NCBI GenBank assembly: GCA_024276995.1 | Contig: JAJRWB010000076.1 | Coordinates: 164 to 64,163, forward strand | Direction of reading: 5' to 3' | From: Candidatus Eiseniibacteriota bacterium | Lineage (GTDB): Bacteria > Orphanbacterota > Orphanbacteria > Orphanbacterales > Orphanbacteraceae | Length of the DNA: 64,000 nucleotides | Shown here: piece by piece, positions 1 through 64,000 of the stretch | How the letters are laid out: the number at the start of each line of letters is the position of its first letter | Position numbering within the stretch: position 1 is the first letter of the stretch | Position numbers and translations under genes: made by a program | The notes under the pieces: model-generated | Told to the model about the DNA's origin: nothing | Databases searched by the model: none | What the model saw: only the letters and a program-made list of their open reading frames with translations

Positions 1-1165
1 CGCCGCGGTGAAGGAACGGGCCGTGGGGGAGGAGGTGCTCCGGAGCATCACCCCCGCCCAGCAACTAGTGAAGGTGGTGCACGCCGAACTCGTCGCCCTA
101 CTCGGCACGAGCGCCGTCCCGCTGAGGCTCGCATCCCAGCCCCCCACGGTGATTCTCCTCGCGGGGCTGCAGGGGAGTGGAAAGACCACCTTCGCGGCGA
201 AGCTCGCCCGACGCTATGGAAAGAAGGGGAAACGTTCCCGCCTCGTGGCGGCGGACGTCTATCGTCCCGCCGCGGCGGACCAGCTCGAACAGCTGGCGAA
301 GGAGGTCGATTGCACGATCACCCGCGGGGAGGAAGGCGAGCTTCCCGAGTCGATCGCCGCGAGGGCGGTCCGGAAGGCGCGCGGTGAACTGGCGGATCTC
401 GTGATCGTCGATACCGCCGGGCGGCTCCACGTGGACGACGAGCTGATGGCGGAGATCGACCGGGTGAACGAGGCGGTGAAACCCCACGAGAAGCTCCTCG
501 TCCTCGACGGGATGACCGGCCAGGACGCGGTAAACGTGGCCGCTGCGTTCGAGGAGCGTATCGGCATCGACGGCTTCGTGCTCACCAAGATGGACGGCGA
601 CGCCCGGGGCGGTGCGGCGCTCTCGATCCGGCACGTCACCGGCAGGCCGGTCAAGTTCGTCGGCACCGGCGAGGGGGTGGACGCCCTCGAGGAGTTTCAT
701 CCCGACCGGATGGCCGGCCGGATCCTCGGCATGGGCGACGTGGTGAGCCTCGTGGAACGGGCGGAACAGAGCGTCGACAGGGAGAAAGCGGTTGAACTCG
801 CTCAGAAACTGCGCCGGCGGGAGTTCACTCTCGACGACTTCGCGGGGCAGCTGAAGAGCTTAAGAAATATGGGCCCCCTCGATCAGATCCTGGGGATGCT
901 CCCCGGCGGGAACCGCCTGCCGAAGGGGGTCACTCCGGACGATCGGGCTCTCAGGAGAACGGAGGCGATCCTCTCCTCCATGACTCGACGCGAGCGTGGA
1001 GAGCCTGTGATTCTCAACGGGAGCAGGCGGAAAAGGATCGCCGCCGGGAGCGGAACTTCGGTTCAGGAGGTGAATCAGCTCCTCAAGCAGTATGATATGA
1101 TCCGAAAGATGATGAAGCGCGCCGGCAGGAAAGGCCGCCGGGGACGATTCCCCGTCGGTATGTGA
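1..1165 (+). CDS. ffh: Signal recognition particle protein Ffh, 5' partial. The N domain is truncated by the window edge and only the G and M domains are present.
   Basis: GLQGSGKTTFAAKLA is the SRP54-type GTPase P-loop. DTAGRLH and TKMDGDARGG motifs are present. The Met-rich M domain follows (MLPGGNRLPKG...MIRKMMKRAG). The P-loop sits only about 55 residues into the ORF, so the true start is upstream of the window. Confidence 0.95.
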   Translation, partial: AAVKERAVGEEVLRSITPAQQLVKVVHAELVALLGTSAVPLRLASQPPTVILLAGLQGSGKTTFAAKLARRYGKKGKRSRLVAADVYRPAAADQLEQLAKEVDCTITRGEEGELPESIAARAVRKARGELADLVIVDTAGRLHVDDELMAEIDRVNEAVKPHEKLLVLDGMTGQDAVNVAAAFEERIGIDGFVLTKMDGDARGGAALSIRHVTGRPVKFVGTGEGVDALEEFHPDRMAGRILGMGDVVSLVERAEQSVDREKAVELAQKLRRREFTLDDFAGQLKSLRNMGPLDQILGMLPGGNRLPKGVTPDDRALRRTEAILSSMTRRERGEPVILNGSRRKRIAAGSGTSVQEVNQLLKQYDMIRKMMKRAGRKGRRGRFPVGM

Positions 1166-1238
1166 AAGCGCCGCTCGGCAGTAGATCGGAACAGGGAGGG
1201 CGCCCCGCAGGGGGCGGCCCCGTGAAGGAGAAGAATTC

Positions 1239-1790
1239 GTGTCCGTAAAGATACGCCTCGCAAGACATGGAAGAAAGAAACGCCCCTTTTACAGGATCGT
1301 CGTCGCCGATTCCCGTTCCCCCAGGGACGGACGGTTCATCGAAGTGCTCGGCACGTACAACCCGATCCAGAACCCGGTACGCGTATCGGTCGATCAGTCG
1401 AAGGCATTCCGCTGGCTCGGGGAAGGCGCCGAGATGAGCACAACGGTGAAGAGCATCTTCCAGAAGTCGGGAGTGCTCTCCCGCTTCGCCGCCGCCCGGG
1501 GCGGAGAAGAGCTGCGCGACGAGGAAAAGAAAGTGGTCCTCGAGATTTTCGGCCATGAACTCGATGGTCACGGTTCGAAGCGGAAGGGGAAGAGGAAGGT
1601 CGCGACCGGACCGGCCGATGAAGCGACTCCTGTCGAGGCCGCGGGCGGGACCGAGTCGCCCGCCGAGCCGGCAGGCGAATCATCGGCGGCGGAAGCGCCG
1701 GCGGAAACCGCCCCGGAAACTCCGGCGGAAGGCGGTGAATCTTCAGCGGAGAGTGCGGCCGGTGATGAAGAGAAATCCTCAGACGAATAG
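1239..1790 (+). CDS. rpsP: 30S ribosomal protein S16 with a roughly 95-aa acidic, Ala/Pro/Glu-rich C-terminal extension.
   Basis: The N-terminus MSVKIRLARHGRKKRPFYRIVVADSRSPRDGRFIE.LGTYNP is canonical S16. It has a GTG start preceded by an AAGGAG ribosome-binding site. It lies between ffh and rimM as in the conserved operon. Confidence 0.9.
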   Translation: MSVKIRLARHGRKKRPFYRIVVADSRSPRDGRFIEVLGTYNPIQNPVRVSVDQSKAFRWLGEGAEMSTTVKSIFQKSGVLSRFAAARGGEELRDEEKKVVLEIFGHELDGHGSKRKGKRKVATGPADEATPVEAAGGTESPAEPAGESSAAEAPAETAPETPAEGGESSAESAAGDEEKSSDE

Positions 1791-1797
1791 GGAACAG

Positions 1798-2028
1798 ATG
1801 AAGGAAATGATCGAACACGTCGCCCGGATGCTGGTGGATGATCCGGAAAAAGTAGTCGTGCAGGAGAAGAAGCGGGAGGATCTTACCGTGTTCGAGCTGC
1901 GCGTGGACAAGCAGGATCTCGGAAGGGTGATCGGAAAGAACGGGCGCACCGCCCACGCGATCCGGTCGCTCCTCGGTATCCTTTCCGCGCGCGCCGGGGA
2001 ACGGGCGCTGCTCGAAATCGTCGAGTAA
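1798..2028 (+). CDS. KH-domain RNA-binding protein of the UPF0109/YlqC family.
   Basis: VFELRVDKQDLGRVIGKNGRTAHAIRSLL is a KH GXXG motif. An AGGGA ribosome-binding site lies 5 nt before the ATG at 1798. The rpsP-KH-rimM-trmD order is conserved. The six-frame ORF extends upstream, but that N-extension overlaps the rpsP tail and was not used. Confidence 0.8.
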   Translation: MKEMIEHVARMLVDDPEKVVVQEKKREDLTVFELRVDKQDLGRVIGKNGRTAHAIRSLLGILSARAGERALLEIVE

Positions 2029-2040
2029 GAGAGCCCTTCG

Positions 2041-2568
2041 ATGAGCACCGGGGATTGGATCGAAATCGGGGTGGTTGGGCGGCCGCACGGTGTGCGCGGC
2101 GAAATCCGGATTCACGTGTCACCCCGTTTTCGCGGGGCCGCCGCGCGACTCGATAGGCTCGCTCTGACTTCCGGCGAAGAGGGGAATTTCACGGCGGCGA
2201 AGATCGAATCGATCCGTGCCCATAACGATCTTTATCTCGTCGTTCTTGATATCGCCCCGGACAGGACGGCCGCCGCGGCGTTCACCGGCGCGGCGATCTT
2301 CGCCCGCGCCCCGGATCTCGAACGTGCAGGGGCGCGCGGACCCTTTCCGGAGCAACTCGTCGGTCTGGCGGTGCGCACCGAATCGGGTGAGCGGGTGGGA
2401 AGCGTCGACCGGATCGACGACTATCCGGCGGGCGATATGCTCGTCGTCCGCGACGGGGAGAAGGAGCATCTCATCCCGTCGGTCCCACAGATCGTCCTTT
2501 CCATCGATGTCGAGAAGGGTGAGGTCGTGATCCGGCCGATCCCCGGCCTTCTCGACCTTTCCTCCTGA
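2041..2568 (+). CDS. rimM: 16S rRNA processing protein RimM.
   Basis: The N-terminus IEIGVVGRPHGVRGEIRIHV is the RimM signature and a PRC barrel region follows at the C-terminus. Operon context supports the call. Confidence 0.9.
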   Translation: MSTGDWIEIGVVGRPHGVRGEIRIHVSPRFRGAAARLDRLALTSGEEGNFTAAKIESIRAHNDLYLVVLDIAPDRTAAAAFTGAAIFARAPDLERAGARGPFPEQLVGLAVRTESGERVGSVDRIDDYPAGDMLVVRDGEKEHLIPSVPQIVLSIDVEKGEVVIRPIPGLLDLSS

Positions 2569-2584
2569 AAAGACGGCGGAGCGG

Positions 2585-3286
2585 GTGATGCGATTCCACG
2601 TGGTAACGATTTTCCCCGAGATCTTTCCCGGTCCTCTCGCGGCGGGGGTGACCGGCAGGGCGATCGAATCGGGCGGAGTGACCATCGTGCCCGTCGACCT
2701 GAGAGAGTTCACCGACGACAAGCACAGAACGGTGGACGACACCCCCTACGGTGGCGGGCCGGGGATGGTGCTCAAGGTGGAGCCTCTCTTCCGCGCGGTG
2801 GAATCGATACGCCGGCGGACCGGCGCCGAAACGCCGGTGATCCTGATGACGCCGCAAGGGGAACCGCTCACCCATCGGATCGTTGCGGAGATCTCCTCGG
2901 GGGAGGAGTGGATTCTCGTCTGCGGGCGATACCGGGGCGTAGACCGGCGTTTCCGAGACGCCCTGGTCGACCGGGAGATCTCGGTGGGCGACTTCGTTCT
3001 TTCCGGCGGGGAGATCCCCGCCCTGGCACTGATCGACGCCGCGATCCGCCTTCTTCCCGGCGCGCTCGGCAACGACGATTCGTCGCGAGAAGACTCCTTC
3101 GCCCGGGAGGGGGGAGGACTCGATGGAGCGTGCTACACCCGGCCGGCGGAATACAGGGGCCGGAAAGTGCCGGGCGTTCTTCTCACGGGAAACCACGGAG
3201 AGATCGCCCGATGGCGCCGGGAGGAGGCGGCAGGGGAGACCCGCCGTCGCCGCCCCGATCTCGCTTTTCCCAAAGATGAAGATTGA
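2585..3286 (+). CDS. trmD: tRNA (guanine37-N1)-methyltransferase TrmD.
   Basis: MRFHVVTIFPEIF...DDTPYGGGPGMVLKVEP...GRYRGVDRR is a typical SPOUT TrmD sequence. Confidence 0.93.
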   Translation: MMRFHVVTIFPEIFPGPLAAGVTGRAIESGGVTIVPVDLREFTDDKHRTVDDTPYGGGPGMVLKVEPLFRAVESIRRRTGAETPVILMTPQGEPLTHRIVAEISSGEEWILVCGRYRGVDRRFRDALVDREISVGDFVLSGGEIPALALIDAAIRLLPGALGNDDSSREDSFAREGGGLDGACYTRPAEYRGRKVPGVLLTGNHGEIARWRREEAAGETRRRRPDLAFPKDED

Positions 3287-3311
3287 CACGGCGAGGGGAC
3301 CGGTCTAGAAT
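3283..3311 (+). promoter_or_regulatory. Near-consensus σ70-type promoter inside the operon, upstream of rplS.
   Basis: TTGACA at 3283-3288, a 17-nt spacer, then TAGAAT at 3306-3311. A GGGGAUCGGUUCCCC hairpin and an AAGGA ribosome-binding site follow in the leader before the rplS ATG at 3357. Confidence 0.5.
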
Positions 3312-3356
3312 GAAATGCTCGTTTGGGGATCGGTTCCCCGGTAAGGATGGTGAATC

Positions 3357-3716
3357 ATGGATATTCTGAGACAACTCGAATCGGACACTTTTCGGTCCGA
3401 CCTGCCCGACTTCGGCCCGGGCGATACGGTGAAAATCGGTGTGCGCGTGCGGGAGGGCGACAAGGAAAGGAAGCAGGTCTTCCAGGGGATCGTGATCCAG
3501 CGGCGCGGCGCGGGCCACTCCGAGACGTTCACGGTGCGGAAGATGAGCGGCGGTATCGGCGTGGAGCGCGTTTTTCCTCTCCAGTCGCCCACGGTGGCGT
3601 CCCTCGAAGTGGTGCGCCGCGGAAAGGTTCGAAGGGCGAAACTCTTCTACCTTCGCGATCGCGTCGGCAAGAAGGCCCGCGTGAAGGAGAAGAGAGGGAG
3701 TGCCCCGAGAGGCTGA
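3357..3716 (+). CDS. rplS: 50S ribosomal protein L19.
   Basis: The ORF spans the full length of typical L19 and follows trmD as in the conserved operon. The sequence [40 protein letters not shown] matches L19. Confidence 0.95.
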
Positions 3717-3828
3717 TTTCTCTCTTCCCGATCGGATCGTGACCCGGCTTGTCGGGGCGATCGATCGCGAGGCGGAGGGACTTCCGCCGCGAAGGCGGCC
3801 GGCCCGGCGGTTTTTTCACCCCCCCTGC

Positions 3829-4476
3829 ATGGAGGATCTTCTCCGGCGGAGGGGGTTTTCTTTTGTGGCGGGCGTGGATGAAGCGGGCCGCGGTCCCCTC
3901 GCCGGACCGGTGGTGGCGGCCGCCGTGGTACTCGATCCGGAGCGGCCGGTCGACGGCATCCGGGATTCGAAGAAGCTTACCCCCGTCGCGCGCCTCCGTC
4001 TTTGCCGCGAAATCCGCTCCGCCGCCCTCGGCGTCGGTATCGGCATGGTGGACGCCGAAGGGATCGACCGGTGGAACATCCTGTGCGCCACCGAAGAGGC
4101 GATGCGCCGCGCCGTGGAAGGTCTCGGCCGTCCGGTCGACTGGGTACTCGTCGACGGCGTTCGGCTCCGCCGTTTCCCCTACCGGCAGATCGCTCTCACC
4201 GGGGGCGACCGGCGCGTCCCGTCGATCGCCGCCGCCTCGATCGTGGCGAAGACGGTCCGCGACCGGCTGGTGGAAAGCTACCACCGTCTCTTTCCCATCT
4301 ATCGATTCGATCGGCACAAAGGTTACCCCACCGGGGAACACGGCCGCGCCGTTCTCCGGCATGGGCCGTCCCCGATTCACAGGAAATCGTTTCACGTACC
4401 GGGTGAGGAGGAGGAGAAGGAATGGGGAGAAACGAAATCGGAAGACGGGGGGAAACGATCGCCGCGGCATACCTGA
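3829..4476 (+). CDS. rnhB: Ribonuclease HII.
   Basis: FVAGVDEAGRGPLAGPVVAAAVVLD is the RNase HII active-site N-terminus. The start was chosen at the Met 14 residues before AGVDE, by analogy to E. coli RnhB. The six-frame ORF extends to 3700 but overlaps rplS. Confidence 0.88.
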   Translation: MEDLLRRRGFSFVAGVDEAGRGPLAGPVVAAAVVLDPERPVDGIRDSKKLTPVARLRLCREIRSAALGVGIGMVDAEGIDRWNILCATEEAMRRAVEGLGRPVDWVLVDGVRLRRFPYRQIALTGGDRRVPSIAAASIVAKTVRDRLVESYHRLFPIYRFDRHKGYPTGEHGRAVLRHGPSPIHRKSFHVPGEEEEKEWGETKSEDGGKRSPRHT

Positions 4477-4799
4477 GCCGTCTAGGATATATCATCGTCG
4501 AAAGGAATTTCCACTCCCGCCGGGGTGAAATCGATCTCGTGGCGACCGACGGCGACGAACTGGTTTTCGTGGAGGTTCGCTATCGATCGTCCGCGTGTCG
4601 CGGTTCGGCGCTGGAGACGGTCGATTTCCGAAAGAGGCGGAAGATCGTGAGCGCCGCGCGGTTCTATCTCGTCCGGCGCGGTGTCGGTCCGAAGCCGTGC
4701 CGTTTCGACGTGATCGCCCTTTCCCCGGGGGAAGAGGGGGCGGTCCGCGTGGAGCATCACCGGAATGCCTTCGACCGCGACGGACGGCCGTTCGGTTGA
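4422..4799 (+). CDS. yraN: YraN-family (UPF0102) endonuclease.
   Basis: GRRGETIAAAYLSRLGYIIVERNFHSRRGEIDLVATDGDELVFVEVRYR is a PD-(D/E)xK YraN sequence. A strong GGAGGAGGAGAAGGA ribosome-binding site precedes the start. It is the last gene of the operon. Confidence 0.85.
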   Translation: MGRNEIGRRGETIAAAYLSRLGYIIVERNFHSRRGEIDLVATDGDELVFVEVRYRSSACRGSALETVDFRKRRKIVSAARFYLVRRGVGPKPCRFDVIALSPGEEGAVRVEHHRNAFDRDGRPFG

Positions 4800-4975
4800 G
4801 AAGCGAGGAGGCGGGTGGTGGCCGGGCCGACGTCGGGCGGCTCGGCCGACTCCTTCTCTACCGACGGCTCCGGCGGCCGATAAGAGCGAAAGGGGAGGAA
4901 GATAGGGTATGCCGGATGGGGGGGATCGTGGTAAGATAGGGCGGCAGGTATGGTTATCTCCCCGATGGTGGACAA

Positions 4976-5632
4976 ATGCTTCCTTTTGCAAAGATGACGG
5001 GGACCGTTCTTTTCGCCGGCGCGCTATTGGTGACGGGGTGTTCGAAGAGCGGTACGACCGATCCGGGTGATGGAGGAGGCGGTGGTGAGACGCGCGACGC
5101 CGCGTACTACGTCGACCAGGGATGGGCGAGCTATGACGCCGGCGACTTCATCGACGCCCGATCGCAGTTCGAGAGGGCGCTCAACCTGGATTCCACCTAT
5201 GTGCCGGCCATCTCCGGGGGGGCGTGGACGAGCATCGAACTCGGTTACACCGGGTTGTCGCAAAGTGAATTCGAACGGGCCATCGCGGAGAGCAGCGGTT
5301 ATATCCCCGCCCATGGCGGCCGGGCGGTTACCTCTCACGCCGAGGCGCTCAACATCCCGCAGCTCGCTGCGGAACGCCTTCCGGTCACTATCGAGGCGGC
5401 GTCGAAAGTGCTCGAACTCGGCGGGGAGAACTGGCAGTTCGATCGAATCGAGTCGATCGATGCCCGGCATATGAGAGTACTTTTGGCGCTCACCTATTTC
5501 GAGATGGCGAAATACTCCGATGCCCAGGCGCAGATCGACATCCTCGATCCGGGGAACGGCCTCAACCCGGGCGATCCCGACTACACCCGCCTCCTTCTGA
5601 TCGAGATCGAGAACGAAAGGGACCAGCTTTGA
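4976..5632 (+). CDS. Hypothetical lipoprotein with a TPR-like helical region.
   Basis: A signal peptide with the lipobox LLVTGC is present, and a Gly-rich linker follows. Its stop overlaps the TTG start of the downstream LVIVD-repeat gene, suggesting co-translation. Confidence 0.5.
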   Translation: MLPFAKMTGTVLFAGALLVTGCSKSGTTDPGDGGGGGETRDAAYYVDQGWASYDAGDFIDARSQFERALNLDSTYVPAISGGAWTSIELGYTGLSQSEFERAIAESSGYIPAHGGRAVTSHAEALNIPQLAAERLPVTIEAASKVLELGGENWQFDRIESIDARHMRVLLALTYFEMAKYSDAQAQIDILDPGNGLNPGDPDYTRLLLIEIENERDQL

Positions 5633-8600
5633 ATCGGCGGGGTCCCGGTTTCGCCCTCCTGGCGTATCTCGTCCTCCTCCTTCCCGGGACGGCGGCGTCG
5701 GCGCCGGCCGCGGACGACACGGTGGCCGTGATCGGTATCGATCTTTACAACTCCCCGGTCGGTTCGGCCGAGAAAGACAGCGTCGATTTCGTCCTCTTCC
5801 CGGAAGGACTCACCCTTCTCGATATCGCGTCGGTCCGCTCTCCCGATTCGCTCATGCAGATCCCCCTTCCCGGCTCGGGAGGGGATGTCCGTGTTGTGGG
5901 AAATTACATGTATGTTGCCCGGGGGGAAGCGGGGCTTTTCACATTCGACATCACCGACCCTCGCGCCCCCTTTCCGGTGGACACGTTGGTGCCGGCGGGT
6001 ACGCTCGGCGAAATCGCGACGGGGAACGGCAGGCTCTACGTCCTGGACGGCAGTGGTCTTCTCTCCATCGGAATCGGAACACCGGACGCCCCGGTGTTGC
6101 AGTCCCGCTACGATCTTTCCGGCGACGTGGTGCACGGTCTCGCCGTGCGGGATACGGTCGCGCTGATCGGACTGGAAAGGGCGGGCCTGGTGCTTCTCAA
6201 CGTTTCTCATCCGTCGATGACCTTCCTGTCCGATCTCGAACTCGAGGGGATCGCCGCCCTCGGCGTGAGCGGGAACACCCTTTTCGTCGCCCTCGGCGCG
6301 GAGGGTCTCGTCACGGTCGATCTTGCCGATCCCGCCGCACCCGCCCTCGGTTCCGACGCCCATGTCACGGGCGATACGGTCACCGCTCTCGCGCCGGTCG
6401 ACTCGCTCCTCGTCGCCGCGACGGGGAGTCGCCGCATCAGTCTGTTCAAGGGGGACGATCTCGCCGCGGGATCGATCGTGGATGTGGACGTCGACGGCGC
6501 CGTGAGTCGACTCCTCCCGATCGACGGGGTCGTTCACGCCATGATCAGCGGGAGGGGAATCACCTTCATCGACGTGGTGGAACCGGAGGGGAGCACCTTC
6601 CTTTCGCTTTACGATGCTCCGAACTTGTGGATTCAGTCGGTCACCGCGTCGGGAGACACCCTCTTCGCCCCCGCCGGCGTGGACGGCGTTCAGATTCTGT
6701 CGGTGGCCGATCCGAGGAACATCGATTCCCTCGGCGTCGTATCTACGCCCGAAGGGGGGTTCGCCGCATCGGTCGCTGTTGTCGATTCGTTCCTCTGTGT
6801 GGCCGAGGGGAACAGCGGTATCGGCGTGTACCGTCGCACCGACGGAACGGAGGTCGCGCGGACGGGGATGAGCGGATCCGCGTCCCGGTTGATCATCGTG
6901 GAACAGACGTTGTATGCAACCTATGGATCGGCGGGACTGCTCACCGTGGATCTTTCCGATCCGATGGCGCCGATCGTCACCGATACCCTCGCCCCGTTCG
7001 CGGAGGACGGCGTTTTCCAGAATGTTTCCGCGGGCGGCGGCTTTCTTTTCAGCGCCGAGGGGGCGGGAGGTATCGGCGTGATCGAGATTTCCGATCCATT
7101 GCACCCGGTGACCGTCGGAAGCTGGCAGAGCAGTTCCTTCATCTCGGAAGTGGAGTACGCCTCGGGAACCGTTTTCGCGCTGCTGAGTGGGGAAGGCGTC
7201 GTGTCGATCGATATATCTGTACCCGGAACGCCGGTGGCCGTCGATACGGTCGCGATCGACGCGACCTTCCTTCGTTCCCTTTACATCTCGGGTGATCTCG
7301 CCTACGTCCTCGATTGGCGTGGCCCGTCCGAGCCGGGTCTAGGCTATCTCGTCTCCGTGACCGACCCGGCGGCGTTGCGCCTCTCGGGCACGTTCGAACT
7401 GGAGGGACCTCCCTCGGACGTCCTCTTCGCCGGAACGATCGCCCTCATATCCGAATCCGAGGTGGGCATCGAGGTGTTCACTACATTCGATGATTTCTCC
7501 GCCGTCCCGGTGGGCGATTTCGTGATGAGCTGGAACGTCTCCGCCGTGGCGACGTCGGAGCAGCGGATCCTCACCGCCGACAACGGGGGAACCGTCCGGT
7601 CGTACGTCGTCTTCCAGGGAGACTCTCTCGCGCGGCGCGCCTCGGTGAACCTGGGGGGGACGGTGACCGATCTGGTCACCGATGACCGGCGGGCCTTCGC
7701 TCTTCTCGACGATGGAAGGATCGCGCAGCTCGATGTGTCCAACAGTTTCGCCATCGCCCTCGACCGATGGATCGACGCCGGCGAGTCCCCTTCCGGGCTT
7801 TTCCTCGCCGACTCGCTCCTTTACGTCGCGGCCCGCGGCGAAGGGTTGATGATCTATGACGTATCGCCAGCCGACTCCGCGGTGCGCGTGGGCACGTATC
7901 TCGCCGGAGGGGAGGGGGACGGCGACCTGGGGAGCGCGAAGGCTCGTCGCGTCGTGGTGCAGGACAGTATCGCCTACGTCGTCACCCGCGACGTGACGAA
8001 CACACTCTTTCTGATCGATGTTTCCGATCCGAGTCACCCGCTGTTCCTCTCGACCTTCGGCAACGGGTCGAAAAGGGCGTTCGATGTGGCGGTCTACAAG
8101 GGCTACGCCTATCTCGCCCGCCGGGCGGCGGGAATCTCGGTGGTCGATGTGAGGACGCCGGAAACGCCCTTGGCCACCGCCGATCTCAACACATCGGTCA
8201 ATTCGATACGCCTTCTCGCGGTGGACGACATCCTCTTCGTCGCCGACAGGATGGACGGCGTGTCGTTCGTGAGCATCCGGGACGTGTCGAATATCACCGA
8301 GGTACGCGAGGAAGACACCCCCGGCAACGCCAGGGATCTCGCCCTGTTCGGTACCTATCTTTGCGAGGTGGACGGAAGTTCTTTCCGTGTCTATCTGCAA
8401 AGCTTCGCCAACGTCGACGACATCCCGCCGACATACGGCATCGGCGTCCTCCAGAGCACCTTCCTGAACGCCTACCTCGACTTCATCATCGTCGGTTCCG
8501 AAGTGCTCGCCGAGAGGCCGGAGATCCGTTTCGAGATGGGAGATATCGATTCGCTTCTCACCACTCTCAACGTGGACGTACAGAGGAATACGTTTCACGC

Positions 8601-9375
8601 CACGTACAGGCTCACCTCCGTCGGCACGGGAAAGGTGACCGTCAACGGGGAGGACCTGTCGGGGAACAAGTCGGAGGCGAGCAAGAATTTCTCCGTATCG
8701 ATCGCCCGCGGAGCGAAGGGGGGGACGATCACAGCCTCTTCCGCGAAGCTGATGATCACCGTGCCTCCCGGGGCGACGTCGAAAGATACCTATATCACCC
8801 TCGTGCCGGTGGCGCTCGATGAACTGCCTCCGGGCGACGCGCCCGCCGTCGACGTGGCCGGCGGGCCGTTTCGCCTTTCTCTGGGCGCGGCCGAAGGGGG
8901 CGCGCGACTCGCCTGGTCCGGCTTCGACGATCCGCCGGCGGGAAAAGAGCCGCGCCTCCACCTTCTCGGGAGTTCGACCTGGACGCCTGTGGAAGGTGTT
9001 TTCGACGCCGCGACCGGGACGCTTCGGGCGACCCTTCCCGGGTCGTCCACGTTTCTCGTGTCGTACGGTGCCGCGACCGGGACGCTCCCGGTCCCCTTGG
9101 CGATCCGGCTCGACCGGAACAGGCCGAATCCATTCAACCCGGTCACGACGATCGACTTCCACCTGACGCGTCGCGCGGTGGTGCGTCTCGAGATCTATGA
9201 CATCACCGGAAGGATCGTCCGCCGCCTCGTGGACGGCACCGTCCCCGCCGGCACGACGAGCGTCGTCTGGGACGGACGCGACCGATCCGGCCGCCCGGCG
9301 CAAAGCGGCGTTTACTTCTCCCGCCTTCGCGTGGAAAACCAGAGCCGTACGGGAAAGCTGATCTTGATCCGATAG
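5629..9375 (+). CDS. Secreted LVIVD-repeat β-propeller protein (1248 aa) with a Por/T9SS-type C-terminal sorting domain.
   Basis: A signal peptide is followed by at least seven LVIVD-type repeats (GLFTFDITDPRAP, GLVLLNVSHPSMT, GLVTVDLADPAAP, GLLTVDLSDPMAP, GIGVIEISDPLHP, LFLIDVSDPSHP, ISVVDVRTPETP). The C-terminus is NRPNPFNPVTTIDFHL...LEIYDITGRIVRRLVDG...WDGRDRSGRPAQSGVYFSRLRVENQSRTGKLILIR. The TTG start has an AAAGGGA ribosome-binding site. Confidence 0.75.
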   Translation: MNRRGPGFALLAYLVLLLPGTAASAPAADDTVAVIGIDLYNSPVGSAEKDSVDFVLFPEGLTLLDIASVRSPDSLMQIPLPGSGGDVRVVGNYMYVARGEAGLFTFDITDPRAPFPVDTLVPAGTLGEIATGNGRLYVLDGSGLLSIGIGTPDAPVLQSRYDLSGDVVHGLAVRDTVALIGLERAGLVLLNVSHPSMTFLSDLELEGIAALGVSGNTLFVALGAEGLVTVDLADPAAPALGSDAHVTGDTVTALAPVDSLLVAATGSRRISLFKGDDLAAGSIVDVDVDGAVSRLLPIDGVVHAMISGRGITFIDVVEPEGSTFLSLYDAPNLWIQSVTASGDTLFAPAGVDGVQILSVADPRNIDSLGVVSTPEGGFAASVAVVDSFLCVAEGNSGIGVYRRTDGTEVARTGMSGSASRLIIVEQTLYATYGSAGLLTVDLSDPMAPIVTDTLAPFAEDGVFQNVSAGGGFLFSAEGAGGIGVIEISDPLHPVTVGSWQSSSFISEVEYASGTVFALLSGEGVVSIDISVPGTPVAVDTVAIDATFLRSLYISGDLAYVLDWRGPSEPGLGYLVSVTDPAALRLSGTFELEGPPSDVLFAGTIALISESEVGIEVFTTFDDFSAVPVGDFVMSWNVSAVATSEQRILTADNGGTVRSYVVFQGDSLARRASVNLGGTVTDLVTDDRRAFALLDDGRIAQLDVSNSFAIALDRWIDAGESPSGLFLADSLLYVAARGEGLMIYDVSPADSAVRVGTYLAGGEGDGDLGSAKARRVVVQDSIAYVVTRDVTNTLFLIDVSDPSHPLFLSTFGNGSKRAFDVAVYKGYAYLARRAAGISVVDVRTPETPLATADLNTSVNSIRLLAVDDILFVADRMDGVSFVSIRDVSNITEVREEDTPGNARDLALFGTYLCEVDGSSFRVYLQSFANVDDIPPTYGIGVLQSTFLNAYLDFIIVGSEVLAERPEIRFEMGDIDSLLTTLNVDVQRNTFHATYRLTSVGTGKVTVNGEDLSGNKSEASKNFSVSIARGAKGGTITASSAKLMITVPPGATSKDTYITLVPVALDELPPGDAPAVDVAGGPFRLSLGAAEGGARLAWSGFDDPPAGKEPRLHLLGSSTWTPVEGVFDAATGTLRATLPGSSTFLVSYGAATGTLPVPLAIRLDRNRPNPFNPVTTIDFHLTRRAVVRLEIYDITGRIVRRLVDGTVPAGTTSVVWDGRDRSGRPAQSGVYFSRLRVENQSRTGKLILIR

Positions 9376-9440
9376 ATAACAGTCCGGTGAAGGGCTTTTC
9401 GTCCGGCGGCGCCCCGCCGTGGGAGATAGGAAAAGCGAAC

Positions 9441-9471
9441 GGGCGCGGCCGGTGGAGTCCCGGCCGCGCCC
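9441..9471. terminator. Bidirectional intrinsic terminator hairpin between the convergent LVIVD gene and the Cyc2-like gene.
   Basis: A perfect 12-bp GC stem GGGCGCGGCCGG / CCGGCCGCGCCC with a 7-nt loop. On the minus strand it is followed by GUUCGCUUUUCC. Confidence 0.6.
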
Positions 9472-9497
9472 GTGTCATTGCAAAGATACGTTCCCGG

Positions 9498-10778
9498 CTA
9501 CTGGAGCCAGATGAAACGGACCTGGAAGTTGTCGTCCTTGACGTCGTCCAAGGAGCCGCCCCGTTTCTGCTGGACGTGCTTGAACTCGGTGATCACCTGG
9601 AAGCCATCGTTGAACGGATGGTTCACGAAGAGCGTGGCGCCCCACTTCTCGTTGTCGTCGACATCGGAAGACGGGTCGTACCAATCGTAGCGGCCGCCCA
9701 CCGTGGTGATCTCGGTCGGATGGAAATCGGCCTCGCCGAAGAATCCCTGGCTGGTGAACGTCTCGGTGTTGGCGTCCGCATCGGTCGGATAGTCGTCCTG
9801 GCCCCAGGCGAATCCGCCCTGCGCCTCGAACTTCGGCGTAAGAGCGTACGAGCCGTAGGCGGCGACCCGCTGGAAGCCGTTCTCGTAGCTCGTCGCGACG
9901 GCGTTCTTCGCGAGAGTATTCGGAAGATCCATCTTCCCGTAGTAGTAGTAGAGGGACAGTCCCGAGCCGGCGTCATCGAGCGCATGGTTGACGAAGAGCT
10001 GGATATCCTTCGAGTCCTGGTTCTCGGAGCCCGCAGGCTTCTGGAGATGACCGCCGGCGGCCGGGAAGGCCTTCCCGTCGGCCTCGTCGTAGTAGATCCC
10101 ATTGAACACGGTGGCGGAGAACGAAGTGTGGTTCTTCACGTACGCCAGTTCGACGCCGGCCTGGTCGAATCCCCACATCTTGAAGTAGGTCGACTCGGTG
10201 CCGTTGTTCGATGTCGAGCCCTGGAAGAAGGGACGGCTGAGCGAAAACGGACGATCGGAAGCACCATACCCTTCGAAGGGATGGAAAATACCGACCCGCC
10301 CGGAAAACCACTCATTCTCGGTCCCGCGGGTGTAGCGAAAATAGGCATTCTCGATTTCGACGAAGTCCTCATTCGCCATCGACATCTCGACGAGAGAACC
10401 GTAGTTCTTTCCGAACGAGCCGGAAAGGGGATAGACGGTCACCTCGTGAAGAGTGAGCTGGTTCGAAGTCGTCGCATCGGTGTCCCCGCCCATGTCCCGG
10501 CGCTTCACGTCGTACCGTGCCTGGACGCGCGCCGAGTAGACGTCGGCGTAGTTGAAGTCGCCGAGTTCCTTACCGATGTCGCTCGGGTCGCGGAACCCGG
10601 CCTTGCGGTAATTGAACCCGTACTCGTTCAGCCGCGGGACGGTCGTGTGGCAAAGGGCGCAGTCGGCCTTCTCCTTGCGCGCAAACGAGGGAATCGACCA
10701 CGCGTTTCGGGGAGTGAATACCCCGAGCGTGAGCAGCACCAGGAACATCGATCCTGCCAGTTTCCACCTGGTTTTCAT
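9498..10778 (-). CDS. Outer-membrane β-barrel protein with an N-terminal monoheme c-type cytochrome motif. It is a candidate Cyc2-like fused cytochrome-porin.
   Basis: The signal peptide is MKTRWKLAGSMFLVLLTLGVFTPRNAWS. It is followed by SFARKEKADCALCHTTVPRLNEYGF, with a single CxxCH. Roughly 380 aa of alternating hydrophobic β-strand pattern follow. A strong GGAGG ribosome-binding site lies 8 nt before the ATG. Confidence 0.6.
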   Translation of the reverse strand: MKTRWKLAGSMFLVLLTLGVFTPRNAWSIPSFARKEKADCALCHTTVPRLNEYGFNYRKAGFRDPSDIGKELGDFNYADVYSARVQARYDVKRRDMGGDTDATTSNQLTLHEVTVYPLSGSFGKNYGSLVEMSMANEDFVEIENAYFRYTRGTENEWFSGRVGIFHPFEGYGASDRPFSLSRPFFQGSTSNNGTESTYFKMWGFDQAGVELAYVKNHTSFSATVFNGIYYDEADGKAFPAAGGHLQKPAGSENQDSKDIQLFVNHALDDAGSGLSLYYYYGKMDLPNTLAKNAVATSYENGFQRVAAYGSYALTPKFEAQGGFAWGQDDYPTDADANTETFTSQGFFGEADFHPTEITTVGGRYDWYDPSSDVDDNEKWGATLFVNHPFNDGFQVITEFKHVQQKRGGSLDDVKDDNFQVRFIWLQ

Positions 10779-11276
10779 CTAAGGTACCTCCTTGCCCGAA
10801 AGAGTGCGGGCCTTTCTGGAAGACAGGGAGACGTCGGCCCGGCCGACCGTGGATTCCGGGAAAACCCGCCAGCACCCCCGATCGTTGGGACCCTGTCGGG
10901 CCGGACGCTCCCACTCCGATGATGGACGGTTCCATCCATCTACTTAACTATCTCGAATCAAGTTAGGATATTGCCGACGTATGTCAAGGTAAAAGCATCG
11001 CTAATCCTGGATACTTTCCTCCCGGAAATAGCTAATATACTGCAATAAGATAATCCCCCCGCGGCGGGCGCCCATTTTTTCCCGCATTGTGTGAAGGCAA
11101 GGCGATGGTGCATAATGCCCGGGCGGGTCGACGCGCCCCTCACGAGGAACGCCGGTGATCGATGCCGGGGGGCGGGATCGGACGTCCGGGCCGATTCGCT
11201 CGGAGGGAGATCACCCCTTACCCGCCGTTCCCCGACCCGGGGGACGGAGCCGAGCCTTTCGCAGACAGGTACACGA

Positions 11277-13712
11277 ATGATTCCTTGCTTCGCCGCGCTT
11301 TTCCTTATCTCCTTCAGCACGCTCCTGGTGGAACTCGCCATGACGAGGGTGCTCGACGTGATTCTCACGTCGAACATGTCGTATCTCATTCTCACGTCGG
11401 CGATCTTCGCCTTCGGACTCGCCGGCATTGTGAATACACTCGGATCGGCGGGGAAGGAGAGGTCGGGCCTTCCCACGGCACGCATCGCCTTGCTCTTCTC
11501 TTTGTCGATCGCGGTGATCCTCCCCGCCTTCAACGTGATCCCCTTCGATTTCGATGATCTCACCGACGATCTCGTGAAGCAGCTGATCTCCTTCGGCCTG
11601 ATGTACGTCGTTCTCTTCCTCCCGTTCTTCCTTTCCGGGCTGATGATCATCCGGATCTTCGCCGCCTTCCCATCCCGGATCCAGGTGCTCTATTTCTTCG
11701 ATCTCGTCGGCGCCGCCGTCGGATGTGTCGCGGTGGTTCCCTTCGTCCCTCTCATCGGACCGGGCGGAATCCTCTTTCTCGCTTCCGCGCTGGCGATGGT
11801 CACCGCCGCCGTGTTCACACGGCGGAAGATTCGTGCCGTCGCGATGGCGGCGGCGGCCGTTCTTCTCGCGATCCTCCCCTTCCAGAAGCGGCCCGCGTAC
11901 TACGACTTCCACGAGCATACCGACAAGAGGGGGGTCCGCTACGCGCGGGAGCATTCGAGAATCGAGCGGACCGTGTGGGATCCGGTTTCGAAAATCGATG
12001 TTCTCGAATACGACGAAACGAGGAAGCATATCGCCTACGACGGGGGAACCCAGAGCAGTACGATCACCCGGTTCGACGGCAACCTCGAGAAGCTGCGCTC
12101 GCGGATCGATCGCTATATCGACGCCGATACGAAAGATTCCTCCTCGGGCGACAATATCATCCGAAGGCATTTCTGGTTCGCCGGCGTGCTGGCGGCCCAC
12201 TACCTGAAACGGGACAGCGGCCAGGAAGTGCTGATCATCGGGAGCGCGGGGGGACAGGAGACGAAGGCCGCCCTCGTCTACGGCGCGAAGAGCGTCGACG
12301 CGGTGGAGATGGTCGGCGCGGTGATGGACCTCGGCCGGCGACGGTACGCCGACTACAACGGGAATATCTTCAACAATCCCCGCGTACATCCCCGGGTCGA
12401 CGAGGGGCGGAGCTTCCTGCGCTCGTCGGGGAAGAAGTACGACATCATCCAGATCTTCAGCAACCACACGTCGTCGAGCATCGCCTCGGGCACCGGTGCG
12501 GTGGCCACGACGTACCTGCAGACTTCGGACGCGTACAGGGAATACTTCAGCCACCTGAAGGAGGACGGCATCCTGCAGGTGAATCACCACATCTTCCCCA
12601 AGATGATCACCACCGCCGCGCTCGGTTGGAAATCGATGGGGCGAACGGGTTTCAGGGACCACGTGGTGGTGTACGTGAGGAAGGACAGGAATGACACGCT
12701 CCCCACGTTCCTGGTGAAGATGACACCGTGGACCGCTTCGGAGATGTCGGATTTGGCGAGGCTGTTCGAGGGGGACCGCCCGGCGGATTCCGACCGGTTC
12801 GAGTTGGTTGAGAACCCTCTCGATCAGGACGGAAGCTATCTCTCCGATGAGTTCTACAGCGGCGACTTCCCGAGGGAATTGGCGGCGACGATTCCGTACC
12901 GCGTGTCGCCGTCCACCGATGACAGGCCGTATTTCAACACTCTTCGCAAGAGGTTCGGCGTCATGAGCGAGGACGGAAGGAACTTCGTAGACCACTCGAC
13001 GGCGATGATCCTCAACTCGCAGCTGAGAAAGGGGATTCCCATGGACGTGGCCCACCTCTTTCTCCTCGGCGCGGTCTCCGTCGTTGCGGCGTTCGCATTC
13101 ATCTTCGTCCCCTTGTTCGGTTCGAAGGCGGGGAGGACCGGGTGGGAGAGGAAGAACAGCTCGCTCGCCTATTTCTCGTGTCTCGGGGCGGGGTTCATCA
13201 TCTTGGAGGTCGTCTATATCCAGTTGTTCATGCGGTTCATCGGTCCCCCGTTGCACACCTTCTCGACGGTCGTGTTCTCCCTCCTTTTCGCGGCGGGAAC
13301 GGGGAGCTATTTTTCGAAGGGACTCCGCGTCGATTCGCCCGGCCGGTGGCCCTGGCCGTTCCTGGCGATCATCGGGTACGGTCTTCTCCTCCTTCTCCTC
13401 GGTCCGGGCCTGTTCGACCTTTTCCTCGGCGCGGACCGGGGGGTGCGCATAGGGATATCGTTCCTTCTCCTATTCCCGATCGGCTTCTTCCTCGGGATGC
13501 CTTTTCCCATGGGGATCCTCTTTCTCGAGAAGAAACCGGCCGGGGCGATCGCCTGGGCGTGGGGGATGAACGGACTGTTCACCGTGGTCGGCGGGCTGGC
13601 GTGCATGGGTGTTTCCATCTTCTACGGATTCCGGGCCACCCTCCTCATGGCGCTGGCGATCTACGCCCTCGCCCTCGTCCTGTACTCCCGGCTGAGAGGC
13701 TCAGGCGCCTGA
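11277..13712 (+). CDS. Fused spermidine-synthase-like (polyamine aminopropyltransferase family) membrane protein.
   Basis: The N-terminal polytopic module has LVELAMTRVL...SY. The central region VLIIGSAGGQE...VDAVEMVGAVMDLGRRRY...DEGRSF...KYDIIQIF is a spermidine-synthase/methyltransferase fold. A second membrane module sits at the C-terminus. The start was chosen at the Met of MIPCFAALFL; the ORF-track N-extension was not used. Confidence 0.72.
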   Translation: MIPCFAALFLISFSTLLVELAMTRVLDVILTSNMSYLILTSAIFAFGLAGIVNTLGSAGKERSGLPTARIALLFSLSIAVILPAFNVIPFDFDDLTDDLVKQLISFGLMYVVLFLPFFLSGLMIIRIFAAFPSRIQVLYFFDLVGAAVGCVAVVPFVPLIGPGGILFLASALAMVTAAVFTRRKIRAVAMAAAAVLLAILPFQKRPAYYDFHEHTDKRGVRYAREHSRIERTVWDPVSKIDVLEYDETRKHIAYDGGTQSSTITRFDGNLEKLRSRIDRYIDADTKDSSSGDNIIRRHFWFAGVLAAHYLKRDSGQEVLIIGSAGGQETKAALVYGAKSVDAVEMVGAVMDLGRRRYADYNGNIFNNPRVHPRVDEGRSFLRSSGKKYDIIQIFSNHTSSSIASGTGAVATTYLQTSDAYREYFSHLKEDGILQVNHHIFPKMITTAALGWKSMGRTGFRDHVVVYVRKDRNDTLPTFLVKMTPWTASEMSDLARLFEGDRPADSDRFELVENPLDQDGSYLSDEFYSGDFPRELAATIPYRVSPSTDDRPYFNTLRKRFGVMSEDGRNFVDHSTAMILNSQLRKGIPMDVAHLFLLGAVSVVAAFAFIFVPLFGSKAGRTGWERKNSSLAYFSCLGAGFIILEVVYIQLFMRFIGPPLHTFSTVVFSLLFAAGTGSYFSKGLRVDSPGRWPWPFLAIIGYGLLLLLLGPGLFDLFLGADRGVRIGISFLLLFPIGFFLGMPFPMGILFLEKKPAGAIAWAWGMNGLFTVVGGLACMGVSIFYGFRATLLMALAIYALALVLYSRLRGSGA

Positions 13713-13748
13713 GGGGGTGGGGCGGGTCGCGCGGGCCGGCCAAATCGT

Positions 13749-13776
13749 TTGCACATGTCGCCGATGCTGCTACAAT
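13749..13776 (+). promoter_or_regulatory. σ70-like promoter upstream of recD2.
   Basis: TTGCAC at 13749-13754, a 16-nt spacer, then TACAAT at 13771-13776. It lies about 60 nt upstream of the recD2 ATG. Confidence 0.45.
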
Positions 13777-13834
13777 GCCGGGGCGGCCTGCCGCGCAACC
13801 GTCTTTGCAGATCCCCAAGAAGACCAGGCAATCA

Positions 13835-16003
13835 ATGGAATCACTGGAAGGCACATTCGAACGGATCGTTTTCCGGAACCGGGAGAACGCATGGACCGTG
13901 GGGCGTCTCCGCGAAGAGGGAACCGAGAGGCTTCTCACCGTGACGGGACGGCTCCCGGGTGTCGCGGTGGGCGCTTTCCTCCGCGTCCACGGGAAGTGGG
14001 TGGACAACCCGAAGTTCGGAAGGCAGTTCGACGTCGCCTCCTTCGAAGAGCGCGCGCCCGTCACCGAGAGCGGCATCGAGAAATATCTCGCGTCCGGCCT
14101 GGTGAAGGGGATCGGGCCGGAGCTGGCGAAGAGGGTGGTCGGTCGCTTCGGCGAGAAGACGCTCGACATGATCGATTCCCATCCGGAAAAACTGCTCGCC
14201 GTCGACGGGATCGGGAAGAAGAGGCTCGCGCTGATCCGGGAAGGGTGGAGCGAGCAACGGAATGTCCGCGAGATCATGGTCTTCTTGAGCGATCTCCCCA
14301 TCGGCGGCGCCATGGCGGGACGGATCTACGAGAAGTACGGAGAGTCGACCGTGGAGGTGATCCGCACCGATCCGTACCTCCTCGCCGAGGAGGTGTTCCT
14401 CCTCGGTTTTCAGACCGCCGACCGGATCGCCCGGGCCGTCGGGATCGATATCGATTCACCCCGCCGGGCGGAAGCGGGGCTGCTCCATCTTCTCGCGAGG
14501 CTCGGCCAGTCGGGCCACGTCTGCTATCCGAAGGAGGAGCTGGTCCGCCGGGCGGCGGCGTTCCTCGAGATCGACGAGCTGCCGGCGCAGGAGGCGGTCG
14601 ACCGGCTCCGGGAGAAAGGGGCGGTCGTCGTGGACGACGTGGACGGCGACGAAGAGGCGGTCTACCGCGTCGAGATGGCGGAAGCGGAGGAGACGGTGGC
14701 GCGCCGCCTCGCCCGCCTCCTCCGTGCCGGGAAAGGGGATCGCCCGATCGATTCGTTCGAGGCGATCCGCTGGGCGGGCGAGGCGCTCGGCCTCGATCTC
14801 GGGGATGAGCAGAAAGAGGCGGTCGAAGCGGCGATCGAGGGTCGCGTCACGGTGGTCACCGGCGGCCCCGGCACGGGGAAGACGACGCTCGTTCGGTCGC
14901 TCGTGGCGATCCTGAGACGGAGCGGCGACGAAGTGCTCCTGTGCGCCCCCACCGGTCGGGCGGCGAAGAAGATGGAGGAGGCGACCGGTTCCCCCGCGAG
15001 CACGATCCATCGCCTCCTCGAATTCGATCCGAGGAGCGGCGAGTTCCAGAGGAACGAGAAGAGTCCTCTCACCGCGGGAACCCTCATTGTGGATGAAGTG
15101 TCGATGGTCGATCTGTTGCTGATGCACAGCCTACTCGCCGCGCTTCCCGGGGAGTGCCGTCTCGTCCTCGTGGGCGACGTCGACCAACTCCCGTCGGTGG
15201 GACCGGGGAACGTTCTCCGCGACCTGATCCGTTCGAAGCGACTGAAGACGGTTCGCCTGACGCGGATCTACCGGCAGGCGCGGGAGAGCGCCATCGTGGT
15301 GAACGCCCACCTGGTGAACGCCGGCGAGATGCCCCGCCTCTCCGAGAGCGGGGGGGACTTCCACTTCATCGAGGTGGCCGACGCGGATGAGGCGCTCGAG
15401 AGGATCAAGCGCCTTCTTTCGCGGGAGATCTACGAGCGATGGGGATTCGACGTGATCCGCGACGTCCAGGTGCTCACCCCGATGAATAAGGGGAAGGCGG
15501 GGGTGCACAACCTGAACCGTGAACTGCAGGCGCTCCTCAACCCGCGCGGACCGGAGGTGCGCCGCGACGAGAAGATCCTTCGGCTCGGCGACAAGGTGAT
15601 GCAGATTCGGAACAACTACGAGAAGGAGGTCTTCAACGGAGACGTCGGCCGAATCATGGAGATCGACCCGGGGAAAAGCGAAATGGCGATCCGTTTCGGC
15701 CGCCGCCGCGTCGATTATCCCTTCGGCCATCTCGACGAGCTGACCCTCGCCTACGCCGCGTCGGTGCACAAGTCGCAGGGGAGCGAATACCGGGGGGTGG
15801 TGATTCCTCTCCTGGGGGAGCATTTCCCCTTGCTCCAGAGGAATCTCCTCTACACCGCACTCACCCGGGGGAGGGAGATGGTGATCCTTCTCGGCACGAA
15901 AAGGACGGTGGCGATGGCGGTGCGAAACAACCAGATCCACAGGCGGTACTCCTTCCTCCGCGAGAGGATCCGTCGGGCGGTGGATGCCGGGGCGCCGTGC
16001 TGA
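13835..16003 (+). CDS. recD2: ATP-dependent RecD-like DNA helicase (RecD2, SF1B).
   Basis: The N-terminal OB/HhH region, Walker A VVTGGPGTGKTT, and the IHRLLE, LVLVGDVDQLPSVGPG and SVHKSQGSEY motifs are present. The start was chosen at MESLEGTFERIVF. The ORF-track N-extension overlaps the previous gene. Confidence 0.9.
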   Translation: MESLEGTFERIVFRNRENAWTVGRLREEGTERLLTVTGRLPGVAVGAFLRVHGKWVDNPKFGRQFDVASFEERAPVTESGIEKYLASGLVKGIGPELAKRVVGRFGEKTLDMIDSHPEKLLAVDGIGKKRLALIREGWSEQRNVREIMVFLSDLPIGGAMAGRIYEKYGESTVEVIRTDPYLLAEEVFLLGFQTADRIARAVGIDIDSPRRAEAGLLHLLARLGQSGHVCYPKEELVRRAAAFLEIDELPAQEAVDRLREKGAVVVDDVDGDEEAVYRVEMAEAEETVARRLARLLRAGKGDRPIDSFEAIRWAGEALGLDLGDEQKEAVEAAIEGRVTVVTGGPGTGKTTLVRSLVAILRRSGDEVLLCAPTGRAAKKMEEATGSPASTIHRLLEFDPRSGEFQRNEKSPLTAGTLIVDEVSMVDLLLMHSLLAALPGECRLVLVGDVDQLPSVGPGNVLRDLIRSKRLKTVRLTRIYRQARESAIVVNAHLVNAGEMPRLSESGGDFHFIEVADADEALERIKRLLSREIYERWGFDVIRDVQVLTPMNKGKAGVHNLNRELQALLNPRGPEVRRDEKILRLGDKVMQIRNNYEKEVFNGDVGRIMEIDPGKSEMAIRFGRRRVDYPFGHLDELTLAYAASVHKSQGSEYRGVVIPLLGEHFPLLQRNLLYTALTRGREMVILLGTKRTVAMAVRNNQIHRRYSFLRERIRRAVDAGAPC

Positions 16004-16019
16004 GCGGGGGCGCCGTGCG

Positions 16020-17618
16020 ATGAGCCGCCGCAGCGCCGCCGTGCTCCTCGCGGTGATCGTCCTTCTCCGGTTCGTCTCGATGGGAGCGCCTCCTCTCTTC
16101 GACAAGACCGAGGGACGCTACGGCGAGATCGGCAGGGAGATGGCCGTCTCAGGCGACTGGATCACCCCGACGCTTCACGGGGGGGAGCCTTTCTGGGGGA
16201 AGCCTCCCCTTCATTTCTGGGCGACCGCCCTGTCGTTTCGTCTCTTCGGCGTGAACGAAACAGCGGCGCGCCTCCCCGGTTTTCTTGCCGGAATCGGAAT
16301 ATTGATCATAACTTACCGGCTCGCCCTCATGTTGTTTCGAGATCCTCCCGCCGCCCGGACCGCCGTCGTTCTCCTCGCCTCCTCGATGCTCCACTTCCTT
16401 CTCGGCGGCCAGGTTCTCCTCGACGGTACGTTCACCCTCACCCTCACCGGCGCCCTGGCGTCCTTCGGGAGGATCGTCGCGGGTGACCGCCGCAGGAGCG
16501 TCGGTCTCCTCTTTTTCGCGTTTCTCGGACTCGCCCTTCTCGCCAAGGGACCGATCGGCCCGGTGCTCGTGTTCCTCGCCGTGGCGATCCACGCCGCCTG
16601 GTCGAGGAGCACCGCCGCTTTTCGCGGGCTCCCTCTCCTGGCCGGTCCGATCGTCACCCTCCTCATCGCCGCCCCCTGGTACGTGCTCGCCGAACGGCGC
16701 ACCCCCGGCTTCCTTCGCTATTTCTTCGTGAATGAACACCTGCTCCGCTACACGAAGAGCGATTACGGCGACCTGTACGGCCACGGCCACGTGGCGCCCT
16801 ACGGCATGATCTGGCTTCTCGCCGCCGCCGCGTTCCTCCCGTGGACACCGCTTCTTGCCGTGCGCGCGTGGGGCGCGCTTCGCACCCCCCGGCGCGCGAC
16901 GGACAGGACGATCGACGACACCGAGTGCTTCTTATGGGCATGGGCGCTTGCCCCGCTCCTTTTCTTCACCCTCTCCCGTTCCCTCTCCTTCCCGTACATC
17001 TTCCCCGCCCTCCCCCCGTTCGCCCTCCTCGTGGTGCGCCGCTTCCGCGCGCCGTCGCGCGCCGTCACGCTCGGCGCCGGTATCACCGTCGCCCTTCTCC
17101 TCGCCGGTGCAGTGTACGGCGCCATCGATTTCGCGCCGCCGGCGCACGACACGGTACTCCTCGTCGCGCCGCTCCTGCTCATCGCTCTCGCCTTGGTCGT
17201 CGCCGGCCGTTTGCGCAACCGGTCGACGGCGCTGATCACCGCCGCCATGGTGATCCCGGCGGCGGTCACGCAACTCAGCCTCTTCTGGAGCGACGAGATC
17301 GGTGCGCAAAAGTCGACGCGTATCCTTGCCGACACGGTCGCACGGGACTGGGAGGAAGGCGATGTACTCTTCTTCGACGGTCTCCCCCTTTCGGCGGAGT
17401 TCTATTTCCGCGGCGCGGCGCGCGATCTTCATGGCGACGCCGCCGCCTTGGAAGAGGAAGCCGCCGCCGGGTGGGAGGAGAAGATTCTCTTTGTGCGAAA
17501 AGGCCGCGTGGAGTATCTTTCCTCGGCCGGATCATCCTTTCTCGAAAGGGAAGGAGAGGTCGGCCGGTACGTCCGGTACCGGTTCCGCGCGCCTGTGGGC
17601 GGTGCCCAAGAGGAGTGA
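16020..17618 (+). CDS. GT39/GT83 family (ArnT/PMT-like) membrane glycosyltransferase.
   Basis: TM1 is followed by the loop FDKTEGRYGEIGREMAVSGDW...FWGKPPLHFW, characteristic of ArnT-like undecaprenyl-phosphate sugar transferases, and multiple further TM helices. Confidence 0.8.
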   Translation: MSRRSAAVLLAVIVLLRFVSMGAPPLFDKTEGRYGEIGREMAVSGDWITPTLHGGEPFWGKPPLHFWATALSFRLFGVNETAARLPGFLAGIGILIITYRLALMLFRDPPAARTAVVLLASSMLHFLLGGQVLLDGTFTLTLTGALASFGRIVAGDRRRSVGLLFFAFLGLALLAKGPIGPVLVFLAVAIHAAWSRSTAAFRGLPLLAGPIVTLLIAAPWYVLAERRTPGFLRYFFVNEHLLRYTKSDYGDLYGHGHVAPYGMIWLLAAAAFLPWTPLLAVRAWGALRTPRRATDRTIDDTECFLWAWALAPLLFFTLSRSLSFPYIFPALPPFALLVVRRFRAPSRAVTLGAGITVALLLAGAVYGAIDFAPPAHDTVLLVAPLLLIALALVVAGRLRNRSTALITAAMVIPAAVTQLSLFWSDEIGAQKSTRILADTVARDWEEGDVLFFDGLPLSAEFYFRGAARDLHGDAAALEEEAAAGWEEKILFVRKGRVEYLSSAGSSFLEREGEVGRYVRYRFRAPVGGAQEE

Positions 17619-17629
17619 TCATTCGGTAT

Positions 17630-18676
17630 ATGACGGGAATCGAATCAGCGGAAAAGGAATTCCCCCGCCCCCGCTGGAGAGCGATCGGCCGGGTGCTCGG
17701 CGTCGTGCGCCGTCTCCGGGCGGAGGAGTTCCTCTTCACCCTCCTTTTTCTTCCCTCCACGGTGATCACGCTGAAGGCGAATTTCGACCTCCACCAGACG
17801 GGTATTCATTCTCGGAAGATCGAAGGGGGCCTTCTCCGGCTCGCCGTCGTCGTTTTCGTGGCGCTTCTCGTTCCGTTTCTCCACCGAGTGAAAGGGAGGA
17901 TGAAGAGGGGCGCGGCCAGGGAGATCGTCCTCTTCTTCCGGACGTTCCTCCCTTTCGTCCTTTGCTCCGCCATCTACACGAACCTTCACGACACGATTCG
18001 CTACGTCAATCCCCACGACATCCATGACAAGCTCGTCGCCATCGAGGGATGGCTCTTCGGCGGCCAGCCGGTGGTGTGGGCGGAGCGGTTCATCACGCCG
18101 GCGCGAACCGATTTCTTCAGTTTCTTCTACACCAATTTCTTCCTCCTCACGATCATCGTACCGGTGGTGCTCTGGTTCACCGGCCGCCGCCGCGAAGCGC
18201 GGCAGGCGCAGCTCGGGATCATCATCTGTTTCTACACGGGGTATATCTTCTATATCCTCTTTCCCGCGGCGCCGCCGAGGCTCTATCTCGAGTCGCTCGG
18301 TGCGTTCTCCGTCGACCTGAAAGGAGGGGCGCTCACCACGTTTCAGCACGCCCTCGTGGAGATGATGCCGAACCATGCCTCGCGGGCGGCCTTTCCGAGC
18401 CTCCACACCGCCGTGAGCCTCGTGGTGCTCACGTACGCGTGGAAATACACAAGGAAGCTCTTCCTCCCGCTCCTCCTCTTCGTGATCGGCCTGCTCGCAT
18501 CGACGATCTACCTGAGACATCATTACGTGGTCGACTTGATCGCGGGGGCCGCCCTCGTGCCGTGGGCCTTTTGGATCACCCCCCACTTCGACCGGTGGTG
18601 GCGGGGCGGCCGACCGCCGTACGATCTCGGCGACGAGGAGGGCGGCGGCGTTGACATCGGCGTCACGCCTTCCTAA
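17630..18676 (+). CDS. PAP2-superfamily membrane phosphatase.
   Basis: PAP2 motifs are present: SRAAFPSLHTAVSL and YLRHHYVVDLIAGA. It is a polytopic protein that starts 12 nt after the GT39 gene. Confidence 0.8.
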   Translation: MTGIESAEKEFPRPRWRAIGRVLGVVRRLRAEEFLFTLLFLPSTVITLKANFDLHQTGIHSRKIEGGLLRLAVVVFVALLVPFLHRVKGRMKRGAAREIVLFFRTFLPFVLCSAIYTNLHDTIRYVNPHDIHDKLVAIEGWLFGGQPVVWAERFITPARTDFFSFFYTNFFLLTIIVPVVLWFTGRRREARQAQLGIIICFYTGYIFYILFPAAPPRLYLESLGAFSVDLKGGALTTFQHALVEMMPNHASRAAFPSLHTAVSLVVLTYAWKYTRKLFLPLLLFVIGLLASTIYLRHHYVVDLIAGAALVPWAFWITPHFDRWWRGGRPPYDLGDEEGGGVDIGVTPS

Positions 18677-18755
18677 ACTCTCTGTGGATCGTTTGACGGG
18701 ACGATCCCCGTTACCGGCGCGCGCCGGAGTCCGCGGCTAACGAAAGGAGACTTCT

Positions 18756-19088
18756 GTGGCTTCCGAATACGTGATCGACGTCACCGACGGCGATTTCCAG
18801 GAGAAGGTCGTATCTTCCGAGGTGCCGATTATCGCCGATTTCTGGGCGGAATGGTGCGGGCCGTGCAAGCGGATCGGCCCCGTGCTCGAAGAGGTGGCCG
18901 GCGAGTACGGCGGGAAAATCATGGTGGCGAAAGTCGATGTCGACTCGAATCCGGGCACGGCATCGAGTTTCGGCATCCGGAGCATACCGACGCTCCTCTT
19001 CTTCCGGAATGGAGAGGTGGTGGACACCGTGATCGGCGCCGTCGGCAAGGACGAGATCACGAAGAAGATCGACAAGATTCTCGAATGA
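18756..19088 (+). CDS. trxA: Thioredoxin.
   Basis: The WCGPCK active site is present. It is 110 aa with a GTG start after an AGGAGA ribosome-binding site. Confidence 0.93.
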   Translation: MASEYVIDVTDGDFQEKVVSSEVPIIADFWAEWCGPCKRIGPVLEEVAGEYGGKIMVAKVDVDSNPGTASSFGIRSIPTLLFFRNGEVVDTVIGAVGKDEITKKIDKILE

Positions 19089-19121
19089 CCCTTCCCGGGC
19101 CGCTCGAACCGTCCGGCCGGT

Positions 19122-19155
19122 CCGCTCCCGCAGCAGGCGGGGGCGGATCTTTTTT
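19122..19155 (+). terminator. Rho-independent terminator after trxA.
   Basis: A 10-bp GC-rich stem CCGCUCCCGC/GCGGGGGCGG with one U·G pair and loop AGCAG, followed by AUCUUUUUUCC. Confidence 0.65.
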
Positions 19156-19178
19156 CCGGGCCTGAAAGGGACCGCCTC

Positions 19179-19751
19179 TTGGACCCGCTCGAGGAACTCC
19201 ATCGTGGCGCCTTGGCGTGCCGGCGGTGCGCCCTGGCGAAAACCCGCGGCCGCGTCGTCTTCGGGAGTGGCCATGCCGGAGCGTCGATCCTTCTGATCGG
19301 CGAGGCGCCGGGGGCGAACGAGGATCGGGGGGGACTCCCTTTCATCGGACAGGCGGGCAAGTTGCTCGACCGGGCGCTCGCCGAAGCGGCCCTTCGCCGG
19401 GAGGATCTGTACATCGCCAATGTGCTGAAGTGCAGGCCCCCGGGGAACAGGAACCCGAAGAGAGACGAGATCGAGCAGTGCCGGCCGTGGCTCGAAGGGC
19501 AGATCGAGGCGATCGACCCGGGGGTGATCGTGCCGATGGGGAACTTCGCGCTCAAACTCTTCGCCGGCGCGTCGATCACTATCGGGAAGGCCCGCGGGAA
19601 GCGTTTCGGCCATGGCGGCCGTGCGGTGCTTCCGATCTACCATCCCGCGGCGCTGCTCTACAACCGGTCTCTTCTCCCCCTCTTCCACGAGGATATGCGG
19701 AGCGTGGCCGCACTCGCCGCGTGCACCGAGCAGGGCGCCGGCGGAGGATGA
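19179..19751 (+). CDS. Family 4 uracil-DNA glycosylase.
   Basis: CRRCAL...VVFGSGHAGASILLIGEAPGANEDRGGLPFIGQAGKLLDRAL...NVLKCRPPGNRNP matches UDG family 4 motifs. It has a TTG start. Confidence 0.85.
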   Translation: MDPLEELHRGALACRRCALAKTRGRVVFGSGHAGASILLIGEAPGANEDRGGLPFIGQAGKLLDRALAEAALRREDLYIANVLKCRPPGNRNPKRDEIEQCRPWLEGQIEAIDPGVIVPMGNFALKLFAGASITIGKARGKRFGHGGRAVLPIYHPAALLYNRSLLPLFHEDMRSVAALAACTEQGAGGG

Positions 19752-20545
19752 CAACGGGTATGACGGAACCGGACGGGCTGATTCTCTTCTTCGCTTTCCT
19801 CTTCGGGCTGAACATCGGCAGCTTCCTGAACGTCTGCATCTATCGCCTCCCCCGTGGGAAGTCGATCGTCTCGCCCCCCTCGTCGTGCCCGCGCTGCTCG
19901 AAGCGGATCGCCTGGCGGGACAACATCCCGGTGCTCGGTTACCTCTTCCTCCGCGGCCGCTGCCGGCATTGCGCCGCGTCGATTTCGCCGCGCTACCCTG
20001 CGGTGGAGATCGCCACGGCGCTCCTCTTCCTCTTCGTCGCCCTCCGTTTTCCCCTCGACTGGCGGATCGTCTTTCCCCTCTACTACGGGTCGGTGCTCCT
20101 CGTGGTCACCCTCACCGACTTCGACCTGAAGCTGATTCCCGACTCGCTCACACTGCCGGGCATCGTGGTCGGGCTGATCTTTCACGGCTGGCTCGGCGGC
20201 GCATGGCTCGACTCGATCCTCGGCGTCCTCGCCGGGGGCGGCACTCTCTTCCTCATCGCCGAGATCTACCTCCGCCTGAGGAAGCGGGAGGGGATGGGTG
20301 GGGGGGATGTGAAACTCGCCGCCATGATGGGCGCCTTCCTCGGATGGAAGGTCGTCTTCATCGTTCTGTTCCTATCTTCTTTTCTTGGAGGGCTTTTCGG
20401 AGCAGCTCTCATGTTATTCCAGAAGAAGAGCGGTGGTGCGGAGATCCCCTTCGGCGTTTTCCTCGCCCCCGTCGGTTTCCTCGCACTCTTCTGGGGAGAA
20501 GCGTGGATCGCCTGGTATATCGGCGCTTTCGTCATTCCCCGCTGA
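19748..20545 (+). CDS. pilD: Type IV prepilin peptidase (A24 family).
   Basis: GLNIGSFLNVCIYRLP...CPRCSKRIAWRDNIPVLGYLFLRGRCRHCAASISPRYPAVE...GGDVKLAAMMGAFLG is typical PilD. Its ATG overlaps the UDG stop, with an alternative start at 19760. Confidence 0.85.
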   Translation: MTTGMTEPDGLILFFAFLFGLNIGSFLNVCIYRLPRGKSIVSPPSSCPRCSKRIAWRDNIPVLGYLFLRGRCRHCAASISPRYPAVEIATALLFLFVALRFPLDWRIVFPLYYGSVLLVVTLTDFDLKLIPDSLTLPGIVVGLIFHGWLGGAWLDSILGVLAGGGTLFLIAEIYLRLRKREGMGGGDVKLAAMMGAFLGWKVVFIVLFLSSFLGGLFGAALMLFQKKSGGAEIPFGVFLAPVGFLALFWGEAWIAWYIGAFVIPR

Positions 20546-21146
20546 CGTCCGCCCTCTCTCCGATCAAGCCGATGCCGACCAGAAAGATCTCCACACTCCG
20601 TTTCCGCGAACTCTTCGGCTTCGATTCGACGAGCTTTCGAAACGCCGGGAGCACCTCGGCGCGGAAAGGGGGATAGTCCTCGCCCTGGAAGACCTTCGCC
20701 ACCCAGGTTCCCCCCGGGCGGAGGAGGAGGCGGGCGATTTCGAAGGAACGGCGCGCCAACTCGACCGAGCGGGCGTGGTCCGCCCAGGCGACGCCGGTGG
20801 TGGCGGGCGCCGCATCGGAGATCACCCGGTCGAAACGGTTCGCCACGGCGCGAAGCCGTTCGAGATCGAGGTCGTACAGGTCGGCGCGGATCACCGTGAC
20901 CCATCCGGGGAGGTCGATCTTCACATCTGAAAGATCGACGCCCGCCACGACGCCGGAGGGACCGACGCGCCGGGCGGCGTACTGGAGCCACGAGCCGGGC
21001 GCGCAGCCGAGGTCGAGCACGCTCTGTCCCGGCCGGAAGAGGCGGTGTTTCCTGTCGATTTCGCGGAGCTTGTAGACCGAACGGGCGGCGAATCCCTCGC
21101 GCTTCGCGCGGCGGAACCAGGGGTCCTCCTTATTGAACCGACTCAC
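20532..21146 (-). CDS. rlmE: 23S rRNA (uridine-2'-O)-methyltransferase RlmE/FtsJ.
   Basis: RSVYKLREIDRKHRLFRPGQSVLDLGCAPGSWLQYAARRVGPSGVVAGVDL...DRVISDAAP matches the RlmE/FtsJ family. Confidence 0.9.
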   Translation of the reverse strand: MSRFNKEDPWFRRAKREGFAARSVYKLREIDRKHRLFRPGQSVLDLGCAPGSWLQYAARRVGPSGVVAGVDLSDVKIDLPGWVTVIRADLYDLDLERLRAVANRFDRVISDAAPATTGVAWADHARSVELARRSFEIARLLLRPGGTWVAKVFQGEDYPPFRAEVLPAFRKLVESKPKSSRKRSVEIFLVGIGLIGERADVSGE

Positions 21147-21607
21147 GTCTTCGCTTCGATCAGAATCCGCGCGACCGACTCGGGGTCTTTCGCGCCGAGA
21201 AGGTCGGACTGCACCTTCTCCTGTTTGAGAAGACGCGCCATGGTGGCGAGCGCTTGGACATGCGCGGCGGTCGCGTCTTTCGGCGAGACGAGGAGGAAAA
21301 TGAAGCGGCTCGGCGCACCATCGGGGGCATCGAAGTCGATGCCGTCGGGAACGAGGGCGAACGAGGCGGAAAGCCGCTCCGACCCGGCGGTCCTGCAGTG
21401 GGGCACCGCCACGCCGTGCTCGAGTCCCGTCCCCTTCTCCTTTTCACGGGAGATGAGATCGGAGAGCGCCTTGCGTGGATCCTTCAGCTGTCCGTCCGCC
21501 GCCAGAGTGTCGATCATCTCCCGAAGGAGGTCGAACTTCTCCTTCGACGAAGGGGCGACGAGCACTGCTTTCTTATCGAGAAAATCTTCTATCTGCACGT
21601 GATTCAC
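21143..21607 (-). CDS. ptsN: PTS EIIA type-2 domain protein (PtsN-like nitrogen regulatory IIA).
   Basis: The EIIA(Fru/Ntr) fold sequence LISREKEKGTGLEHGVAVPHCRTAG..FIFLLVSPKD...HVQALATMARLL matches the PtsN-like IIA family. Confidence 0.8.
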   Translation of the reverse strand: MNHVQIEDFLDKKAVLVAPSSKEKFDLLREMIDTLAADGQLKDPRKALSDLISREKEKGTGLEHGVAVPHCRTAGSERLSASFALVPDGIDFDAPDGAPSRFIFLLVSPKDATAAHVQALATMARLLKQEKVQSDLLGAKDPESVARILIEAKT

Positions 21608-21789
21608 TTCTCCTGCCGCGAAGGCGCTTCCGCCCGTTATCTCGCCGGGTTGTCGGTTCGGATATGCCCTGCTAGACTGGTAGGGCCGTCCGGGAATGGT
21701 ACGTCGCGGGCGGTGAATATGGCAAGATCATTATCCGTTCGCATCCGGGGGGCGCTTCCGCTCCGGATGGATGAGGCGGCACGCTTCTT

Positions 21790-24700
21790 ATGGATGATCG
21801 GAAACGCTCCCGATGGATCGGCCCGCTTTCCCTTCTTCTCGCCGGGGTAGGGGGGAGTCTCGTCGCGCCTGTACTCTTCCGGGAGGTGCGCGCCTCGTTC
21901 GGCGCCACGTCCGGCGTGATCGGTCCCCTGTGGGCTTTCTTCTTCGCCGGCGCGGCGGCGGGGACGTTTTCCTACCGGCTCGGCGCCCGAGGGAGATGGC
22001 CCTTCTCTTTCGGACTCATGCCGCTGTTCGGCGTGCTTCTCCCTTTCCTTCCCTCTATCGGAGCGACCGGCGCGCCGTACATTCTTCTCCTGATCGTCCT
22101 TTGTTTCGCCGGGTTCATCTTCTCCCGGTTCGCCGCATCGGCGGCGACCGGGGATGTCGGCGTGCTTTCTCCGGCATCTCTCGCGGCGGGAGTTTTTCTC
22201 GGATCGATCTTCGCTCTCAGGTTCCTTCCGGCATGGGGGAACAGGCCCGTTCTCGTCGCGGCGTGGGTCGCTCTCGCCGGAGCATCGATCGCCGCCTCCT
22301 CGTCGCGCCGGACGGCGAGGGAAAGGGACGTCACCCTTTCCGTCGACCGACCGGAGACGGAAGGGGAGATTCCCTTTTTTCCGGCGCTCCTCGTGCTTGC
22401 GGGCGTGGCGATCGGACTCTTCCTTGTCGGCGCGGGCAGGGTGCTCGACATGGTATGCGGCGCCACGATGCGGATGGAGCTGATCGAAGCGGCCGCCGCG
22501 GCGGGAGGGATCGCCGCCGGTTTCCTGGCGGCCGGCTCGGCGGCGCGCAGAAGCGGCCCGATCCTCTTCGCTCCCGCCGCGATCCTCGCCGCCGCGGCGG
22601 CGGCGGGGATCGTCTCTCTTCACGGCGCGTTTCCAGGCCTCTTCGTCGATCTTTCGGGGGGACACGGCTACCGTTTCGAGGCGCTTCTCCGGGCGAAGGA
22701 GATCGTCGCGGCGTTGATCATCGCCCCGTGCGCCTTCTTCGCCGCCGCCTCCGTCGCTCTCGGCGCGCGGGGCGTCGTCGCCGTCTCCGGGACACGGCGT
22801 TTCGCCGCGGCGGCGGCCGGTCTCGCCGTCGCCTTCGCCGCGGCGCCGTCGCTCATCGTGCGGGCGACCCTCCCGGGGGATCTCCTTTTCGGGACGCTCC
22901 TCTTTTTCCTCATCGCGGTGATCGGCGTCTCCCGCCGGAGTGGACGGAAGGCGAAGGCCGCGGTGCGGGCCGTCGCGCTGCTCGGTTTCGCCGCGACACT
23001 TCTTGCCCTCGTCCAGCCGGTGGAGTGGCAAAGCGCCCGGCTCGCATCGGGGGCGTATCGCCGGATCAACACGATACTCAAGCAGCGCGCGTCGGAAGGG
23101 GGCGAGCAGCCGCCCGATTCGCTCCTCTACTATGGGGAGGGGAGAAGCAGCACGTATGCCGTCGCTTCGACCCCCCTCGGCCCGACGCTCCTGAAAAACG
23201 GTTCGGACGACACGGGCGACGGACTCTATTCATCGGTCGATATTCTCCTCGGGAGACTTCCCCTCCTCTTTCGCCCGGCACCGCCCCGCATCCTTCTCCT
23301 CGGGGCCGGTCGCGGGATCACCGCCGGATCGCTTCTCGAGATGGAAGTCGACTCCGTCCTCGTGGTGGAACCGGAGGAGGAGCGTATCGACGCCACCCGC
23401 GCGCTGGGCGAGCAAAACGGCGAGTACTGGACCGACCGGAGATTCCACCTGATCCGGAGCGATCCGGGCCGGTTCCTCGGTACGTCGACCGGAGAATTCG
23501 AGCTGATCATCGCGCAGCCGTACGACGTGTGGAGCATCACCGGCGCCGTTCGGGGGACGGAGGACTTCTACCGGAAGGTGAAGGGCCGTCTCGCGAAGGG
23601 GGGAATCTTCTCCGCGTGGGTGCCGCTCATCGGTGTGGGCGAGGACGACGTGAAATCGATGCTCGCGACGATCGCGGCGGTCTTCCCGCGGATCGTGGCG
23701 TTCCAGGCGGCCCGCCATGACGGGCTCGTGGTGCTCGCGGGGGAAGAGCCGTTCCGTCTCCGTGTCGAGGCGCTCGTCAATCGATGGCGGGGAACCGGCT
23801 TCGGCGACGAGTTCGCCACCGCCGGTATCAGCGCCGCCGCGGACCTGATGCCGTTCGCCCGCTTCGACGAGACGGCCGGCGCGACGCTCTTCGGTGCGGC
23901 GCGGTTGAACGACCGGCGGAAAACCCCGGTGGAGTTCGGGGCGGAGATGGCGCTTGCCGACCTTTCCGGAAGAAACTATCTCGATCTGATCCGCTCGGTC
24001 CCCTGGGACGGGCGATCGATTCTCGATTTCGAAGGGCTCGACGATGAGACGAAGGCCGATTTCCTCTACCGGGCGGGACGCGCTTTCCGCCGGACCGCCG
24101 ATCCGGAGCATGGATACCCGTTCGCCGAAGAGGCGTATCGACTCGCCCCCTCCACCGGCAGAGCGCTCCTGCTCGCCTATTTCGTGAAGGTGCTCGACGG
24201 CGACATGGAGCGAGTGCTCTCCATCGAGGAGGAGGCGCTCCGGCGCGACCCCGACAACGGGATGATGATCCGGAACTACGCGGACGATCTCTTCGTCGCA
24301 GGGAGGTACGAAAAGTGCATCGCGTACATGACCGACGTGATCGACCGCGGATTCGAACCTCCATGGTGCTACCTGATCCGGGGGAAAGCGTACACCATGC
24401 TCGACCGGCTTGACGAGGCGATCCGGGACATCGGCAAGGCGAAGGAACTCGACCGTCTCCAAGACAGACGGGGCAACATCAACTATTTTCTCGGTATGGC
24501 CTATAAGAGGCGGGGCGATCTCGAGAAATCGAATTATTACCTGTCAAGGGCGATCGGGACGAACCCGAGGCACTACAACGCCCGCTACAATTTCGGAGAG
24601 AACAAGGTGAAGCTCGGGAAGCTCGCCCGCGACGAGTTCGAGGCGAACTACTACGCGCCATTCAACCGATCGCGCGCCGATTCTCTCTACCGGCTCGCGT

Positions 24701-24993
24701 CCGCCGATTTCTTCCGGCCCGAGAAGGCCGCCCAGGTGGAGCGGGATCTGGTGCTGATCATCAACACGACACCGAACCATATGGGCGCGTATCTGCTGCT
24801 CGCCGAGTTCTACTGGCGCGCCGGGAATGATGCGAAGGAAGGGGAAGCGATCAGCCGGATGGTGTCCCATTTCCAGGGGAGCGCCAAGTGTCTCGCCCTT
24901 CTCGACAACTATCTGGCGCGGACCGGGGGGCCGGAGAAGCGCGCCCGGTACCGCCGGATCATCCATGATGTGCTGAGCCGGGCCGGTTCGTGA
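21790..24993 (+). CDS. Large polytopic membrane protein with a spermidine-synthase-like domain and C-terminal TPR repeats. It is a paralogue of the 11277..13712 gene.
   Basis: Many TM helices are followed by LLLGAGRGITAGSLLEMEVDSVLVVEPEEERID...FELIIAQPYDVW...GGIFSAWVPL (a spermidine-synthase/methyltransferase fold). TPR repeats then follow (YRAGRAF..., RGKAYTMLDRLDEAIRDIGKAKELD, FLGMAYKRRGDLEKSNYYLSRAIGTNP). Confidence 0.7.
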   Translation: MDDRKRSRWIGPLSLLLAGVGGSLVAPVLFREVRASFGATSGVIGPLWAFFFAGAAAGTFSYRLGARGRWPFSFGLMPLFGVLLPFLPSIGATGAPYILLLIVLCFAGFIFSRFAASAATGDVGVLSPASLAAGVFLGSIFALRFLPAWGNRPVLVAAWVALAGASIAASSSRRTARERDVTLSVDRPETEGEIPFFPALLVLAGVAIGLFLVGAGRVLDMVCGATMRMELIEAAAAAGGIAAGFLAAGSAARRSGPILFAPAAILAAAAAAGIVSLHGAFPGLFVDLSGGHGYRFEALLRAKEIVAALIIAPCAFFAAASVALGARGVVAVSGTRRFAAAAAGLAVAFAAAPSLIVRATLPGDLLFGTLLFFLIAVIGVSRRSGRKAKAAVRAVALLGFAATLLALVQPVEWQSARLASGAYRRINTILKQRASEGGEQPPDSLLYYGEGRSSTYAVASTPLGPTLLKNGSDDTGDGLYSSVDILLGRLPLLFRPAPPRILLLGAGRGITAGSLLEMEVDSVLVVEPEEERIDATRALGEQNGEYWTDRRFHLIRSDPGRFLGTSTGEFELIIAQPYDVWSITGAVRGTEDFYRKVKGRLAKGGIFSAWVPLIGVGEDDVKSMLATIAAVFPRIVAFQAARHDGLVVLAGEEPFRLRVEALVNRWRGTGFGDEFATAGISAAADLMPFARFDETAGATLFGAARLNDRRKTPVEFGAEMALADLSGRNYLDLIRSVPWDGRSILDFEGLDDETKADFLYRAGRAFRRTADPEHGYPFAEEAYRLAPSTGRALLLAYFVKVLDGDMERVLSIEEEALRRDPDNGMMIRNYADDLFVAGRYEKCIAYMTDVIDRGFEPPWCYLIRGKAYTMLDRLDEAIRDIGKAKELDRLQDRRGNINYFLGMAYKRRGDLEKSNYYLSRAIGTNPRHYNARYNFGENKVKLGKLARDEFEANYYAPFNRSRADSLYRLASADFFRPEKAAQVERDLVLIINTTPNHMGAYLLLAEFYWRAGNDAKEGEAISRMVSHFQGSAKCLALLDNYLARTGGPEKRARYRRIIHDVLSRAGS

Positions 24994-25018
24994 GCGGTCC
25001 GCGCCCGGACGACCGGCG

Positions 25019-25807
25019 TCAGCGACGATCGCCGGGAGGCTCCGACCGATCCGTTCCGGCGAAGGCGGCGCCGTCGATTCCGTCGAACAGATCGGTGACG
25101 ACCGGGCCGGCCGCCCCGCCGCGCCGGTCGATCCGCTCGAAGAACTCGCGCGACGTGGCGTCCCGGTAGTCGCCGAACCACTCCTTGAGCTGGCCGAAGA
25201 ATTCGATCTGTGTTTCATGCCGCTCGATGGCGTCGATCTTCCGGTCCATCGCATCGCGGGGAATGTCGATCACCGCGGCCACTTCCGAATCGTCCGCCGC
25301 GTAGATTTTCCGTTCCCCCCGGTAGATGTGGAGTCTCGATTCGAGAATGCACCAGCCGAAAAGGCGCCGCGGCCGGTCGTCGCCCGCGAGGGCGAACGCC
25401 CGGCGGACGAAGCGGTAGACCGCCTTGTGGTCGGCATGGCCGGAAACGCCCTCCCTGTGGAAGGTGATCACCACGTGGGGGCGGATCTCGCGGATCGCCC
25501 CGAGCACGATGCGGGCGCCCTTCTCTTCGTCGATCCTCTCGAGGCCCCCGTCCGGCTCGCCGACGATCCGACAGCTCGCGAGGCCGAGCGCATCGGCCGC
25601 GCCGTGCAACTCCTCCCGCCGTCGCCGGCAGAGTTCATCGGGGGGGAGGGTCTTCGACACGCCGATCGAACCCGCTTCGCCGCAGGTGAACGTGATCATG
25701 TGCACGTCGGCGCCGAGGATCGCGTACTTGGCGAGAGTGCCGCCCGGCCCGTACGCTTCGTCGTCGGGATGGGCGAAGACCGCCAGAAGGGTCGGTTTCG
25801 GTTTCAT
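25019..25807 (-). CDS. PIG-L/LmbE-family N-acetylglucosaminyl deacetylase.
   Basis: LLAVFAHPDDEAYGPGGTLAKY...HVVITFHREGVSGHADHKAV matches the LmbE motifs. The start was chosen at MKPKPTLL. Confidence 0.8.
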   Translation of the reverse strand: MKPKPTLLAVFAHPDDEAYGPGGTLAKYAILGADVHMITFTCGEAGSIGVSKTLPPDELCRRRREELHGAADALGLASCRIVGEPDGGLERIDEEKGARIVLGAIREIRPHVVITFHREGVSGHADHKAVYRFVRRAFALAGDDRPRRLFGWCILESRLHIYRGERKIYAADDSEVAAVIDIPRDAMDRKIDAIERHETQIEFFGQLKEWFGDYRDATSREFFERIDRRGGAAGPVVTDLFDGIDGAAFAGTDRSEPPGDRR

Positions 25808-25929
25808 CTTTTTGAAGATAGCCCGGCGCGCGGTGCGGGTCAAACGCTCCCGTGCGGCCGGGGCGCCGGCCGTTCTTCCCCCCGGCGGGATGGACAGCAC
25901 GGCAATGGACGGGTATACTCCGATCCGCC

Positions 25930-26955
25930 ATGGATGAGTTCAGAAAAATGCATCGCGGACAGTTCATCGACACCCTTGCCGAAGGGGACCGGGTGCTCGA
26001 GTATTACCGTGTCGCCCGGAAGAGCGTGCGACAGACCCGCAGGGGCGATCTCTATCTCGATCTCACCCTCGCCGACAGGACGGGGATGATCGCAGCGCGT
26101 CTTTTCGGCGATCGTGACGGTGTTCACGACAGGGTCACCTCGTATGCGGCGCAATTCAAGCCGGGGGATGTGATCCGTGTGGACGGCAGGGTCGACCGGT
26201 TCCAGGGGAAGCTGCAGCTCCTCATCGACCGCCTTCGGGTAAGCGAGAACGGCGAGGTCGACGGCGCGCTCTTCGAAAAGTCGAGCGACCGACCCTTCGA
26301 GGAGATGGAGAGGGAACTCGCCGAGAAAATCGAAGCAATCGAGAATCGATATCTGAAGAAACTCGTGGAGTCGGTTTTCGGTTCCGGCGAAATCAAGGAG
26401 CGGTTTCTCGTCGCCCCGGCGGCGACGCGGATTCATCACGCCTACCGGCACGGCTTGCTCGAACACACCCTATCGATGATTGCCGGCGCAGAGGCGCTAC
26501 ACCCGCTCTACCCGGAACTCGATCTCGATTTGCTGCGTGCGGCGATTCTCTTCCACGACGTCGGGAAAACGGCGGAACTGGGTGAGAAGGCGGGTGACGA
26601 CTACACCGTCGAAGGGACGCTTGAAGGACATATCTACATCGGCGCCCGCTGGGTGGACGAGGCGGCGGGAAAGATCGACGGTTTTCCAGGCGAATTGCGC
26701 CTCCAGTTGATCCACCTGATTCTCAGCCACCACGGGGAGAGGGAATACGGTGCTCCGGTGGTGCCCGCCACGAGGGAGGCCGTCTTCCTTCATCAGCTCG
26801 ACAATCTCGACGCCAAGCTCGCGAACGTCCGCCAGACGATCGCCGCCGACAGGAACAGCCAATCGCCTTTCACCGATCCCGCCGCATCGGGTCCGATCTA
26901 CCGCCGTTACTACAAGGGCGCGTCTTCCGGTTCGAAAGATCATGGAGGGGCGTGA
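25930..26955 (+). CDS. yhaM: YhaM-like 3'-5' exonuclease (OB-fold plus HD domain).
   Basis: An N-terminal OB-fold region is present. The HD domain shows HAYRHGLLEHTLSM...ILFHDVGKTAEL...LILSHHGEREYGAPVVP. Confidence 0.75.
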   Translation: MDEFRKMHRGQFIDTLAEGDRVLEYYRVARKSVRQTRRGDLYLDLTLADRTGMIAARLFGDRDGVHDRVTSYAAQFKPGDVIRVDGRVDRFQGKLQLLIDRLRVSENGEVDGALFEKSSDRPFEEMERELAEKIEAIENRYLKKLVESVFGSGEIKERFLVAPAATRIHHAYRHGLLEHTLSMIAGAEALHPLYPELDLDLLRAAILFHDVGKTAELGEKAGDDYTVEGTLEGHIYIGARWVDEAAGKIDGFPGELRLQLIHLILSHHGEREYGAPVVPATREAVFLHQLDNLDAKLANVRQTIAADRNSQSPFTDPAASGPIYRRYYKGASSGSKDHGGA

Positions 26956-29926
26956 CCGTCCGGTCCGCATCCTACTCACCGGGCCGCCCCGGTCGGGCAA
27001 GACCTCCGAAGCGGCCCGCCTCTTCCGCGAACGAAGCGGTTCTCCTGTCGGGGCGCGCGGCCTCGCCCTCCTGCCCGACGCCGGCGCGGTGGAACAGTTC
27101 CGTCTCCTCGTCGCCGGTGGGAGCGAGCGGGGGGGGTGCTTCGACGACGGGATCACCACCTTCGAGGAGTATGCCGCCCGGCTACTCGGCGTCGATCGGG
27201 AAGAGCTGACCCTTCCCGAGGAGGAATCGCTCCTCCTCTTCGCCATCCGCTCGCGTCTCCCGTCGCCGCCGGCGGAGCGGATCGCGGCCCCGGGGTACAG
27301 AGGGGCGCTCCTCCAATGGATCGCCGATCTTCGCGAGGCGCTCATCGACGCGCCCGCCATGGACGATCTGCTCGCCGTCCTCGAAGGGCCGCAGCCGCGA
27401 CTGCGCGCCCTTCGCGACTTCGCACGCGCCTTCCACCGCGCCGCACGGAGGCGCTCCTTCCGTTTCCGCTCGCTCCTCCCCGCCGAGGCGGCGCGCCGCA
27501 TCGAGGAAGACGACCTTCCCGGCCCTCCCCTCGCTCTTCTCGTGGTCGATGGATTCCACCGCTTCTCTCCCGTGCGGCTCGCCTTTCTCGAGGCGCTCGC
27601 GAAGCGGATTCCCGAAGTATTGATCACCCTTCCGTCGGCGGACGGCGAGGAAGAATGGTCGGACGAGGCGATCGCCATGGCGGCGTCCTCCCTCGCCGAG
27701 CTTTTCGATCTCACCGAGGAGAAGCTCGAGGCGCCGCCGTCCCGGCGGGCCGTCGTTTTCATGGGCGGCGCTTCCCGGGAAGAGGAAATCGAAAGGATCG
27801 GCAGGGAAATCGTGAAGAGCTGTGCCGACGAGGGGAGGGCGCCCGGCGATCATGCCATCCTCTTCCGATCGATCGGTTCGTACCGGGAAGCGGTCGAGTC
27901 GGTATTCCGGCGGTTCGCCATCCCGTACACGGCACGATTCCAGGTCCCCCTCGCGTCGAGCGGAGCCGGGAGGAGTCTTCTCGACATGACCGGTCTCGTC
28001 ACCGAAGGAGTCTCCCGCAGCGCCCTCGAGCCGATCGTGAAGAACCGGATATTCGGCGCCGCCGTCGATCGGGCCGACGAGGTGATCGGGCGATGGAGGC
28101 GACTCCCTGCGCCGGGCGATCCCGCGTTTCCCGACCGCGACGCGGATGTGTTCGAGAGGGGGTTCCTGAGCGAGTCGGTCGAGCCTTTCATCCGGATGGC
28201 CCGGGATGCGCGCGCCCTGCGGGGGGGGGACGTCGTGCGTCTCCTTCGCGAAACATGGCGCGAGCTGATCGGCGCCTTTCCTCCGGTGGACCGGCTCCTT
28301 CCAAGGGACGCGGCGCTTCTCGGAGCGTCGATCGCGAGGGCGGACCTTCTCCTCGAACGATCGGCGCGCCTCTTCGACGATCTTCCCGCGCTCCGCCGCT
28401 TGGCGGCGGCGCGTGTCTGCTCCCTTCTCGCGGATGAGATCCACAGGGCGCGCTTCTCCTTTCTCTCGGGCGACGGGGGAGGTGTGCGCATCGACGACTA
28501 TCGCCACGGAGAGAATCTTTCTCTCCCCGTGGTCTTCCTCGCGGGCCTCTCCCACGACGCCGTCCCGCGCCCGTGGCGGCCCGGTTCATTCTGGAACGAC
28601 ACCGACAGGGAACGCCTCGGCGAAACAGGGCAGTTTCGCATCCCCTGCAGGGCGTCGCACCGCGCCGAGGAGCGTTTTCTCTTCCGGCGGGCTTTCACCA
28701 GGGCGTCGGATATCGTTTATCTATCAATGAGAGCTTTCGACTCCGCCGGCAGGGAGCTTACGGAATCCCCTTTTCGCGAGGAGATCCGCGAGAGCGAGCA
28801 GGCGCGCCCGCTCGACGATCGCCGGCTGCTCGAGCGGTTCGACCATGTCGACTCGATGGCGCGCCCGGCGGACGTGCTCCCCTTCATCGCCCGGAGCATC
28901 GAATCGTCGCGGCGCCGGTCGGCCGATCTGTCCCTCGCCGCCGCTTTGGTCGACTGCCTCGGACTCGTGCCGCCGCCGCGTCCACGGGACTTTCGCGACA
29001 CGGTGAACCTGGGCGCTCTCCGGGAGTTTCGTGCCTGGGCCGGCGGGAAGAGTCGGTTTTCCGTCAGCGAACTCGAGGAGTACCGCACCTGCCCCTGGCG
29101 CTATCTCTCCCGCCACGTTCTTCGTCTCGCCGACAGGGAGGAGACGCCGGAGTTCGCCTTCTCCCCATCGGTGGAAGGGGAGGTGATGCACGCCGTGCTC
29201 GAGGAGGTTCTCCGCGATGGGGGGGGGATCGACGGGAAGATCACCGCGCGCTTCGAGAGCGCCCGGAGCGGTTTTCCCGAAAGACCGGCGCACAGGCTCG
29301 CCCGCGAGGAATTGCGCTCGGCGCTCCACGAACTTCTGGCGCAGGACGGTCTCTTCCGGCGACGCTCCGGCTGGACGGTCCGCGACGTCGAGGTTCGTTT
29401 CGGCGGCGATTCCGGCAACGGTGTGAAAGCGGGCACGATTCTCCTGGGAGGTCGGATCGACCGGATCGACACGGTGAAGAAAGACGGGTCCGCGGTGGTG
29501 GTGATCGACTACAAGCGGACCGCTCCCTCGCCGCGTGCCCTGTCGGCGGCGCTCGAGAGCGGCGCGCACCTCGCTCTTCCCATCTATCTTCTCGCTGCCA
29601 AGGCGCACGCGGCGGCGGATGCCGTCGGGGCGTTTCTCCTCGGTGTCCGCTCGGGGGGGCGTGTCGGCTTCGTCCGGCGCTCGGCGGTCGACGCCGGGCG
29701 GTTTTCCGAAGAAGACCTGGATAGACGAAAAATCAGTGTATTGAAGGATGATCGTTTCGACGCCCTCACGGCGTACGCGCTGAAAGAGGCGGTGCGGATC
29801 GCCCGGTCGGCCGTGAAGGGTTCCTTTCCCGTCGAGCCGGCCGACGCCGACACGTGCGCGAAGCTCACCTGCCCGTTCGGCGATTTCTGTCGCGTCGTTC
29901 TCGCCGCTCGGGAGGAGAAGAAGTGA
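26942..29926 (+). CDS. addB: AddB-like helicase-nuclease subunit B.
   Basis: An N-terminal degenerate P-loop LLTGPPRSGKTS is present. The C-terminus is RecB-like with VIDYKRTA and the Fe-S Cys cluster CPWRY...CAKLTCPFGDFC. It sits immediately upstream of addA and its start overlaps the yhaM end. Confidence 0.75.
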   Translation: MEGRDRPVRILLTGPPRSGKTSEAARLFRERSGSPVGARGLALLPDAGAVEQFRLLVAGGSERGGCFDDGITTFEEYAARLLGVDREELTLPEEESLLLFAIRSRLPSPPAERIAAPGYRGALLQWIADLREALIDAPAMDDLLAVLEGPQPRLRALRDFARAFHRAARRRSFRFRSLLPAEAARRIEEDDLPGPPLALLVVDGFHRFSPVRLAFLEALAKRIPEVLITLPSADGEEEWSDEAIAMAASSLAELFDLTEEKLEAPPSRRAVVFMGGASREEEIERIGREIVKSCADEGRAPGDHAILFRSIGSYREAVESVFRRFAIPYTARFQVPLASSGAGRSLLDMTGLVTEGVSRSALEPIVKNRIFGAAVDRADEVIGRWRRLPAPGDPAFPDRDADVFERGFLSESVEPFIRMARDARALRGGDVVRLLRETWRELIGAFPPVDRLLPRDAALLGASIARADLLLERSARLFDDLPALRRLAAARVCSLLADEIHRARFSFLSGDGGGVRIDDYRHGENLSLPVVFLAGLSHDAVPRPWRPGSFWNDTDRERLGETGQFRIPCRASHRAEERFLFRRAFTRASDIVYLSMRAFDSAGRELTESPFREEIRESEQARPLDDRRLLERFDHVDSMARPADVLPFIARSIESSRRRSADLSLAAALVDCLGLVPPPRPRDFRDTVNLGALREFRAWAGGKSRFSVSELEEYRTCPWRYLSRHVLRLADREETPEFAFSPSVEGEVMHAVLEEVLRDGGGIDGKITARFESARSGFPERPAHRLAREELRSALHELLAQDGLFRRRSGWTVRDVEVRFGGDSGNGVKAGTILLGGRIDRIDTVKKDGSAVVVIDYKRTAPSPRALSAALESGAHLALPIYLLAAKAHAAADAVGAFLLGVRSGGRVGFVRRSAVDAGRFSEEDLDRRKISVLKDDRFDALTAYALKEAVRIARSAVKGSFPVEPADADTCAKLTCPFGDFCRVVLAAREEKK

Positions 29927-32900
29927 GCGCCCCGAAGGGAGGGGAGAGGCTCACGGGGGTGCAAGAGCGGGCGGTCCGTGCCGGGGATCGCGATCTGTGG
30001 CTTACCGCCGGCGCCGGTTCCGGAAAGACGAGGGTGCTCACCGAGCGTTATCTCCACCTTCATCTGGCCCGCTCCATCCCGCTCCAACAGATCTTGGCGG
30101 TGACCTTCACCGAGAAGGCGGCGGGCGAGATGCGCGGTCGCATCGCCCGAAGGCTGCGCGAAGCGGGTCGTCGCGATTCTCTCCGCGACCTCCCCCATGC
30201 ACCGATCGGTACGATCGATTCGTTCTGCCTCTCCCTGGCGCGGGAGTACGCCGATCGGGGGGGAATCGATCCGTCGCTTCGTGTTCTCGATCCTGTGGAG
30301 GCGGCCGAGTGGGAAGAGGAGGTGTGGGCCGACGTGCTCGATACATGGTGGGCGAAGAGAAGGCGCGATAGCATCCTTCTTCTGGGCGCACTGCCATGGA
30401 ATACGGGCCTTCGCCATGTCGGGGGCATCGATCCGGCGCCGCTCCTCTCGCTCGTGAGGCGGATCCGGACCGCCGGCGTCGACCCGCGGAGTGTTTCATT
30501 CGAGGTGGACGGCGAGGCGCTCGTGTCGCGGATCTGGGAGGAAGCGCCTCCCCTCCTTACGCGGGTGCGCCGGCTGATCGACGCCGGGCAGACGAAAAAG
30601 ACGACCGAGAAACTGGAACAGCTTCTCCGTCTCGGCGAGGGGGCGTCCCTTTCCGGCGAGGAAAAAGCGCGTCTTGCCGGACGAGTCCGCGAGGCGGTGA
30701 GTCTCCGCGTGGGCGCCGCCGCCAGGGAAACCGTGCGGGAGGGGATCGCCCTGCTCGACCGCCTCCGTCTCGCCGGGAACGAAATCGCTCTCGGTCGTGC
30801 CCGGGCTTTCCTGGGTGAACTTCTCCTCGATTTCCACCGTCGCTTCTCGTCGAGGAAGGAGCGCGCGGCGGCGGCCGATTTCCTTGATATCGAAGAGATC
30901 GCCGCCCGGCTTCTCGCCGATCGGGATGTGCGCCGGGATGTGCGCGGGAGGCGGCGCTACCTTCTCCTCGACGAATGCCAGGATACGAATGCCCTTCAGC
31001 TCGACATCGTCCGCCGCCTGCGAAGCCCGGGCCGATTCCTCGCGGTGGGCGACGCGAAGCAGTCGATCTACCGCTTCCGCGACGCCGACGTCACGGCATT
31101 CGTTGAAATGGGAAGGAGCCTCGGACCGACCGCCGACAGGCTCGATCTCAGCGAGAACTTCAGGAGCCGCGGGGCGATTCTCGACTGGGTGAACCGCTTC
31201 TTCCCATTGATCTGGAAGGAGAACGACGGGATGGGCGTCCCCTTCGAGCCTCTCGAGTCGGCGAGGGACGATTTTCCCGCCAAGGCGGAGCCGTCGGTCG
31301 AGTTCCTCCGCGTCATCGGGAACGGAGGTGCCGGCGGTGCCAGGGAGGAGGAGGCGGCTCTTCTCGCCGAAAGGCTCGCCGCGCTCGACCGGGAGGGAAT
31401 CGACGATCTCGGCTACGGCGACATGGCGATCCTCTTCCGCAGCGCCGCGGGGATGGCCGTGTTCGAGCGGGCGCTCCGGGAGAGGGGGATCCCCGCCGTG
31501 GTGGCGGTGGGCCGCGGATTCTTCCAGTCGAGGGAGGTGGCCGATCTTCTCACCGGTCTGCGGCTCGTGGACGATTGCCGTTCCGATATCGATGTCGCCG
31601 CGGCGCTCCGCTCTCCGCTCGCGTCCGTCGGCGACGACGATATCGCCCGTCTCCTCCTGGAGAGGGGGGAGGAGCCGCTCATCGCCCGGCTCGGGAAGCG
31701 CGAAGCGCTCTCCTCGCTCACCGACGAGGGTGCCGCGCGGGCCGGTCGTTTCGGGCGTCTCCTCCGCCAGCTCCGGGAACTGCGCGGTCTTCTTCCGGCG
31801 GGGCGTCTTCTGGAGATGCTCGCCGCGGAGACCGGTTTTCTCGATTCCCTTCTCACGAGCCGCGGAGGCCGACGGCGGTACGCCAACAGCGTGAAGCTGA
31901 TCGAAATCGCGCGCGACATCGACCGCCGCGGCGATCTTTCGCTCCCCGAAACGATCGCGGCGCTCCAGCGCTACCGCGTCACGCGGCTGAGGGAACCGGA
32001 GTCGGCCACCGACGAGGAGCGGTTCGCCGTCAGGCTCATGACGATCCACGGCGCCAAAGGGATGCAATTTCCCCTCGTGGCGGTGGCCGACATCGGAAGG
32101 CGAAGCGCCCCCTCCCGCCGTCCGTTCCTTTTCCGGCGGGGCGAAGTGGTGGGAATTCGAGGCCGCCACGCCGAAACATACACATACAGGGAGCTTCTCG
32201 AACGGGAAAAAGACGAAGAGAAGGCGGAGGAAGCGCGGCTCTTCTATGTCGCCGTCACCCGGGCGGAGCGTCATCTCATCGTGTCGGGAAGCCGCACCGG
32301 AAGGAGCGCCGCCTGGCTCGATCTCCTCGAGAAGAGCGGTGTCCCGTTCGATACGCCGGGCGGCGGGATCCACTGCGGTGTCCCGGTGAACATCATCGAC
32401 CCGTCCGCCGCCGCGCCGCGCCGCACCGGGCGGCGTCTCACGTTGAGCCGTTTCCTCGCCGACACGTCGCGCCGCGCCGCGAAGGCGGATGGACCGAAAG
32501 TGGAGAAGATCATCCGCCGGCTCACAGCCGTCCTGCCTGCCGCGTCCCCCGCCGCAGGGCGGACGGTCACTGCCGTCGATCTCTTCCGGCGGTGCGCGGA
32601 GAAGTATCGGCTCTCCCGTCTCTTTCTCCCTCCCGGTGAGATGGGGGAAGTTTCCCCTGAAGAAGGGGGGGGGCGCGAGAGCGGCCTCGGCGGCGCCGAG
32701 GAGGGGACGCTCTTTCACTCCGCCATGGAGGCGGCGATGCGCCGCCGCGCGTCGGGCCCACCGGCGGAAGAGTCGCCGGCGTTGTCGCCGAAGATTGCCG
32801 CGTGGCGCGACGCCGTGCTTGCGCTTCCGGCGATGAAGAAGATTCTCGCCGGTGCCGATGTCGACGCGGAACGGTCGTTCGCGGTGATCATCGAAGGGGC

Positions 32901-33264
32901 GCTCCTGAGGGGGAAGGTCGATCTCCTCGCGCGCTCCGCCGACGGCTGGCACGTGATCGACTACAAGACCGACCGCGCCGCCCCGGAGGAGATCGCCGCC
33001 CGTCACGCGACGGCGCTCGCTCTCTACAGACTCGCCCTCTCTCGTCTTGCGGGGGAACGGATCGCCGTGCGCGCGTCGATCGTGGCAGTGAGGGCCCGCC
33101 TCCTCCTGCCTGTGCCGGAGGAGGCCGACCTCGAGGCGCTCGATTCCCTCCGACGATTCGATCGGGCGGTCAGGGCGGAGCGGTTCGATCCCCCGCCTGC
33201 GCCGCCGTGCGCTTCTTGCGAATACCGCTTCGCATGCAGGAAGAGGCGCTCCAACGGCCGCTAG
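29923..33264 (+). CDS. addA: AddA-like UvrD/Rep-family helicase with a C-terminal PD-(D/E)xK nuclease domain.
   Basis: LTAGAGSGKTRVLTERY, VTFTEKAAGEMRGRI, LLLDECQDTNALQ, IHGAKGMQFP and the nuclease motif GKVDLLARSADGWHVIDYKTD are all present. The GTG start overlaps the addB stop by 4 nt. Confidence 0.8.
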   Translation: MSAPKGGERLTGVQERAVRAGDRDLWLTAGAGSGKTRVLTERYLHLHLARSIPLQQILAVTFTEKAAGEMRGRIARRLREAGRRDSLRDLPHAPIGTIDSFCLSLAREYADRGGIDPSLRVLDPVEAAEWEEEVWADVLDTWWAKRRRDSILLLGALPWNTGLRHVGGIDPAPLLSLVRRIRTAGVDPRSVSFEVDGEALVSRIWEEAPPLLTRVRRLIDAGQTKKTTEKLEQLLRLGEGASLSGEEKARLAGRVREAVSLRVGAAARETVREGIALLDRLRLAGNEIALGRARAFLGELLLDFHRRFSSRKERAAAADFLDIEEIAARLLADRDVRRDVRGRRRYLLLDECQDTNALQLDIVRRLRSPGRFLAVGDAKQSIYRFRDADVTAFVEMGRSLGPTADRLDLSENFRSRGAILDWVNRFFPLIWKENDGMGVPFEPLESARDDFPAKAEPSVEFLRVIGNGGAGGAREEEAALLAERLAALDREGIDDLGYGDMAILFRSAAGMAVFERALRERGIPAVVAVGRGFFQSREVADLLTGLRLVDDCRSDIDVAAALRSPLASVGDDDIARLLLERGEEPLIARLGKREALSSLTDEGAARAGRFGRLLRQLRELRGLLPAGRLLEMLAAETGFLDSLLTSRGGRRRYANSVKLIEIARDIDRRGDLSLPETIAALQRYRVTRLREPESATDEERFAVRLMTIHGAKGMQFPLVAVADIGRRSAPSRRPFLFRRGEVVGIRGRHAETYTYRELLEREKDEEKAEEARLFYVAVTRAERHLIVSGSRTGRSAAWLDLLEKSGVPFDTPGGGIHCGVPVNIIDPSAAAPRRTGRRLTLSRFLADTSRRAAKADGPKVEKIIRRLTAVLPAASPAAGRTVTAVDLFRRCAEKYRLSRLFLPPGEMGEVSPEEGGGRESGLGGAEEGTLFHSAMEAAMRRRASGPPAEESPALSPKIAAWRDAVLALPAMKKILAGADVDAERSFAVIIEGALLRGKVDLLARSADGWHVIDYKTDRAAPEEIAARHATALALYRLALSRLAGERIAVRASIVAVRARLLLPVPEEADLEALDSLRRFDRAVRAERFDPPPAPPCASCEYRFACRKRRSNGR

Positions 33265-33275
33265 CGCGTTTCCCT

Positions 33276-33310
33276 CGGGGAAAAGCCCCGTGCTCCGGGC
33301 CCGGGGCTTT
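33276..33310. terminator. Possible hairpin terminator(s) between the convergent addA and PQQ-propeller genes.
   Basis: CGGGGAAAAGCCCCG followed by GCCCCG...CGGGGC and UUU. The U-tract is weak. Confidence 0.3.
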
Positions 33311-33337
33311 GGAAAACGATCGATCGGCCGTCCCCGA

Positions 33338-35821
33338 TCAGCGAAGCAGCATGAGCTTCCCTGTTCGGCTGAATCGGTCGCTCCGGATCCGGCAGAAATA
33401 CGTGCCGCTCGCCGCCGGAACACCCGCCATATTCTCACCGTTCCAAACAACGCTGTGCGTATTCTTTTTCCTGAAACCGTCGACAAGTGTGCGAACGAGT
33501 CTGCCGTTGACATCATAGATGCTGAGATTTACCCAGGAATCACTTGCAAGGGAGTATTCGATCGTGGTGACCGGATTGAAAGGATTCGGATAGTTGCGAA
33601 CCAAAGCATTCCGGGGTATTTCGGTCTCGCCCGACCCGTCATCGGGGACGGACGTGAAGATCTGCTTTTTCGAGCCGATCCCGTACAGGCTTCCACCGTA
33701 GGAACCCACGTAGATCGTTCCGTCGGGACCGATTGCCGGTGATGAATACACGAACCCGCCCGTATCGTAGTGCCACAATTCGGTCCCGTCCGGATCGATC
33801 GCGTAGATGTTGCCGTCTATCGATCCCACGTAGATCGTGCCGTCGGCACTGACTGCCGGGGACGAGTGCACATCATTCCCCATGGTGAAGTGCCACCTCT
33901 CGGTGCCATTGTCCGGGTCGATCGCATAGAGATTATTGTCGTCCGATCCTACGTAGATCGTGCCGTCGCTTCCCAGCGCCGGGGAAGAACCGACGTTCCC
34001 GCCGGTGGGGAAGCGCCACTGTTCGACGCCGGCGGGGCTGACGGCGTAGAGGTTGCCATCTCCCGATCCCACGTAGACTGTGCCGTCGCTTCCCAGTGCC
34101 GGGGAAGAACTCACGGAGCTTCCCGCAGTAAAATGCCATCGTTCCGTGCCGTCGGGGTTGATCGCGTAAAGATTATGGTCGCTCGATCCCACGTAGATCA
34201 CGCCGTCCCCGTCCAGCGCCGGGGAAGATTGTATCCCCGCTATTCCCCCGGTGGGAAAGCGCCACCGTTCCGTTCCGTTGGGATTGATCGCATAGAGGTT
34301 GCCGTCCTTCGAACCCACGTAGACCGTGCCGCCCATACTTACAACCGGAGAGGATTCCACATCAGATCCGGTGGCGAAACGCCACCGCTCGGTACCGTCT
34401 GGGTTGATCGCATAGAGAGTGTCGTCGGCCGATCCAACGTAGATCGTGCCGTCGGCAGCCACGGCGGGAGACGATCTGACCCAGCCTCCGGTCGGGAAGC
34501 GCCACCGCTCCGAACCGTCGGGGTTGACCGCATAGAGGTTGTTATCTCCCGATCCCACATAGATCGTGCCGTTGTAGATCACCGACGGGGAAGAGAACGT
34601 GAAAACCGCGGCGGCGAAGTCCCATTGCAGGTCCGGTGTCCTGGCGCCCAGGTGGGGGCTATGTCCGGAATGCCCGCCGTCACGGCGGAACATGGGCCAG
34701 TGATCCTCCCCGAGAGCGCAAAGGTAACCTTCCCCCGCTCCGACGTAGACGGTGCCGCCGTAGCCGAGTACCGGCGAAGAGTCGACGTGAATCCCCGCGG
34801 TGAGTTCCCAGCGCCACAGCCTCGTACCGTCTGCGTTGAGAGCGTAGACATACCCATCCCACGAGCCAATATAGATCGTGCCGTCGGCGCCGATCGCCGG
34901 TGAAGAATAAACCGGTCCTCCGGTGGTGTAGTGCCACTTCTCGGTGCCGCCGGCGTCAAGCGCGTAGACGTATCCATTTCCCGATCCGATGTAGATCGTG
35001 CGGTCGGAACCGACCGCCGGGGAAGACCTGACCAGCCCCCCGGTCTGGAAGTGCCACCGCTCTGTGCCGTCCGCGTTGACGGCGTACACCCTGCCGTTCC
35101 CCGACCCCACATAGAGTGTGCTGTCGGAACCGATCGCGGGGGACGAATACACGCCTCCTCCAGCGTCGAAACGCCATTGCTCGACACCGGCGGAATTGAT
35201 CGCGTACAGATAGTTGTCTTCCGATCCCACGTAGATGATGCCGTCGGTTCGAATGGCCGGGGAAGAATTGACAGCGTCTCCCGTGACGAAGCGCCACTGC
35301 TCGGTGCCGTCCGGGTTGATGGCGTACAGGTTGCCGTCCCACGAGCCGACATAGATCGTGCCGTCCGCACCGATCGCCGGGGAAGATCTGACATCATCCC
35401 CGGTGGTGAAGCGCCATCGCTCGGTGCCGTCTGGATTGACGGCATAGAGATTGCCGTCCTGCGCCCCCACATAGATCGTGCCGTCGGCGCCGATCGCCGG
35501 GGAAGACTCTCCTGTCGATCCGATGTTATATTGCCAGCGGAGCGTGCCATCGGGTTCATAGGCGTAGACATATGTGGAAGCGGCGATATAGATGGCGCCG
35601 TCGGAACCGACCGCCGGGGAGGAGGCCACGGGATCTGCTCCGATGAGCTTGCTCCATTTCAAGTCGGATGTCCGGGTACCTTGGTAGGAACTTTGCCCGG
35701 TGTGCGACAGGCCATGCCGAAACAGGGGCCAGGGGCCTTCGTCCGATTGAGCAAAAACGGTGGTCGCAACAGCAAGAGTAACGGCAAGCGCGATACAAGT
35801 GGATGCTCTCATTTTTCTCAC
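33338..35821 (-). CDS. Secreted tandem PQQ-like (BamB-like) β-propeller protein (827 aa) with a Por/T9SS-type C-terminal sorting domain.
   Basis: The signal peptide is MRKMRASTCIALAVTLAVATTVFA. At least 14 repeats have the form DGTIYVGS.DGNLYAINPDGTERWRF. The C-terminus is NYPNPFNPVTTIEYSLASDSWVNLSIYDVNGRLVRTLVDG...WNGENMAGVPAASGTYFCRIRS...TGKLMLLR. Confidence 0.75.
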   Translation of the reverse strand: MRKMRASTCIALAVTLAVATTVFAQSDEGPWPLFRHGLSHTGQSSYQGTRTSDLKWSKLIGADPVASSPAVGSDGAIYIAASTYVYAYEPDGTLRWQYNIGSTGESSPAIGADGTIYVGAQDGNLYAVNPDGTERWRFTTGDDVRSSPAIGADGTIYVGSWDGNLYAINPDGTEQWRFVTGDAVNSSPAIRTDGIIYVGSEDNYLYAINSAGVEQWRFDAGGGVYSSPAIGSDSTLYVGSGNGRVYAVNADGTERWHFQTGGLVRSSPAVGSDRTIYIGSGNGYVYALDAGGTEKWHYTTGGPVYSSPAIGADGTIYIGSWDGYVYALNADGTRLWRWELTAGIHVDSSPVLGYGGTVYVGAGEGYLCALGEDHWPMFRRDGGHSGHSPHLGARTPDLQWDFAAAVFTFSSPSVIYNGTIYVGSGDNNLYAVNPDGSERWRFPTGGWVRSSPAVAADGTIYVGSADDTLYAINPDGTERWRFATGSDVESSPVVSMGGTVYVGSKDGNLYAINPNGTERWRFPTGGIAGIQSSPALDGDGVIYVGSSDHNLYAINPDGTERWHFTAGSSVSSSPALGSDGTVYVGSGDGNLYAVSPAGVEQWRFPTGGNVGSSPALGSDGTIYVGSDDNNLYAIDPDNGTERWHFTMGNDVHSSPAVSADGTIYVGSIDGNIYAIDPDGTELWHYDTGGFVYSSPAIGPDGTIYVGSYGGSLYGIGSKKQIFTSVPDDGSGETEIPRNALVRNYPNPFNPVTTIEYSLASDSWVNLSIYDVNGRLVRTLVDGFRKKNTHSVVWNGENMAGVPAASGTYFCRIRSDRFSRTGKLMLLR

Positions 35822-36348
35822 CTCACAGCGGGTTGTTGCTGAAAGTCACCGCTAAACGGTTTCCTTTGCCGGAGTACTCCGGTGCCCGGGGGCAGGCGGG
35901 CATTCGCTGCGGATATTCTCGGCGTGAGCGCCTTAGAATAATCTTGATGTGTAATGTGTCCGAATAGCACTTAGCAGCGATCTCATTCGACATCGCCTTT
36001 CTGAAACCACTATACAAGAAATTCGTAATTCCGGCAAGTATCAGCCGAGTTACATATGGAATCTCGCAACAGAGCATTGACAAGCGAAATGAACGAAGCC
36101 GGCGAGATGCCGAAAGCAGATACGCCCCCGCACGTCCGCCTACTTCAGCCTTGCCTAATGCGCCCCGACACGTTTCTTGCACGAGTACCCGATCCGTATG
36201 TCCGAAAAAGCGCCCACCTATGCCGGAATCCGCATAGATCCGCCGACTTTTTTCGTTTCACATCGATTCTGCGGGAACCGGGCACATCGTTAAAAAGTTA
36301 AGTATAGTAAGAATAGGACCTGCTCCCCGCAGGAAAGGGGAAGACGTC

Positions 36349-36957
36349 ATGGAGGCGGGAACCTTGAAGCTCAGGTCGGAACAGCTGATCCGCAATCGCT
36401 TATGGCGCCATTCGGTCCTCATCCCGCCCGACGCCGGAGCGGGAGAGATCGCCGGTGTGCTCGAAACCCTTCTGGCCGGTTTGAAAGAGTCGGCCGATTC
36501 ACCGCTCCACCCGTACATCGTCCTCCCCGCCGACGCGGTCGATCTCCCCTATCTCCGTGCCGTGGAAAGGGGAGAGTGCCCCCGTTATCCCGTCATGGGC
36601 GATTTCCGGTCGGTCGCCGACGGAGAAGAGAGGAACGCCCCTTTCGTCTTCCGGCCCGCCGAGCACCGGCTGATCGAGCGGTTCGTCTCCGGTTTCTGGG
36701 GGAACGATCGGTTTGCCCTCTTCCTTTCCCCTCTCGAGCCTCTTCCGTTCTTCCGTGTTCTCGCCCGGTTCCCCCTGGTTCGGAGGAAAGGCGGAGCCCT
36801 GATCTGGTCGCCCTTCTGGGAAAGGCACACTTTCGAGAGGCGGATCTGCGAATCGACCGCGTCGGAAGGAGCCGGTATTTTCCGGTGGATCCGCTACTAC
36901 GTCGGTGAAGGAGGGAAGGGGAGAACGATCCGGATCTATTCGGCGGGAACCGACTAA
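36349..36957 (+). CDS. Hypothetical protein (202 aa) with no family recognised.
   Basis: An AAAGGGGAAG ribosome-binding site lies 5 nt before the ATG. The ORF is clean, not low-complexity, and is preceded by a GC-poor intergenic island. Confidence 0.45.
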   Translation: MEAGTLKLRSEQLIRNRLWRHSVLIPPDAGAGEIAGVLETLLAGLKESADSPLHPYIVLPADAVDLPYLRAVERGECPRYPVMGDFRSVADGEERNAPFVFRPAEHRLIERFVSGFWGNDRFALFLSPLEPLPFFRVLARFPLVRRKGGALIWSPFWERHTFERRICESTASEGAGIFRWIRYYVGEGGKGRTIRIYSAGTD

Positions 36958-37224
36958 CATCGGTCGTCGCCGAATCGTCCGACCGGGCAAAGAAAGGGGT
37001 GGGAGCTGAAAAGAAAATCGGCCCGCCTCGAGTCCTGCAGTCCCTATCGGGAGAAATCTCGAAGTAAGTCGTTTCCTTTCGAAGAACTCCCACCCTTGGT
37101 GGCATTCAGAACTATAGACTCATCAAACGAGGGTGACAAGAAAAAAAGACGGCGAGGCGGTAAAAAACATTCTTCCTCTCCCGCCCGCGGGATTGGGCTT
37201 CAAGTCGTTTCTCGCGTGATCGAT

Positions 37225-39207
37225 CTATTGCATTGAATCCTGGCTTGTTATCTGCTTGGAATCCGGCGGGATCGAGAGAGTGGTATCGTGCTTCGCCACC
37301 TCCTCGAGAAGTTCCTCGGCGTCGGGATAGTCGGGGTCGAGGCGAAGCGCTTCCCTGAGGGCGACCGCCGCCGGGGCGTACTGACCGCTCCTGGCGAAAA
37401 GAAGACCGACGTTGAAATGGAGCTTGGGGTCGTCGGGCGCGAGCCGAAGCGCCTCCCGGTATTCCGCGAGTGCTTCGGTGGGGCGGCCCTCTCTCGCGAG
37501 GAGCGATCCGAGGTTCGTGTGCGCTTCCTTCCGGTCGGGATCGATGCCGATGATCGCCCGGTATTCCGCTTCCGCGGCGTCGTTCTCCCCTTTCGCTTCC
37601 AGTTCGAGACCCAGATTGTACCGGGCGTCGACGTGGGTCGAATCGTTTTCGATCAGGCCCCTGTAGATCGCCATCGCCTCTTCGTGCTCCCCGAGAGCGC
37701 CGAGGCTCAGGGCGAGACCGAATTTCGCTCTCTCCATGTCGGGGATCATCGAGAGCGCCTGTCGGAATGCCGGTTCCGCTCCGGCGAAGTCACCCATCTT
37801 GTATTGCGCGTAGCCGAGGTTCGCCAGCGCCCACGGGGTGGGTAGGAACGCCACGTAGCGCGGATCGAGGGCGAGGGAGGAGCGGAAGAGGCCGACCGCG
37901 TCGGTATAGGCTCCGTTCTGGTACGCGGCGTAGCCGAGCATATAGCGCGCTTCCGGCGCGTAGGCGTTCTTCCGGAGCGTGTCGGTGAAGAGCGTTCGGT
38001 CGTCCTTCCAGACGGCGTTCCGTGACACCGTGGCGAAGCCGAGGAGGAGTGCGAGCGCCCCGGTTACGATCACCCCCGGTTCGAGCCCGGCGCGTTTCTC
38101 CCTGCCGACGAACCAGGCGCCCCACTCTTCGAGAAGCGCACCCGCCACGAGGAGGAATCCGGCGGAGGGGAGATAGAGAAGGCGTTCGGCCCTGAAATGG
38201 AGAAGGGGGACGATATTCAGAAAAGGAAGCATCGCGACGGCGATCCACGCGCCGCCGAAGGCGATCTCCCTTCTTCCTTTCCCGATCCGCCGGGCGCCGT
38301 AGATCGCCGCCCCGATGAAGGCGAGCGCGAAAAGCGCCCGGCTGTCGAACGGGCCGGTCGACAGGAGCACCGCGTCATTCGTGTGCTGTGGGAAGGGGAT
38401 AAGAAGGAGTCTGAAGTAACCGCCGAGCACTCGCAGCATGGTCGGGATGAGCACGGAGAAGGGGATCGCCGCGGTGCTTCCGGTGCCGAACGCACCGAGC
38501 GCTCCGTGGCGGAGGAAGAGGTAGAGCGGCACGATGAGAAGATGGGGCGTGAGCGCGAGAAAGGAGGCCTTGCGTTTTCCCTTGTCCGGGGTGAAAAGGG
38601 CGATCGCCGCAAGGAGAAGGGGCGTGACGAGGGCGACCTCTTTCGCGCCGAGGGCGAAGGCGAAAGCGGCGGTGCTCCCGGCGATGCGCAGCGGCTTTCC
38701 CCCGGCGCGGGCATGGAGAAGGAGCGAGAGAAACATGCCGAATGCGGCGAGCAGCCCGGTGCGGCCCGAGATCCAGGATACCGCCTCGGTGTGGATCGGG
38801 TGGACCGCGAAGAGGAGCGCCGCGAGGAAGGGCGCTTTCGACCGTGGGAAGAGCGTGGCGAACAGGAGGAAGAGGAGGACGCTGTTCGCGCAATGGAGGA
38901 GGATGTTGGTCACATGGTAGCCGGCCGGCTGGTCGCCGAAAAGGAGGTGGTCGAGGGTGTAGGAGATCGACACCACCGGGCGGTAGTACCCCCCCTTTCC
39001 CGTGGAGCCGCCGGCGAAGCTCCAGAGCGGTTTCGTGAACACCCTTCTCCACTCGTCCGCGCCGTGCAGGATGCCGTTCCCTTCGACGATGATCGTGTGA
39101 TCCGCCCAGACGAAGTCGCCGCCCACGCTGTTGGCGAACACCGCGAGCGCGGCCGCGGCGATGATGAGCATCGGGATGAGATGCCTGCGGATTCCCGCCG
39201 TTTCCAT
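37225..39207 (-). CDS. TMTC-like GT-C membrane protein (DUF1736-type) with C-terminal TPR repeats.
   Basis: The N-terminus WADHTIIVEGNGILHGADEWRRVF...GGYYRPVVSISYTLDHLLFGDQPAGYHVTNILLHCANSVLL is the DUF1736/TMTC signature. Multiple TM helices follow. At least six TPR units are present (YMLGYAAYQNGAYTDAVGLFRSSLALDP and others). Confidence 0.75.
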   Translation of the reverse strand: METAGIRRHLIPMLIIAAAALAVFANSVGGDFVWADHTIIVEGNGILHGADEWRRVFTKPLWSFAGGSTGKGGYYRPVVSISYTLDHLLFGDQPAGYHVTNILLHCANSVLLFLLFATLFPRSKAPFLAALLFAVHPIHTEAVSWISGRTGLLAAFGMFLSLLLHARAGGKPLRIAGSTAAFAFALGAKEVALVTPLLLAAIALFTPDKGKRKASFLALTPHLLIVPLYLFLRHGALGAFGTGSTAAIPFSVLIPTMLRVLGGYFRLLLIPFPQHTNDAVLLSTGPFDSRALFALAFIGAAIYGARRIGKGRREIAFGGAWIAVAMLPFLNIVPLLHFRAERLLYLPSAGFLLVAGALLEEWGAWFVGREKRAGLEPGVIVTGALALLLGFATVSRNAVWKDDRTLFTDTLRKNAYAPEARYMLGYAAYQNGAYTDAVGLFRSSLALDPRYVAFLPTPWALANLGYAQYKMGDFAGAEPAFRQALSMIPDMERAKFGLALSLGALGEHEEAMAIYRGLIENDSTHVDARYNLGLELEAKGENDAAEAEYRAIIGIDPDRKEAHTNLGSLLAREGRPTEALAEYREALRLAPDDPKLHFNVGLLFARSGQYAPAAVALREALRLDPDYPDAEELLEEVAKHDTTLSIPPDSKQITSQDSMQ

Positions 39208-39391
39208 TCGATTCCTCCCGGCGCTCCATCGGATCGGCGCCGAGGGTTGAGTTTACCCGTACCGACGCCGACCATCAAGGAAAGGACGAAAGGATGCGGT
39301 GTCGCTTCACGCCGGTGCGCCGCAAAGGACTCACACCGCGGTTTCCCGTGTGATACGATCGTCCGGTCCGTGCAAAGAGCCATGGAGAAGG

Positions 39392-40699
39392 ATGGAAAAG
39401 CCGACGATGAAAACCGCTCTGCTCCTCGCCGGTCTCGCCGCGGCGCCCGCTGCGGCGGTCTCCCGCCCTTCGGCCGCGCTCCCCCCCGTACCTTCCTCCG
39501 GGGCCGGTGTGGGAGTGGTGATGCGCGCCGGTCCCGAAACGCTGCAGGGGAAGATCTACGATCTCACGGGTACCGGTGCCGGCGGCGCTCTGCCCGACGG
39601 TTGCCGTCTCGTTCTGGCGCCGGGGGAGTACAGCATCAAGCCGGACCGCTACACCGACGGAACGTGCGGCAACTGCGACGATCCGGTGACGCCCGTCGAA
39701 GCGACCGTCGGGCTGAGAATCTCGGGCAAGGGGATCGTCATCGAGGGGGTGGGCACCACGCCGGAAGAAGTGGTGATCCTCACCCACTCCGGCTACGGAA
39801 TCCTCTTCGAGGAGTGCGTCGATTGCTCGCTGCGGAACCTGACGATCACCGGCGGCGTGCGGGACGTGGACGGACGGGCCACCGACGGCGCGGTGGTGGT
39901 GAAGCATGGCTCGGTCACCATCGAGAACTGCCGGATCGAAGGAAACATCGGCGACAGCGCCGTGATCGCCTCCACCGTGGTGGGGATCGCCGGCATCGTC
40001 GGGCGCGAGGGCGCGACGATCGCGGCTCGGGGAAACCGGATTATGCGCAATTCGTGGGACGGCATTGTCCTTTACCGGGGCGCGTCGGGTATTCTCGAAG
40101 AGAATGTGATCGACGGTGTGGATTGGGCGAAGGGGAGGAGCACCGGGGGGGGGCGCGGTGTGGGCATCGGCGTCACGTGGGATGGAGAAGCGACGATCCG
40201 GCGGAACCTGGTCCGCCGCTACTGGAAGGGGATCGGCGTGTTCGTCGACGCGAAGTGCGACGTCAGGGAGAACGTGGTGGAAGAGATGCTGGCCTGGGGA
40301 ATCTCCCTGTGGGACGCGGGGAAGGGCGCCCCCTCGGCGCGGATCGAGAGGAACATCGTGTTCGATACGGGCGCGTGCGGCATCTCGATCACCCGGGAGA
40401 GGGAAGACGGTCCGCCGCCGGGCTCGTGCAGGGGGAATCTCGTCATCCGGAGCGGCCAGAACCCGGAGTACGACTCGGCGAAGACGTATTGCCGCCAGAC
40501 ACCGGTGGCGGTGGCGGCACGCCCGGAAAGCTTCGATCTCGGCGGGAATCTCTTCAGCGCGAACCGGAGAAGCGCCTTCGCCCTGCTAGACGACGATTTG
40601 CCGAGGGAACTCCTGCGCGAGCGGTCCGAGGGCTTGGTCGCCGATCTATCGGCCGTGCCCTCCCTCAGGGGGGCGGAGGTCTTCGAATGGCTTCGCTAG
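39392..40699 (+). CDS. Secreted right-handed parallel β-helix repeat protein (NosD/pectate-lyase-like fold).
   Basis: The signal peptide is MKTALLLAGLAAAPAAA. Repeated β-helix rungs are present: NLTITGG..., TIENCRIEGNIG, GNRIMRNSWDGIVLY, EENVIDGV, RRNLVRRYWKGIGVF, VRENVVEEMLAWGISL, ERNIVFDTGACGISI. Confidence 0.65.
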   Translation: MEKPTMKTALLLAGLAAAPAAAVSRPSAALPPVPSSGAGVGVVMRAGPETLQGKIYDLTGTGAGGALPDGCRLVLAPGEYSIKPDRYTDGTCGNCDDPVTPVEATVGLRISGKGIVIEGVGTTPEEVVILTHSGYGILFEECVDCSLRNLTITGGVRDVDGRATDGAVVVKHGSVTIENCRIEGNIGDSAVIASTVVGIAGIVGREGATIAARGNRIMRNSWDGIVLYRGASGILEENVIDGVDWAKGRSTGGGRGVGIGVTWDGEATIRRNLVRRYWKGIGVFVDAKCDVRENVVEEMLAWGISLWDAGKGAPSARIERNIVFDTGACGISITREREDGPPPGSCRGNLVIRSGQNPEYDSAKTYCRQTPVAVAARPESFDLGGNLFSANRRSAFALLDDDLPRELLRERSEGLVADLSAVPSLRGAEVFEWLR

Positions 40700-42126
40700 A
40701 GCAGCCCTCCGCGGGGAACACGGTTCAAACTCTAATATATAAATTATGGTTCACGCCGCTTATGGCGGCGCTCCTGATCGGCGCCCTTCTCGGCGGCTGT
40801 TCCCGGGAGAAGAGCGCCGGCGCGACCGACCGGCCGAGGATCGTTCTCTTCGCCGTCGACGGTTTCGAGTGGGACGTGGCCCTTCCCCTCCTCCGCGAGG
40901 GACGCCTTCCCCATCTCGCCGCCCTCGCGGAGCGCGGGGTCTACGGCCGGATCCGGTCGATCGTCCCCACCGTCTCCCCCGCGGTGTGGACCACGGCGGC
41001 CACCGGGAAGGGGATCGAAAAGCACGGCATCTATCATTTCCGCAGAAGGGACGGCGGACCGGGCGCGGAGTCTCTCTTCAACAGCACCCACAGGAAGACG
41101 AAGGCGTTCTGGAACATCCTGACCGACTACGGCCTGCGCATCCACTCGATCGGCTGGTTCCTCACCTACCCGGTGGAGCCGATCAACGGCGTGATGATCT
41201 CCCACGCCCAGGGGATCGGGAAACCGGAGTGGGTGAAGACGAAACGCTCTCCCGAGGGGAAGCTCATCGAGGGGATGAAGGGACAGGTGTGGCCGGTGGA
41301 GCGCGAGCGGGAGATGTTCGACTGCCTGCGGCGAAGCGACGAGAAGATGCCGGAGCTGATCGAGACGATTTTCGGCGAGAGACTCGACTCCCTCGACGAG
41401 GTCGGTTCGCGCCTTTTCCGGGCGAGCCGGTGGGCGTTCCGGAACGATGAGACGTACGTGGCGATCGCCGAAAAGCTCGCCGTCGAGGGGCCGTTCGACC
41501 TGATGACCGTCTACATGGGGGGGACCGACGTGGCGGGACACCGGTTCTGGCGGTACTATCGTCCCGATCGGTACGACCATCCCCCGTCCGAGGGCGAGTT
41601 GAAGAAGCTCGCGCGGATCATCCCATCGTACTATGTCCACGTGGACGACGTGATCGGACGCCTGGAGACGCTTCTAGGCGACAGCACGACGGTGGTCGTC
41701 CTTTCCGATCACGGTATGCGCTCCGCCCAGGAGACGAGCCGTTTCGAGCCGGCCGATCCGTCGAAACTGGTGTCGGGACGGCACACGACGAACGCCGTTT
41801 TCTTCGCCGCCGGACCCGCCGTGCGCCGCGCCGCGAGAAGCGCGTCGTGGGACGGCGTGGAGGTGGACGATCTTCCCGTGCTGGGCGACATGGTCGACAT
41901 CACGCCCACCCTTCTTTCCCTTCTTCAGATCCCGGTGGGGCGCGACATGGACGGCAAGGCGCTCGACACGGTGATCGATCCCGCCTACGCCCGACAACAC
42001 CCTACCCGCTTCATCGACACCCACGATACGAAGGAGTGGCTCGAAATGCGCCGCGCCGCGGCGAAGATCCTTCCCGGGCGGGAGGAGCGCTGGGAAGAAC
42101 TCCGCGCTCTCGGGTACCTCGACTGA
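40687..42126 (+). CDS. Alkaline-phosphatase-superfamily type I phosphodiesterase / nucleotide pyrophosphatase-like lipoprotein.
   Basis: A lipoprotein signal (MAALLIGALLGGCS) is followed by RIVLFAVDGFEWD...AVWTTAATGKG...LSDHGM, the metal-ligand motifs of the AlkP/ENPP fold. An alternative start lies at 40762. Confidence 0.7.
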   Translation: MASLEQPSAGNTVQTLIYKLWFTPLMAALLIGALLGGCSREKSAGATDRPRIVLFAVDGFEWDVALPLLREGRLPHLAALAERGVYGRIRSIVPTVSPAVWTTAATGKGIEKHGIYHFRRRDGGPGAESLFNSTHRKTKAFWNILTDYGLRIHSIGWFLTYPVEPINGVMISHAQGIGKPEWVKTKRSPEGKLIEGMKGQVWPVEREREMFDCLRRSDEKMPELIETIFGERLDSLDEVGSRLFRASRWAFRNDETYVAIAEKLAVEGPFDLMTVYMGGTDVAGHRFWRYYRPDRYDHPPSEGELKKLARIIPSYYVHVDDVIGRLETLLGDSTTVVVLSDHGMRSAQETSRFEPADPSKLVSGRHTTNAVFFAAGPAVRRAARSASWDGVEVDDLPVLGDMVDITPTLLSLLQIPVGRDMDGKALDTVIDPAYARQHPTRFIDTHDTKEWLEMRRAAAKILPGREERWEELRALGYLD

Positions 42127-42145
42127 CGAGGGTTCGACGGAAGCC

Positions 42146-43885
42146 CTATCTTACCAGGGTGATCTTCACATGGTCCGAACGTTTGCCCGCCTCGAGCCGG
42201 GCGAAGTACGTTCCGGATGGGACACGGCCGTCCGGCGTCCAGGTGAAGAAGTGCGGACCGGCGCCGAGGCGCTCCGATATGAGCGTCTCGACGCGCCTCC
42301 CCGCGACGTCATAGATCGCGAGCGTCGCCCGCTCCTCCCCCTGAAGGCGGAACGAGAGCGTGGTGGCCGGGTTGAACGGGTTCGGCAGAGCCGTGAGATA
42401 CGGTGGAAGGGAAGGGACGCCGCCGCTTTCCACCGGCGGTTCGCCGCCGCGGATGTCGAGCACGTGGGGGAGATGGTCGGACGCTCTTCTCGTGTCGTCC
42501 CGGCGCAGCCTCGAGCCGATGAGCATGCGCTCCTCGAGAAGAGGTGTATGAAGTATGAAGCTCTTCGCCACGTTGACCCGGCTGTCGGTGTAGCTGATCC
42601 TGTCGATGTGGCCCGGGCCGTACTCGTTCCGTTCGTCGTACCACGTGTAATCCTGGCGCACCGAGTTCTGCCTCGACAGGAGGGCCGTCAGATCGGTGCC
42701 GTCCCAATCGGGACGGAAGTCGGCGCCGTAGGCGGCGTTGTTTGCGATGTCTCCCGTCAGAAGCGTCTTCACCTGGCGGGAGTCGCCGTACATATTCGCA
42801 TCTCCCACGAGGATGATCGCCGTGTTCCTCCCGATTTTCGCGTCGCTCCCCCCTTCACGGGCGTCTCGCACGAACGCCATCACCTCGTCGATCTGTTGCT
42901 GCCTCGCGCCGTCGTTGGAACAGCACGACAGGTGCATGTTGATGAGAAGCAGGTCGTTCTCGAATCGATCGGGGAGGTCGATCAGCGTCGCCCACGCCCG
43001 CCCGGGGCTCGCCACCCACGCGCCGATGAAAGGGAACCGCGACACCGTGTGGAGCTGTCCGCCGTCCCACGCTTGGTACCATCTCCCCCTCAGCCGAGAA
43101 GCGACACGGCTCTTCGTTTCGTTTCCCGTGTGATTGTAGATCTCCTGGAAGGCGATGATGTCCGGATCGAGGGCGTCGAAGATCCGGTTGTACTCGGCGT
43201 AGCGGATCCAGGGACTGTCGCGGAGGACGTTGTACGTCAGGATCCTCACGTCGGTCGCCTTCTCCCTGGCGATGGGAATCGGTTCGGCGTCGAAGGGGAT
43301 CGTCTCGTCGAAGGTGTATTCCACCGACGCATCATCGTCGGGTATCCGGTCGCCGCCGGCAAGATCACGCATCGCCAGGCGGATCGTTTTCGAGGAAAAA
43401 ATCGGCGAGCCTCCCACCGTCGCGTTCCGGGGGATGGAGATTTCGAATTCCTTCGCCGAATGGGCGGGCGCCGTGATGATACCGGCGTCGACCCAGTGGA
43501 GCATGGTGTCGAAGAAAAGCCCCCGCCGCTCGCCGAAACTCCACGAGAACTCCGCCCCCATGTCGCCCGTGGCGCCGTCGAAGTCGCCGTCGATGTAGAG
43601 GGTGAGTCGGTTCGCCTCCTGGAGCACCAACTCGCGCCTCAGCTTCACACGGATGTACAGGTTTCGCCTGTCGTTCGCCACGCCGAGGGAGATCAGATCG
43701 ATCCCACCCCTCCCGGCGTCGCCCGCCGGGTCGGAGGCCGATACGCGCAGGCCGTCCCACTCCTCGGTTACACCGTCCACGGCGATCGGCGCGGCGCGTC
43801 CGTCGGCGGTGGGCGAGTCGATCGCCAGCATCGCCGGCAGGAGGAGGAAGGGGGGAGAAAGGAATCGGAACGCGCTGCGGAGCAC
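42146..43885 (-). CDS. Secreted endonuclease/exonuclease/phosphatase (EEP) family protein with a Por/T9SS-type C-terminal sorting domain.
   Basis: A signal peptide is present. The EEP core is ILTYNVLRD...DIIAFQEI...LINMHL...ILVGDANMY...GHIDRISYT. The C-terminus is LPNPFNPATTLSFRL...LAIYDVAGRRVETL...WTPDGRVPSGTYFARLEAG...KITLVR. The GTG start follows a GGAGG ribosome-binding site. Confidence 0.72.
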   Translation of the reverse strand: MLRSAFRFLSPPFLLLPAMLAIDSPTADGRAAPIAVDGVTEEWDGLRVSASDPAGDAGRGGIDLISLGVANDRRNLYIRVKLRRELVLQEANRLTLYIDGDFDGATGDMGAEFSWSFGERRGLFFDTMLHWVDAGIITAPAHSAKEFEISIPRNATVGGSPIFSSKTIRLAMRDLAGGDRIPDDDASVEYTFDETIPFDAEPIPIAREKATDVRILTYNVLRDSPWIRYAEYNRIFDALDPDIIAFQEIYNHTGNETKSRVASRLRGRWYQAWDGGQLHTVSRFPFIGAWVASPGRAWATLIDLPDRFENDLLLINMHLSCCSNDGARQQQIDEVMAFVRDAREGGSDAKIGRNTAIILVGDANMYGDSRQVKTLLTGDIANNAAYGADFRPDWDGTDLTALLSRQNSVRQDYTWYDERNEYGPGHIDRISYTDSRVNVAKSFILHTPLLEERMLIGSRLRRDDTRRASDHLPHVLDIRGGEPPVESGGVPSLPPYLTALPNPFNPATTLSFRLQGEERATLAIYDVAGRRVETLISERLGAGPHFFTWTPDGRVPSGTYFARLEAGKRSDHVKITLVR

Positions 43886-43886
43886 T

Positions 43887-44411
43887 TCATTCCTCCAACT
43901 CGATGCCGAGGCCGTCGGCGATGCGGTTCACGAAGGCGAAGTAGGCGGTGATGGCGCAGATATCGTGGATCGTCCGATCGTCGAAACCGGCGGCGCGCAG
44001 GGCGAGCGCGTCTTCGGCGCCGACATCGCCCGGCGCGAGGGTGAGGCGACCGGCGTAGTCGAGCATCGCCCGTTCGTCATCGCGGAGGTCGGCCTTCGTA
44101 TAGTCCGATTCGAGCGCCTCCACGAGGGAGTCGCCCCGTGGATCGCCCTCTTTCTTAAGCGCCGCACGGAGACCCGCCCCGTGATGCACCGTTCAGTAGC
44201 GGCAGCCGTTCAGCCCCGACACGGTGAGGGCGATCATCTCCCGGCGGCTCCTGGCGAGGGGGCCGGGGCGGTGCATGAGGGTGACGTAGAAATCGTAATG
44301 ATTCTTCATCACCGGCGGGTTCACGCCGTGGACCCGGATGATGTTGTCCCTGTCGGGCACGCGGTGGCGTTCGGGGATTTCCTCGTTAGGTGTGTACCGG
44401 ATGAACGCCAC
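43887..44411 (-). CDS. Carboxymuconolactone-decarboxylase/AhpD-family peroxidase-related protein interrupted by an in-frame TGA at 44193..44195. It is a candidate selenoprotein with a CxxU motif.
   Basis: The two six-frame ORFs 44193..44549 and 43887..44189 share a frame and are separated only by TGA. Read across the TGA, the sequence is REMIALTVSGLNGCRY-[TGA]-TVHH, the AhpD/CMD CxxCxxxH motif with the second Cys position encoded by TGA. A hairpin follows 10 nt downstream, CACGGGG-CGGGU-CUCCGUG, whose GGUCU apex resembles a bacterial SECIS. The GTG start at 44411 is preceded by a GGGGGAGG ribosome-binding site. Confidence 0.6.
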
Positions 44412-44413
44412 GG

Positions 44414-44944
44414 TTACCTCGCCTCCCCCGCGCCGCGCCGGCCGAAGCCGAGGAGGTCGGAGTACGACGATCCCACCACGGCACCGGTGGCGCCGGAAAA
44501 GCGACGCGCGAGTTCCTTCACTTTCGCCCACGCCTGCCCGTCGGTGCACTCGTCGTCCACCACCGCTTCGAACTCGATGAACGCGCCGAGCCCTTCCACG
44601 CGGTCGATATGGATCCTCACATTGTCATGGATATAGAGAAGTCTCGTCTTACGGACGACGCCGATCACACCGAGGGTGGAGGCGAGCGCCTCGTGGAGCG
44701 GCCCGGCATCGACCGGCACCACCACGTAGTCGCTCCCTCTTGCCGCCGCGTCGTCGGGCCGAATGTAGGCGATCAGTTCCGCCCCGCCCGCCGTTTTCCG
44801 GATCTTGAGCCGTCCCTCGGTGGAACGGAAGTACGTGTCGGTCTGCGCCAGTTCGGCGGTGCATGGCCCCGCGATCTCCCCGGCGATGCGGAGAGCGCGG
44901 TCGAGGTCGATGCACCGCGCCTTCCACTCGATGTTCCTGTTCAT
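44414..44944 (-). CDS. CYTH-domain protein (class IV adenylate cyclase / triphosphatase-like).
   Basis: MNRNIEWKARCIDLD...DTYFR...GRLKIRK...YIRPD is the CYTH signature with EWK.R and acidic patches. It is 176 aa. Confidence 0.75.
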   Translation of the reverse strand: MNRNIEWKARCIDLDRALRIAGEIAGPCTAELAQTDTYFRSTEGRLKIRKTAGGAELIAYIRPDDAAARGSDYVVVPVDAGPLHEALASTLGVIGVVRKTRLLYIHDNVRIHIDRVEGLGAFIEFEAVVDDECTDGQAWAKVKELARRFSGATGAVVGSSYSDLLGFGRRGAGEAR

Positions 44945-44985
44945 CGCTCTTCCCCCCTCACCGCACCGCCACGCCGATTCCCCGT

Positions 44986-45678
44986 CTAGGGAACCGGCTC
45001 GATCGACGCCTCGCCGCTCGAAGCGACCGGCAGATCCTCCATCACCGGGCCGATAACGATCACCACGCGGCGGTTCATCGCCCGTCCCTCGGGTATGGCG
45101 TTGTCCGCCACGGGGCGGTATTCGCCGTACCCCACCGCGGCAAGCCTGTTCGGCGGGACGTTGTAATTCTCTCGCATGTAATGGAGCGCCGAGTTCGCGC
45201 GGGCGGATGACAGCTCCCAGTTCGACTTATAGCGATCCCGGAACTGGGGAGCGATCTGCACGTTGTCGGTATGTCCTTCCACGAGAATCTCCCTATCGGG
45301 ATACCTGTCGATCACGTCGCCGATCCTGCCGAGGATCTCCTTCCCCGTATCGGTGAGCGTGGTGCCGCCCGAGCGGAAGAGCGCCGCATCGGACACGGTG
45401 ATGATCGACTTCGTCGAGATCCGGTCGAGAAGAACCTGCTTCTCCTCGCGATAGTCCGCCAGCGATCGCTCGAGCTCTCCCGAAAGCCGGTCGGCCCTTT
45501 GCTTTTCGGCGTTCCACTTCGTCTCCATCGCCGAGAGTCGTCCCTGGAGCGATGTGATCTCCATCCGTTGCTGTTCGATCAGCTGCTTCCTGCCCGAGCA
45601 CCCGGGCGACGACAGTACGACGGTGACCGCCGCGGCGAAGATTGCCGCAGTCGGCGCACGCTTCACGATTCGTCTCAT
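44986..45678 (-). CDS. OmpA/MotB-domain lipoprotein with an N-terminal coiled-coil.
   Basis: The lipobox LSSPGCSG is present. The C-terminal OmpA-like domain is ALFRSGGTTLTDTGKEILGRIGDVIDRYPDREILVEGHTDN...NWELSSARANSALHYM...NRRVVIVI. Confidence 0.8.
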   Translation of the reverse strand: MRRIVKRAPTAAIFAAAVTVVLSSPGCSGRKQLIEQQRMEITSLQGRLSAMETKWNAEKQRADRLSGELERSLADYREEKQVLLDRISTKSIITVSDAALFRSGGTTLTDTGKEILGRIGDVIDRYPDREILVEGHTDNVQIAPQFRDRYKSNWELSSARANSALHYMRENYNVPPNRLAAVGYGEYRPVADNAIPEGRAMNRRVVIVIGPVMEDLPVASSGEASIEPVP

Positions 45679-45807
45679 TTCCGATTCCACCTTGTTCCGG
45701 TTTCCCCGCACAGCCTGACGCAATGCACCTGTTTTCGACAAGCCTCCATGAAGAGCATTAGTCGAAAGAATACGGTCCGTCAAGCGGGAATGAGACGTGC
45801 GGACGCG

Positions 45808-46398
45808 CTATTCCGGCGCGCACCGCTTCGCGCATCTTACCTGTTCATATCGGAAGCAATCGACGGTGTGGTCGTTCACCATGCCCGCCGCCTGCATGTA
45901 GGCATAGCAGATCGTGCTTCCGACGAAGGAGAAACCCCGCTTCTTCATGTCGCGGCTCATGGCTTCCGACTCCGTCGTGCTCACCGGAATGTCGGCCTGC
46001 TCCTTCCACCGGTTCCGGATCGTCTTGCCGCCGGTGAAGCGCCAGATATATGCATCGAACGACCCGAACATGGTTTGGATATCAAGGAAGGCGCGGGCGT
46101 TCTTCACCGCGGAGCGCACTTTTAGGCGGTTCCGAATGATCGCGCGGTTTCCCAGGAGCGACTCGATCTTCCGTTCGGTGAAGCGGGCCACTTTCTCCGG
46201 GTCGAACCGGGCGAACGCTTCGCGGTAACCGTCTCTCCTTTTCAGGATCGTCGCCCAGCTGAGGCCCGCCTGGGCGCCGTCGAGGATGATGTACTCGAAA
46301 TGGGTGCGGTCGTCGTGAAGAGGAACGCCCCACTCGGTGTCGTGGTATTCCATTTCGAGCACGCTCCCCACGCACCATTCACACCGCTTCTTCTTCAT
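45808..46398 (-). CDS. tag: DNA-3-methyladenine glycosylase I.
   Basis: RCEWCVGSVLEMEYHDTEWGVPLHDDRTHFEYIILDGAQAGLSW...TICYAYMQAAGMVNDH is typical Tag, with Zn-binding Cys/His residues. Confidence 0.9.
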   Translation of the reverse strand: MKKKRCEWCVGSVLEMEYHDTEWGVPLHDDRTHFEYIILDGAQAGLSWATILKRRDGYREAFARFDPEKVARFTERKIESLLGNRAIIRNRLKVRSAVKNARAFLDIQTMFGSFDAYIWRFTGGKTIRNRWKEQADIPVSTTESEAMSRDMKKRGFSFVGSTICYAYMQAAGMVNDHTVDCFRYEQVRCAKRCAPE

Positions 46399-46951
46399 TC
46401 CCGCCTCCTCCGCGTGCGCCGCCGCCGGGCGGAGCGTTTCGCGACGTATCGTTCGTGCCGACCTTTTCCCGCCGGAAATGCTGCAGGAGCAGCCAGCCGG
46501 CGCCCGCCATGATGAACGTGTCGGCGAAGTTGAACACACCGGTGCGGAGCGGACCGATCCCCATGTTCATGAAGTCGACCACGACGCCGTCGTAGAAGAC
46601 CCTATCGAAAAGGTTGCTCACGCCGCCGCTCACCACGAGGGTGAGGGCGTTCCTGTAGACCGTTCCCTGGCCGCCGCGGAAGCCGAAGAAGGCGAGGAGA
46701 ATGAGCCCCGCGGTGGAGACCACTACGAAGAGGAGGAACCGTCCCCGCTCGGAAAGCCCCGCGCCGAGGCTGAGAAAACCGCCCCGGTTCTCGGCGTACT
46801 GGATGCGGAACGTGTCGCCGGCGAAGATCTTCGGCGGCGAGTGGGCGATCGTACGCCGGGCGATCTCCTTCGTACCTTGGTCGAAGGAAACGAGGAGAAC
46901 GAGGAGAAGGACGTGGGGGACGATCGCGCGCGCGGGGCGGATACCTGTCAT
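46379..46951 (-). CDS. lspA: Lipoprotein signal peptidase (signal peptidase II).
   Basis: VLLLVLLVSFDQGTKEIA...NRGGFLSLGAG...VSNLFDRVFYDGVVVDFMN...FNFADTFI matches LspA conserved blocks. Confidence 0.88.
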   Translation of the reverse strand: MTGIRPARAIVPHVLLLVLLVSFDQGTKEIARRTIAHSPPKIFAGDTFRIQYAENRGGFLSLGAGLSERGRFLLFVVVSTAGLILLAFFGFRGGQGTVYRNALTLVVSGGVSNLFDRVFYDGVVVDFMNMGIGPLRTGVFNFADTFIMAGAGWLLLQHFRREKVGTNDTSRNAPPGGGARGGGGNEEEAV

Positions 46952-47172
46952 TTTACACCTTTATAATATCGGCCCGAAGCGGGGGCGAGCGCCGCCGCCG
47001 GACAGATGCGGAAACACTCGACGCACTTCGTGCACGTCTGGGAGTGAAAACGAAGTTCCATCCTCCTGAGAACGAGCGACTCGGGCAGGCACACCGCGAT
47101 GCACGCGCCGCACCGGATACATCGTTCGTGAAGGATCTGGAGGAACGGGCGAAGCGTGGCGGCGGCGGTCAT
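46948..47172 (-). CDS. 2[4Fe-4S] ferredoxin (74 aa).
   Basis: Two cluster motifs are present: CIRCGACIAVCLP and CTKCVECFRICP. Its ATG shares an A with the TGA stop of the upstream flavoprotein (TGATG coupling). Confidence 0.75.
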   Translation of the reverse strand: MTAAATLRPFLQILHERCIRCGACIAVCLPESLVLRRMELRFHSQTCTKCVECFRICPAAALAPASGRYYKGVK

Positions 47173-48377
47173 CAGAAGATCGTCCCCCTGTTCCGGTGGA
47201 TGAGAGGGAGTATTGCGAGGAGGAGCGGCACGGGGATGTGGAGGAGGCCCGCGGCGAACCGAAAGGGCCCGCCGCCTCCGCGCCGGTGTTCGAAGAGCTT
47301 CGCCGCGGTCCGGACGAGCTTCTCGAGCCGGTCGTCGTCGTAGCGATAGAGAATATTCGCCACCTTGAGATAACGGTCGTTCGCCTTTCCCGCCATACGG
47401 CGCCACTTTATCTCGTACATTCGAAGGGCGGCCGCCAGGTCTTCGCGACGACGCAGCGCCGCCCCGGCGATCGTCCCGACGAGGTCCCCCGATTCGAGGG
47501 CGTTCATGATGCCTCCCCCTGTGAGCGGATTCGCCTGGTGGGCGGCGTCGCCGGCGAGGGCCACCCCGTTGCCGATCACCGCCGGGAGCGAGCGCGAACG
47601 GCCCGCCGCACCGCCGCGCCGTTCGAGAAGAACGCATTTCGGGTCGAACCGTTCGAACAGCTTCTCGGCGAACAGCTGCGCCGGTCTCCGTGCCGCGCGC
47701 TCCGGTTCGATACCGACGCCGACATTCCACTCGCCGTTCCCCTTCGGAAACGCCCACCCGTAGCCTCCCGGGGCCACTTCACGACCGAAGTAGAATTCGA
47801 GGTAGCCGTCGCACGGCTTGTCGCTTCTCAGTCGCGCCTCGTAACAGCTGAACGTCTCGGCCGCCTTCCAGCCGGACGCGAGGTTCGCCCACCTGCCGAG
47901 CACCGACTCGACGCCGTCGGCGCCGAGCACGAACCGGCACCGCGCGCTCCACGTCTTTCCGCCTTCGAGAAACCGAACCCCCCGGACCGCCTCCCCTTCC
48001 GTGACGAGACCGACCGCCTCGCAGCCGACCCGCACTTCGGCGCCCCTCGCCTCCGCTTCCTCCGCGAGGCCGGCGTCGAACTTCTCCCTGTCGAGCATCA
48101 CCCCCGCGCCGGCAAACGTCCCGGCGGCCACCGCGCCGCGCGGGCCGAAGATCCTCGCGCCTTCGATCCTCGCGGTGATCCAGCCCGGCCGGATCGGCGT
48201 GAACTGCTCGATCTCGCCGGCCGGACCGGTCGCCTCGGCGCAGCGCACCGGCGAGCCGACGGTATCGCGCTTCTCCGCCAGGAGCACGCGAATCCCCGCC
48301 CGCGCCAGGGCGATCGCCGCGGCGCTCCCCGCCGGACCGGCGCCCACCACGATGGCGTCGTATTCATCTCGTCCCAT
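47172..48377 (-). CDS. FAD-dependent oxidoreductase of the geranylgeranyl-reductase family (a FixC-like function is possible).
   Basis: The N-terminal dinucleotide fold is YDAIVVGAGPAGSAAAIALARAGIRVLLAEKRD. GGYGWAFPKGNGEWNVGVG and AGDAAHQANPLTGGGIMNAL match GGR-family signatures. It is translationally coupled to the downstream ferredoxin. Confidence 0.7.
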   Translation of the reverse strand: MGRDEYDAIVVGAGPAGSAAAIALARAGIRVLLAEKRDTVGSPVRCAEATGPAGEIEQFTPIRPGWITARIEGARIFGPRGAVAAGTFAGAGVMLDREKFDAGLAEEAEARGAEVRVGCEAVGLVTEGEAVRGVRFLEGGKTWSARCRFVLGADGVESVLGRWANLASGWKAAETFSCYEARLRSDKPCDGYLEFYFGREVAPGGYGWAFPKGNGEWNVGVGIEPERAARRPAQLFAEKLFERFDPKCVLLERRGGAAGRSRSLPAVIGNGVALAGDAAHQANPLTGGGIMNALESGDLVGTIAGAALRRREDLAAALRMYEIKWRRMAGKANDRYLKVANILYRYDDDRLEKLVRTAAKLFEHRRGGGGPFRFAAGLLHIPVPLLLAILPLIHRNRGTIF

Positions 48378-48418
48378 GAACCGCCGGTCCCCTCCCCGCT
48401 GCGGACGTGGTTCTCCGC

Positions 48419-48447
48419 ATTATAGGAGAGGTTGTCCGGCGCCACAA
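48419..48447 (-). promoter_or_regulatory. σ70-like promoter for the minus-strand GGR-ferredoxin-lspA-tag operon.
   Basis: On the minus strand: TTGTGG, a 17-nt spacer, then a perfect TATAAT. It lies about 40 nt upstream of the GGR start, followed by a GGGGAGGGGA ribosome-binding site. Confidence 0.45.
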
Positions 48448-48499
48448 GAGGGGCCGGCGCCCCGCGGATATCGATTCAGGAGAAAAATAAAAAAAACCG

Positions 48500-48527
48500 T
48501 TGACAGAAATCGAAGGAGGCTTAGTAT
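48500..48527 (+). promoter_or_regulatory. σ70-like promoter for the plus-strand ABC (gld-like) operon.
   Basis: An A-tract (UP-like) AAAAATAAAAAAAA is followed by TTGACA at 48500-48505, a 16-nt spacer, then TAGTAT at 48522-48527. Confidence 0.5.
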
Positions 48528-48590
48528 TTTTTCCGGAACCGGGGCGAGGTCCCGCGCGTTTTTGTCATACCCCTGTTTTTCGTATAAGCA

Positions 48591-49544
48591 GTGAACGAGA
48601 CGATGATCGAAGTCAGGCACCTGTCGAAGCATTTCGGCGCCACCGTCGCGGTGGATGACGTCTCTTTCAATGTCAGTCGCGGCGAGGTGCTCGGTTTCCT
48701 CGGTCCGAACGGCGCCGGGAAGTCGACCACCATGCGGGTGCTCACCGGCTACATCCCGCCCACGAGCGGGTCGGCCCACGTGGCGGGGCTCGACCTCCGA
48801 AGCGACTCCCTCTCGGTGCGCCGCCGGATCGGCTACCTCCCGGAGAGCGCCCCCCTCTACGGCGACATGGAAGTGATCGATTTCCTCCGGTTCATCGCGT
48901 CGGTCAGGGGGATCCCCGCCGGCGAGACGACCGACCGGATCGGTCGAATGGTGCGGCGATGCGGTCTCGAAAAGGTGATCGGCCGGCCGATCCATCATCT
49001 TTCGAAGGGGTATCGCCAGCGTGTCGGACTCGCCCAGGCGATGATCCACGACCCGGACCTCCTCGTGCTCGACGAACCGACCACCGGTCTCGATCCGAAC
49101 CAGATCATCGAGATCCGCGAACTGATCCGCGAACTCGGCCGTGAGAAGACGGTAATCCTCTCCACGCATATTCTTCCCGAGGTGGAAGCGACATGCGGAA
49201 GAGTGCTGATCATCAACGACGGAAAGATCGTCGCCTCCGGAACACCGGGCGAACTCGCCCAGGGGGAAGGGAAGGAGACGGTTCATCTTTCGGTGCGCGC
49301 TCCCTCGCGCGAGGCGGTGGAGGAGAAGCTCGGTACGGGCGAGCTGGTGGAGAAGGTCTCGTGGAAGGGGAACGGCGGCGAGGGGATTCACCGGTTCGTC
49401 ATCACGGGGCCTTCGGGGAAGGGACTCGGCGAGGCGCTCTTCCACGCGGCGGTGGAGAGCGGATGGACGATCTCCGAACTGAGGCCGGAGAGGGCGAACC
49501 TCGAGGATGTGTTCCACAGGCTGACCCGGAGGGACGGACCGTGA
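48591..49544 (+). CDS. ABC transporter ATP-binding protein (GldA-like, ABC-2 subfamily).
   Basis: Walker A GPNGAGKST, the signature LSKGYRQRV, Walker B LLVLDEPTTGLD and the H-loop are present. It has a GTG start, with an alternative ATG at 48603. Confidence 0.9.
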   Translation: MNETMIEVRHLSKHFGATVAVDDVSFNVSRGEVLGFLGPNGAGKSTTMRVLTGYIPPTSGSAHVAGLDLRSDSLSVRRRIGYLPESAPLYGDMEVIDFLRFIASVRGIPAGETTDRIGRMVRRCGLEKVIGRPIHHLSKGYRQRVGLAQAMIHDPDLLVLDEPTTGLDPNQIIEIRELIRELGREKTVILSTHILPEVEATCGRVLIINDGKIVASGTPGELAQGEGKETVHLSVRAPSREAVEEKLGTGELVEKVSWKGNGGEGIHRFVITGPSGKGLGEALFHAAVESGWTISELRPERANLEDVFHRLTRRDGP

Positions 49545-50257
49545 GCAACATCAAGGCGATCACGGCGAAGGAGTTCAGGAGCTACTTCGACTCCCCCGTG
49601 GCGTATATCTATATCACATTCTTTCTCGTCCTCTCGTCGTGGCTCTTCCTGCGCGGCTTCTTCCTCATCGGCCAAGCGTCGATGCGCGGCTTCTTCGGTC
49701 TCCTCCCGTGGCTCCTCCTCTTCTTCGTTCCCGCGGTGACCATGCGGCTCTGGGCGGAAGAGAAGAAACTCGGCACCATCGAGCTGCTCATGACGCTGCC
49801 GATCCGGGATCACGAAGCGGTGATCGGGAAGTTCCTCGCCAGCTTTCTCTTTCTCACTCTCACGCTGGTGCTCTCCGTTTCCATTCCGCTGATGATCGCA
49901 CTCGTCGGCGACCCCGATCCCGGCCCGATCATCGGGGGATACATCGGCGCCGTCCTACTCGGCGCGGCCTATCTCTCCATCGGACTGTTCGTTTCGAGCC
50001 TGACGGAGAACCAGATCATCGCGTTCATCATCGGCGTGGTGGCGACCTTCGCCCTCTTCATCGTGGGCGAGGAGTTCGTGGTGTACAGCGCCCCCCACGC
50101 GCTCGTTCCGGTTCTCAAGTTCATCGGCATGGGCGCCCATTTCGACTCGATCGGCAGGGGGGTGGTCGATTCGCGCGACGTGATCTACTACCTCTCGGTG
50201 ATCGGCTTCTTTCTCTATTTGAATGTGCGCTCCCTCGAGAGCAGGAGCTGGAAGTAG
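49541..50257 (+). CDS. ABC-2 family permease (GldF-like).
   Basis: A six-TM hydrophobic protein that begins VSNIKAITAKEFRSYFDSPVAYIYITFFL. Its GTG start overlaps the ATPase stop. Confidence 0.8.
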   Translation: MSNIKAITAKEFRSYFDSPVAYIYITFFLVLSSWLFLRGFFLIGQASMRGFFGLLPWLLLFFVPAVTMRLWAEEKKLGTIELLMTLPIRDHEAVIGKFLASFLFLTLTLVLSVSIPLMIALVGDPDPGPIIGGYIGAVLLGAAYLSIGLFVSSLTENQIIAFIIGVVATFALFIVGEEFVVYSAPHALVPVLKFIGMGAHFDSIGRGVVDSRDVIYYLSVIGFFLYLNVRSLESRSWK

Positions 50258-51889
50258 ATGGACACGGGAAAGACAGCGCGCGGCACGAATTCCGTTCTGC
50301 TCGTGGGAATCGTTCTCGCGCTGCTCGTGCTGGTGAACCTCGTCGCCCAGCGTCATTTCTTCCGCCTCGACTTGACCGCGGACAAGCAGTTCACCCTCAC
50401 CGCCGCGACGAAGAACGTGCTGGGCGATCTCGATGACGTCGTGAATATCAAGGTTTACTTCTCGAACGATCTTCCCACGTACCTGGTGACGCTGCGGCAG
50501 CAGATCAAGGATATGCTCGACGAGTACCGGGCCTGGGGGGGGGAGAACCTTCTCATCGAGTGGGAAGATCCGGGCGACGATCCGCAGCTCGCCCAGCGGT
50601 GCCGGCTTCTCGGAATCCCGCAGGTGCAGCTCAATATCATCGAAAAAGACAAGGCGCAGGTGGCGAATGCCTACCTCGGCATCGCGATCCTCTACGAGGA
50701 CCGGAGTGAAGTGCTCCCGGTGGTGCAGAACGTCGATAATCTCGAATACGATCTCACCGCGGCGCTGCTCAAGGTCTACCGGAACGAACAGCCGACGGTC
50801 GGTGTCTACGGCGGGACGGAAGATCTCGACACCGGGAACGGTCTTTCGAAAATGGCGGAACTTCTCGGAAAGCAGTACAACGTGATCGACGTCGACCCGA
50901 CGTCGGGCGAGGCGATTCCCACCGATGTGCGCACCCTCGTGGTGGTGCGGCCCGACCGGCTTTCGCCGCGGGGGCAGTTCGAGATCGACCAGTTCATCAT
51001 GAGGGGGGGCAATCTTCTCCTCTTCCACGATCCGGTGAACATGACCGAGCAGTCGATGTACGCGTCCGCCCGCGAATCGGGAATGCACGAGATGCTCGAG
51101 AACTACGGCATCGACGTGGGAAGAAACCTCCTGCTCGACAGGGTGAACAGCCCCGCGGCATTCAGCCAAGGTTTCATGACGTTCAGCATCCCCTATCCCT
51201 TCTGGCCGAAATTCGTCTCCGAGGGGGTGAGCCGCACGAACCCGATGGTGAACCAGGTGGAGGGAATCGTGCTCCCATGGACGTCCACCGTGTCGGCGGC
51301 GGGAACGGTGCCCGATTCGGTGACGGTGGACACATTGCTCAGCTCGTCGCATTACGGGTGGACCATGACGAAGCGGTTCGACCTGAACCCGCAGCAACCT
51401 TTCGCCGACCGGCCGAGGTCGCCCGTCGATCCTCTCCCCGCGGCGGTCGTGGCGAGCGGCCGGTTTCCGAGCTTCTTCGCGGGGAAGGATGTTCCCCCGG
51501 TGGAACCGGCGGTGGGTGGAGATGTGGGGACGATCGCGCCGGTGGCGGACGAGGACCGCGAGGTCGTTCCGTCGGGAATCGCCGACGCCCGAATCGTCGT
51601 GTTCGGCTCCGCCAACGCCGTGCTCGACGACATGATCGGGCGGTTCCAGGCGAATTCACTTTTGCTGCAGAACGCCGTCGACTGGCTTACCCTGGGCGAT
51701 GAACTGATCGGTATCCGTTCGCGGGGCGCCACCGACAGGCCGCTCGGCGAGCTTTCCGAGGGACGGAAAACGGTGCTCCGTTTCCTCGTCACTTTCGGCG
51801 TGCCGATCCTCGTGATCCTCTTCGGACTGATCCGGTCGGTGCAGATCCGCAACCGCCGATCTGCGGTGAAGGAAGGAGCGGCCTGGTGA
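50258..51889 (+). CDS. GldG-like ABC-transporter auxiliary component.
   Basis: An N-terminal TM anchor is followed by a large periplasmic domain with the GldG family pattern (RLDLTADKQFTL...KVYFSN...) and a C-terminal TM. It is immediately downstream of the permease. Confidence 0.72.
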   Translation: MDTGKTARGTNSVLLVGIVLALLVLVNLVAQRHFFRLDLTADKQFTLTAATKNVLGDLDDVVNIKVYFSNDLPTYLVTLRQQIKDMLDEYRAWGGENLLIEWEDPGDDPQLAQRCRLLGIPQVQLNIIEKDKAQVANAYLGIAILYEDRSEVLPVVQNVDNLEYDLTAALLKVYRNEQPTVGVYGGTEDLDTGNGLSKMAELLGKQYNVIDVDPTSGEAIPTDVRTLVVVRPDRLSPRGQFEIDQFIMRGGNLLLFHDPVNMTEQSMYASARESGMHEMLENYGIDVGRNLLLDRVNSPAAFSQGFMTFSIPYPFWPKFVSEGVSRTNPMVNQVEGIVLPWTSTVSAAGTVPDSVTVDTLLSSSHYGWTMTKRFDLNPQQPFADRPRSPVDPLPAAVVASGRFPSFFAGKDVPPVEPAVGGDVGTIAPVADEDREVVPSGIADARIVVFGSANAVLDDMIGRFQANSLLLQNAVDWLTLGDELIGIRSRGATDRPLGELSEGRKTVLRFLVTFGVPILVILFGLIRSVQIRNRRSAVKEGAAW

Positions 51890-52893
51890 TGAACCGGAAT
51901 CCCGTGGTGCTCGCCGTTCTGTTCGCCGTCCTCGTCGGGTTGATCTACCTCGTCGCGAAACCGGGGGGGACGGGGAAGAAGAAGAGCGATGCTCCCGAGG
52001 TGCTCTTTGCGCAACTCGACACATCGAAAGTTGATTTCGTCACCATCCGGGACGGGGCCGACACCGTCGAACTGAAGCGGGGCGACGAGAGGTGGATGAT
52101 CTCCTCGGACAGCGATTTTCCCGCCAACCGGGAAGGTGTGTCCCGGCTCCTCGCCGAATCCGCCGGTTTCACCACGGCGAACGTCGCCTCGCGGAAACCG
52201 GAGAAGTACGCGAAGTTCGAGGTCGATTCGGCCGCGGCGGTCGAGGTGGTGCTCTTGGCGGAAGGCGACACGACGGCGCACTTCTTCGTCGGCAAGACGG
52301 GACCCGACCGGACCAGCAATTTCGTCCGTGCCGCCGGGAGGGACGAGGTGTTCCTCGAAGCGGGCCGCGTGAAAAGCGCTTTTCAGAAGCCGGCAAACTC
52401 GTGGCGGAACCGGTTGGTGATGGAACTGGAAACCGACGAGATCCGGACCCTCGAAGTGGTGCGGCGCGAAGACCGGCTCCTTTTCGAATCGGACCAAGAG
52501 GGCAACTGGTCGGTGGTCGAACCGAAGGGGTACACGCCGGTGAACGCCCTCGTGGTCGCCATGTCCCGCGTGCTGAGCCGTCTCACGGCGTCCGGTTTCC
52601 CGGACGAGGGGGATTCGACCGGCACCGGGCTCGACGAACCCGAGATCACGGTGAACGCCACGCTCTTCAACGGCACGGTCTACACCCTCGAGATCGGTGC
52701 CGAGCAGGAGGGGAAAGGGGGACGGTTCGTCCGAAAAAAGGGGGACGACGTCGTCTACATCGTTCCCTCGTCGCGGCTGAACAATTTCACCCGTCCCGCC
52801 TCCGAGCTGATCGAGCCGGCTCCGGCCGACACGACCGGTGGCGACTCGACGGCCGTCCCGGCCGGATCGACCGGCGACGACACGTCCCGTTGA
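51886..52893 (+). CDS. DUF4340-like protein usually found downstream of gldG.
   Basis: An N-terminal TM anchor is followed by VDFVTIRDGADTVELKRGDERWMISSD and a repeated β-rich pattern. It overlaps the gldG stop by 4 nt. Confidence 0.55.
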   Translation: MMNRNPVVLAVLFAVLVGLIYLVAKPGGTGKKKSDAPEVLFAQLDTSKVDFVTIRDGADTVELKRGDERWMISSDSDFPANREGVSRLLAESAGFTTANVASRKPEKYAKFEVDSAAAVEVVLLAEGDTTAHFFVGKTGPDRTSNFVRAAGRDEVFLEAGRVKSAFQKPANSWRNRLVMELETDEIRTLEVVRREDRLLFESDQEGNWSVVEPKGYTPVNALVVAMSRVLSRLTASGFPDEGDSTGTGLDEPEITVNATLFNGTVYTLEIGAEQEGKGGRFVRKKGDDVVYIVPSSRLNNFTRPASELIEPAPADTTGGDSTAVPAGSTGDDTSR

Positions 52894-52985
52894 GGGAGCC
52901 CGGAATCCCGCCGAACCCCCGCCGCCCGGACGGACGGCCCGAAGAAGACTCCCGTCCCGACCGTCCTTATTTTCCCGAGATCTAC

Positions 52986-53369
52986 ATGAAAATGGCGTTC
53001 GAACTCGCCAAACGGAGCACGTGCGCCAGGCTCCAGGTAGGCACGGTGATCTCGTCGGTCGACTACCGGCGTATTCTCGCCGTCGGCTACAACGGCAACG
53101 CCACCGGCCTGGCGAACCGTTGCGACCGTACCGAGCCCGGCAACTGCGGTTGCCTCCATAGCGAGGAGAACGCCGCCATCAACTGCGTCGAACCGCGCGA
53201 AACGCCCAAAATCGTCCTCGTCACGCACCTTCCGTGCGTCCAGTGCGCAAAGCGGTTGCTCAACCTCGGCGGTGTTCGTCGCGTCTACTACGCCCACGAA
53301 TACCGATCCGATGAATCGATCCGCATCTTCCGCGAAACCGGTATCGAGGTGGAGCGGCTGAAGATCTGA
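52986..53369 (+). CDS. dCMP / cytidine-deoxycytidylate deaminase.
   Basis: The zinc motifs C..LHSEENA...PCVQCA are present. It is 127 aa. Confidence 0.85.
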   Translation: MKMAFELAKRSTCARLQVGTVISSVDYRRILAVGYNGNATGLANRCDRTEPGNCGCLHSEENAAINCVEPRETPKIVLVTHLPCVQCAKRLLNLGGVRRVYYAHEYRSDESIRIFRETGIEVERLKI

Positions 53370-53424
53370 ACACCCGACCGGACGCCGGCGGCGCAAACGC
53401 CGTTCCCTCGCCGGATCGATCCGT

Positions 53425-54513
53425 TCAGAACCTTCCCGGCAGCGTTTCGCCGCAGTCGGGGCAGCGGCCGTCGCGGAGGCGGTTCACGCGTACCGAGTGC
53501 CAGTCCCGCTCGATGAGAACTGCGCCGCACGATGCGCACCGGGTGGCGGCGCCGTCGTCGTCGTGCACGTTGCCGACGTAGACGTGACGAACTCCGTGTT
53601 CGAGAGCGATCCCCCTGGCACGGCGGAGGGTGCCCGCCGGCGTACGCGACCGGCTGTGGAGCCGGAAGTCGGGGTGGAACGCGGTGAAGTGGAGCGGAAC
53701 GTCGTCGCCGAGTCGCTCGACGATCCAGTCGCATTGGGCGGCGAGTTCGGCGTCCGAATCGTTGAGGCCTGGGATGAGCAGCGTGGTGATCTCGAGCCAC
53801 ACGTCCGTTTCATGTCTGAGCCAGACGAGTGTCTTCTTCACCGGTTCGATCGCGCCGAGCGTCATGGTTCGGTAGAATCGGTCGGTGAACGCTTTCAGAT
53901 CGACATTCGCCGCATCGATGAATTCGAACAGTTCGCCCCGCGCTTCTTCCGTGACATAGCCGGCGGTGACCATCACATTGCGCAGGCCCGCTTCGCGGGC
54001 GCGGCGTGACACGTCGATGACGAATTCGCCGAAAATGACCGGATCGTTGTAGGTGTAGGCGATCGAGTCGCAATGTTCACGCAGGGCGACCGCCACGATC
54101 TCATCCGGCGTCACGGCGATACTGTTGCGCGCATCGATTCGCGCCTTCGACATGTGCCAGTTCTGGCAGAATCGGCATCCCAGGTTGCAGCCGGCGGTGC
54201 CGAAGGAGAGAACCGAGGTGCCCGGTAGAAAGTGATTGAGCGGCTTCTTCTCGATCGGATCGACCGCGAGAGCGGTGGGGCGGCCGTAGCCGAGAGAGAC
54301 GAGTTCGTCCCCGTCGTTCCGGCGGATATGACAGAAGCCCGCCTGGCCGTCGCGAAGCCGGCAATACCGGGGGCACAACGTGCACACCACGCGTCCATCC
54401 GCGCCGGCGCGCCACCATTTCGCGCTCGCTTCGGATCGGGTCACGGTCGCGTCCTTTCGTCCCGCATGCGCACTCCTTCGTAAAGCGTACTCCGCGCGCC
54501 CCGGCGGGGCCAC
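53425..54513 (-). CDS. AmmeMemoRadiSam-system radical SAM enzyme (PFL-activase-like).
   Basis: The N-terminal Cys cluster is CTLCPRYCRL. The radical-SAM motif is GCNLGCRFCQNWH. Glycine-rich SAM-binding blocks and a C-terminal CASCG...CPDCG motif follow. Confidence 0.8.
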   Translation of the reverse strand: MAPPGRAEYALRRSAHAGRKDATVTRSEASAKWWRAGADGRVVCTLCPRYCRLRDGQAGFCHIRRNDGDELVSLGYGRPTALAVDPIEKKPLNHFLPGTSVLSFGTAGCNLGCRFCQNWHMSKARIDARNSIAVTPDEIVAVALREHCDSIAYTYNDPVIFGEFVIDVSRRAREAGLRNVMVTAGYVTEEARGELFEFIDAANVDLKAFTDRFYRTMTLGAIEPVKKTLVWLRHETDVWLEITTLLIPGLNDSDAELAAQCDWIVERLGDDVPLHFTAFHPDFRLHSRSRTPAGTLRRARGIALEHGVRHVYVGNVHDDDGAATRCASCGAVLIERDWHSVRVNRLRDGRCPDCGETLPGRF

Positions 54514-54641
54514 TGAAAGGTGAACCGCCGCGCCCGGCCGGTAGAATTCGATTGACGGCGCCGCGCGGCGTCATTACGATCACCGGTGTGTATTTCACCT
54601 CGGAAACGGCCTTGACGGCGCACCTGACCGGGAGGTTTACG

Positions 54642-55244
54642 ATGCGTTCCTTTTATACTTCGAATACTCTGCGCGGCCTCTTCGCGGCGGCGGCTCTCGT
54701 CGTTCTCCTGGTCGGGTGCGGCATCCCCGCCGAGGACTACGACATCACCGTCGAGGAAGAACCGGCGGGCGACGAGGCGGGCGTTCCGGTGGCGGAGACG
54801 GAAAGGGCGACGAGCGATTCGAGCGCGGATGACTACTATCTCGACTCGTTCGCACGGCACAAGCACGCCACCATCAAGACCGACTTCGATACATACGACG
54901 TGCGCAACGTCGCTTTCAGCACCGGTCTCGGCTACGGGTCGAGCAACGCGCTCGCCGGCTACTATCTGAACACGAAGCTGGAGCTCGATATACGGTTCAT
55001 TTCCGAGATCCGGGTGATCGGAAGGGTCTCCCTCAGCGACGCCCTCGCGGTGCCCCATCGCTACGACATGGTGGAAGAGCAGGATCTCAACTATATCTTC
55101 CGGACGGAACTGAAAAAAACCGACGGCGAGCGGATCGAGTACATCGTCCGGATCAACCAGATCGGCGGCAACCTCCAGGAAGGGGGGGGCTTCCGGCTCG
55201 ATGGAGACGAACTGCAGACACTTCAGCGGATCGTCTTCTTCTGA
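54642..55244 (+). CDS. Hypothetical lipoprotein.
   Basis: The lipobox LLVGCG is present. A GGGAGG ribosome-binding site lies 6 nt before the ATG at 54642. The ORF-track N-extension was not used. Confidence 0.5.
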   Translation: MRSFYTSNTLRGLFAAAALVVLLVGCGIPAEDYDITVEEEPAGDEAGVPVAETERATSDSSADDYYLDSFARHKHATIKTDFDTYDVRNVAFSTGLGYGSSNALAGYYLNTKLELDIRFISEIRVIGRVSLSDALAVPHRYDMVEEQDLNYIFRTELKKTDGERIEYIVRINQIGGNLQEGGGFRLDGDELQTLQRIVFF

Positions 55245-55273
55245 CCGTCCGGCGGCGGACGGAGGAGGCTATC

Positions 55274-55507
55274 ATGGCGAAGGCGTACCTGAGGATCCAT
55301 ACCGATACGGGCAGCGAGGTGGAAGTCCGCGACGCCCTCCAGCGTATCGATGAGGTGCTTGCCGCCGACGTGACCGCCGGCGAGCAGGACATCATCTGCC
55401 TCGTGGAAGCGGATTCGGTGGCGGCGATCCTGGATATGGTGGTGACGAAGGTCCGTGGGATCGAGGGAATCCAGGGGACCACCACGAACCTCGTTCTCGA
55501 TTGGTGA
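55274..55507 (+). CDS. Stand-alone Lrp/AsnC ligand-binding (RAM) domain protein (77 aa).
   Basis: AYLRIHTDTGSEVEVRDALQRIDEVLAADVTAGEQDIICLVEADSVAAILDMVVTKVRGIEGIQGTTTNLV is a βαββαβ RAM fold pattern. Confidence 0.5.
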   Translation: MAKAYLRIHTDTGSEVEVRDALQRIDEVLAADVTAGEQDIICLVEADSVAAILDMVVTKVRGIEGIQGTTTNLVLDW

Positions 55508-55595
55508 GTGGAGCCGCCGCGCACGCGGCGGCGCGACCAGGCGAAGGGAGAGAAAAGGCCGCCCGGCGACAAAGGCGGCCTATGGTTTTTTCGGC

Positions 55596-56162
55596 ATGGA
55601 AATACGACCCCTCGACCCGACCGTGGACGGAGATGCGGCCCGAGCGATCTGGCATGAAGTCGGCTGGATCGACGATTCGAAGAATCATGCGGACGGCCTC
55701 GACAGTTTTCTCGCCTCCGGCGACGGCTGGGTGGCAACGATCCGCGGCGGCGCCGAGTGTATCGTCACCACCGCCCGCGGGTCGATGGCGTACCTCGGCG
55801 CGACGATCCCGATGTCGTTCGTCACGTCGGTGACCACGAGCCGTATCGCGCGAAAGAAGGGGTTCGCCGGGCGGCTCACGGCCCGGGCGCTCGCCGCCGA
55901 CGCGGCGCGCGGCGCTCTCGTGTCGGCGCTGGGCATGTTCGAACAAGGATTCTACAATCGTCTCGGCTACGGCACGGGGGGATACGAACATATCGTCTCA
56001 TTCGATCCCGCGAGCATCGCCCTCGAAGGGAAGACAGCCGTCCCGGTCCGACTCGGCATGGGCGACTACGAAAAGGTCCATCGCTCTCGTCTGAAAAGAC
56101 GGCTCGGCCACGGCGCATGCCGTATCGACTCCCCGCCTTTACCCGGGCGGAGATGCTCCTGA
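55596..56162 (+). CDS. GNAT-family N-acetyltransferase. Its C-terminal region is possibly frameshifted into the 56163..56251 frame.
   Basis: The acetyl-CoA binding motif is RIARKKGFAGRLTARAL, with FYNRLGYG nearby. A plausible protein-like continuation (RLPAFTRAEMLLTKGGFGLGDLLEELDTVFRL) appears in another frame downstream. Confidence 0.5.
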   Translation: MEIRPLDPTVDGDAARAIWHEVGWIDDSKNHADGLDSFLASGDGWVATIRGGAECIVTTARGSMAYLGATIPMSFVTSVTTSRIARKKGFAGRLTARALAADAARGALVSALGMFEQGFYNRLGYGTGGYEHIVSFDPASIALEGKTAVPVRLGMGDYEKVHRSRLKRRLGHGACRIDSPPLPGRRCS

Positions 56163-56486
56163 CGAAGGGCGGCTTCGGTCTCGGCGATCTCCTGGAAGAA
56201 CTCGATACGGTGTTTCGCCTTCACGAGCCGCGTCCCGACTGGCCTTTCTGAAGCGGCGCACCGGCCGTATGCAACAGGTGTCCGATGCGGCTCACCGAGT
56301 TCCTTGCCGGCCACGAAGTGACCGGCCATCCCCCACGGACTTGACATCTCCTTCCCGTTTCGTCCCGCCCGCTCCGTCTCGAACCGCTTTCCCTTCCTGA
56401 AGAAACGGTGATTCCCGACGATGCCCACTTTCCGGCATGTCTTTTGCTGACTCGTGCGTCCGGCCACGAAACGGGAGGAGGCGGCC

Positions 56487-59400
56487 ATGGAATGTTTCCT
56501 GCTGACGAAGACCGGTGCGAGGCCGTTTCTCGCGGCACTCGCTGTCACAACCTTTATCTTTATTCCGTGGCGGGCGGCGGCGGTATCGCCTCCGTCGCCC
56601 GAACTGTCCGCCGCGGCGGCGAAATGGGAGAGAGTGCTCGACATTCCGCGGGAAGATTACGGCCCGGTGGCGAAGAACGCGACAGGAGGTGAACTGCTCG
56701 TTCTTCTGTGTGACACCGATGACCGCCCCGCCGATCGGACGGTGAACTCCCGGGAGCGGTGGAACGATCTTTTTTTCGCCCCGCGCCGCTCGGTGGCGGC
56801 GCATTGGGAGGAGGCGACGAGGGGACGGGTCGTGTTCCGGGGGAGCGCGGCGGAATGGATTCGCCTCGATGGACGCTATGATGACTACCGGAGCGATCTC
56901 TCCCTCTTCGCCGCCCACGCGTTCGCCGCCCTCGCCGGCACGGTCGACTGGAGCCGCTACGACTGGGACGGCGACGGGCTCGCCGAGGGCGTGGTGATCG
57001 TTCACGCCGGCAGGGGGGGGGAGGAGACGGGCAGTACGGGCGACATCTGGTCGCAGGCGCGCCGATTCGCCTCCCCGCCCGGGGGTTTCCCGGTGGAGGC
57101 GGCGGCGTTCGTTCCCGAGGACGGCCGGCTCGGGGTTTGCGCCCACGAAACGGGACATCTCCTCGGGCTTCCCGACCTATACGATCGATCACTCCGGTCG
57201 ATGGGCCTGGGGATCTGGTCGCTCATGGCTTACGGCACCTGGGCGGGCGGAGGAGACAGTCCGACGGGACTCGATGCGTGGTCTCTCTTCGCGCTCGGGC
57301 TCGGCGGTGAGGCGCCCGGCAGTGATGAAAACGGCGTCTGGACGATGCACTTGTTCGGCGATTCCCCCGGTCCCGTCCGGATCGTGACGGCGGCCGATCG
57401 GCGGGAATCATTCCTCCTCGGATGGCGGCGCCGCGCAGGGGTCGACTCGCTCCTGCCCGGTGGGGGACTCGAAATCTATCATATAAACGATCGATACCGG
57501 GGAAACAGCGCCCCCGATCACTACCACGTCGCCCTCGAACAGGCGGACGGTCTCTTCGACCTGGAGCGGTCGAGCGATTTTCGCGGATGGGGCGATGACG
57601 GAGATCTCTATCCCGGTTCGACGGGAAATGTCGCCTTCACGGCGTCGACTCTCCCGTCGAGCCGGCTGAGCGGCGGTCTTCGAAGCGGAATCGCGCTCGA
57701 TATCGACACCTTCACCGCGGCGGAAGGGGTGACGATCACCGGAACGGCACAGGCGCCTCTCGCGCCGGAACTCGAGGTGCAATCCGTCCATATTCTCGAT
57801 GGCGGGGAGACCGACCGTCTTGTCACGGGACGGCGGTGTGTCGTGGAGGTCACCGTGCAGAACCGGGGGAACGCGGTGTCGCCGCCACGGGAGGTGACCG
57901 CCCTCGCGGAGGAGACCTTTCTCTCGGTGCCGTCCGGCCGGGCGCTGCTTCCGGAGCTGGCCGTAGGGGAGTGGAGCACCGCGGAGAACTCGCCCCGTTT
58001 CAAAATGGTCGTCGATTCGACGAAAACGGGGCCGGGTGCGGTCCATGTCGTCCTCTCGCCCGACTCGATCTGGCTCGGCGATCCGGCGCGGCTGGAGATC
58101 GGTTTCCTTCCCCCCGAGCGGCCCGGGTGGCCGGTGGCGGTGACCGAAGGGTGGGGTGTGGGCGAACCGTCGTTTCTCACCGCAGCCGGTGATACCGCCG
58201 GCGCCCTTCTCACCGGCGATCTCGCAGGACGGCTCTTCCGGATCGGTGAAGACGGTAGGAGGGAAATCCTCGCCGACGTGGGCGGACCGCCGGCGGGAAG
58301 ATGCGCCGTGGCGGATATCGATGGCGACGGCGCCGAAGAGATCGCGCTCCTGACCGAGAAAGGAACACTCTATCTTCTCGGATCGGACGGAAGTGTTTTC
58401 GCCGGCTGGCCGGTGTCTCTCGACACGCCGGTGCCGGGGGGGCCTCTCCTGATGGAGGAGGTGGACCGCTCCTGGTCGGTGGTCGTCTCCGCCGGGACGG
58501 CGCTTCATCGTTTCGACCGTGGCGGAGCGGAGCGCGACGGCTGGCCGGTTCGTTTCGGAAGCGAAATCACGGTGCCCGTACTCTTCGTCAACCGAAGAGA
58601 GGACGGTGTAGTGGTGATCGACGGCGAAGGGGCGGCCCACCTTCTCTCCCCCGCCGGTGTCGAGCGAAACGGATGGCCCGTTCCGCTGGGCTCGCCGGGC
58701 GTATCGGCGCCGGTGGTGGCGATGTTCGGATCGATCACGCTCGTCGTCGCGTGTGAGGATGGAACGATTCACGGCCTCCGATGGGACGGAACACCGGCGC
58801 CGGGCTGGCCGGTCGACACGGGAGAACCGTCGTTTGGCACGGCGCTCGCTGTGGCGGATGTCGACGGCGATGGTTATGACGAGGTGGCGGTCGCCCCCTC
58901 GCACAGCTGCACACTGCTCGACCGCGGCGGCGTTCCTCTCGCCGGTTGGCCCGTGTCGACGCTTCCCGGGAGGAAGAGCGCCCTCCTCCTCGCCGATGTG
59001 GCGGGCGACGATCGCTTCGAAGTGATCGCCGGCAACCGCGACGCCGGGTGGTACGGGTGGGATTCACGAGGGCGTCCCCTCGCCGGCTGGCCCGTCCCGG
59101 CGGAGGGGTTCGCCGGCGTGTCCGCCCTCGCCGATCTCGACGGCGACGGCACGTGGGAGATCTATGCCGACGACTCAGCACGGGGCTGGCGGGCCTTCGA
59201 CCTCGCCGGCGGAATCCGGAAGCGACCCGCCTGGACCCTTTCACGGGGAGACGCTGCGGCCACGGGAAACCTTCCCGCGCCGGCGGGTGGTCTTCCCGAC
59301 CTCGAGGTGATATTTCCCGAACCGGGCATCTCCGATGAGCGTCTCTGGGCGGGCGATCCGGTGCGAATTCCGTTTCTTATCGTCAACCGGGGGGTGGGGG

Positions 59401-61157
59401 AGAGCGCCGCGACGCTCCTGCGAACATCGTGGCGAACGGGATCGTCCGGCGGAGCGGCCGCGGTCGACTCGATGGTCGTCACCGCGATCCTTCCGGGGGA
59501 CACGGTCCGCGTCGATCTCGACTCCCGGGTGCCGTACGCGGAGGATGAAGGAACCGTTTTCGAAGCCCGCCTGGATCGATCGGGAAGCGAGACGGCTCTC
59601 GAAAACAACACCGCCGTCGTTTCGATCGGGAAAACCGTCCCGGGCGACCGACTCGAGTTTTCCGGCTATGGTATCGCCCCGACGGAAATCGCCTTGTGCG
59701 ATGGGATGCTCTACCAGGTAGTGGCCGGTTTCGTGCTGCCCCGGGAGCTTCGAACCGGCACGGATCGAAACGATCTTGTCGTGGCGGGTCACGACCTGTC
59801 GGTATCGGTGAACGATTTCTTCGTGATCAGCGGGAACCGGGTGGAGCGGGTCGATCTTCATTCGGGAATGAAGGAGTTCCTCACCGGTTCGTCGAACCTC
59901 CCCTGCTGTCCGTCGGCGGGGAACGAAGTTTCGATCTGGACGGAGAGCCAGTGCGGCGGAAGAAGCAGCATCGCCGTTTTCCACCGGTCCACGGGACGGA
60001 TCGATTACATGCCGTGCAGGAATCAACCGGTCGGGAAGCCGGCGGCTGCGGGCGGCGTCGCGTACTGGGCCGAGTCGGACGGAGACGGGAGCGCGCTTCT
60101 GAGCGCGAATCTCGATACCGGGACGGTCCGGGAAATCTACTCGACAAGCGATCGAATCGGTCTTCTCGCGGCGGATTCGTCGGGCGCGCTGTTCGCCCTT
60201 TCCCCCGCCGGAGGCACGAGCCTCCTCTTCTATGACGGCGTCGCCGGTTCGGTGCGCCTTCTCGCCCGCCGTGACGGCGCGATCGAATCGATCGCCATGG
60301 CGAAAGGTCTCGCCGTATGGAGCGAAAGGATGGGGGGAGAGGCGGATCTCTTCGCCATGGAAATCGAAGGGGAAAGGATCTACCCGATCTGTCTCGCCGC
60401 CGGGGACCAGGGAAGCGTCTCCCTTTCGGGCGACACGATCGTTTGGATCGATGCCCGGACCGCCCCCGCTGTCGCGAGGGGAATGCATGTGGAGCGGGAT
60501 CTCTTCGATGACCGGTCGATGGGGGGGGAGGAAGGCGCCGGAAAACCGCAATTCACCGTGCGGTTTCTCCGCGCCGAAGTGCTTGGCGATTCGGTGCGCC
60601 TCGACTGGCGGGTGGTCGGCGAGGTTTCCGAAGGCGTTTTCAAGCTCCTTCGCACCGGGGCGGGAATCTCCCGGGCCGATCTCGCCGACTCGATCGCCGC
60701 CGGGCGGATACAGGGCGAAGGTTTCTACTCGTTCGTCGACCATCTCGCACCCGATCGAAAGAGGCCGGAATTCCTTTACTACTATATCGAGGCGAACGTG
60801 GGAAAGACACGTATCACCGCCGGGCCGCTCGCCGTTCGACCGCCGGCGGTTCCCGTCTCCTGGGTCGTGGAACCGCCCTATCCGAATCCGGCGTCGAAGA
60901 CGGTGAGACTCGCTTTTTCGGTACCGTCCTTTGTCGTGCTCCCGGAAAAAAGGGAAACGATTCTCGAGGTGTTCGACATCCGCGGGAGGAGAGTTCGAAA
61001 GGAGCGGTTCGGTGTGGTTGGAAGGGGGAGGAGGAGTGTCGAATGGGATCTCCTAGACGGGAGCGGAAGGGACGTCCGGTCGGGGCTGTATTTCCTCCGC
61101 CTCGCCGTGGGGGACCGGCGGTTTCCCGCCAGGAAAGTGTTGGTGGTTCGGCGTTGA
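56487..61157 (+). CDS. Secreted M6-family (immune-inhibitor-A-like) metalloprotease with CARDB domains, FG-GAP β-propeller repeats and a Por/T9SS-type C-terminal sorting domain (1557 aa).
   Basis: The signal peptide is MECFLLTKTGARPFLAALAVTTFIFIPWRAAA. The zinc site is HETGHLLGLPDLYD. FG-GAP repeats are present (DIDGDGAEEIAL, DVDGDGYDEVAV, DLDGDGTWEIY, LADVAGDDRFEVIAG). Two CARDB-like modules are present. The C-terminus is VVEPPYPNPASKTVRLAFSV...LEVFDIRGRRVRKE...WDLLDGSGRDVRSGLYFLRLAVGDRRFPARKVLVVRR. A GGGAGGAGG ribosome-binding site precedes the ATG at 56487. Confidence 0.75.
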   Translation: MECFLLTKTGARPFLAALAVTTFIFIPWRAAAVSPPSPELSAAAAKWERVLDIPREDYGPVAKNATGGELLVLLCDTDDRPADRTVNSRERWNDLFFAPRRSVAAHWEEATRGRVVFRGSAAEWIRLDGRYDDYRSDLSLFAAHAFAALAGTVDWSRYDWDGDGLAEGVVIVHAGRGGEETGSTGDIWSQARRFASPPGGFPVEAAAFVPEDGRLGVCAHETGHLLGLPDLYDRSLRSMGLGIWSLMAYGTWAGGGDSPTGLDAWSLFALGLGGEAPGSDENGVWTMHLFGDSPGPVRIVTAADRRESFLLGWRRRAGVDSLLPGGGLEIYHINDRYRGNSAPDHYHVALEQADGLFDLERSSDFRGWGDDGDLYPGSTGNVAFTASTLPSSRLSGGLRSGIALDIDTFTAAEGVTITGTAQAPLAPELEVQSVHILDGGETDRLVTGRRCVVEVTVQNRGNAVSPPREVTALAEETFLSVPSGRALLPELAVGEWSTAENSPRFKMVVDSTKTGPGAVHVVLSPDSIWLGDPARLEIGFLPPERPGWPVAVTEGWGVGEPSFLTAAGDTAGALLTGDLAGRLFRIGEDGRREILADVGGPPAGRCAVADIDGDGAEEIALLTEKGTLYLLGSDGSVFAGWPVSLDTPVPGGPLLMEEVDRSWSVVVSAGTALHRFDRGGAERDGWPVRFGSEITVPVLFVNRREDGVVVIDGEGAAHLLSPAGVERNGWPVPLGSPGVSAPVVAMFGSITLVVACEDGTIHGLRWDGTPAPGWPVDTGEPSFGTALAVADVDGDGYDEVAVAPSHSCTLLDRGGVPLAGWPVSTLPGRKSALLLADVAGDDRFEVIAGNRDAGWYGWDSRGRPLAGWPVPAEGFAGVSALADLDGDGTWEIYADDSARGWRAFDLAGGIRKRPAWTLSRGDAAATGNLPAPAGGLPDLEVIFPEPGISDERLWAGDPVRIPFLIVNRGVGESAATLLRTSWRTGSSGGAAAVDSMVVTAILPGDTVRVDLDSRVPYAEDEGTVFEARLDRSGSETALENNTAVVSIGKTVPGDRLEFSGYGIAPTEIALCDGMLYQVVAGFVLPRELRTGTDRNDLVVAGHDLSVSVNDFFVISGNRVERVDLHSGMKEFLTGSSNLPCCPSAGNEVSIWTESQCGGRSSIAVFHRSTGRIDYMPCRNQPVGKPAAAGGVAYWAESDGDGSALLSANLDTGTVREIYSTSDRIGLLAADSSGALFALSPAGGTSLLFYDGVAGSVRLLARRDGAIESIAMAKGLAVWSERMGGEADLFAMEIEGERIYPICLAAGDQGSVSLSGDTIVWIDARTAPAVARGMHVERDLFDDRSMGGEEGAGKPQFTVRFLRAEVLGDSVRLDWRVVGEVSEGVFKLLRTGAGISRADLADSIAAGRIQGEGFYSFVDHLAPDRKRPEFLYYYIEANVGKTRITAGPLAVRPPAVPVSWVVEPPYPNPASKTVRLAFSVPSFVVLPEKRETILEVFDIRGRRVRKERFGVVGRGRRSVEWDLLDGSGRDVRSGLYFLRLAVGDRRFPARKVLVVRR

Positions 61158-61182
61158 TCGGGCAGGAGGGGGTCCGTCGAAG

Positions 61183-62730
61183 CTAGGGCGGTCCGATCGA
61201 TTCCCGGAGCGTCCGTAGACGCTCGAGTTCCGCCTGAGCCGGGGCGAAGTCGGGTGCTTCCCTCAGAGCGTTTTCGCACGCCCGGATCGCCTCGTCGGTC
61301 CGACCGAGAGAGGAGTAAAAACTGGAGAGGTTCATATAGATCAGAGGGAGCTCCGAGCGGTCGCCGTCGGCCACCGCCCTTCGGAACGACTCTTCGGCGA
61401 GGGTGATCTCTCCACGCCGCGCATGGAAGAGGGCGATTTCCGTTTCCTGTTTCGCGAAACCGTGGTGCCTGGCGATCGAAGAGATGCCTAGGACAATCAT
61501 GACGGCGGCGAGGAGGAGGGAGAGAAGAATGTCGCGCACCGCCCGGCGGCCGATGAAAGTCGCCAGGAGAAAGATGCCGTGCGCGGCGAACGGGATCATT
61601 CCGATCACGATCGGCAGGCGGTAGCGGGAGGTGATGTAGAAGACGAGAAGAGAGAAGAAGTAGGCACATACGAACAGGTGAAGATGCCCGATCCGGCGCC
61701 ACCGCTTCATGCCGAAGAAGAAGCCGATCGCGGCGAACGGCGAGATCGAGAGGAACGACGGGAGGAAACCGCTGAAAAGGGGAGAGATCCTGGCGAAGTA
61801 GTATTGGTTGTAATTGTCCGGGACCTCGTAGCCGTTGAGAGCGAGGCGGAACTTGAGGAGGATCAGACGAAGTTCCTTCCCCGGATGGGTGACGGCGAAG
61901 CGGACCGCCCTGCGGATCCAGAAAGAGGAGACTTCCGAAGGCCTGAGACTCCTTCCTTCGATCGATTCGGCATATCTGCGGGCGTCTTCCTCTTCGTGTT
62001 CCGGGACGCTTCGCACTTCGGGCGGCGGTGAGTGGATTCCCGACGCGCCCGGGTGATTTCCCACGTAGAGATTGATACCGGCGTCCGATTCGGTGAGAAC
62101 CCAGTCTCCCGCGACAAGCCGGTTTCGGGTGGTAACGGGGGCTATGGCGAACGCGGCTCCGACGAGAAAGAGAACGGCTTCACGAAGAGCCCTCCCCCGG
62201 CCGGGACGTTCCACCCTGAAAACGATCCATAAGGCGAGAAGTGGAAGGGCGAAGAGGAGATTGCCGCGGCCGCACACGGCGATACCGAGAAGGAGTCCCG
62301 CCTGCGCGAAATGAGTCTTCTTTCCGCTTTCGAGGGCATGGGTGAGGCGAAGGAGCGCGCCGGCGAGAAAGGGAAAAACGATCACCGATTTCAGGATCAT
62401 GGCGTCCTGGAAAACGAGTGTCCCGTAGAGCGATGCGATCAGCCCGGCGAGGATTCCCTCGCGCCTGGAGAAGAGCTCGCGCGTCAGGAAGTAGAGGAGG
62501 ACGCACGTGAGAGATCCGATCAGCGCCTGGACGACGCGTACCGCCATCAGGTCGCGGCCGAGGAGCGCATAGAGGGAGCCGAGAAAATAAGGGTAGAGCG
62601 GCGCCTGATAGAAAACGGTGTCGCCGGCCAGGTCGCCCGCCGCGATCCGTCCCGCCCATCGATCGTACGAGGCGGCATCGATCATCAGGTCGTCGAAGTA
62701 GGGCGAGTGGCGGAAATCGGAGAGGAACAA
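61183..62730 (-). CDS. GT39/PMT-like membrane glycosyltransferase with C-terminal TPR repeats. The N-terminus appears disrupted.
   Basis: The ArnT-like loop is SDFRHSPYFDDLMIDAASYDRWAGRIAAGD...FYQAPLYPYFLGSLYALLG, followed by multiple TM helices and C-terminal TPR units (YMNLSSFYSSLGRTDEAIRACENALREAPD). The expected TM1 (KKIDWIAALLVFSIALGTRLLFL) is encoded in frame immediately upstream of the TTG at 62730, but lies after an in-frame TGA at 62806-62808 with no canonical start between them. Confidence 0.65.
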   Translation of the reverse strand: MFLSDFRHSPYFDDLMIDAASYDRWAGRIAAGDLAGDTVFYQAPLYPYFLGSLYALLGRDLMAVRVVQALIGSLTCVLLYFLTRELFSRREGILAGLIASLYGTLVFQDAMILKSVIVFPFLAGALLRLTHALESGKKTHFAQAGLLLGIAVCGRGNLLFALPLLALWIVFRVERPGRGRALREAVLFLVGAAFAIAPVTTRNRLVAGDWVLTESDAGINLYVGNHPGASGIHSPPPEVRSVPEHEEEDARRYAESIEGRSLRPSEVSSFWIRRAVRFAVTHPGKELRLILLKFRLALNGYEVPDNYNQYYFARISPLFSGFLPSFLSISPFAAIGFFFGMKRWRRIGHLHLFVCAYFFSLLVFYITSRYRLPIVIGMIPFAAHGIFLLATFIGRRAVRDILLSLLLAAVMIVLGISSIARHHGFAKQETEIALFHARRGEITLAEESFRRAVADGDRSELPLIYMNLSSFYSSLGRTDEAIRACENALREAPDFAPAQAELERLRTLRESIGPP

Positions 62731-63094
62731 GAGCCTCGTGCCGAGGGCGATGGAGAAGACGAGGAGCGCTGCGATCCAATCGATTTTCTTCTGCCGGTTC
62801 GTGTCTCAACTGCTCCATGTGCGGCGTCATATGGTTATCGCACCCGGAACCGACCGATCGGTCATCGCGGTCGGCAGAGAGGAGGTGCGGACGGCCACGA
62901 GGAAGATAGCCGCCGGCAGGGGCGGAAGTCAATCGGCCCGTCCCGGAGCGTTGGCGACGACACGAAACCGGGTGGCCGTTCATGTAGATTCGCCCCGGCA
63001 CGGTCTGTCCATCGCTTTCTCGACCCGCCTTCGAAGGGTGTTCTGAAGATTCTCGGTCCCGAACCGCCCGGTGGCGAACCGAATGGGAGGTTTC

Positions 63095-64000
63095 ATGCTT
63101 TCAAGAGTACTGTCCGGGGCGTTGCACGGCGTGGACGCGATCCTCATCCAGGTGGAGGCGGATCTCGCGGGAGGGCTTCCCGCGTTCACCGTCGTCGGAT
63201 TGCCGGACGCGGCGGTTCGCGAGTCGAGGGAGCGCGTCGCGGCGGCGCTCAAGAACTCCTCTTTCTCTTTCCCGGCGAGGAGGATCACGATCAACCTGGC
63301 GCCCGCCGGCGTAAGGAAGGAGGGAGCCCTCTATGATCTTCCCATCGCGCTCGGCCTTCTCGTCTCGTCGGAACAGATCGAACCGTTCGCCATGGAGAAG
63401 ACGCTCGTCGTCGGCGAACTTTCACTGGACGGCAGGCTACGCCCTGTGCGGGGCGTACTCCCGATGACGATTTGCGCGCGCACTTCCGGGCTAGATGCCG
63501 TGATCGTTCCTGAAGAGAACGCCGAGGAGGCCGCCGCAGTGGAAGGGATCAACATATGGCCCGCCCGTTCTCTTCTCGACGTGGTAGAGCGATTCCGTTC
63601 ACCGAACGGCTCGAAGCCCTATTCCGCCGCCCGGGGGAAGAAGGACGTTTCGTCGCGGTGCGCCGATCTATCCGAGGTGAGGGGCCATGAGCACGCCCGC
63701 CGCGCCGTGGAGGTCGCCGCGGCGGGGGGACATAATATCCTCTTCGTCGGTCCGCCCGGTTCGGGGAAGACGATGATCGCCCGCCGGCTGCCCTCGATCC
63801 TTCCCGACCTGACTCGCGACGAGGCGCTCGCCGTGACGAGGGTCTACTCGGTGTCCGGTCTCCTGTCGCCCGGTGACTCGCTGATTTCGACGCGTCCCTT
63901 TCGTTCGCCCCATCACTCCACATCCAACGCCGGCCTCGTCGGCGGGGGTGCGTATCCCCGGCCGGGAGAGATCTCCCTCGCCCATCACGGCGTTCTCTTC
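63095..64000 (+). CDS. comM: YifB/ComM-family Mg-chelatase-like AAA+ ATPase, 3' partial.
   Basis: [48 protein letters not shown] is the N-terminal Lon-like domain. Walker A is [26 protein letters not shown]...[13 protein letters not shown] is present. A GGGAGG ribosome-binding site lies 4 nt before the ATG. It runs off the window end. Confidence 0.85.

Follow-up and report, generated by a model that had tools for sequence, protein, structure and literature searches.

A probable Cyc2-family cytochrome-porin encoded by a solitary gene of an uncultured high-GC bacterium, and its possible role in Fe(II) oxidation

Fused monohaem cytochrome-porins of the Cyc2 family are recognised by the signature AxPxFAR[Q/K][T/Y]-x3-CxxCH-x3-PxL, with PxFAR[Q/K][T/Y] as the screening form, together with a signal peptide, one CxxCH, a length of at least 365 aa and a C-terminal, 16-strand porin resembling OprO/OprP, for which OprO 4RJW is the reported modelling template (Keffer 2021, PMC8406198). 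Further criteria are similarity to recognised Cyc2 sequences, by FeGenie cluster HMMs above cutoff or by blastp at <=1e-5 to a cluster representative, covalent haem with Fe(II)-oxidising activity, and a genome that also encodes cytochrome c maturation and periplasmic acceptors. The models of Cyc2 have been described as having a negatively charged tunnel, and Edman sequencing gave LPSFARQ as the mature N-terminus of the Acidithiobacillus ferrooxidans protein (PMC3084935). Oxidation of Fe(II) is the only activity of Cyc2 shown biochemically, for one representative of each of three clusters (Keffer 2021, PMC8406198). Divergent clusters were rated functionally most uncertain by Keffer et al. (PMC8406198), and the homologues of the FCB group are reported to fall in such clusters. 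No marker gene for microbial Fe(II) oxidation is in wider use than cyc2, which FeGenie, among others, relies on.

The present study concerns a 64 kb stretch of DNA, referred to as the window, in which a minus-strand ORF of 426 codons reads MKTRWKLAGSMFLVLLTLGVFTPRNAWS and then IPSFARKEKADCALCHTTVPRLNEYGF, at the position and with the sequence quoted in the initial annotation (Table 1). The gene is a standalone unit that has a ribosome-binding site and a terminator to itself, the terminator-like hairpin separating it from a convergent gene at 5629-9375 (+). Searching about 55 ORFs against Pfam and scanning for CxxCH revealed neither a cytochrome that could be a partner nor any oxidase or maturation gene in the 64 kb, in line with the previous statement that ccm and other cytochrome genes are absent from the window. 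Nor were any neighbours found in common between this locus and either its three closest relatives or 34 related genome loci, which were retrieved with a motif of barrel loop L3, HPFEGYGASDRP. The closest relatives of the protein share 60-67% identity with it, and their genes are equally solitary; the nearest genome loci are those of a MAG (57% identity), of a Ca. Eisenbacteria (53%) and of a Gemmatimonadota (51%).

Table 1. Features of the candidate cytochrome-porin gene and its product (window coordinates).
Feature	Position	Strand	Basis
Complete CDS, probable Cyc2-family fused monohaem cytochrome c-porin	9498..10778	-	ORF list, 426 aa + stop
Shine-Dalgarno-like AGGAGG, 8 nt 5' of ATG	10787..10792	-	direct sequence reading
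Predicted Sec signal peptide, residues 1-28	10695..10778	-	sequence inspection, AlphaFold2 helix 2-19
Cyc2 signature, residues 28-36, S-I-P-S-F-A-R-K-E	10671..10697	-	Keffer 2021 motif
Putative haem c attachment site C40-A-L-C43-H44	10647..10661	-	sole CxxCH-coding site in window
P48-R-L50, PxL brace from fourth residue after CxxCH	10629..10637	-	Keffer 2021 motif
Small cytochrome module and linker, residues 29-78	10545..10694	-	AlphaFold2 secondary structure; hhalign-aligned region
Beta-barrel porin domain, residues 82-425	9504..10535	-	AlphaFold2 model, DSSP, Foldseek
Long L3-like loop, residues 166-205	10164..10283	-	close-homologue alignment
Loop opening motif H166-P-F-E-G-Y-G-A-S-D-R-P177	10248-10283	-	invariant in 32/32 close homologues
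Intrinsic-terminator-like hairpin, 14 bp, 13 G-C, T-rich tail	9439..9473	-	25 nt past stop

On inspection of the sequence, the signal peptide has a basic n-region (K2, R4, K6), a hydrophobic core and an A26-W-S28 cleavage site; AlphaFold2 models the region as a helix at 2-19 followed by a low-confidence stretch at 21-27. Cleavage would leave the mature N-terminus IPSFARK, a seven-residue parallel to the Edman sequence of A. ferrooxidans Cyc2. Beyond this point the protein has the single N-terminal CxxCH, the PxL, the length and the OprO/OprP-like porin of the family. The agreement with the N-terminal signature asserted in the initial annotation holds for the P-x-F-A-R-K core, for CxxCH and for the spacing of PxL (H44-T-T-V-P48-R-L50); it breaks down at two positions of the strict motif, where S28 stands for A and E36 for [T/Y]. 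The first of these changes is trivial, falling as it does at position -1 of the signal-peptidase cleavage site. The second makes a literal screen fail at that one residue, for which 47 of 61 homologues have Y and the window protein has E. The family consensus, A-M-P-N-F-A-R-K-Y, fits the published motif exactly. In the model, helices occupy residues 30-36 and 52-59 of the cytochrome module. The protein contains one CxxCH, as had been noted before, and C40 and C43 are the only cysteines of the mature chain. At the DNA level, the pattern TGY-N6-TGY-CAY has a single match across the two strands of the 64 kb, at 10647-10661. Shuffled sequence gives a mean of 0.81 matches, so that the lone occurrence has no significance by itself; the site is significant because it is conserved in homologues.

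Searches gave 194 homologous proteins of about 400-440 aa (E<=1e-3) and a broader set of 3468 cluster representatives at the same threshold; this conservation was assessed on an alignment of 32 close homologues and one of 61 diverse homologues. C40, C43 and H44 are invariant in both (32/32 and 61/61), and the haem motif thus passes the check on homologues that had been proposed for it. L50 is likewise invariant in the two alignments, and R34 and P48 are invariant among the close homologues and at least 90% conserved among the diverse ones. The 61-homologue alignment revealed no conserved candidate for a sixth ligand of the haem. H166 was considered as a distal ligand shared with proteobacterial Cyc2 and dismissed: its invariance is confined to the close clade (38/61 broadly), and the equivalent residue is unconserved in the proteobacterial alignment.

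The remainder of the chain was described earlier as beta-rich, and the AlphaFold2 model (pLDDT 88.2, pTM 0.84) bears this out with strands running from residue 82 to residue 425. The best Foldseek matches are 16-strand porins (PorB 7de8, 2por, OmpT and OprO 4rjw/4rjx; E ~1e-11, target-normalised TM 0.52-0.71). The fold is that of a porin, as the structure prediction suggested in the initial annotation was expected to reveal for a 16-strand barrel; DSSP delimits 17 strand segments in the domain, and the way in which short turns alternate with long loops suggests that there are probably 16 strands, with 218-239 taken as one kinked strand. The mature chain is strongly acidic (net charge about -21), which fits the negatively charged tunnel of the Cyc2 models.

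Homology to proteins of the Cyc2 type emerges from profile comparisons. Against proteobacterial proteins carrying the strict Keffer motif (from Ralstonia, Methylocystis and others), hhalign returned 99.1% probability and an E value of 5.4e-19 over the haem module and the first three strands; another comparison of this kind gave 97.4%, and the window protein alone 95.7%. Pairwise BLASTP against a proteobacterial Cyc2-type protein gave an E value of 3e-10, and tblastn against 7.3 Gb of plasmids gave 1e-3 and 3e-3. Pfam, NCBIfam and PDB sequence searches with the window protein produced no match even at E<=10. A PDB profile match to a HORMA domain in the signal-peptide/haem region (E 0.0013, 21 bits) is weak and was taken as chance. 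The architecture originally proposed, an N-terminal single haem motif joined to a porin, is supported by the motif, its conservation, the AlphaFold2 model and profile homology alike, and we are highly confident that the protein belongs to the Cyc2 family. Cyc2 is not new to lineages of this kind: homologues from Eisenbacteria, Gemmatimonadota, Acidobacteriota and Bacteroidota were published in 2022 (PMC9769843). The window protein is one more well-supported member of the family, clean in its architecture and confidently modelled; taken alone, it is an annotation that could be expected and no discovery.

How might such a protein work? Its four sections would be the signal peptide (1-28), a haem c module of about 50 residues starting right at the mature N-terminus, a linker of about 20 residues and a 16-strand, OprO/PorB-like barrel presumably set in the outer membrane. 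Haem c would be bound covalently to C40 and C43, with H44 as proximal ligand and P48-x-L50 packing against the haem. With the barrel beginning at the periplasmic face, the haem module would lie at or inside the periplasmic mouth. One could envision a small cation in solution, with Fe2+ as the likeliest candidate, entering the pore from outside and giving one electron to the haem, which would hand it on to soluble c-type cytochromes of the periplasm whose genes would lie elsewhere in the genome. Taken as a whole, this account of an outer-membrane haem-porin oxidising Fe(II) with inward electron flow is the one that we prefer, tentatively, its chances falling somewhat short of even. Oxidation of Fe(II) by the window protein is plausible. 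The capacity for it, which the initial annotation drew from the presence of the gene, is a weak deduction as written there, because the FCB-group homologues are reported to fall in the clusters whose function was rated most uncertain. Counting in favor of the Cyc2/Fe(II) reading are cytochrome c genes directly beside the homologue in 13 of the 34 related loci; counting against it are the lack of partner genes in the window, the solitary state of the closest relatives, E36 and the presumed heterotrophy of most organisms that carry close homologues. These carriers include Geothrix mesophila, whose homologue (47-48% identity) is the only one from a named cultured species.

The same architecture might instead pass electrons outward, or both ways, from quinol through Rieske/cytochrome b and cytochrome c to the Cyc2-like haem, which in an organoheterotroph would donate to acceptors such as soluble Fe(III) chelates and humic quinones. 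We regard this as unlikely on present evidence and nonetheless as a serious rival to the Fe(II)-oxidase reading. In 9 of the 34 related loci (L003, L009, L014, L015, L016, L018, L032, L033 and L034), the homologue shares one strand and one gene cluster with a Rieske protein, a small cytochrome c and a cytochrome b to which c-haem domains are often fused; two others (L012 and L024) have a four-haem, c554/MtrC-like cytochrome directly downstream of it. Synteny with Rieske/cytochrome b is no less compatible with an outward than with an inward direction, but it does not extend to the window gene and its nearest relatives, which are without such neighbours. The genus Geothrix, present among the carriers through G. 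mesophila, is counted among Fe(III)/humic-substance reducers in the literature. In A. ferrooxidans itself, Cyc2 has been proposed to end the chain in anaerobically growing cells by reducing Fe3+ with electrons from bc1 (PMC7735108), and its chain was called reversible by Jiang et al. Against this, no purified Cyc2 is known to reduce Fe(III) or quinones, and a single haem inside a narrow pore would reach only dissolved acceptors.

These observations invite a bolder suggestion, to which we assign a rather low likelihood: that the clade of about 420 aa marked by HPFEGYGASDRP, found in Eisenbacteria, Gemmatimonadota, Acidobacteriota, Ignavibacteria/Bacteroidota, Myxococcota and relatives, is a functionally distinct branch of Cyc2 that forms the outer-membrane exit of a quinol-Rieske/cytochrome b-cytochrome c chain in organoheterotrophs. 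If true, the branch would allow soluble Fe(III)/humic acceptors to be respired outside the cell by a minimal path with one haem, and solitary copies such as the window gene would use periplasmic cytochromes encoded elsewhere.

A role outside respiration is improbable, more so than either direction of respiratory electron flow. The haem-bearing porin would then serve in redox-assisted iron uptake, the redox state of iron being changed while it crosses the outer membrane, in redox sensing or in detoxification of reactive species at the surface. A solitary, monocistronic gene with variable neighbours is typical of porins, and Keffer et al. allowed that Cyc2 may have additional functions (PMC8406198). 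An OmpR-type two-component system lies directly upstream of the homologue in G. mesophila and in a Vicinamibacterales MAG, suggesting conditional expression rather than membership in a core respiratory operon. However, no features of iron transport (FeoAB, TonB-dependent receptors, Fur boxes) were seen beside the gene in the window or its homologues in the related loci examined, and the conserved neighbours, where there are any, are respiratory (cytochrome c, Rieske/cytochrome b).

That the protein is an ordinary anion/phosphate-type porin of the OprO/OprP kind, with a CxxCH that carries no haem in vivo, is very hard to believe: the barrel does resemble OprO, maturation genes are absent from the window and one homologue (P0084, the sole such case) has a precomputed match to Porin_O_P (PF07396), but the window protein itself matches neither this profile nor any other in Pfam at E<=10, its net charge of -21 speaks against anion conduction, and CxxCH, R34, P48 and L50 are kept across thousands of homologues in many phyla, which would be unexpected for a non-functional motif.

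The direction of electron flow matters beyond this locus. Most Cyc2 homologues in the databases, the window protein included, come from uncultured, heterotroph-like lineages. Should they truly oxidise iron, this process is much commoner than cultures have led one to believe; should they run outward or do something else, marker-gene surveys overcount iron oxidisers. A testable handle is provided by the presence of the clade in cultured G. mesophila and by the repeated linkage to Rieske/cytochrome b operons in other phyla.

Among known systems, MtrAB, MtoAB and PioAB likewise combine an outer-membrane barrel with c-type haem to move electrons across the membrane; they consist of two or three separate proteins with a 26-strand barrel and a decahaem wire, whereas the window protein is one chain with one haem motif and a barrel of 16-strand size, and the window holds no multihaem gene and no second CxxCH. 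OprO/OprP, PorB and other 16-strand porins share with it the barrel fold, the size and a long third loop. They have no detectable sequence similarity to it and lack an N-terminal haem module, and OprO/OprP are anion channels, in contrast to the strongly acidic window protein. Closer are the Cyc2-type proteins of proteobacteria, such as those of a Ralstonia syzygii megaplasmid (ORF L036:3983-5338) and a plasmid of Methylocystis sp. MJC1 (WP_165050654.1), which are homologous over the haem module and three strands and have the identical spacing FAR[Q/K]x-x3-CxxCH-x3-PxL. Identity is about 20-26%, the remaining barrel is unalignable, and the motif reads FARQTGQPC...FPELTPFGRRFKLGGYT as opposed to FARKY...PRLNExGFxFRAAGFR in the window family; the proteobacterial proteins are also longer (450-585 aa against 426 aa). 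The Methylocystis gene is followed by three c-type cytochrome genes, an arrangement like cyc2-cyc1, unlike the solitary window gene; its product has more than 6500 relatives, with no Acidithiobacillus among the 120 matches listed. From the Cyc2 cytochrome-porins of A. ferrooxidans (B7JAQ7) and Mariprofundus ferrooxydans (Cyc2PV-1) and Cyt572 of Leptospirillum, the window protein differs in E36, at a position where the motif calls for T or Y, and in the clade-specific L3 motif of its barrel. The window gene does not adjoin cyc1, rusticyanin or oxidase genes, and its host, an uncultured high-GC bacterium with T9SS-type cargo proteins, is not a known iron oxidiser. Nevertheless, all have a signal peptide followed by a single CxxCH (CAACH in A. 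ferrooxidans, which likewise has no Pfam match, and CALCH here), PxFAR[Q/K] at the mature N-terminus, PxL after the haem site, and a chain of about 400-490 aa that belongs to no Pfam family and contains a porin of about 16 strands modelled on OprO/OprP.

The product of the gene at 9498-10778, which the initial annotation had read from raw sequence as a Cyc2-like cytochrome-porin, very probably does belong to the Cyc2 superfamily, to judge from its motif, its matches to 16-strand porins and its profile homology. Keffer et al. (2021; PMC8406198) define Cyc2 by a signal peptide, one CxxCH and a length of at least 365 aa, with a family-specific AxPxFAR[Q/K][T/Y] upstream, PxL downstream and a 16-strand OprO/OprP-like porin. 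The consensus of the window protein's family, A-M-P-N-F-A-R-K-Y-x3-CxxCH-x3-P-R-L-N, fits this motif exactly. The window protein itself has S-I-P-S-F-A-R-K-E. Here S28 is the -1 position of the predicted signal-peptidase site, where serine is as acceptable as alanine; E36 is a real deviation from [T/Y], position 36 being tyrosine in 47 of 61 homologues, and is common to the closest relatives (FARKEG in homologues P0002-P0005).

A search of 5.8 billion proteins returned 194 homologues at E<=1e-3, about 400-440 aa in size and unnamed or "hypothetical" throughout, the top non-self match showing 69% identity. Exhaustive profile searching of 1.84 billion cluster representatives gave 3468 at E<=1e-3, 725 at <=1e-10 and 142 at <=1e-30, and nearly all full-length matches carry the pattern A-x-P-x-[FW]-[AGS]-R-[KRQ]-Y-x3-CxxCH-x3(-5)-P-x-L. 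R34, C40, C43, H44, P48, L50, G54, R58, G61 and R63 are invariant in 32 close homologues, as is the block H166-P-F-E-G-Y-G-A-S-D-R-P177. Among 61 diverse homologues (identity down to 21%), C40, C43, H44, L50, G54, R63 and G163 are invariant and R34 and P48 are >90% conserved; the haem motif proposed at the outset is constant at both depths. CALCH contains the only two cysteines of the mature protein and is the sole CxxCH-coding site in the 64 kb, all frames scanned. By chance, about one such site would be expected (shuffle mean 0.81); the functional case rests on conservation, not on mere occurrence.

The AlphaFold2 model (32-sequence alignment; mean pLDDT 88.2, pTM 0.84) comprises, in order, a signal-peptide helix, short helices (30-36 and 52-59) flanking the haem site, coil to 81 and strands to 425. 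DSSP assigns 17 strand segments; with 218-239 taken as a single kinked strand, short turns (2-6 residues) alternate with loops, the third of which spans 40 residues (166-205). From these segments we infer a 16-strand porin whose first strand would begin at the periplasmic side. The best Foldseek matches in the PDB are 16-strand porins (PorB 7de8, 2por, OmpT, OprO 4rjw/4rjx; E about 1e-11, target-normalised TM-scores 0.52-0.71), in keeping with the barrel originally proposed. Keffer et al. (PMC8406198) report two templates for Cyc2, and OprO 4RJW is among them.

A tblastn search of 72,556 plasmids matched WP_165050654.1, encoded on a plasmid of Methylocystis sp. MJC1 (E 1e-3), and un-annotated ORFs on Ralstonia megaplasmids (R. 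syzygii R24 at E 3e-3), whose N-termini, AVPSFARQTGQPCATCHTAFPELT and NPLFARQTGLNCASCHTIYPELT respectively, carry the strict Cyc2 motif at identical spacing. Ralstonia is named as one of the genera with many Cyc2 homologues (PMC8406198), and a sequence-similarity network links A. ferrooxidans Cyc2 to Burkholderiales and Hyphomicrobiales clusters (PMC10654088). The window-family profile (32 sequences) matched the Methylocystis and Ralstonia proteins at 97.4% (E 1.6e-11), a 61-sequence profile matched a 25-sequence one at 99.1% (E 5.4e-19, 132 columns), and the window protein alone matched the latter at 95.7%; pairwise BLASTP gave 3e-10. The aligned part covers the haem module and the first three strands. 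The remaining barrel does not align, in line with the low conservation noted in the literature for the Cyc2 porin portion. On the plasmid of Methylocystis, a methanotroph (NZ_CP107559.1, locus L035, 3878-7648), three c-type cytochrome genes follow the Cyc2-type gene, with an IS66 transposase near; the R. syzygii R24 megaplasmid copy (locus L036, 3983-5338) lacks an annotated feature in the PLSDB table.

AGGAGG lies 8 nt 5' of the ATG of the Cyc2-like gene, and 25 nt past its stop there is a 14-bp hairpin (13 G-C pairs) with a T-rich tail. Because a convergent gene flanks it on one side and a divergent gene on the other, it is a monocistronic unit; no homologue of the divergent neighbour's product adjoins Cyc2-like genes in the other loci. 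A Pfam scan of about 55 ORFs of the 64-kb window showed neither cytochrome, oxidase or Rieske genes nor Ccm or CcsBA ones, as the initial annotation had stated for ccm and other cytochromes. The window also carries a RecD2-type helicase, thioredoxin, glycosyltransferases, a gene pair resembling AddAB/RexAB and several T9SS-cargo-like proteins, whose sorting domains fit a T9SS-bearing FCB-group organism. Spurious opposite-strand ORFs are frequent in this sequence (64% G+C).

Features of the window and of genome loci (L-numbers) carrying relatives of the Cyc2-like gene
Feature	Position	Strand	Remarks
Cyc2-like CDS	9498-10778	-	426 aa, N-terminus MKTRWKLAGSMFLVLLTLGVFTPRNAWS-IPSFARKEKADCALCHTTVPRLNEYGF
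L3 motif HPFEGYGASDRP	10248-10283	-	residues 166-177, start of long third loop; invariant in close clade, not in wider Cyc2 relatives; candidate roles pore constriction, haem-module contact, metal binding
Convergent neighbour	5629-9375	+	large LVIVD-repeat protein, T9SS-type C-terminal domain; faces 3' end of Cyc2-like gene
Divergent neighbour	11091-13712	+	873-aa polytopic membrane protein, central spermidine-synthase-like domain; back to back with Cyc2-like start
Conserved housekeeping block	8-4476	+	order ffh, KH-domain gene, rimM, trmD, rplS, rnhB
Secreted proteins, FlgD-Ig or Por_Secre_tail type C-terminal sorting domains	5629-9375, 33338-35821, 42146-43885	+, -, -	LVIVD-repeat protein, PQQ-like beta-propeller protein, one other
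1567-aa protein	56454-61157	+	M6 (immune inhibitor A) peptidase domain, FG-GAP repeats
Two adjoining long genes, the AddAB/RexAB-like pair	26750-33264	+	PD-(D/E)XK nuclease protein, UvrD-type helicase-nuclease
Rieske/cytochrome b-linked loci	L003, L009, L014, L015, L016, L018, L032, L033, L034		e.g. L009:250-4129; L016:6-3268; L032:10001-13948
Multihaem cytochromes adjoining or near Cyc2-like gene	L012:5834-6487; L024:11210-11821; L019:4392-5075; L017:15542-16561; L034:6273-7307		including four-haem c554/MtrC-like, ten-haem
Cyc2-like paralogue pairs, tandem or near (4 loci)	L003:9833-12476; L015:5198-9494; L018:3684-6668; L034:9899-16849
Upstream regulators	L038:5851-9317; L004:7821-11245; L012:125-5837		L038, Geothrix mesophila GCA_022808835.1

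Of the relatives on long contigs, the three closest (60-67% identity) likewise stand alone among unrelated genes. Scanning one genome per species yielded 34 loci with clade members, in MAGs labelled Ca. Eisenbacteria, Gemmatimonadota, Vicinamibacterales, Blastocatellia, Thermoanaerobaculia, Ignavibacteria, Bacteroidota, Kapaibacterium, Kryptoniota, Zixibacteria, Myxococcales, Kofleriaceae and Deltaproteobacteria. Nine of these loci, from several phyla, have the Cyc2-like gene in a same-strand cluster with genes for a Rieske protein, a small cytochrome c and a cytochrome b, the last frequently carrying one or two fused c-haem domains. Such a set would make up a complete quinol-to-outer-membrane chain; we found no description of the arrangement in the literature searched. 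In four further loci a small or four-haem cytochrome c immediately adjoins the Cyc2-like gene. In Geothrix mesophila and a Vicinamibacterales MAG, genes for an OmpR-type response regulator and a histidine kinase lie directly 5' of the homologue and share its strand; at locus L012 a PAS kinase and a sigma-54 activator take this upstream place. Such a placement hints at conditional expression.

In each of the three clusters, one Cyc2 has biochemically demonstrated Fe(II) oxidation; the authors emphasise that function is unverified for the divergent clusters and for hosts that are not recognised iron oxidisers, and consider other functions possible (PMC8406198). Most Cyc2 homologues of FCB-group MAGs are reported to group with those of Leptospirillum (Cyt572) and Tenderia (PMC9769843), in the region of the tree whose function is rated least certain. 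One haem in the pore implies a dissolved substrate entering it, and the strongly acidic composition of the mature window protein (net charge about -21) fits a cation such as Fe2+. Inward Fe(II) oxidation is the reading we adopt, tentatively and with somewhat less than even confidence. Outward or bidirectional electron transfer is a less likely but serious alternative. In its favour, when A. ferrooxidans grows anaerobically its Cyc2 is proposed to take electrons from bc1 and reduce Fe3+ (PMC7735108), and the Rieske/cytochrome b clusters of the relatives would supply precisely such a feed; in addition, the Geothrix mesophila genome contains the sole homologue from a named cultured species, and Geothrix is counted among the reducers of Fe(III)/humic substances (PMC6344600). 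A haem-porin with a non-respiratory role is improbable, and a porin devoid of haem, set beside the invariant CxxCH, highly so.

The Cyc2 family, its motif and its architecture are already in the literature, as is its presence in Eisenbacteria, Gemmatimonadota, Acidobacteriota, Bacteroidota and other FCB-group heterotrophs (PMC8406198; PMC9769843; PMC6344600). The result is a correct annotation, of modest interest, for a protein left "hypothetical" by public pipelines. The more interesting by-product is a clearly bounded clade whose L3 motif is invariant, recurrent beside Rieske/cytochrome b operons in several phyla; it also occurs in cultured Geothrix and could serve to test the direction of such conduits. 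The Cyc2 of A. ferrooxidans (UniProt B7JAQ7), for which Pfam gives no match, carries one CAACH and a signal peptide of 31 residues (bioRxiv 10.1101/262287); by Edman sequencing, the 50-kDa outer-membrane protein starts with LPSFARQ (PMC3084935). The predicted mature start of the window protein, IPSFARK, stands in the same register as this experimental one, with five of seven residues identical.

Follow-up and report, generated by a model that had tools for sequence, protein, structure and literature searches.

The minus-strand frame 44411..43887 of the window, the window being the whole 64-kb stretch of DNA that was analysed, is very probably one gene, encoding a 174-residue AhpD-like selenoprotein (TIGR01926, CMD fold) in which the UGA at 44195..44193 is read as selenocysteine (Sec) through a SECIS element located directly downstream. 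The preliminary description of this DNA had proposed a CxxU selenoprotein of the AhpD/CMD family. This proposal is supported by the match to TIGR01926, by the alignment of Cys with Sec, by the presence of TGA in 80 of the best 80 homologous loci, and by the criteria published for bacterial SECIS elements (bSECIS).

Gene structure and reading frame

The frame, as read from the sequence, begins with a GTG codon (44411..44409), ends with a TGA (43889..43887), and contains only one internal stop, the TGA listed in Table 1; it exhibits neither frameshifts nor additional stops. The peptide around this TGA reads ...REMIALTVSGLNGCRY*TVHHGAGLRAALKK..., with the motif LNGCRY-[TGA]-TVHH, and the Sec codon corresponds to residue 73 of the joined product. 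The frame thus bears out the earlier observation of two minus-strand ORFs that share a frame and are parted only by the TGA. The GTG start is backed by the alignment to the MAF/MAY N-termini of full-length homologues. The purine-rich GGAGGCGAGG, a probable ribosome-binding site, is separated from the GTG by 5 nt and reaches into the 3' end of the CYTH-domain gene located just upstream, whose TAA stop is at 44416..44414. On the other side lies the gene of an Exo_endo_phos/FlgD_ig secreted protein on the same strand, so that the selenoprotein gene is tightly packed between its two neighbours. The 100-aa ORF that follows the TGA is not a separate gene but the C-terminal half of the selenoprotein.

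Table 1. Features of the selenoprotein gene and of its immediate neighbours (window coordinates).
Feature	Coordinates	Strand	Basis or details
Complete CDS of the predicted selenoprotein	43887..44411	-	Frame, TIGR01926 and PF02627 matches, N-terminal alignment
In-frame TGA, predicted Sec73, second position of the CxxU motif C70-R-Y-U73	44193..44195	-	Cys/Sec alignment, TGA conservation
Active-site segment	44181..44240	-	E58 44240..44238, C70 44204..44202, Y72 44198..44196, U73 44195..44193, H77 44183..44181
Predicted bacterial SECIS inside the CDS	44158..44190	-	MFE fold, bSECIS criteria, conserved pairs, synonymous bias
Upper stem, CACGGGG with CUCCGUG	44183..44177 with 44171..44165	-	Starts nine nt past the TGA
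Apical loop, CGGGU	44176..44172	-	First base 16 nt after the UGA
Lower stem, 5 bp	44190..44186 with 44162..44158	-	Beyond a 2x2 internal loop
100-aa ORF after the TGA, C-terminal half of the selenoprotein	43887..44189	-	ORF list; NCBI-sourced protein P0003, on a contig of 64,442 bp
Probable ribosome-binding site, purine-rich GGAGGCGAGG	44417..44426	-	Sequence reading; putative function
CYTH-domain gene	44944..44414	-	
Exo_endo_phos/FlgD_ig secreted protein gene	43885..42146	-	

Family membership and active site

The product was searched with a Cys placed at the TGA. It matched TIGR01926 (NCBIfam, peroxidase-related enzyme) with 123.4 bits against a cutoff of 81.8, residues 23-170 being aligned with profile positions 31-173 of 178, and PF02627 (Pfam, CMD) with 41.7 bits against a cutoff of 23 (E = 1.2e-10). 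The TIGR00777 model, which describes AhpD proper, was not passed (15.7 bits against a cutoff of 191.95), and the gene is therefore filed as AhpD-like and not as AhpD. The TIGR00777 profile aligns residues 56-84 of the product with positions 116-144, which gives an offset of 60 and maps E118, C130, C133, and H137 onto the product.

The closest solved structures are 6K40 and 2OYO (E = 5e-22 and 2.6e-23, respectively, over residues 22-170). Both exhibit the motif N-x-C-x-Y-C-x-x-x-H-G-A, the second Cys of which falls on the TGA, and a Cys is also found at this position in the full-length homologues P0004, P0005, and P0009. The preliminary description had placed the TGA at the second Cys of the AhpD/CMD motif and had suggested looking for a Cys aligned to it in Cys-containing homologues; both the two structures and the three homologues exhibit one.

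With regard to the other residues of the active site, the full-length homologues (alignment A1) agree without exception in E58, Y72, and H77, and almost without exception in C70. Proton relays have been described in M. tuberculosis AhpD, comprising Glu118/Cys130/His132/Cys133/His137, and in PA0269, comprising Glu36/Cys48/Tyr50/Cys51/His55 (PMC3141380). Glu58, Cys70, Tyr72, Sec73, and His77 of the window protein follow the relay spacing E-(11)-C-x-x-C-x-x-x-H, which is the same as in PA0269 and M. tuberculosis AhpD. Two homologues depart from this pattern. P0018 has an Arg at the Sec position (CFYR), which a change from TGA to CGA could give rise to, and in P0008 both redox residues are gone (GTRYA). 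The two variants are probably inactive or repurposed.

Conservation of the TGA codon

One genome per species (GTDB representatives) was scanned; of the 578 relatives found, the 80 best loci were retained. A TGA is present at the same codon in 80 of these 80, in the context N-x-C-x-Y/F-[TGA], and the tblastn matches of these loci span residues 1-174. When grouped by record titles, the best 80 loci are distributed over about ten phyla: Gemmatimonadota (29 loci), Acidobacteriota (18), Planctomycetota (13), Chloroflexota (5), Marinimicrobia / Fidelibacterota (5), Calditrichota (3), and Candidatus Eisenbacteria (2, namely L009 and L064, both in the TGA form), with 5 further loci from Synergistaceae, Desulfosarcina, Ignavibacteria, and unclassified records. 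Homologues that end or diverge at the TGA had been named beforehand as an observation that would speak against a selenoprotein; instead, 80 of the best 80 loci continue into a well conserved C-terminal half. Downstream of the TGA, the GC3 is of the coding type (0.76-0.82) and the identity to homologues is 56-71%.

The protein databases present a different picture of the family. Only a few of the relatives found by the protein search are full-length; they stand beside many fragments of approximately 100 aa, which cover only the C-terminal 45-57% of the query and make up most of the 120 database homologues listed. Such fragments are the signature of gene callers restarting past an in-frame stop. 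Eight full-length entries (P0001, P0002, P0006, P0007, and P0010-P0013) exhibit a W at the Sec position. The DNA of one of them (L083:124-663) has a TGA at this site, and its translation with table 11 does not give the recorded protein, which indicates that the W is an artefact of gene calling with genetic code 4. Mis-annotation as split genes or with a false Trp is systematic across the members of the family.

The hairpin downstream of the TGA

The hairpin described in Table 1 is the MFE structure of the TGA and the next 45 nt (48 nt in total), with -17.1 kcal/mol. When the context is extended to 71 nt, the MFE structure uses another pairing, in which the 3' arm pairs with a second CACGGGG copy located downstream (z = -0.83). 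When the 26-nt windows of this gene are ranked by stability, the hairpin comes at the 8.7th percentile. The stability by itself is unremarkable for a GC-rich coding sequence, and in view of the z value and of the percentile we dropped it as a main argument. The signal beyond chance is comparative: it consists of the TGA in 80 of the best 80 loci together with a positionally conserved hairpin. The second CACGGGGCG copy (window 44133-44141, minus strand) is located 40 nt downstream of the 5' arm and competes for CUCCGUG; it is absent from the homologues as a conserved feature.

The bSECIS model comprises four criteria, including an upper stem of 4-16 bp, a spacing of 16-37 nt, and an MFE <= -7.5 kcal/mol (PMC13188914). 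The window hairpin passes all four, with an upper stem of 7 bp, a loop of 5 nt, a G at loop position 2 followed by another G, a spacing of 16 nt, and the MFE given above. The SECIS-like hairpin that had been proposed earlier, formed by CACGGGG and CUCCGUG around CGGGU, is thus present and agrees with the published model. Rfam was searched with 43800-44500 by E-value and with the whole window at the gathering threshold; all matches were at chance level, and none was to a SECIS model. This indicates only that Rfam contains no matching model, and it is not evidence against a SECIS.

Conservation of the hairpin and constraint on synonymous sites

On their MFE fold, 59 of the best 80 homologues pass the bSECIS criteria, versus 160 of 800 shuffles. 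RNAalifold returned an empty consensus for the alignment of 80 sequences, so pairs were counted instead on an explicit structure, using the gap-free 80-sequence alignment A2. The five core pairs (columns 21-25 with 31-35) are standard in 73-78 of the 80 sequences. In eight cells, both partners of the pair have changed, and the observed values were reached by no shuffle.

Conservation of the nucleotides is by itself weak evidence, since the hairpin also codes for the conserved peptide HHGAGLR; the synonymous sites are more telling. The Arg codon is CGT in 59 of 80 sequences, versus a background of 9.7% in the same genes, and its U pairs with the A of CAC. The first Gly codon is GGA or GGG in 68 of 72 (background 42%), the purine pairing with U; GGC, the commonest Gly codon overall, is used 4 times. 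CTC, which contributes to the stem, accounts for 70 of 80 Leu codons (31% in the same genes), and the Ala codon, which gives a loop G, is GCG in 60 of 60 (37% in the same genes). Part of the nucleotide conservation stems from the peptide, but this synonymous bias is not explicable in that way. The first His codon, located before the stem (A2 columns 16-18, window 44186-44184), is CAT in 55 of 80 sequences, versus a background of 28%. In A2, C19 can pair with G38, leaving column 37 bulged, in 45 of 80 sequences, and column 18 can pair with column 39 in 52 of 80 (columns 37-39 correspond to window 44165-44163). Such an extension of the stem with a bulge may explain the CAT bias of the first His codon.

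The Planctomycete members exhibit other peptides at this position (HHSRGLR, HHGQGLG), yet they form hairpins displaced by 2 nt, whose loops, GGUCU or GGUC, contain the same GGU. With regard to the Cys form, the control comprised two loci only. In L081, the codons are ordinary and GC-rich, and no hairpin of this kind is present. L082:1501-2046, from a Planctomycetota MAG (JBDRKQ010000031.1), has a TGC at the Sec position and keeps the stem ACGGAGC/GCUCCGU, with a GUC loop that lacks the G residues of the SECIS loop. From its sequence, L082 may represent a recent conversion from Sec to Cys with a "fossil" SECIS. Its gene is flanked by a Pyr_redox_2 reductase gene and by Se_S_carrier (PF11823) and Aminotran_5 genes.

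Stop codons, Sec machinery, and genomic context

The 24 Pfam-supported ORFs of the window end in TGA (15), TAG (8), or TAA (1), and the selenoprotein gene itself also ends in TGA. As TGA is the commonest true stop in the window and terminates this very gene, the recoding is local and site-specific and does not reflect a change of the code. A crude screen of the window for further genes with an in-frame TGA gave no convincing second candidate.

No tRNA of any kind, and hence no tRNA-Sec, was found by ARAGORN in the 64-kb window, and tblastn with E. coli SelA, SelB, and SelD against the same 64 kb gave no match better than E = 0.4. Over the 83 homologous loci, the same three queries gave only a weak match, to the GTPase domain of SelB, in L004. 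The window is a small sample of the genome, so the absence of sel genes from it carries little weight.

The window is otherwise ordinary chromosome, with Ffh, an AddAB-like pair, LspA, Tag, OmpA, ABC transporters, and many FlgD_ig/Por_Secre_tail secreted proteins. There is no adjacent ahpC in the window, the neighbours of the selenoprotein gene being CYTH, Exo_endo_phos/FlgD_ig, OmpA, Tag, and LspA. No synteny was observed between the window and the homologous loci, and even the most widespread neighbour family is present at no more than 6 of the best 80 loci. The partial Ffh (SRP54) gene at 8-1165 has its best named relatives in Candidatus Eisenbacteria (69-72% identity), which makes this the likely lineage of the window. 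Large secreted proteins are encoded at 5629-9375 (LVIVD-repeat), 33338-35821 (PQQ-like beta-propeller), and 42146-43885 (Exo_endo_phos), each ending in a sorting-type domain, FlgD_ig or Por_Secre_tail. Very large proteins with a Spermine_synth-like domain are encoded at 11091-13712 and 21790-24993, one of them also with TPR repeats, and PMT/PMT_2 glycosyltransferase-like membrane proteins at 15984-17618 and 61183-62730.

Alternative explanations

The gene could be an ordinary AhpD-like gene of the CxxC type, in which a nonsense mutation, a pseudogene lesion, or an error of sequencing has put TGA in the place of a true or ancestral TGC or TGT. TGA is one base away from both, and the window is probably metagenome-assembled, all relatives among the species-representative loci being MAGs. 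Against this stands the identical TGA in 80 of the best 80 loci, from independent assemblies and species; in view of it, a miscalled base, a nonsense mutation private to this genome, or a split gene is very unlikely. The GC3 of 0.76-0.82 and the identity of 56-71% kept past the TGA, as well as synonymous sites shaped to keep the hairpin, point in the same direction, and we regard a lesion or an error as extremely improbable. Two separate genes were also considered and were rejected, the TGA being kept in 80 of the best 80 loci. A relic of a selenoprotein family is very unlikely. It would imply that the organism has lost the Sec machinery and that the locus yields a fragment of 72 residues or a separately initiated C-terminal piece of 100 residues; the machinery genes and tRNA-Sec were indeed not found in the 64-kb window, and among the proteins of the public record the gene is represented by the 100-aa downstream ORF alone. 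The hairpin, in contrast, is intact and passes all bSECIS criteria, the five relay residues are intact in a frame without frameshifts or further stops, and the two Candidatus Eisenbacteria loci, L009 and L064, keep the TGA form.

In general, read-through of a stop codon can be promoted by a hairpin that follows it, and several database homologues are recorded with a W at the site. The UGA might thus be read as Trp, Cys, or Gly, through reassignment of the code or through near-cognate read-through stimulated by the hairpin, in both cases without Sec. The W entries are artefacts of gene callers, as the TGA in L083 indicates, and among the true stops of the window TGA predominates (15 of 24), that of the selenoprotein gene included. 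Moreover, the site is that of the redox-active Cys of CxxC, a position at which a Trp or a Gly would abolish activity, and the loop has the conserved G residues typical of a SECIS bound by SelB. Insertion of a standard amino acid is therefore exceedingly unlikely.

Proposed mechanism and significance

With regard to the mechanism, we infer Sec insertion in the source organism, as well as the substrate and the reductant. In bacteria, SelB.GTP.Sec-tRNA(Sec) binds the apical loop of the SECIS and delivers Sec at the UGA. The stem-loop 44190..44158 would recruit this complex to the ribosome paused at the UGA 44195..44193, and the terminal UGA of the gene, which is not followed by such a hairpin, would lead to normal termination. 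By analogy with the biochemistry of AhpD and with DR1765, Sec73 would be activated through the Glu58/His77 relay and would constitute the reactive centre. The distant Cys homologues suggest that the product is most likely a selenol/thiol oxidoreductase in peroxide defence. Sec73 could attack either a hydroperoxide directly or an oxidised partner of the peroxiredoxin type, and a transient selenenylsulfide between Sec73 and Cys70 would then be re-reduced by a cellular reductant. A DR1765 deletion mutant is sensitive to H2O2, and its full complementation needs the cysteines of the CxxC motif (PMC8945050); it is because of this phenotype and of this requirement that DR1765, among characterised proteins the closest Cys homologue, is relevant here.

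The gene is a correct but ordinary case of a family known since 2005, and it opens no new mechanism. Its value lies mainly in annotation, as the gene is cut in two at the UGA in the public record, where the 100-aa tail is filed as a separate protein. A corrected annotation would restore a redox enzyme to the antioxidant inventory of the organism, and it would flag the genome as that of a probable selenium user, which bears on the trace-element ecology of an uncultured lineage, probably Candidatus Eisenbacteria. A broader reading is possible, but we hold it only tentatively: the nearest clade may be an almost obligate Sec branch of the AhpD-like family, with a SECIS embedded in HHGAGLR, protein and RNA constraints that co-evolve, GGUCU hairpins in the Planctomycetes, and a Cys revertant with a loop-less fossil stem, and the gene may be the first noted use of Sec in Candidatus Eisenbacteria. 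In our literature search, no mention of selenocysteine together with Candidatus Eisenbacteria was found.

Comparison with known systems

The hairpin was compared with the SECIS of E. coli fdhF (MG1655 record), which was folded in the same way. The two have the same architecture, a stem-loop that starts a few nt past the UGA, and in both there are G residues at a distance of 20-23 nt, counted from the U of this codon. Their energies are comparable, with -14.9 kcal/mol for the fdhF SECIS and -17.1 kcal/mol for the window hairpin; the GGUC loop of fdhF is at nt 22-25 and the CGGGU loop of the window hairpin at nt 20-24. The string GGUCU is common to both, and the Planctomycete members have a true GGUCU loop. 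The stem sequences differ, and the window hairpin has a 2x2 internal loop. A counterpart of the bulged U of fdhF is at most putative; in 45 of the 80 homologues, the base at column 37 can be bulged.

At the protein level, DR1765 of Deinococcus radiodurans (6K40) and its Dgeo homologue (2OYO) share the active-site helix NxCxYC..HGAxLR with the window protein. In contrast to the latter, they are Cys proteins (CxYC), with neither UGA nor SECIS, and the N-terminus of the window protein is shorter. M. tuberculosis AhpD exhibits an identical relay spacing, with Sec73 at the place of Cys133, and both proteins have the all-helical CMD fold by family membership. The sequence similarity between them is very weak, and the window protein has a Tyr in place of His132, as in PA0269.

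The closest known system is the AhpD-like selenoprotein family. AhpD-like CxxU proteins (COG2128) were added to the known selenoprotein families in 2005, when 27 of their sequences were reported from the Sargasso Sea (PMC1088965). Among the selenoprotein families of the GOS survey, "AhpD-like 1" ranked fourth in abundance, 299 Sec sequences and 902 Cys homologues being counted for it (PMC2398784). The family is listed in a 2026 review as "AhpD-like protein, TIGR01926, CxxU" (PMC13188914), and BSepDB has a family page for the AhpD-like selenoprotein (PMC13326102). The window gene is like these in its membership of TIGR01926, in its CxxU motif with Sec in the second position, and in having, immediately past the UGA, a SECIS whose small apical loop contains a G. 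The family has widespread Cys homologues, and the window gene differs from it in nothing of substance. As every feature of the family that could be checked is present, the window gene belongs to the known AhpD-like CxxU family.
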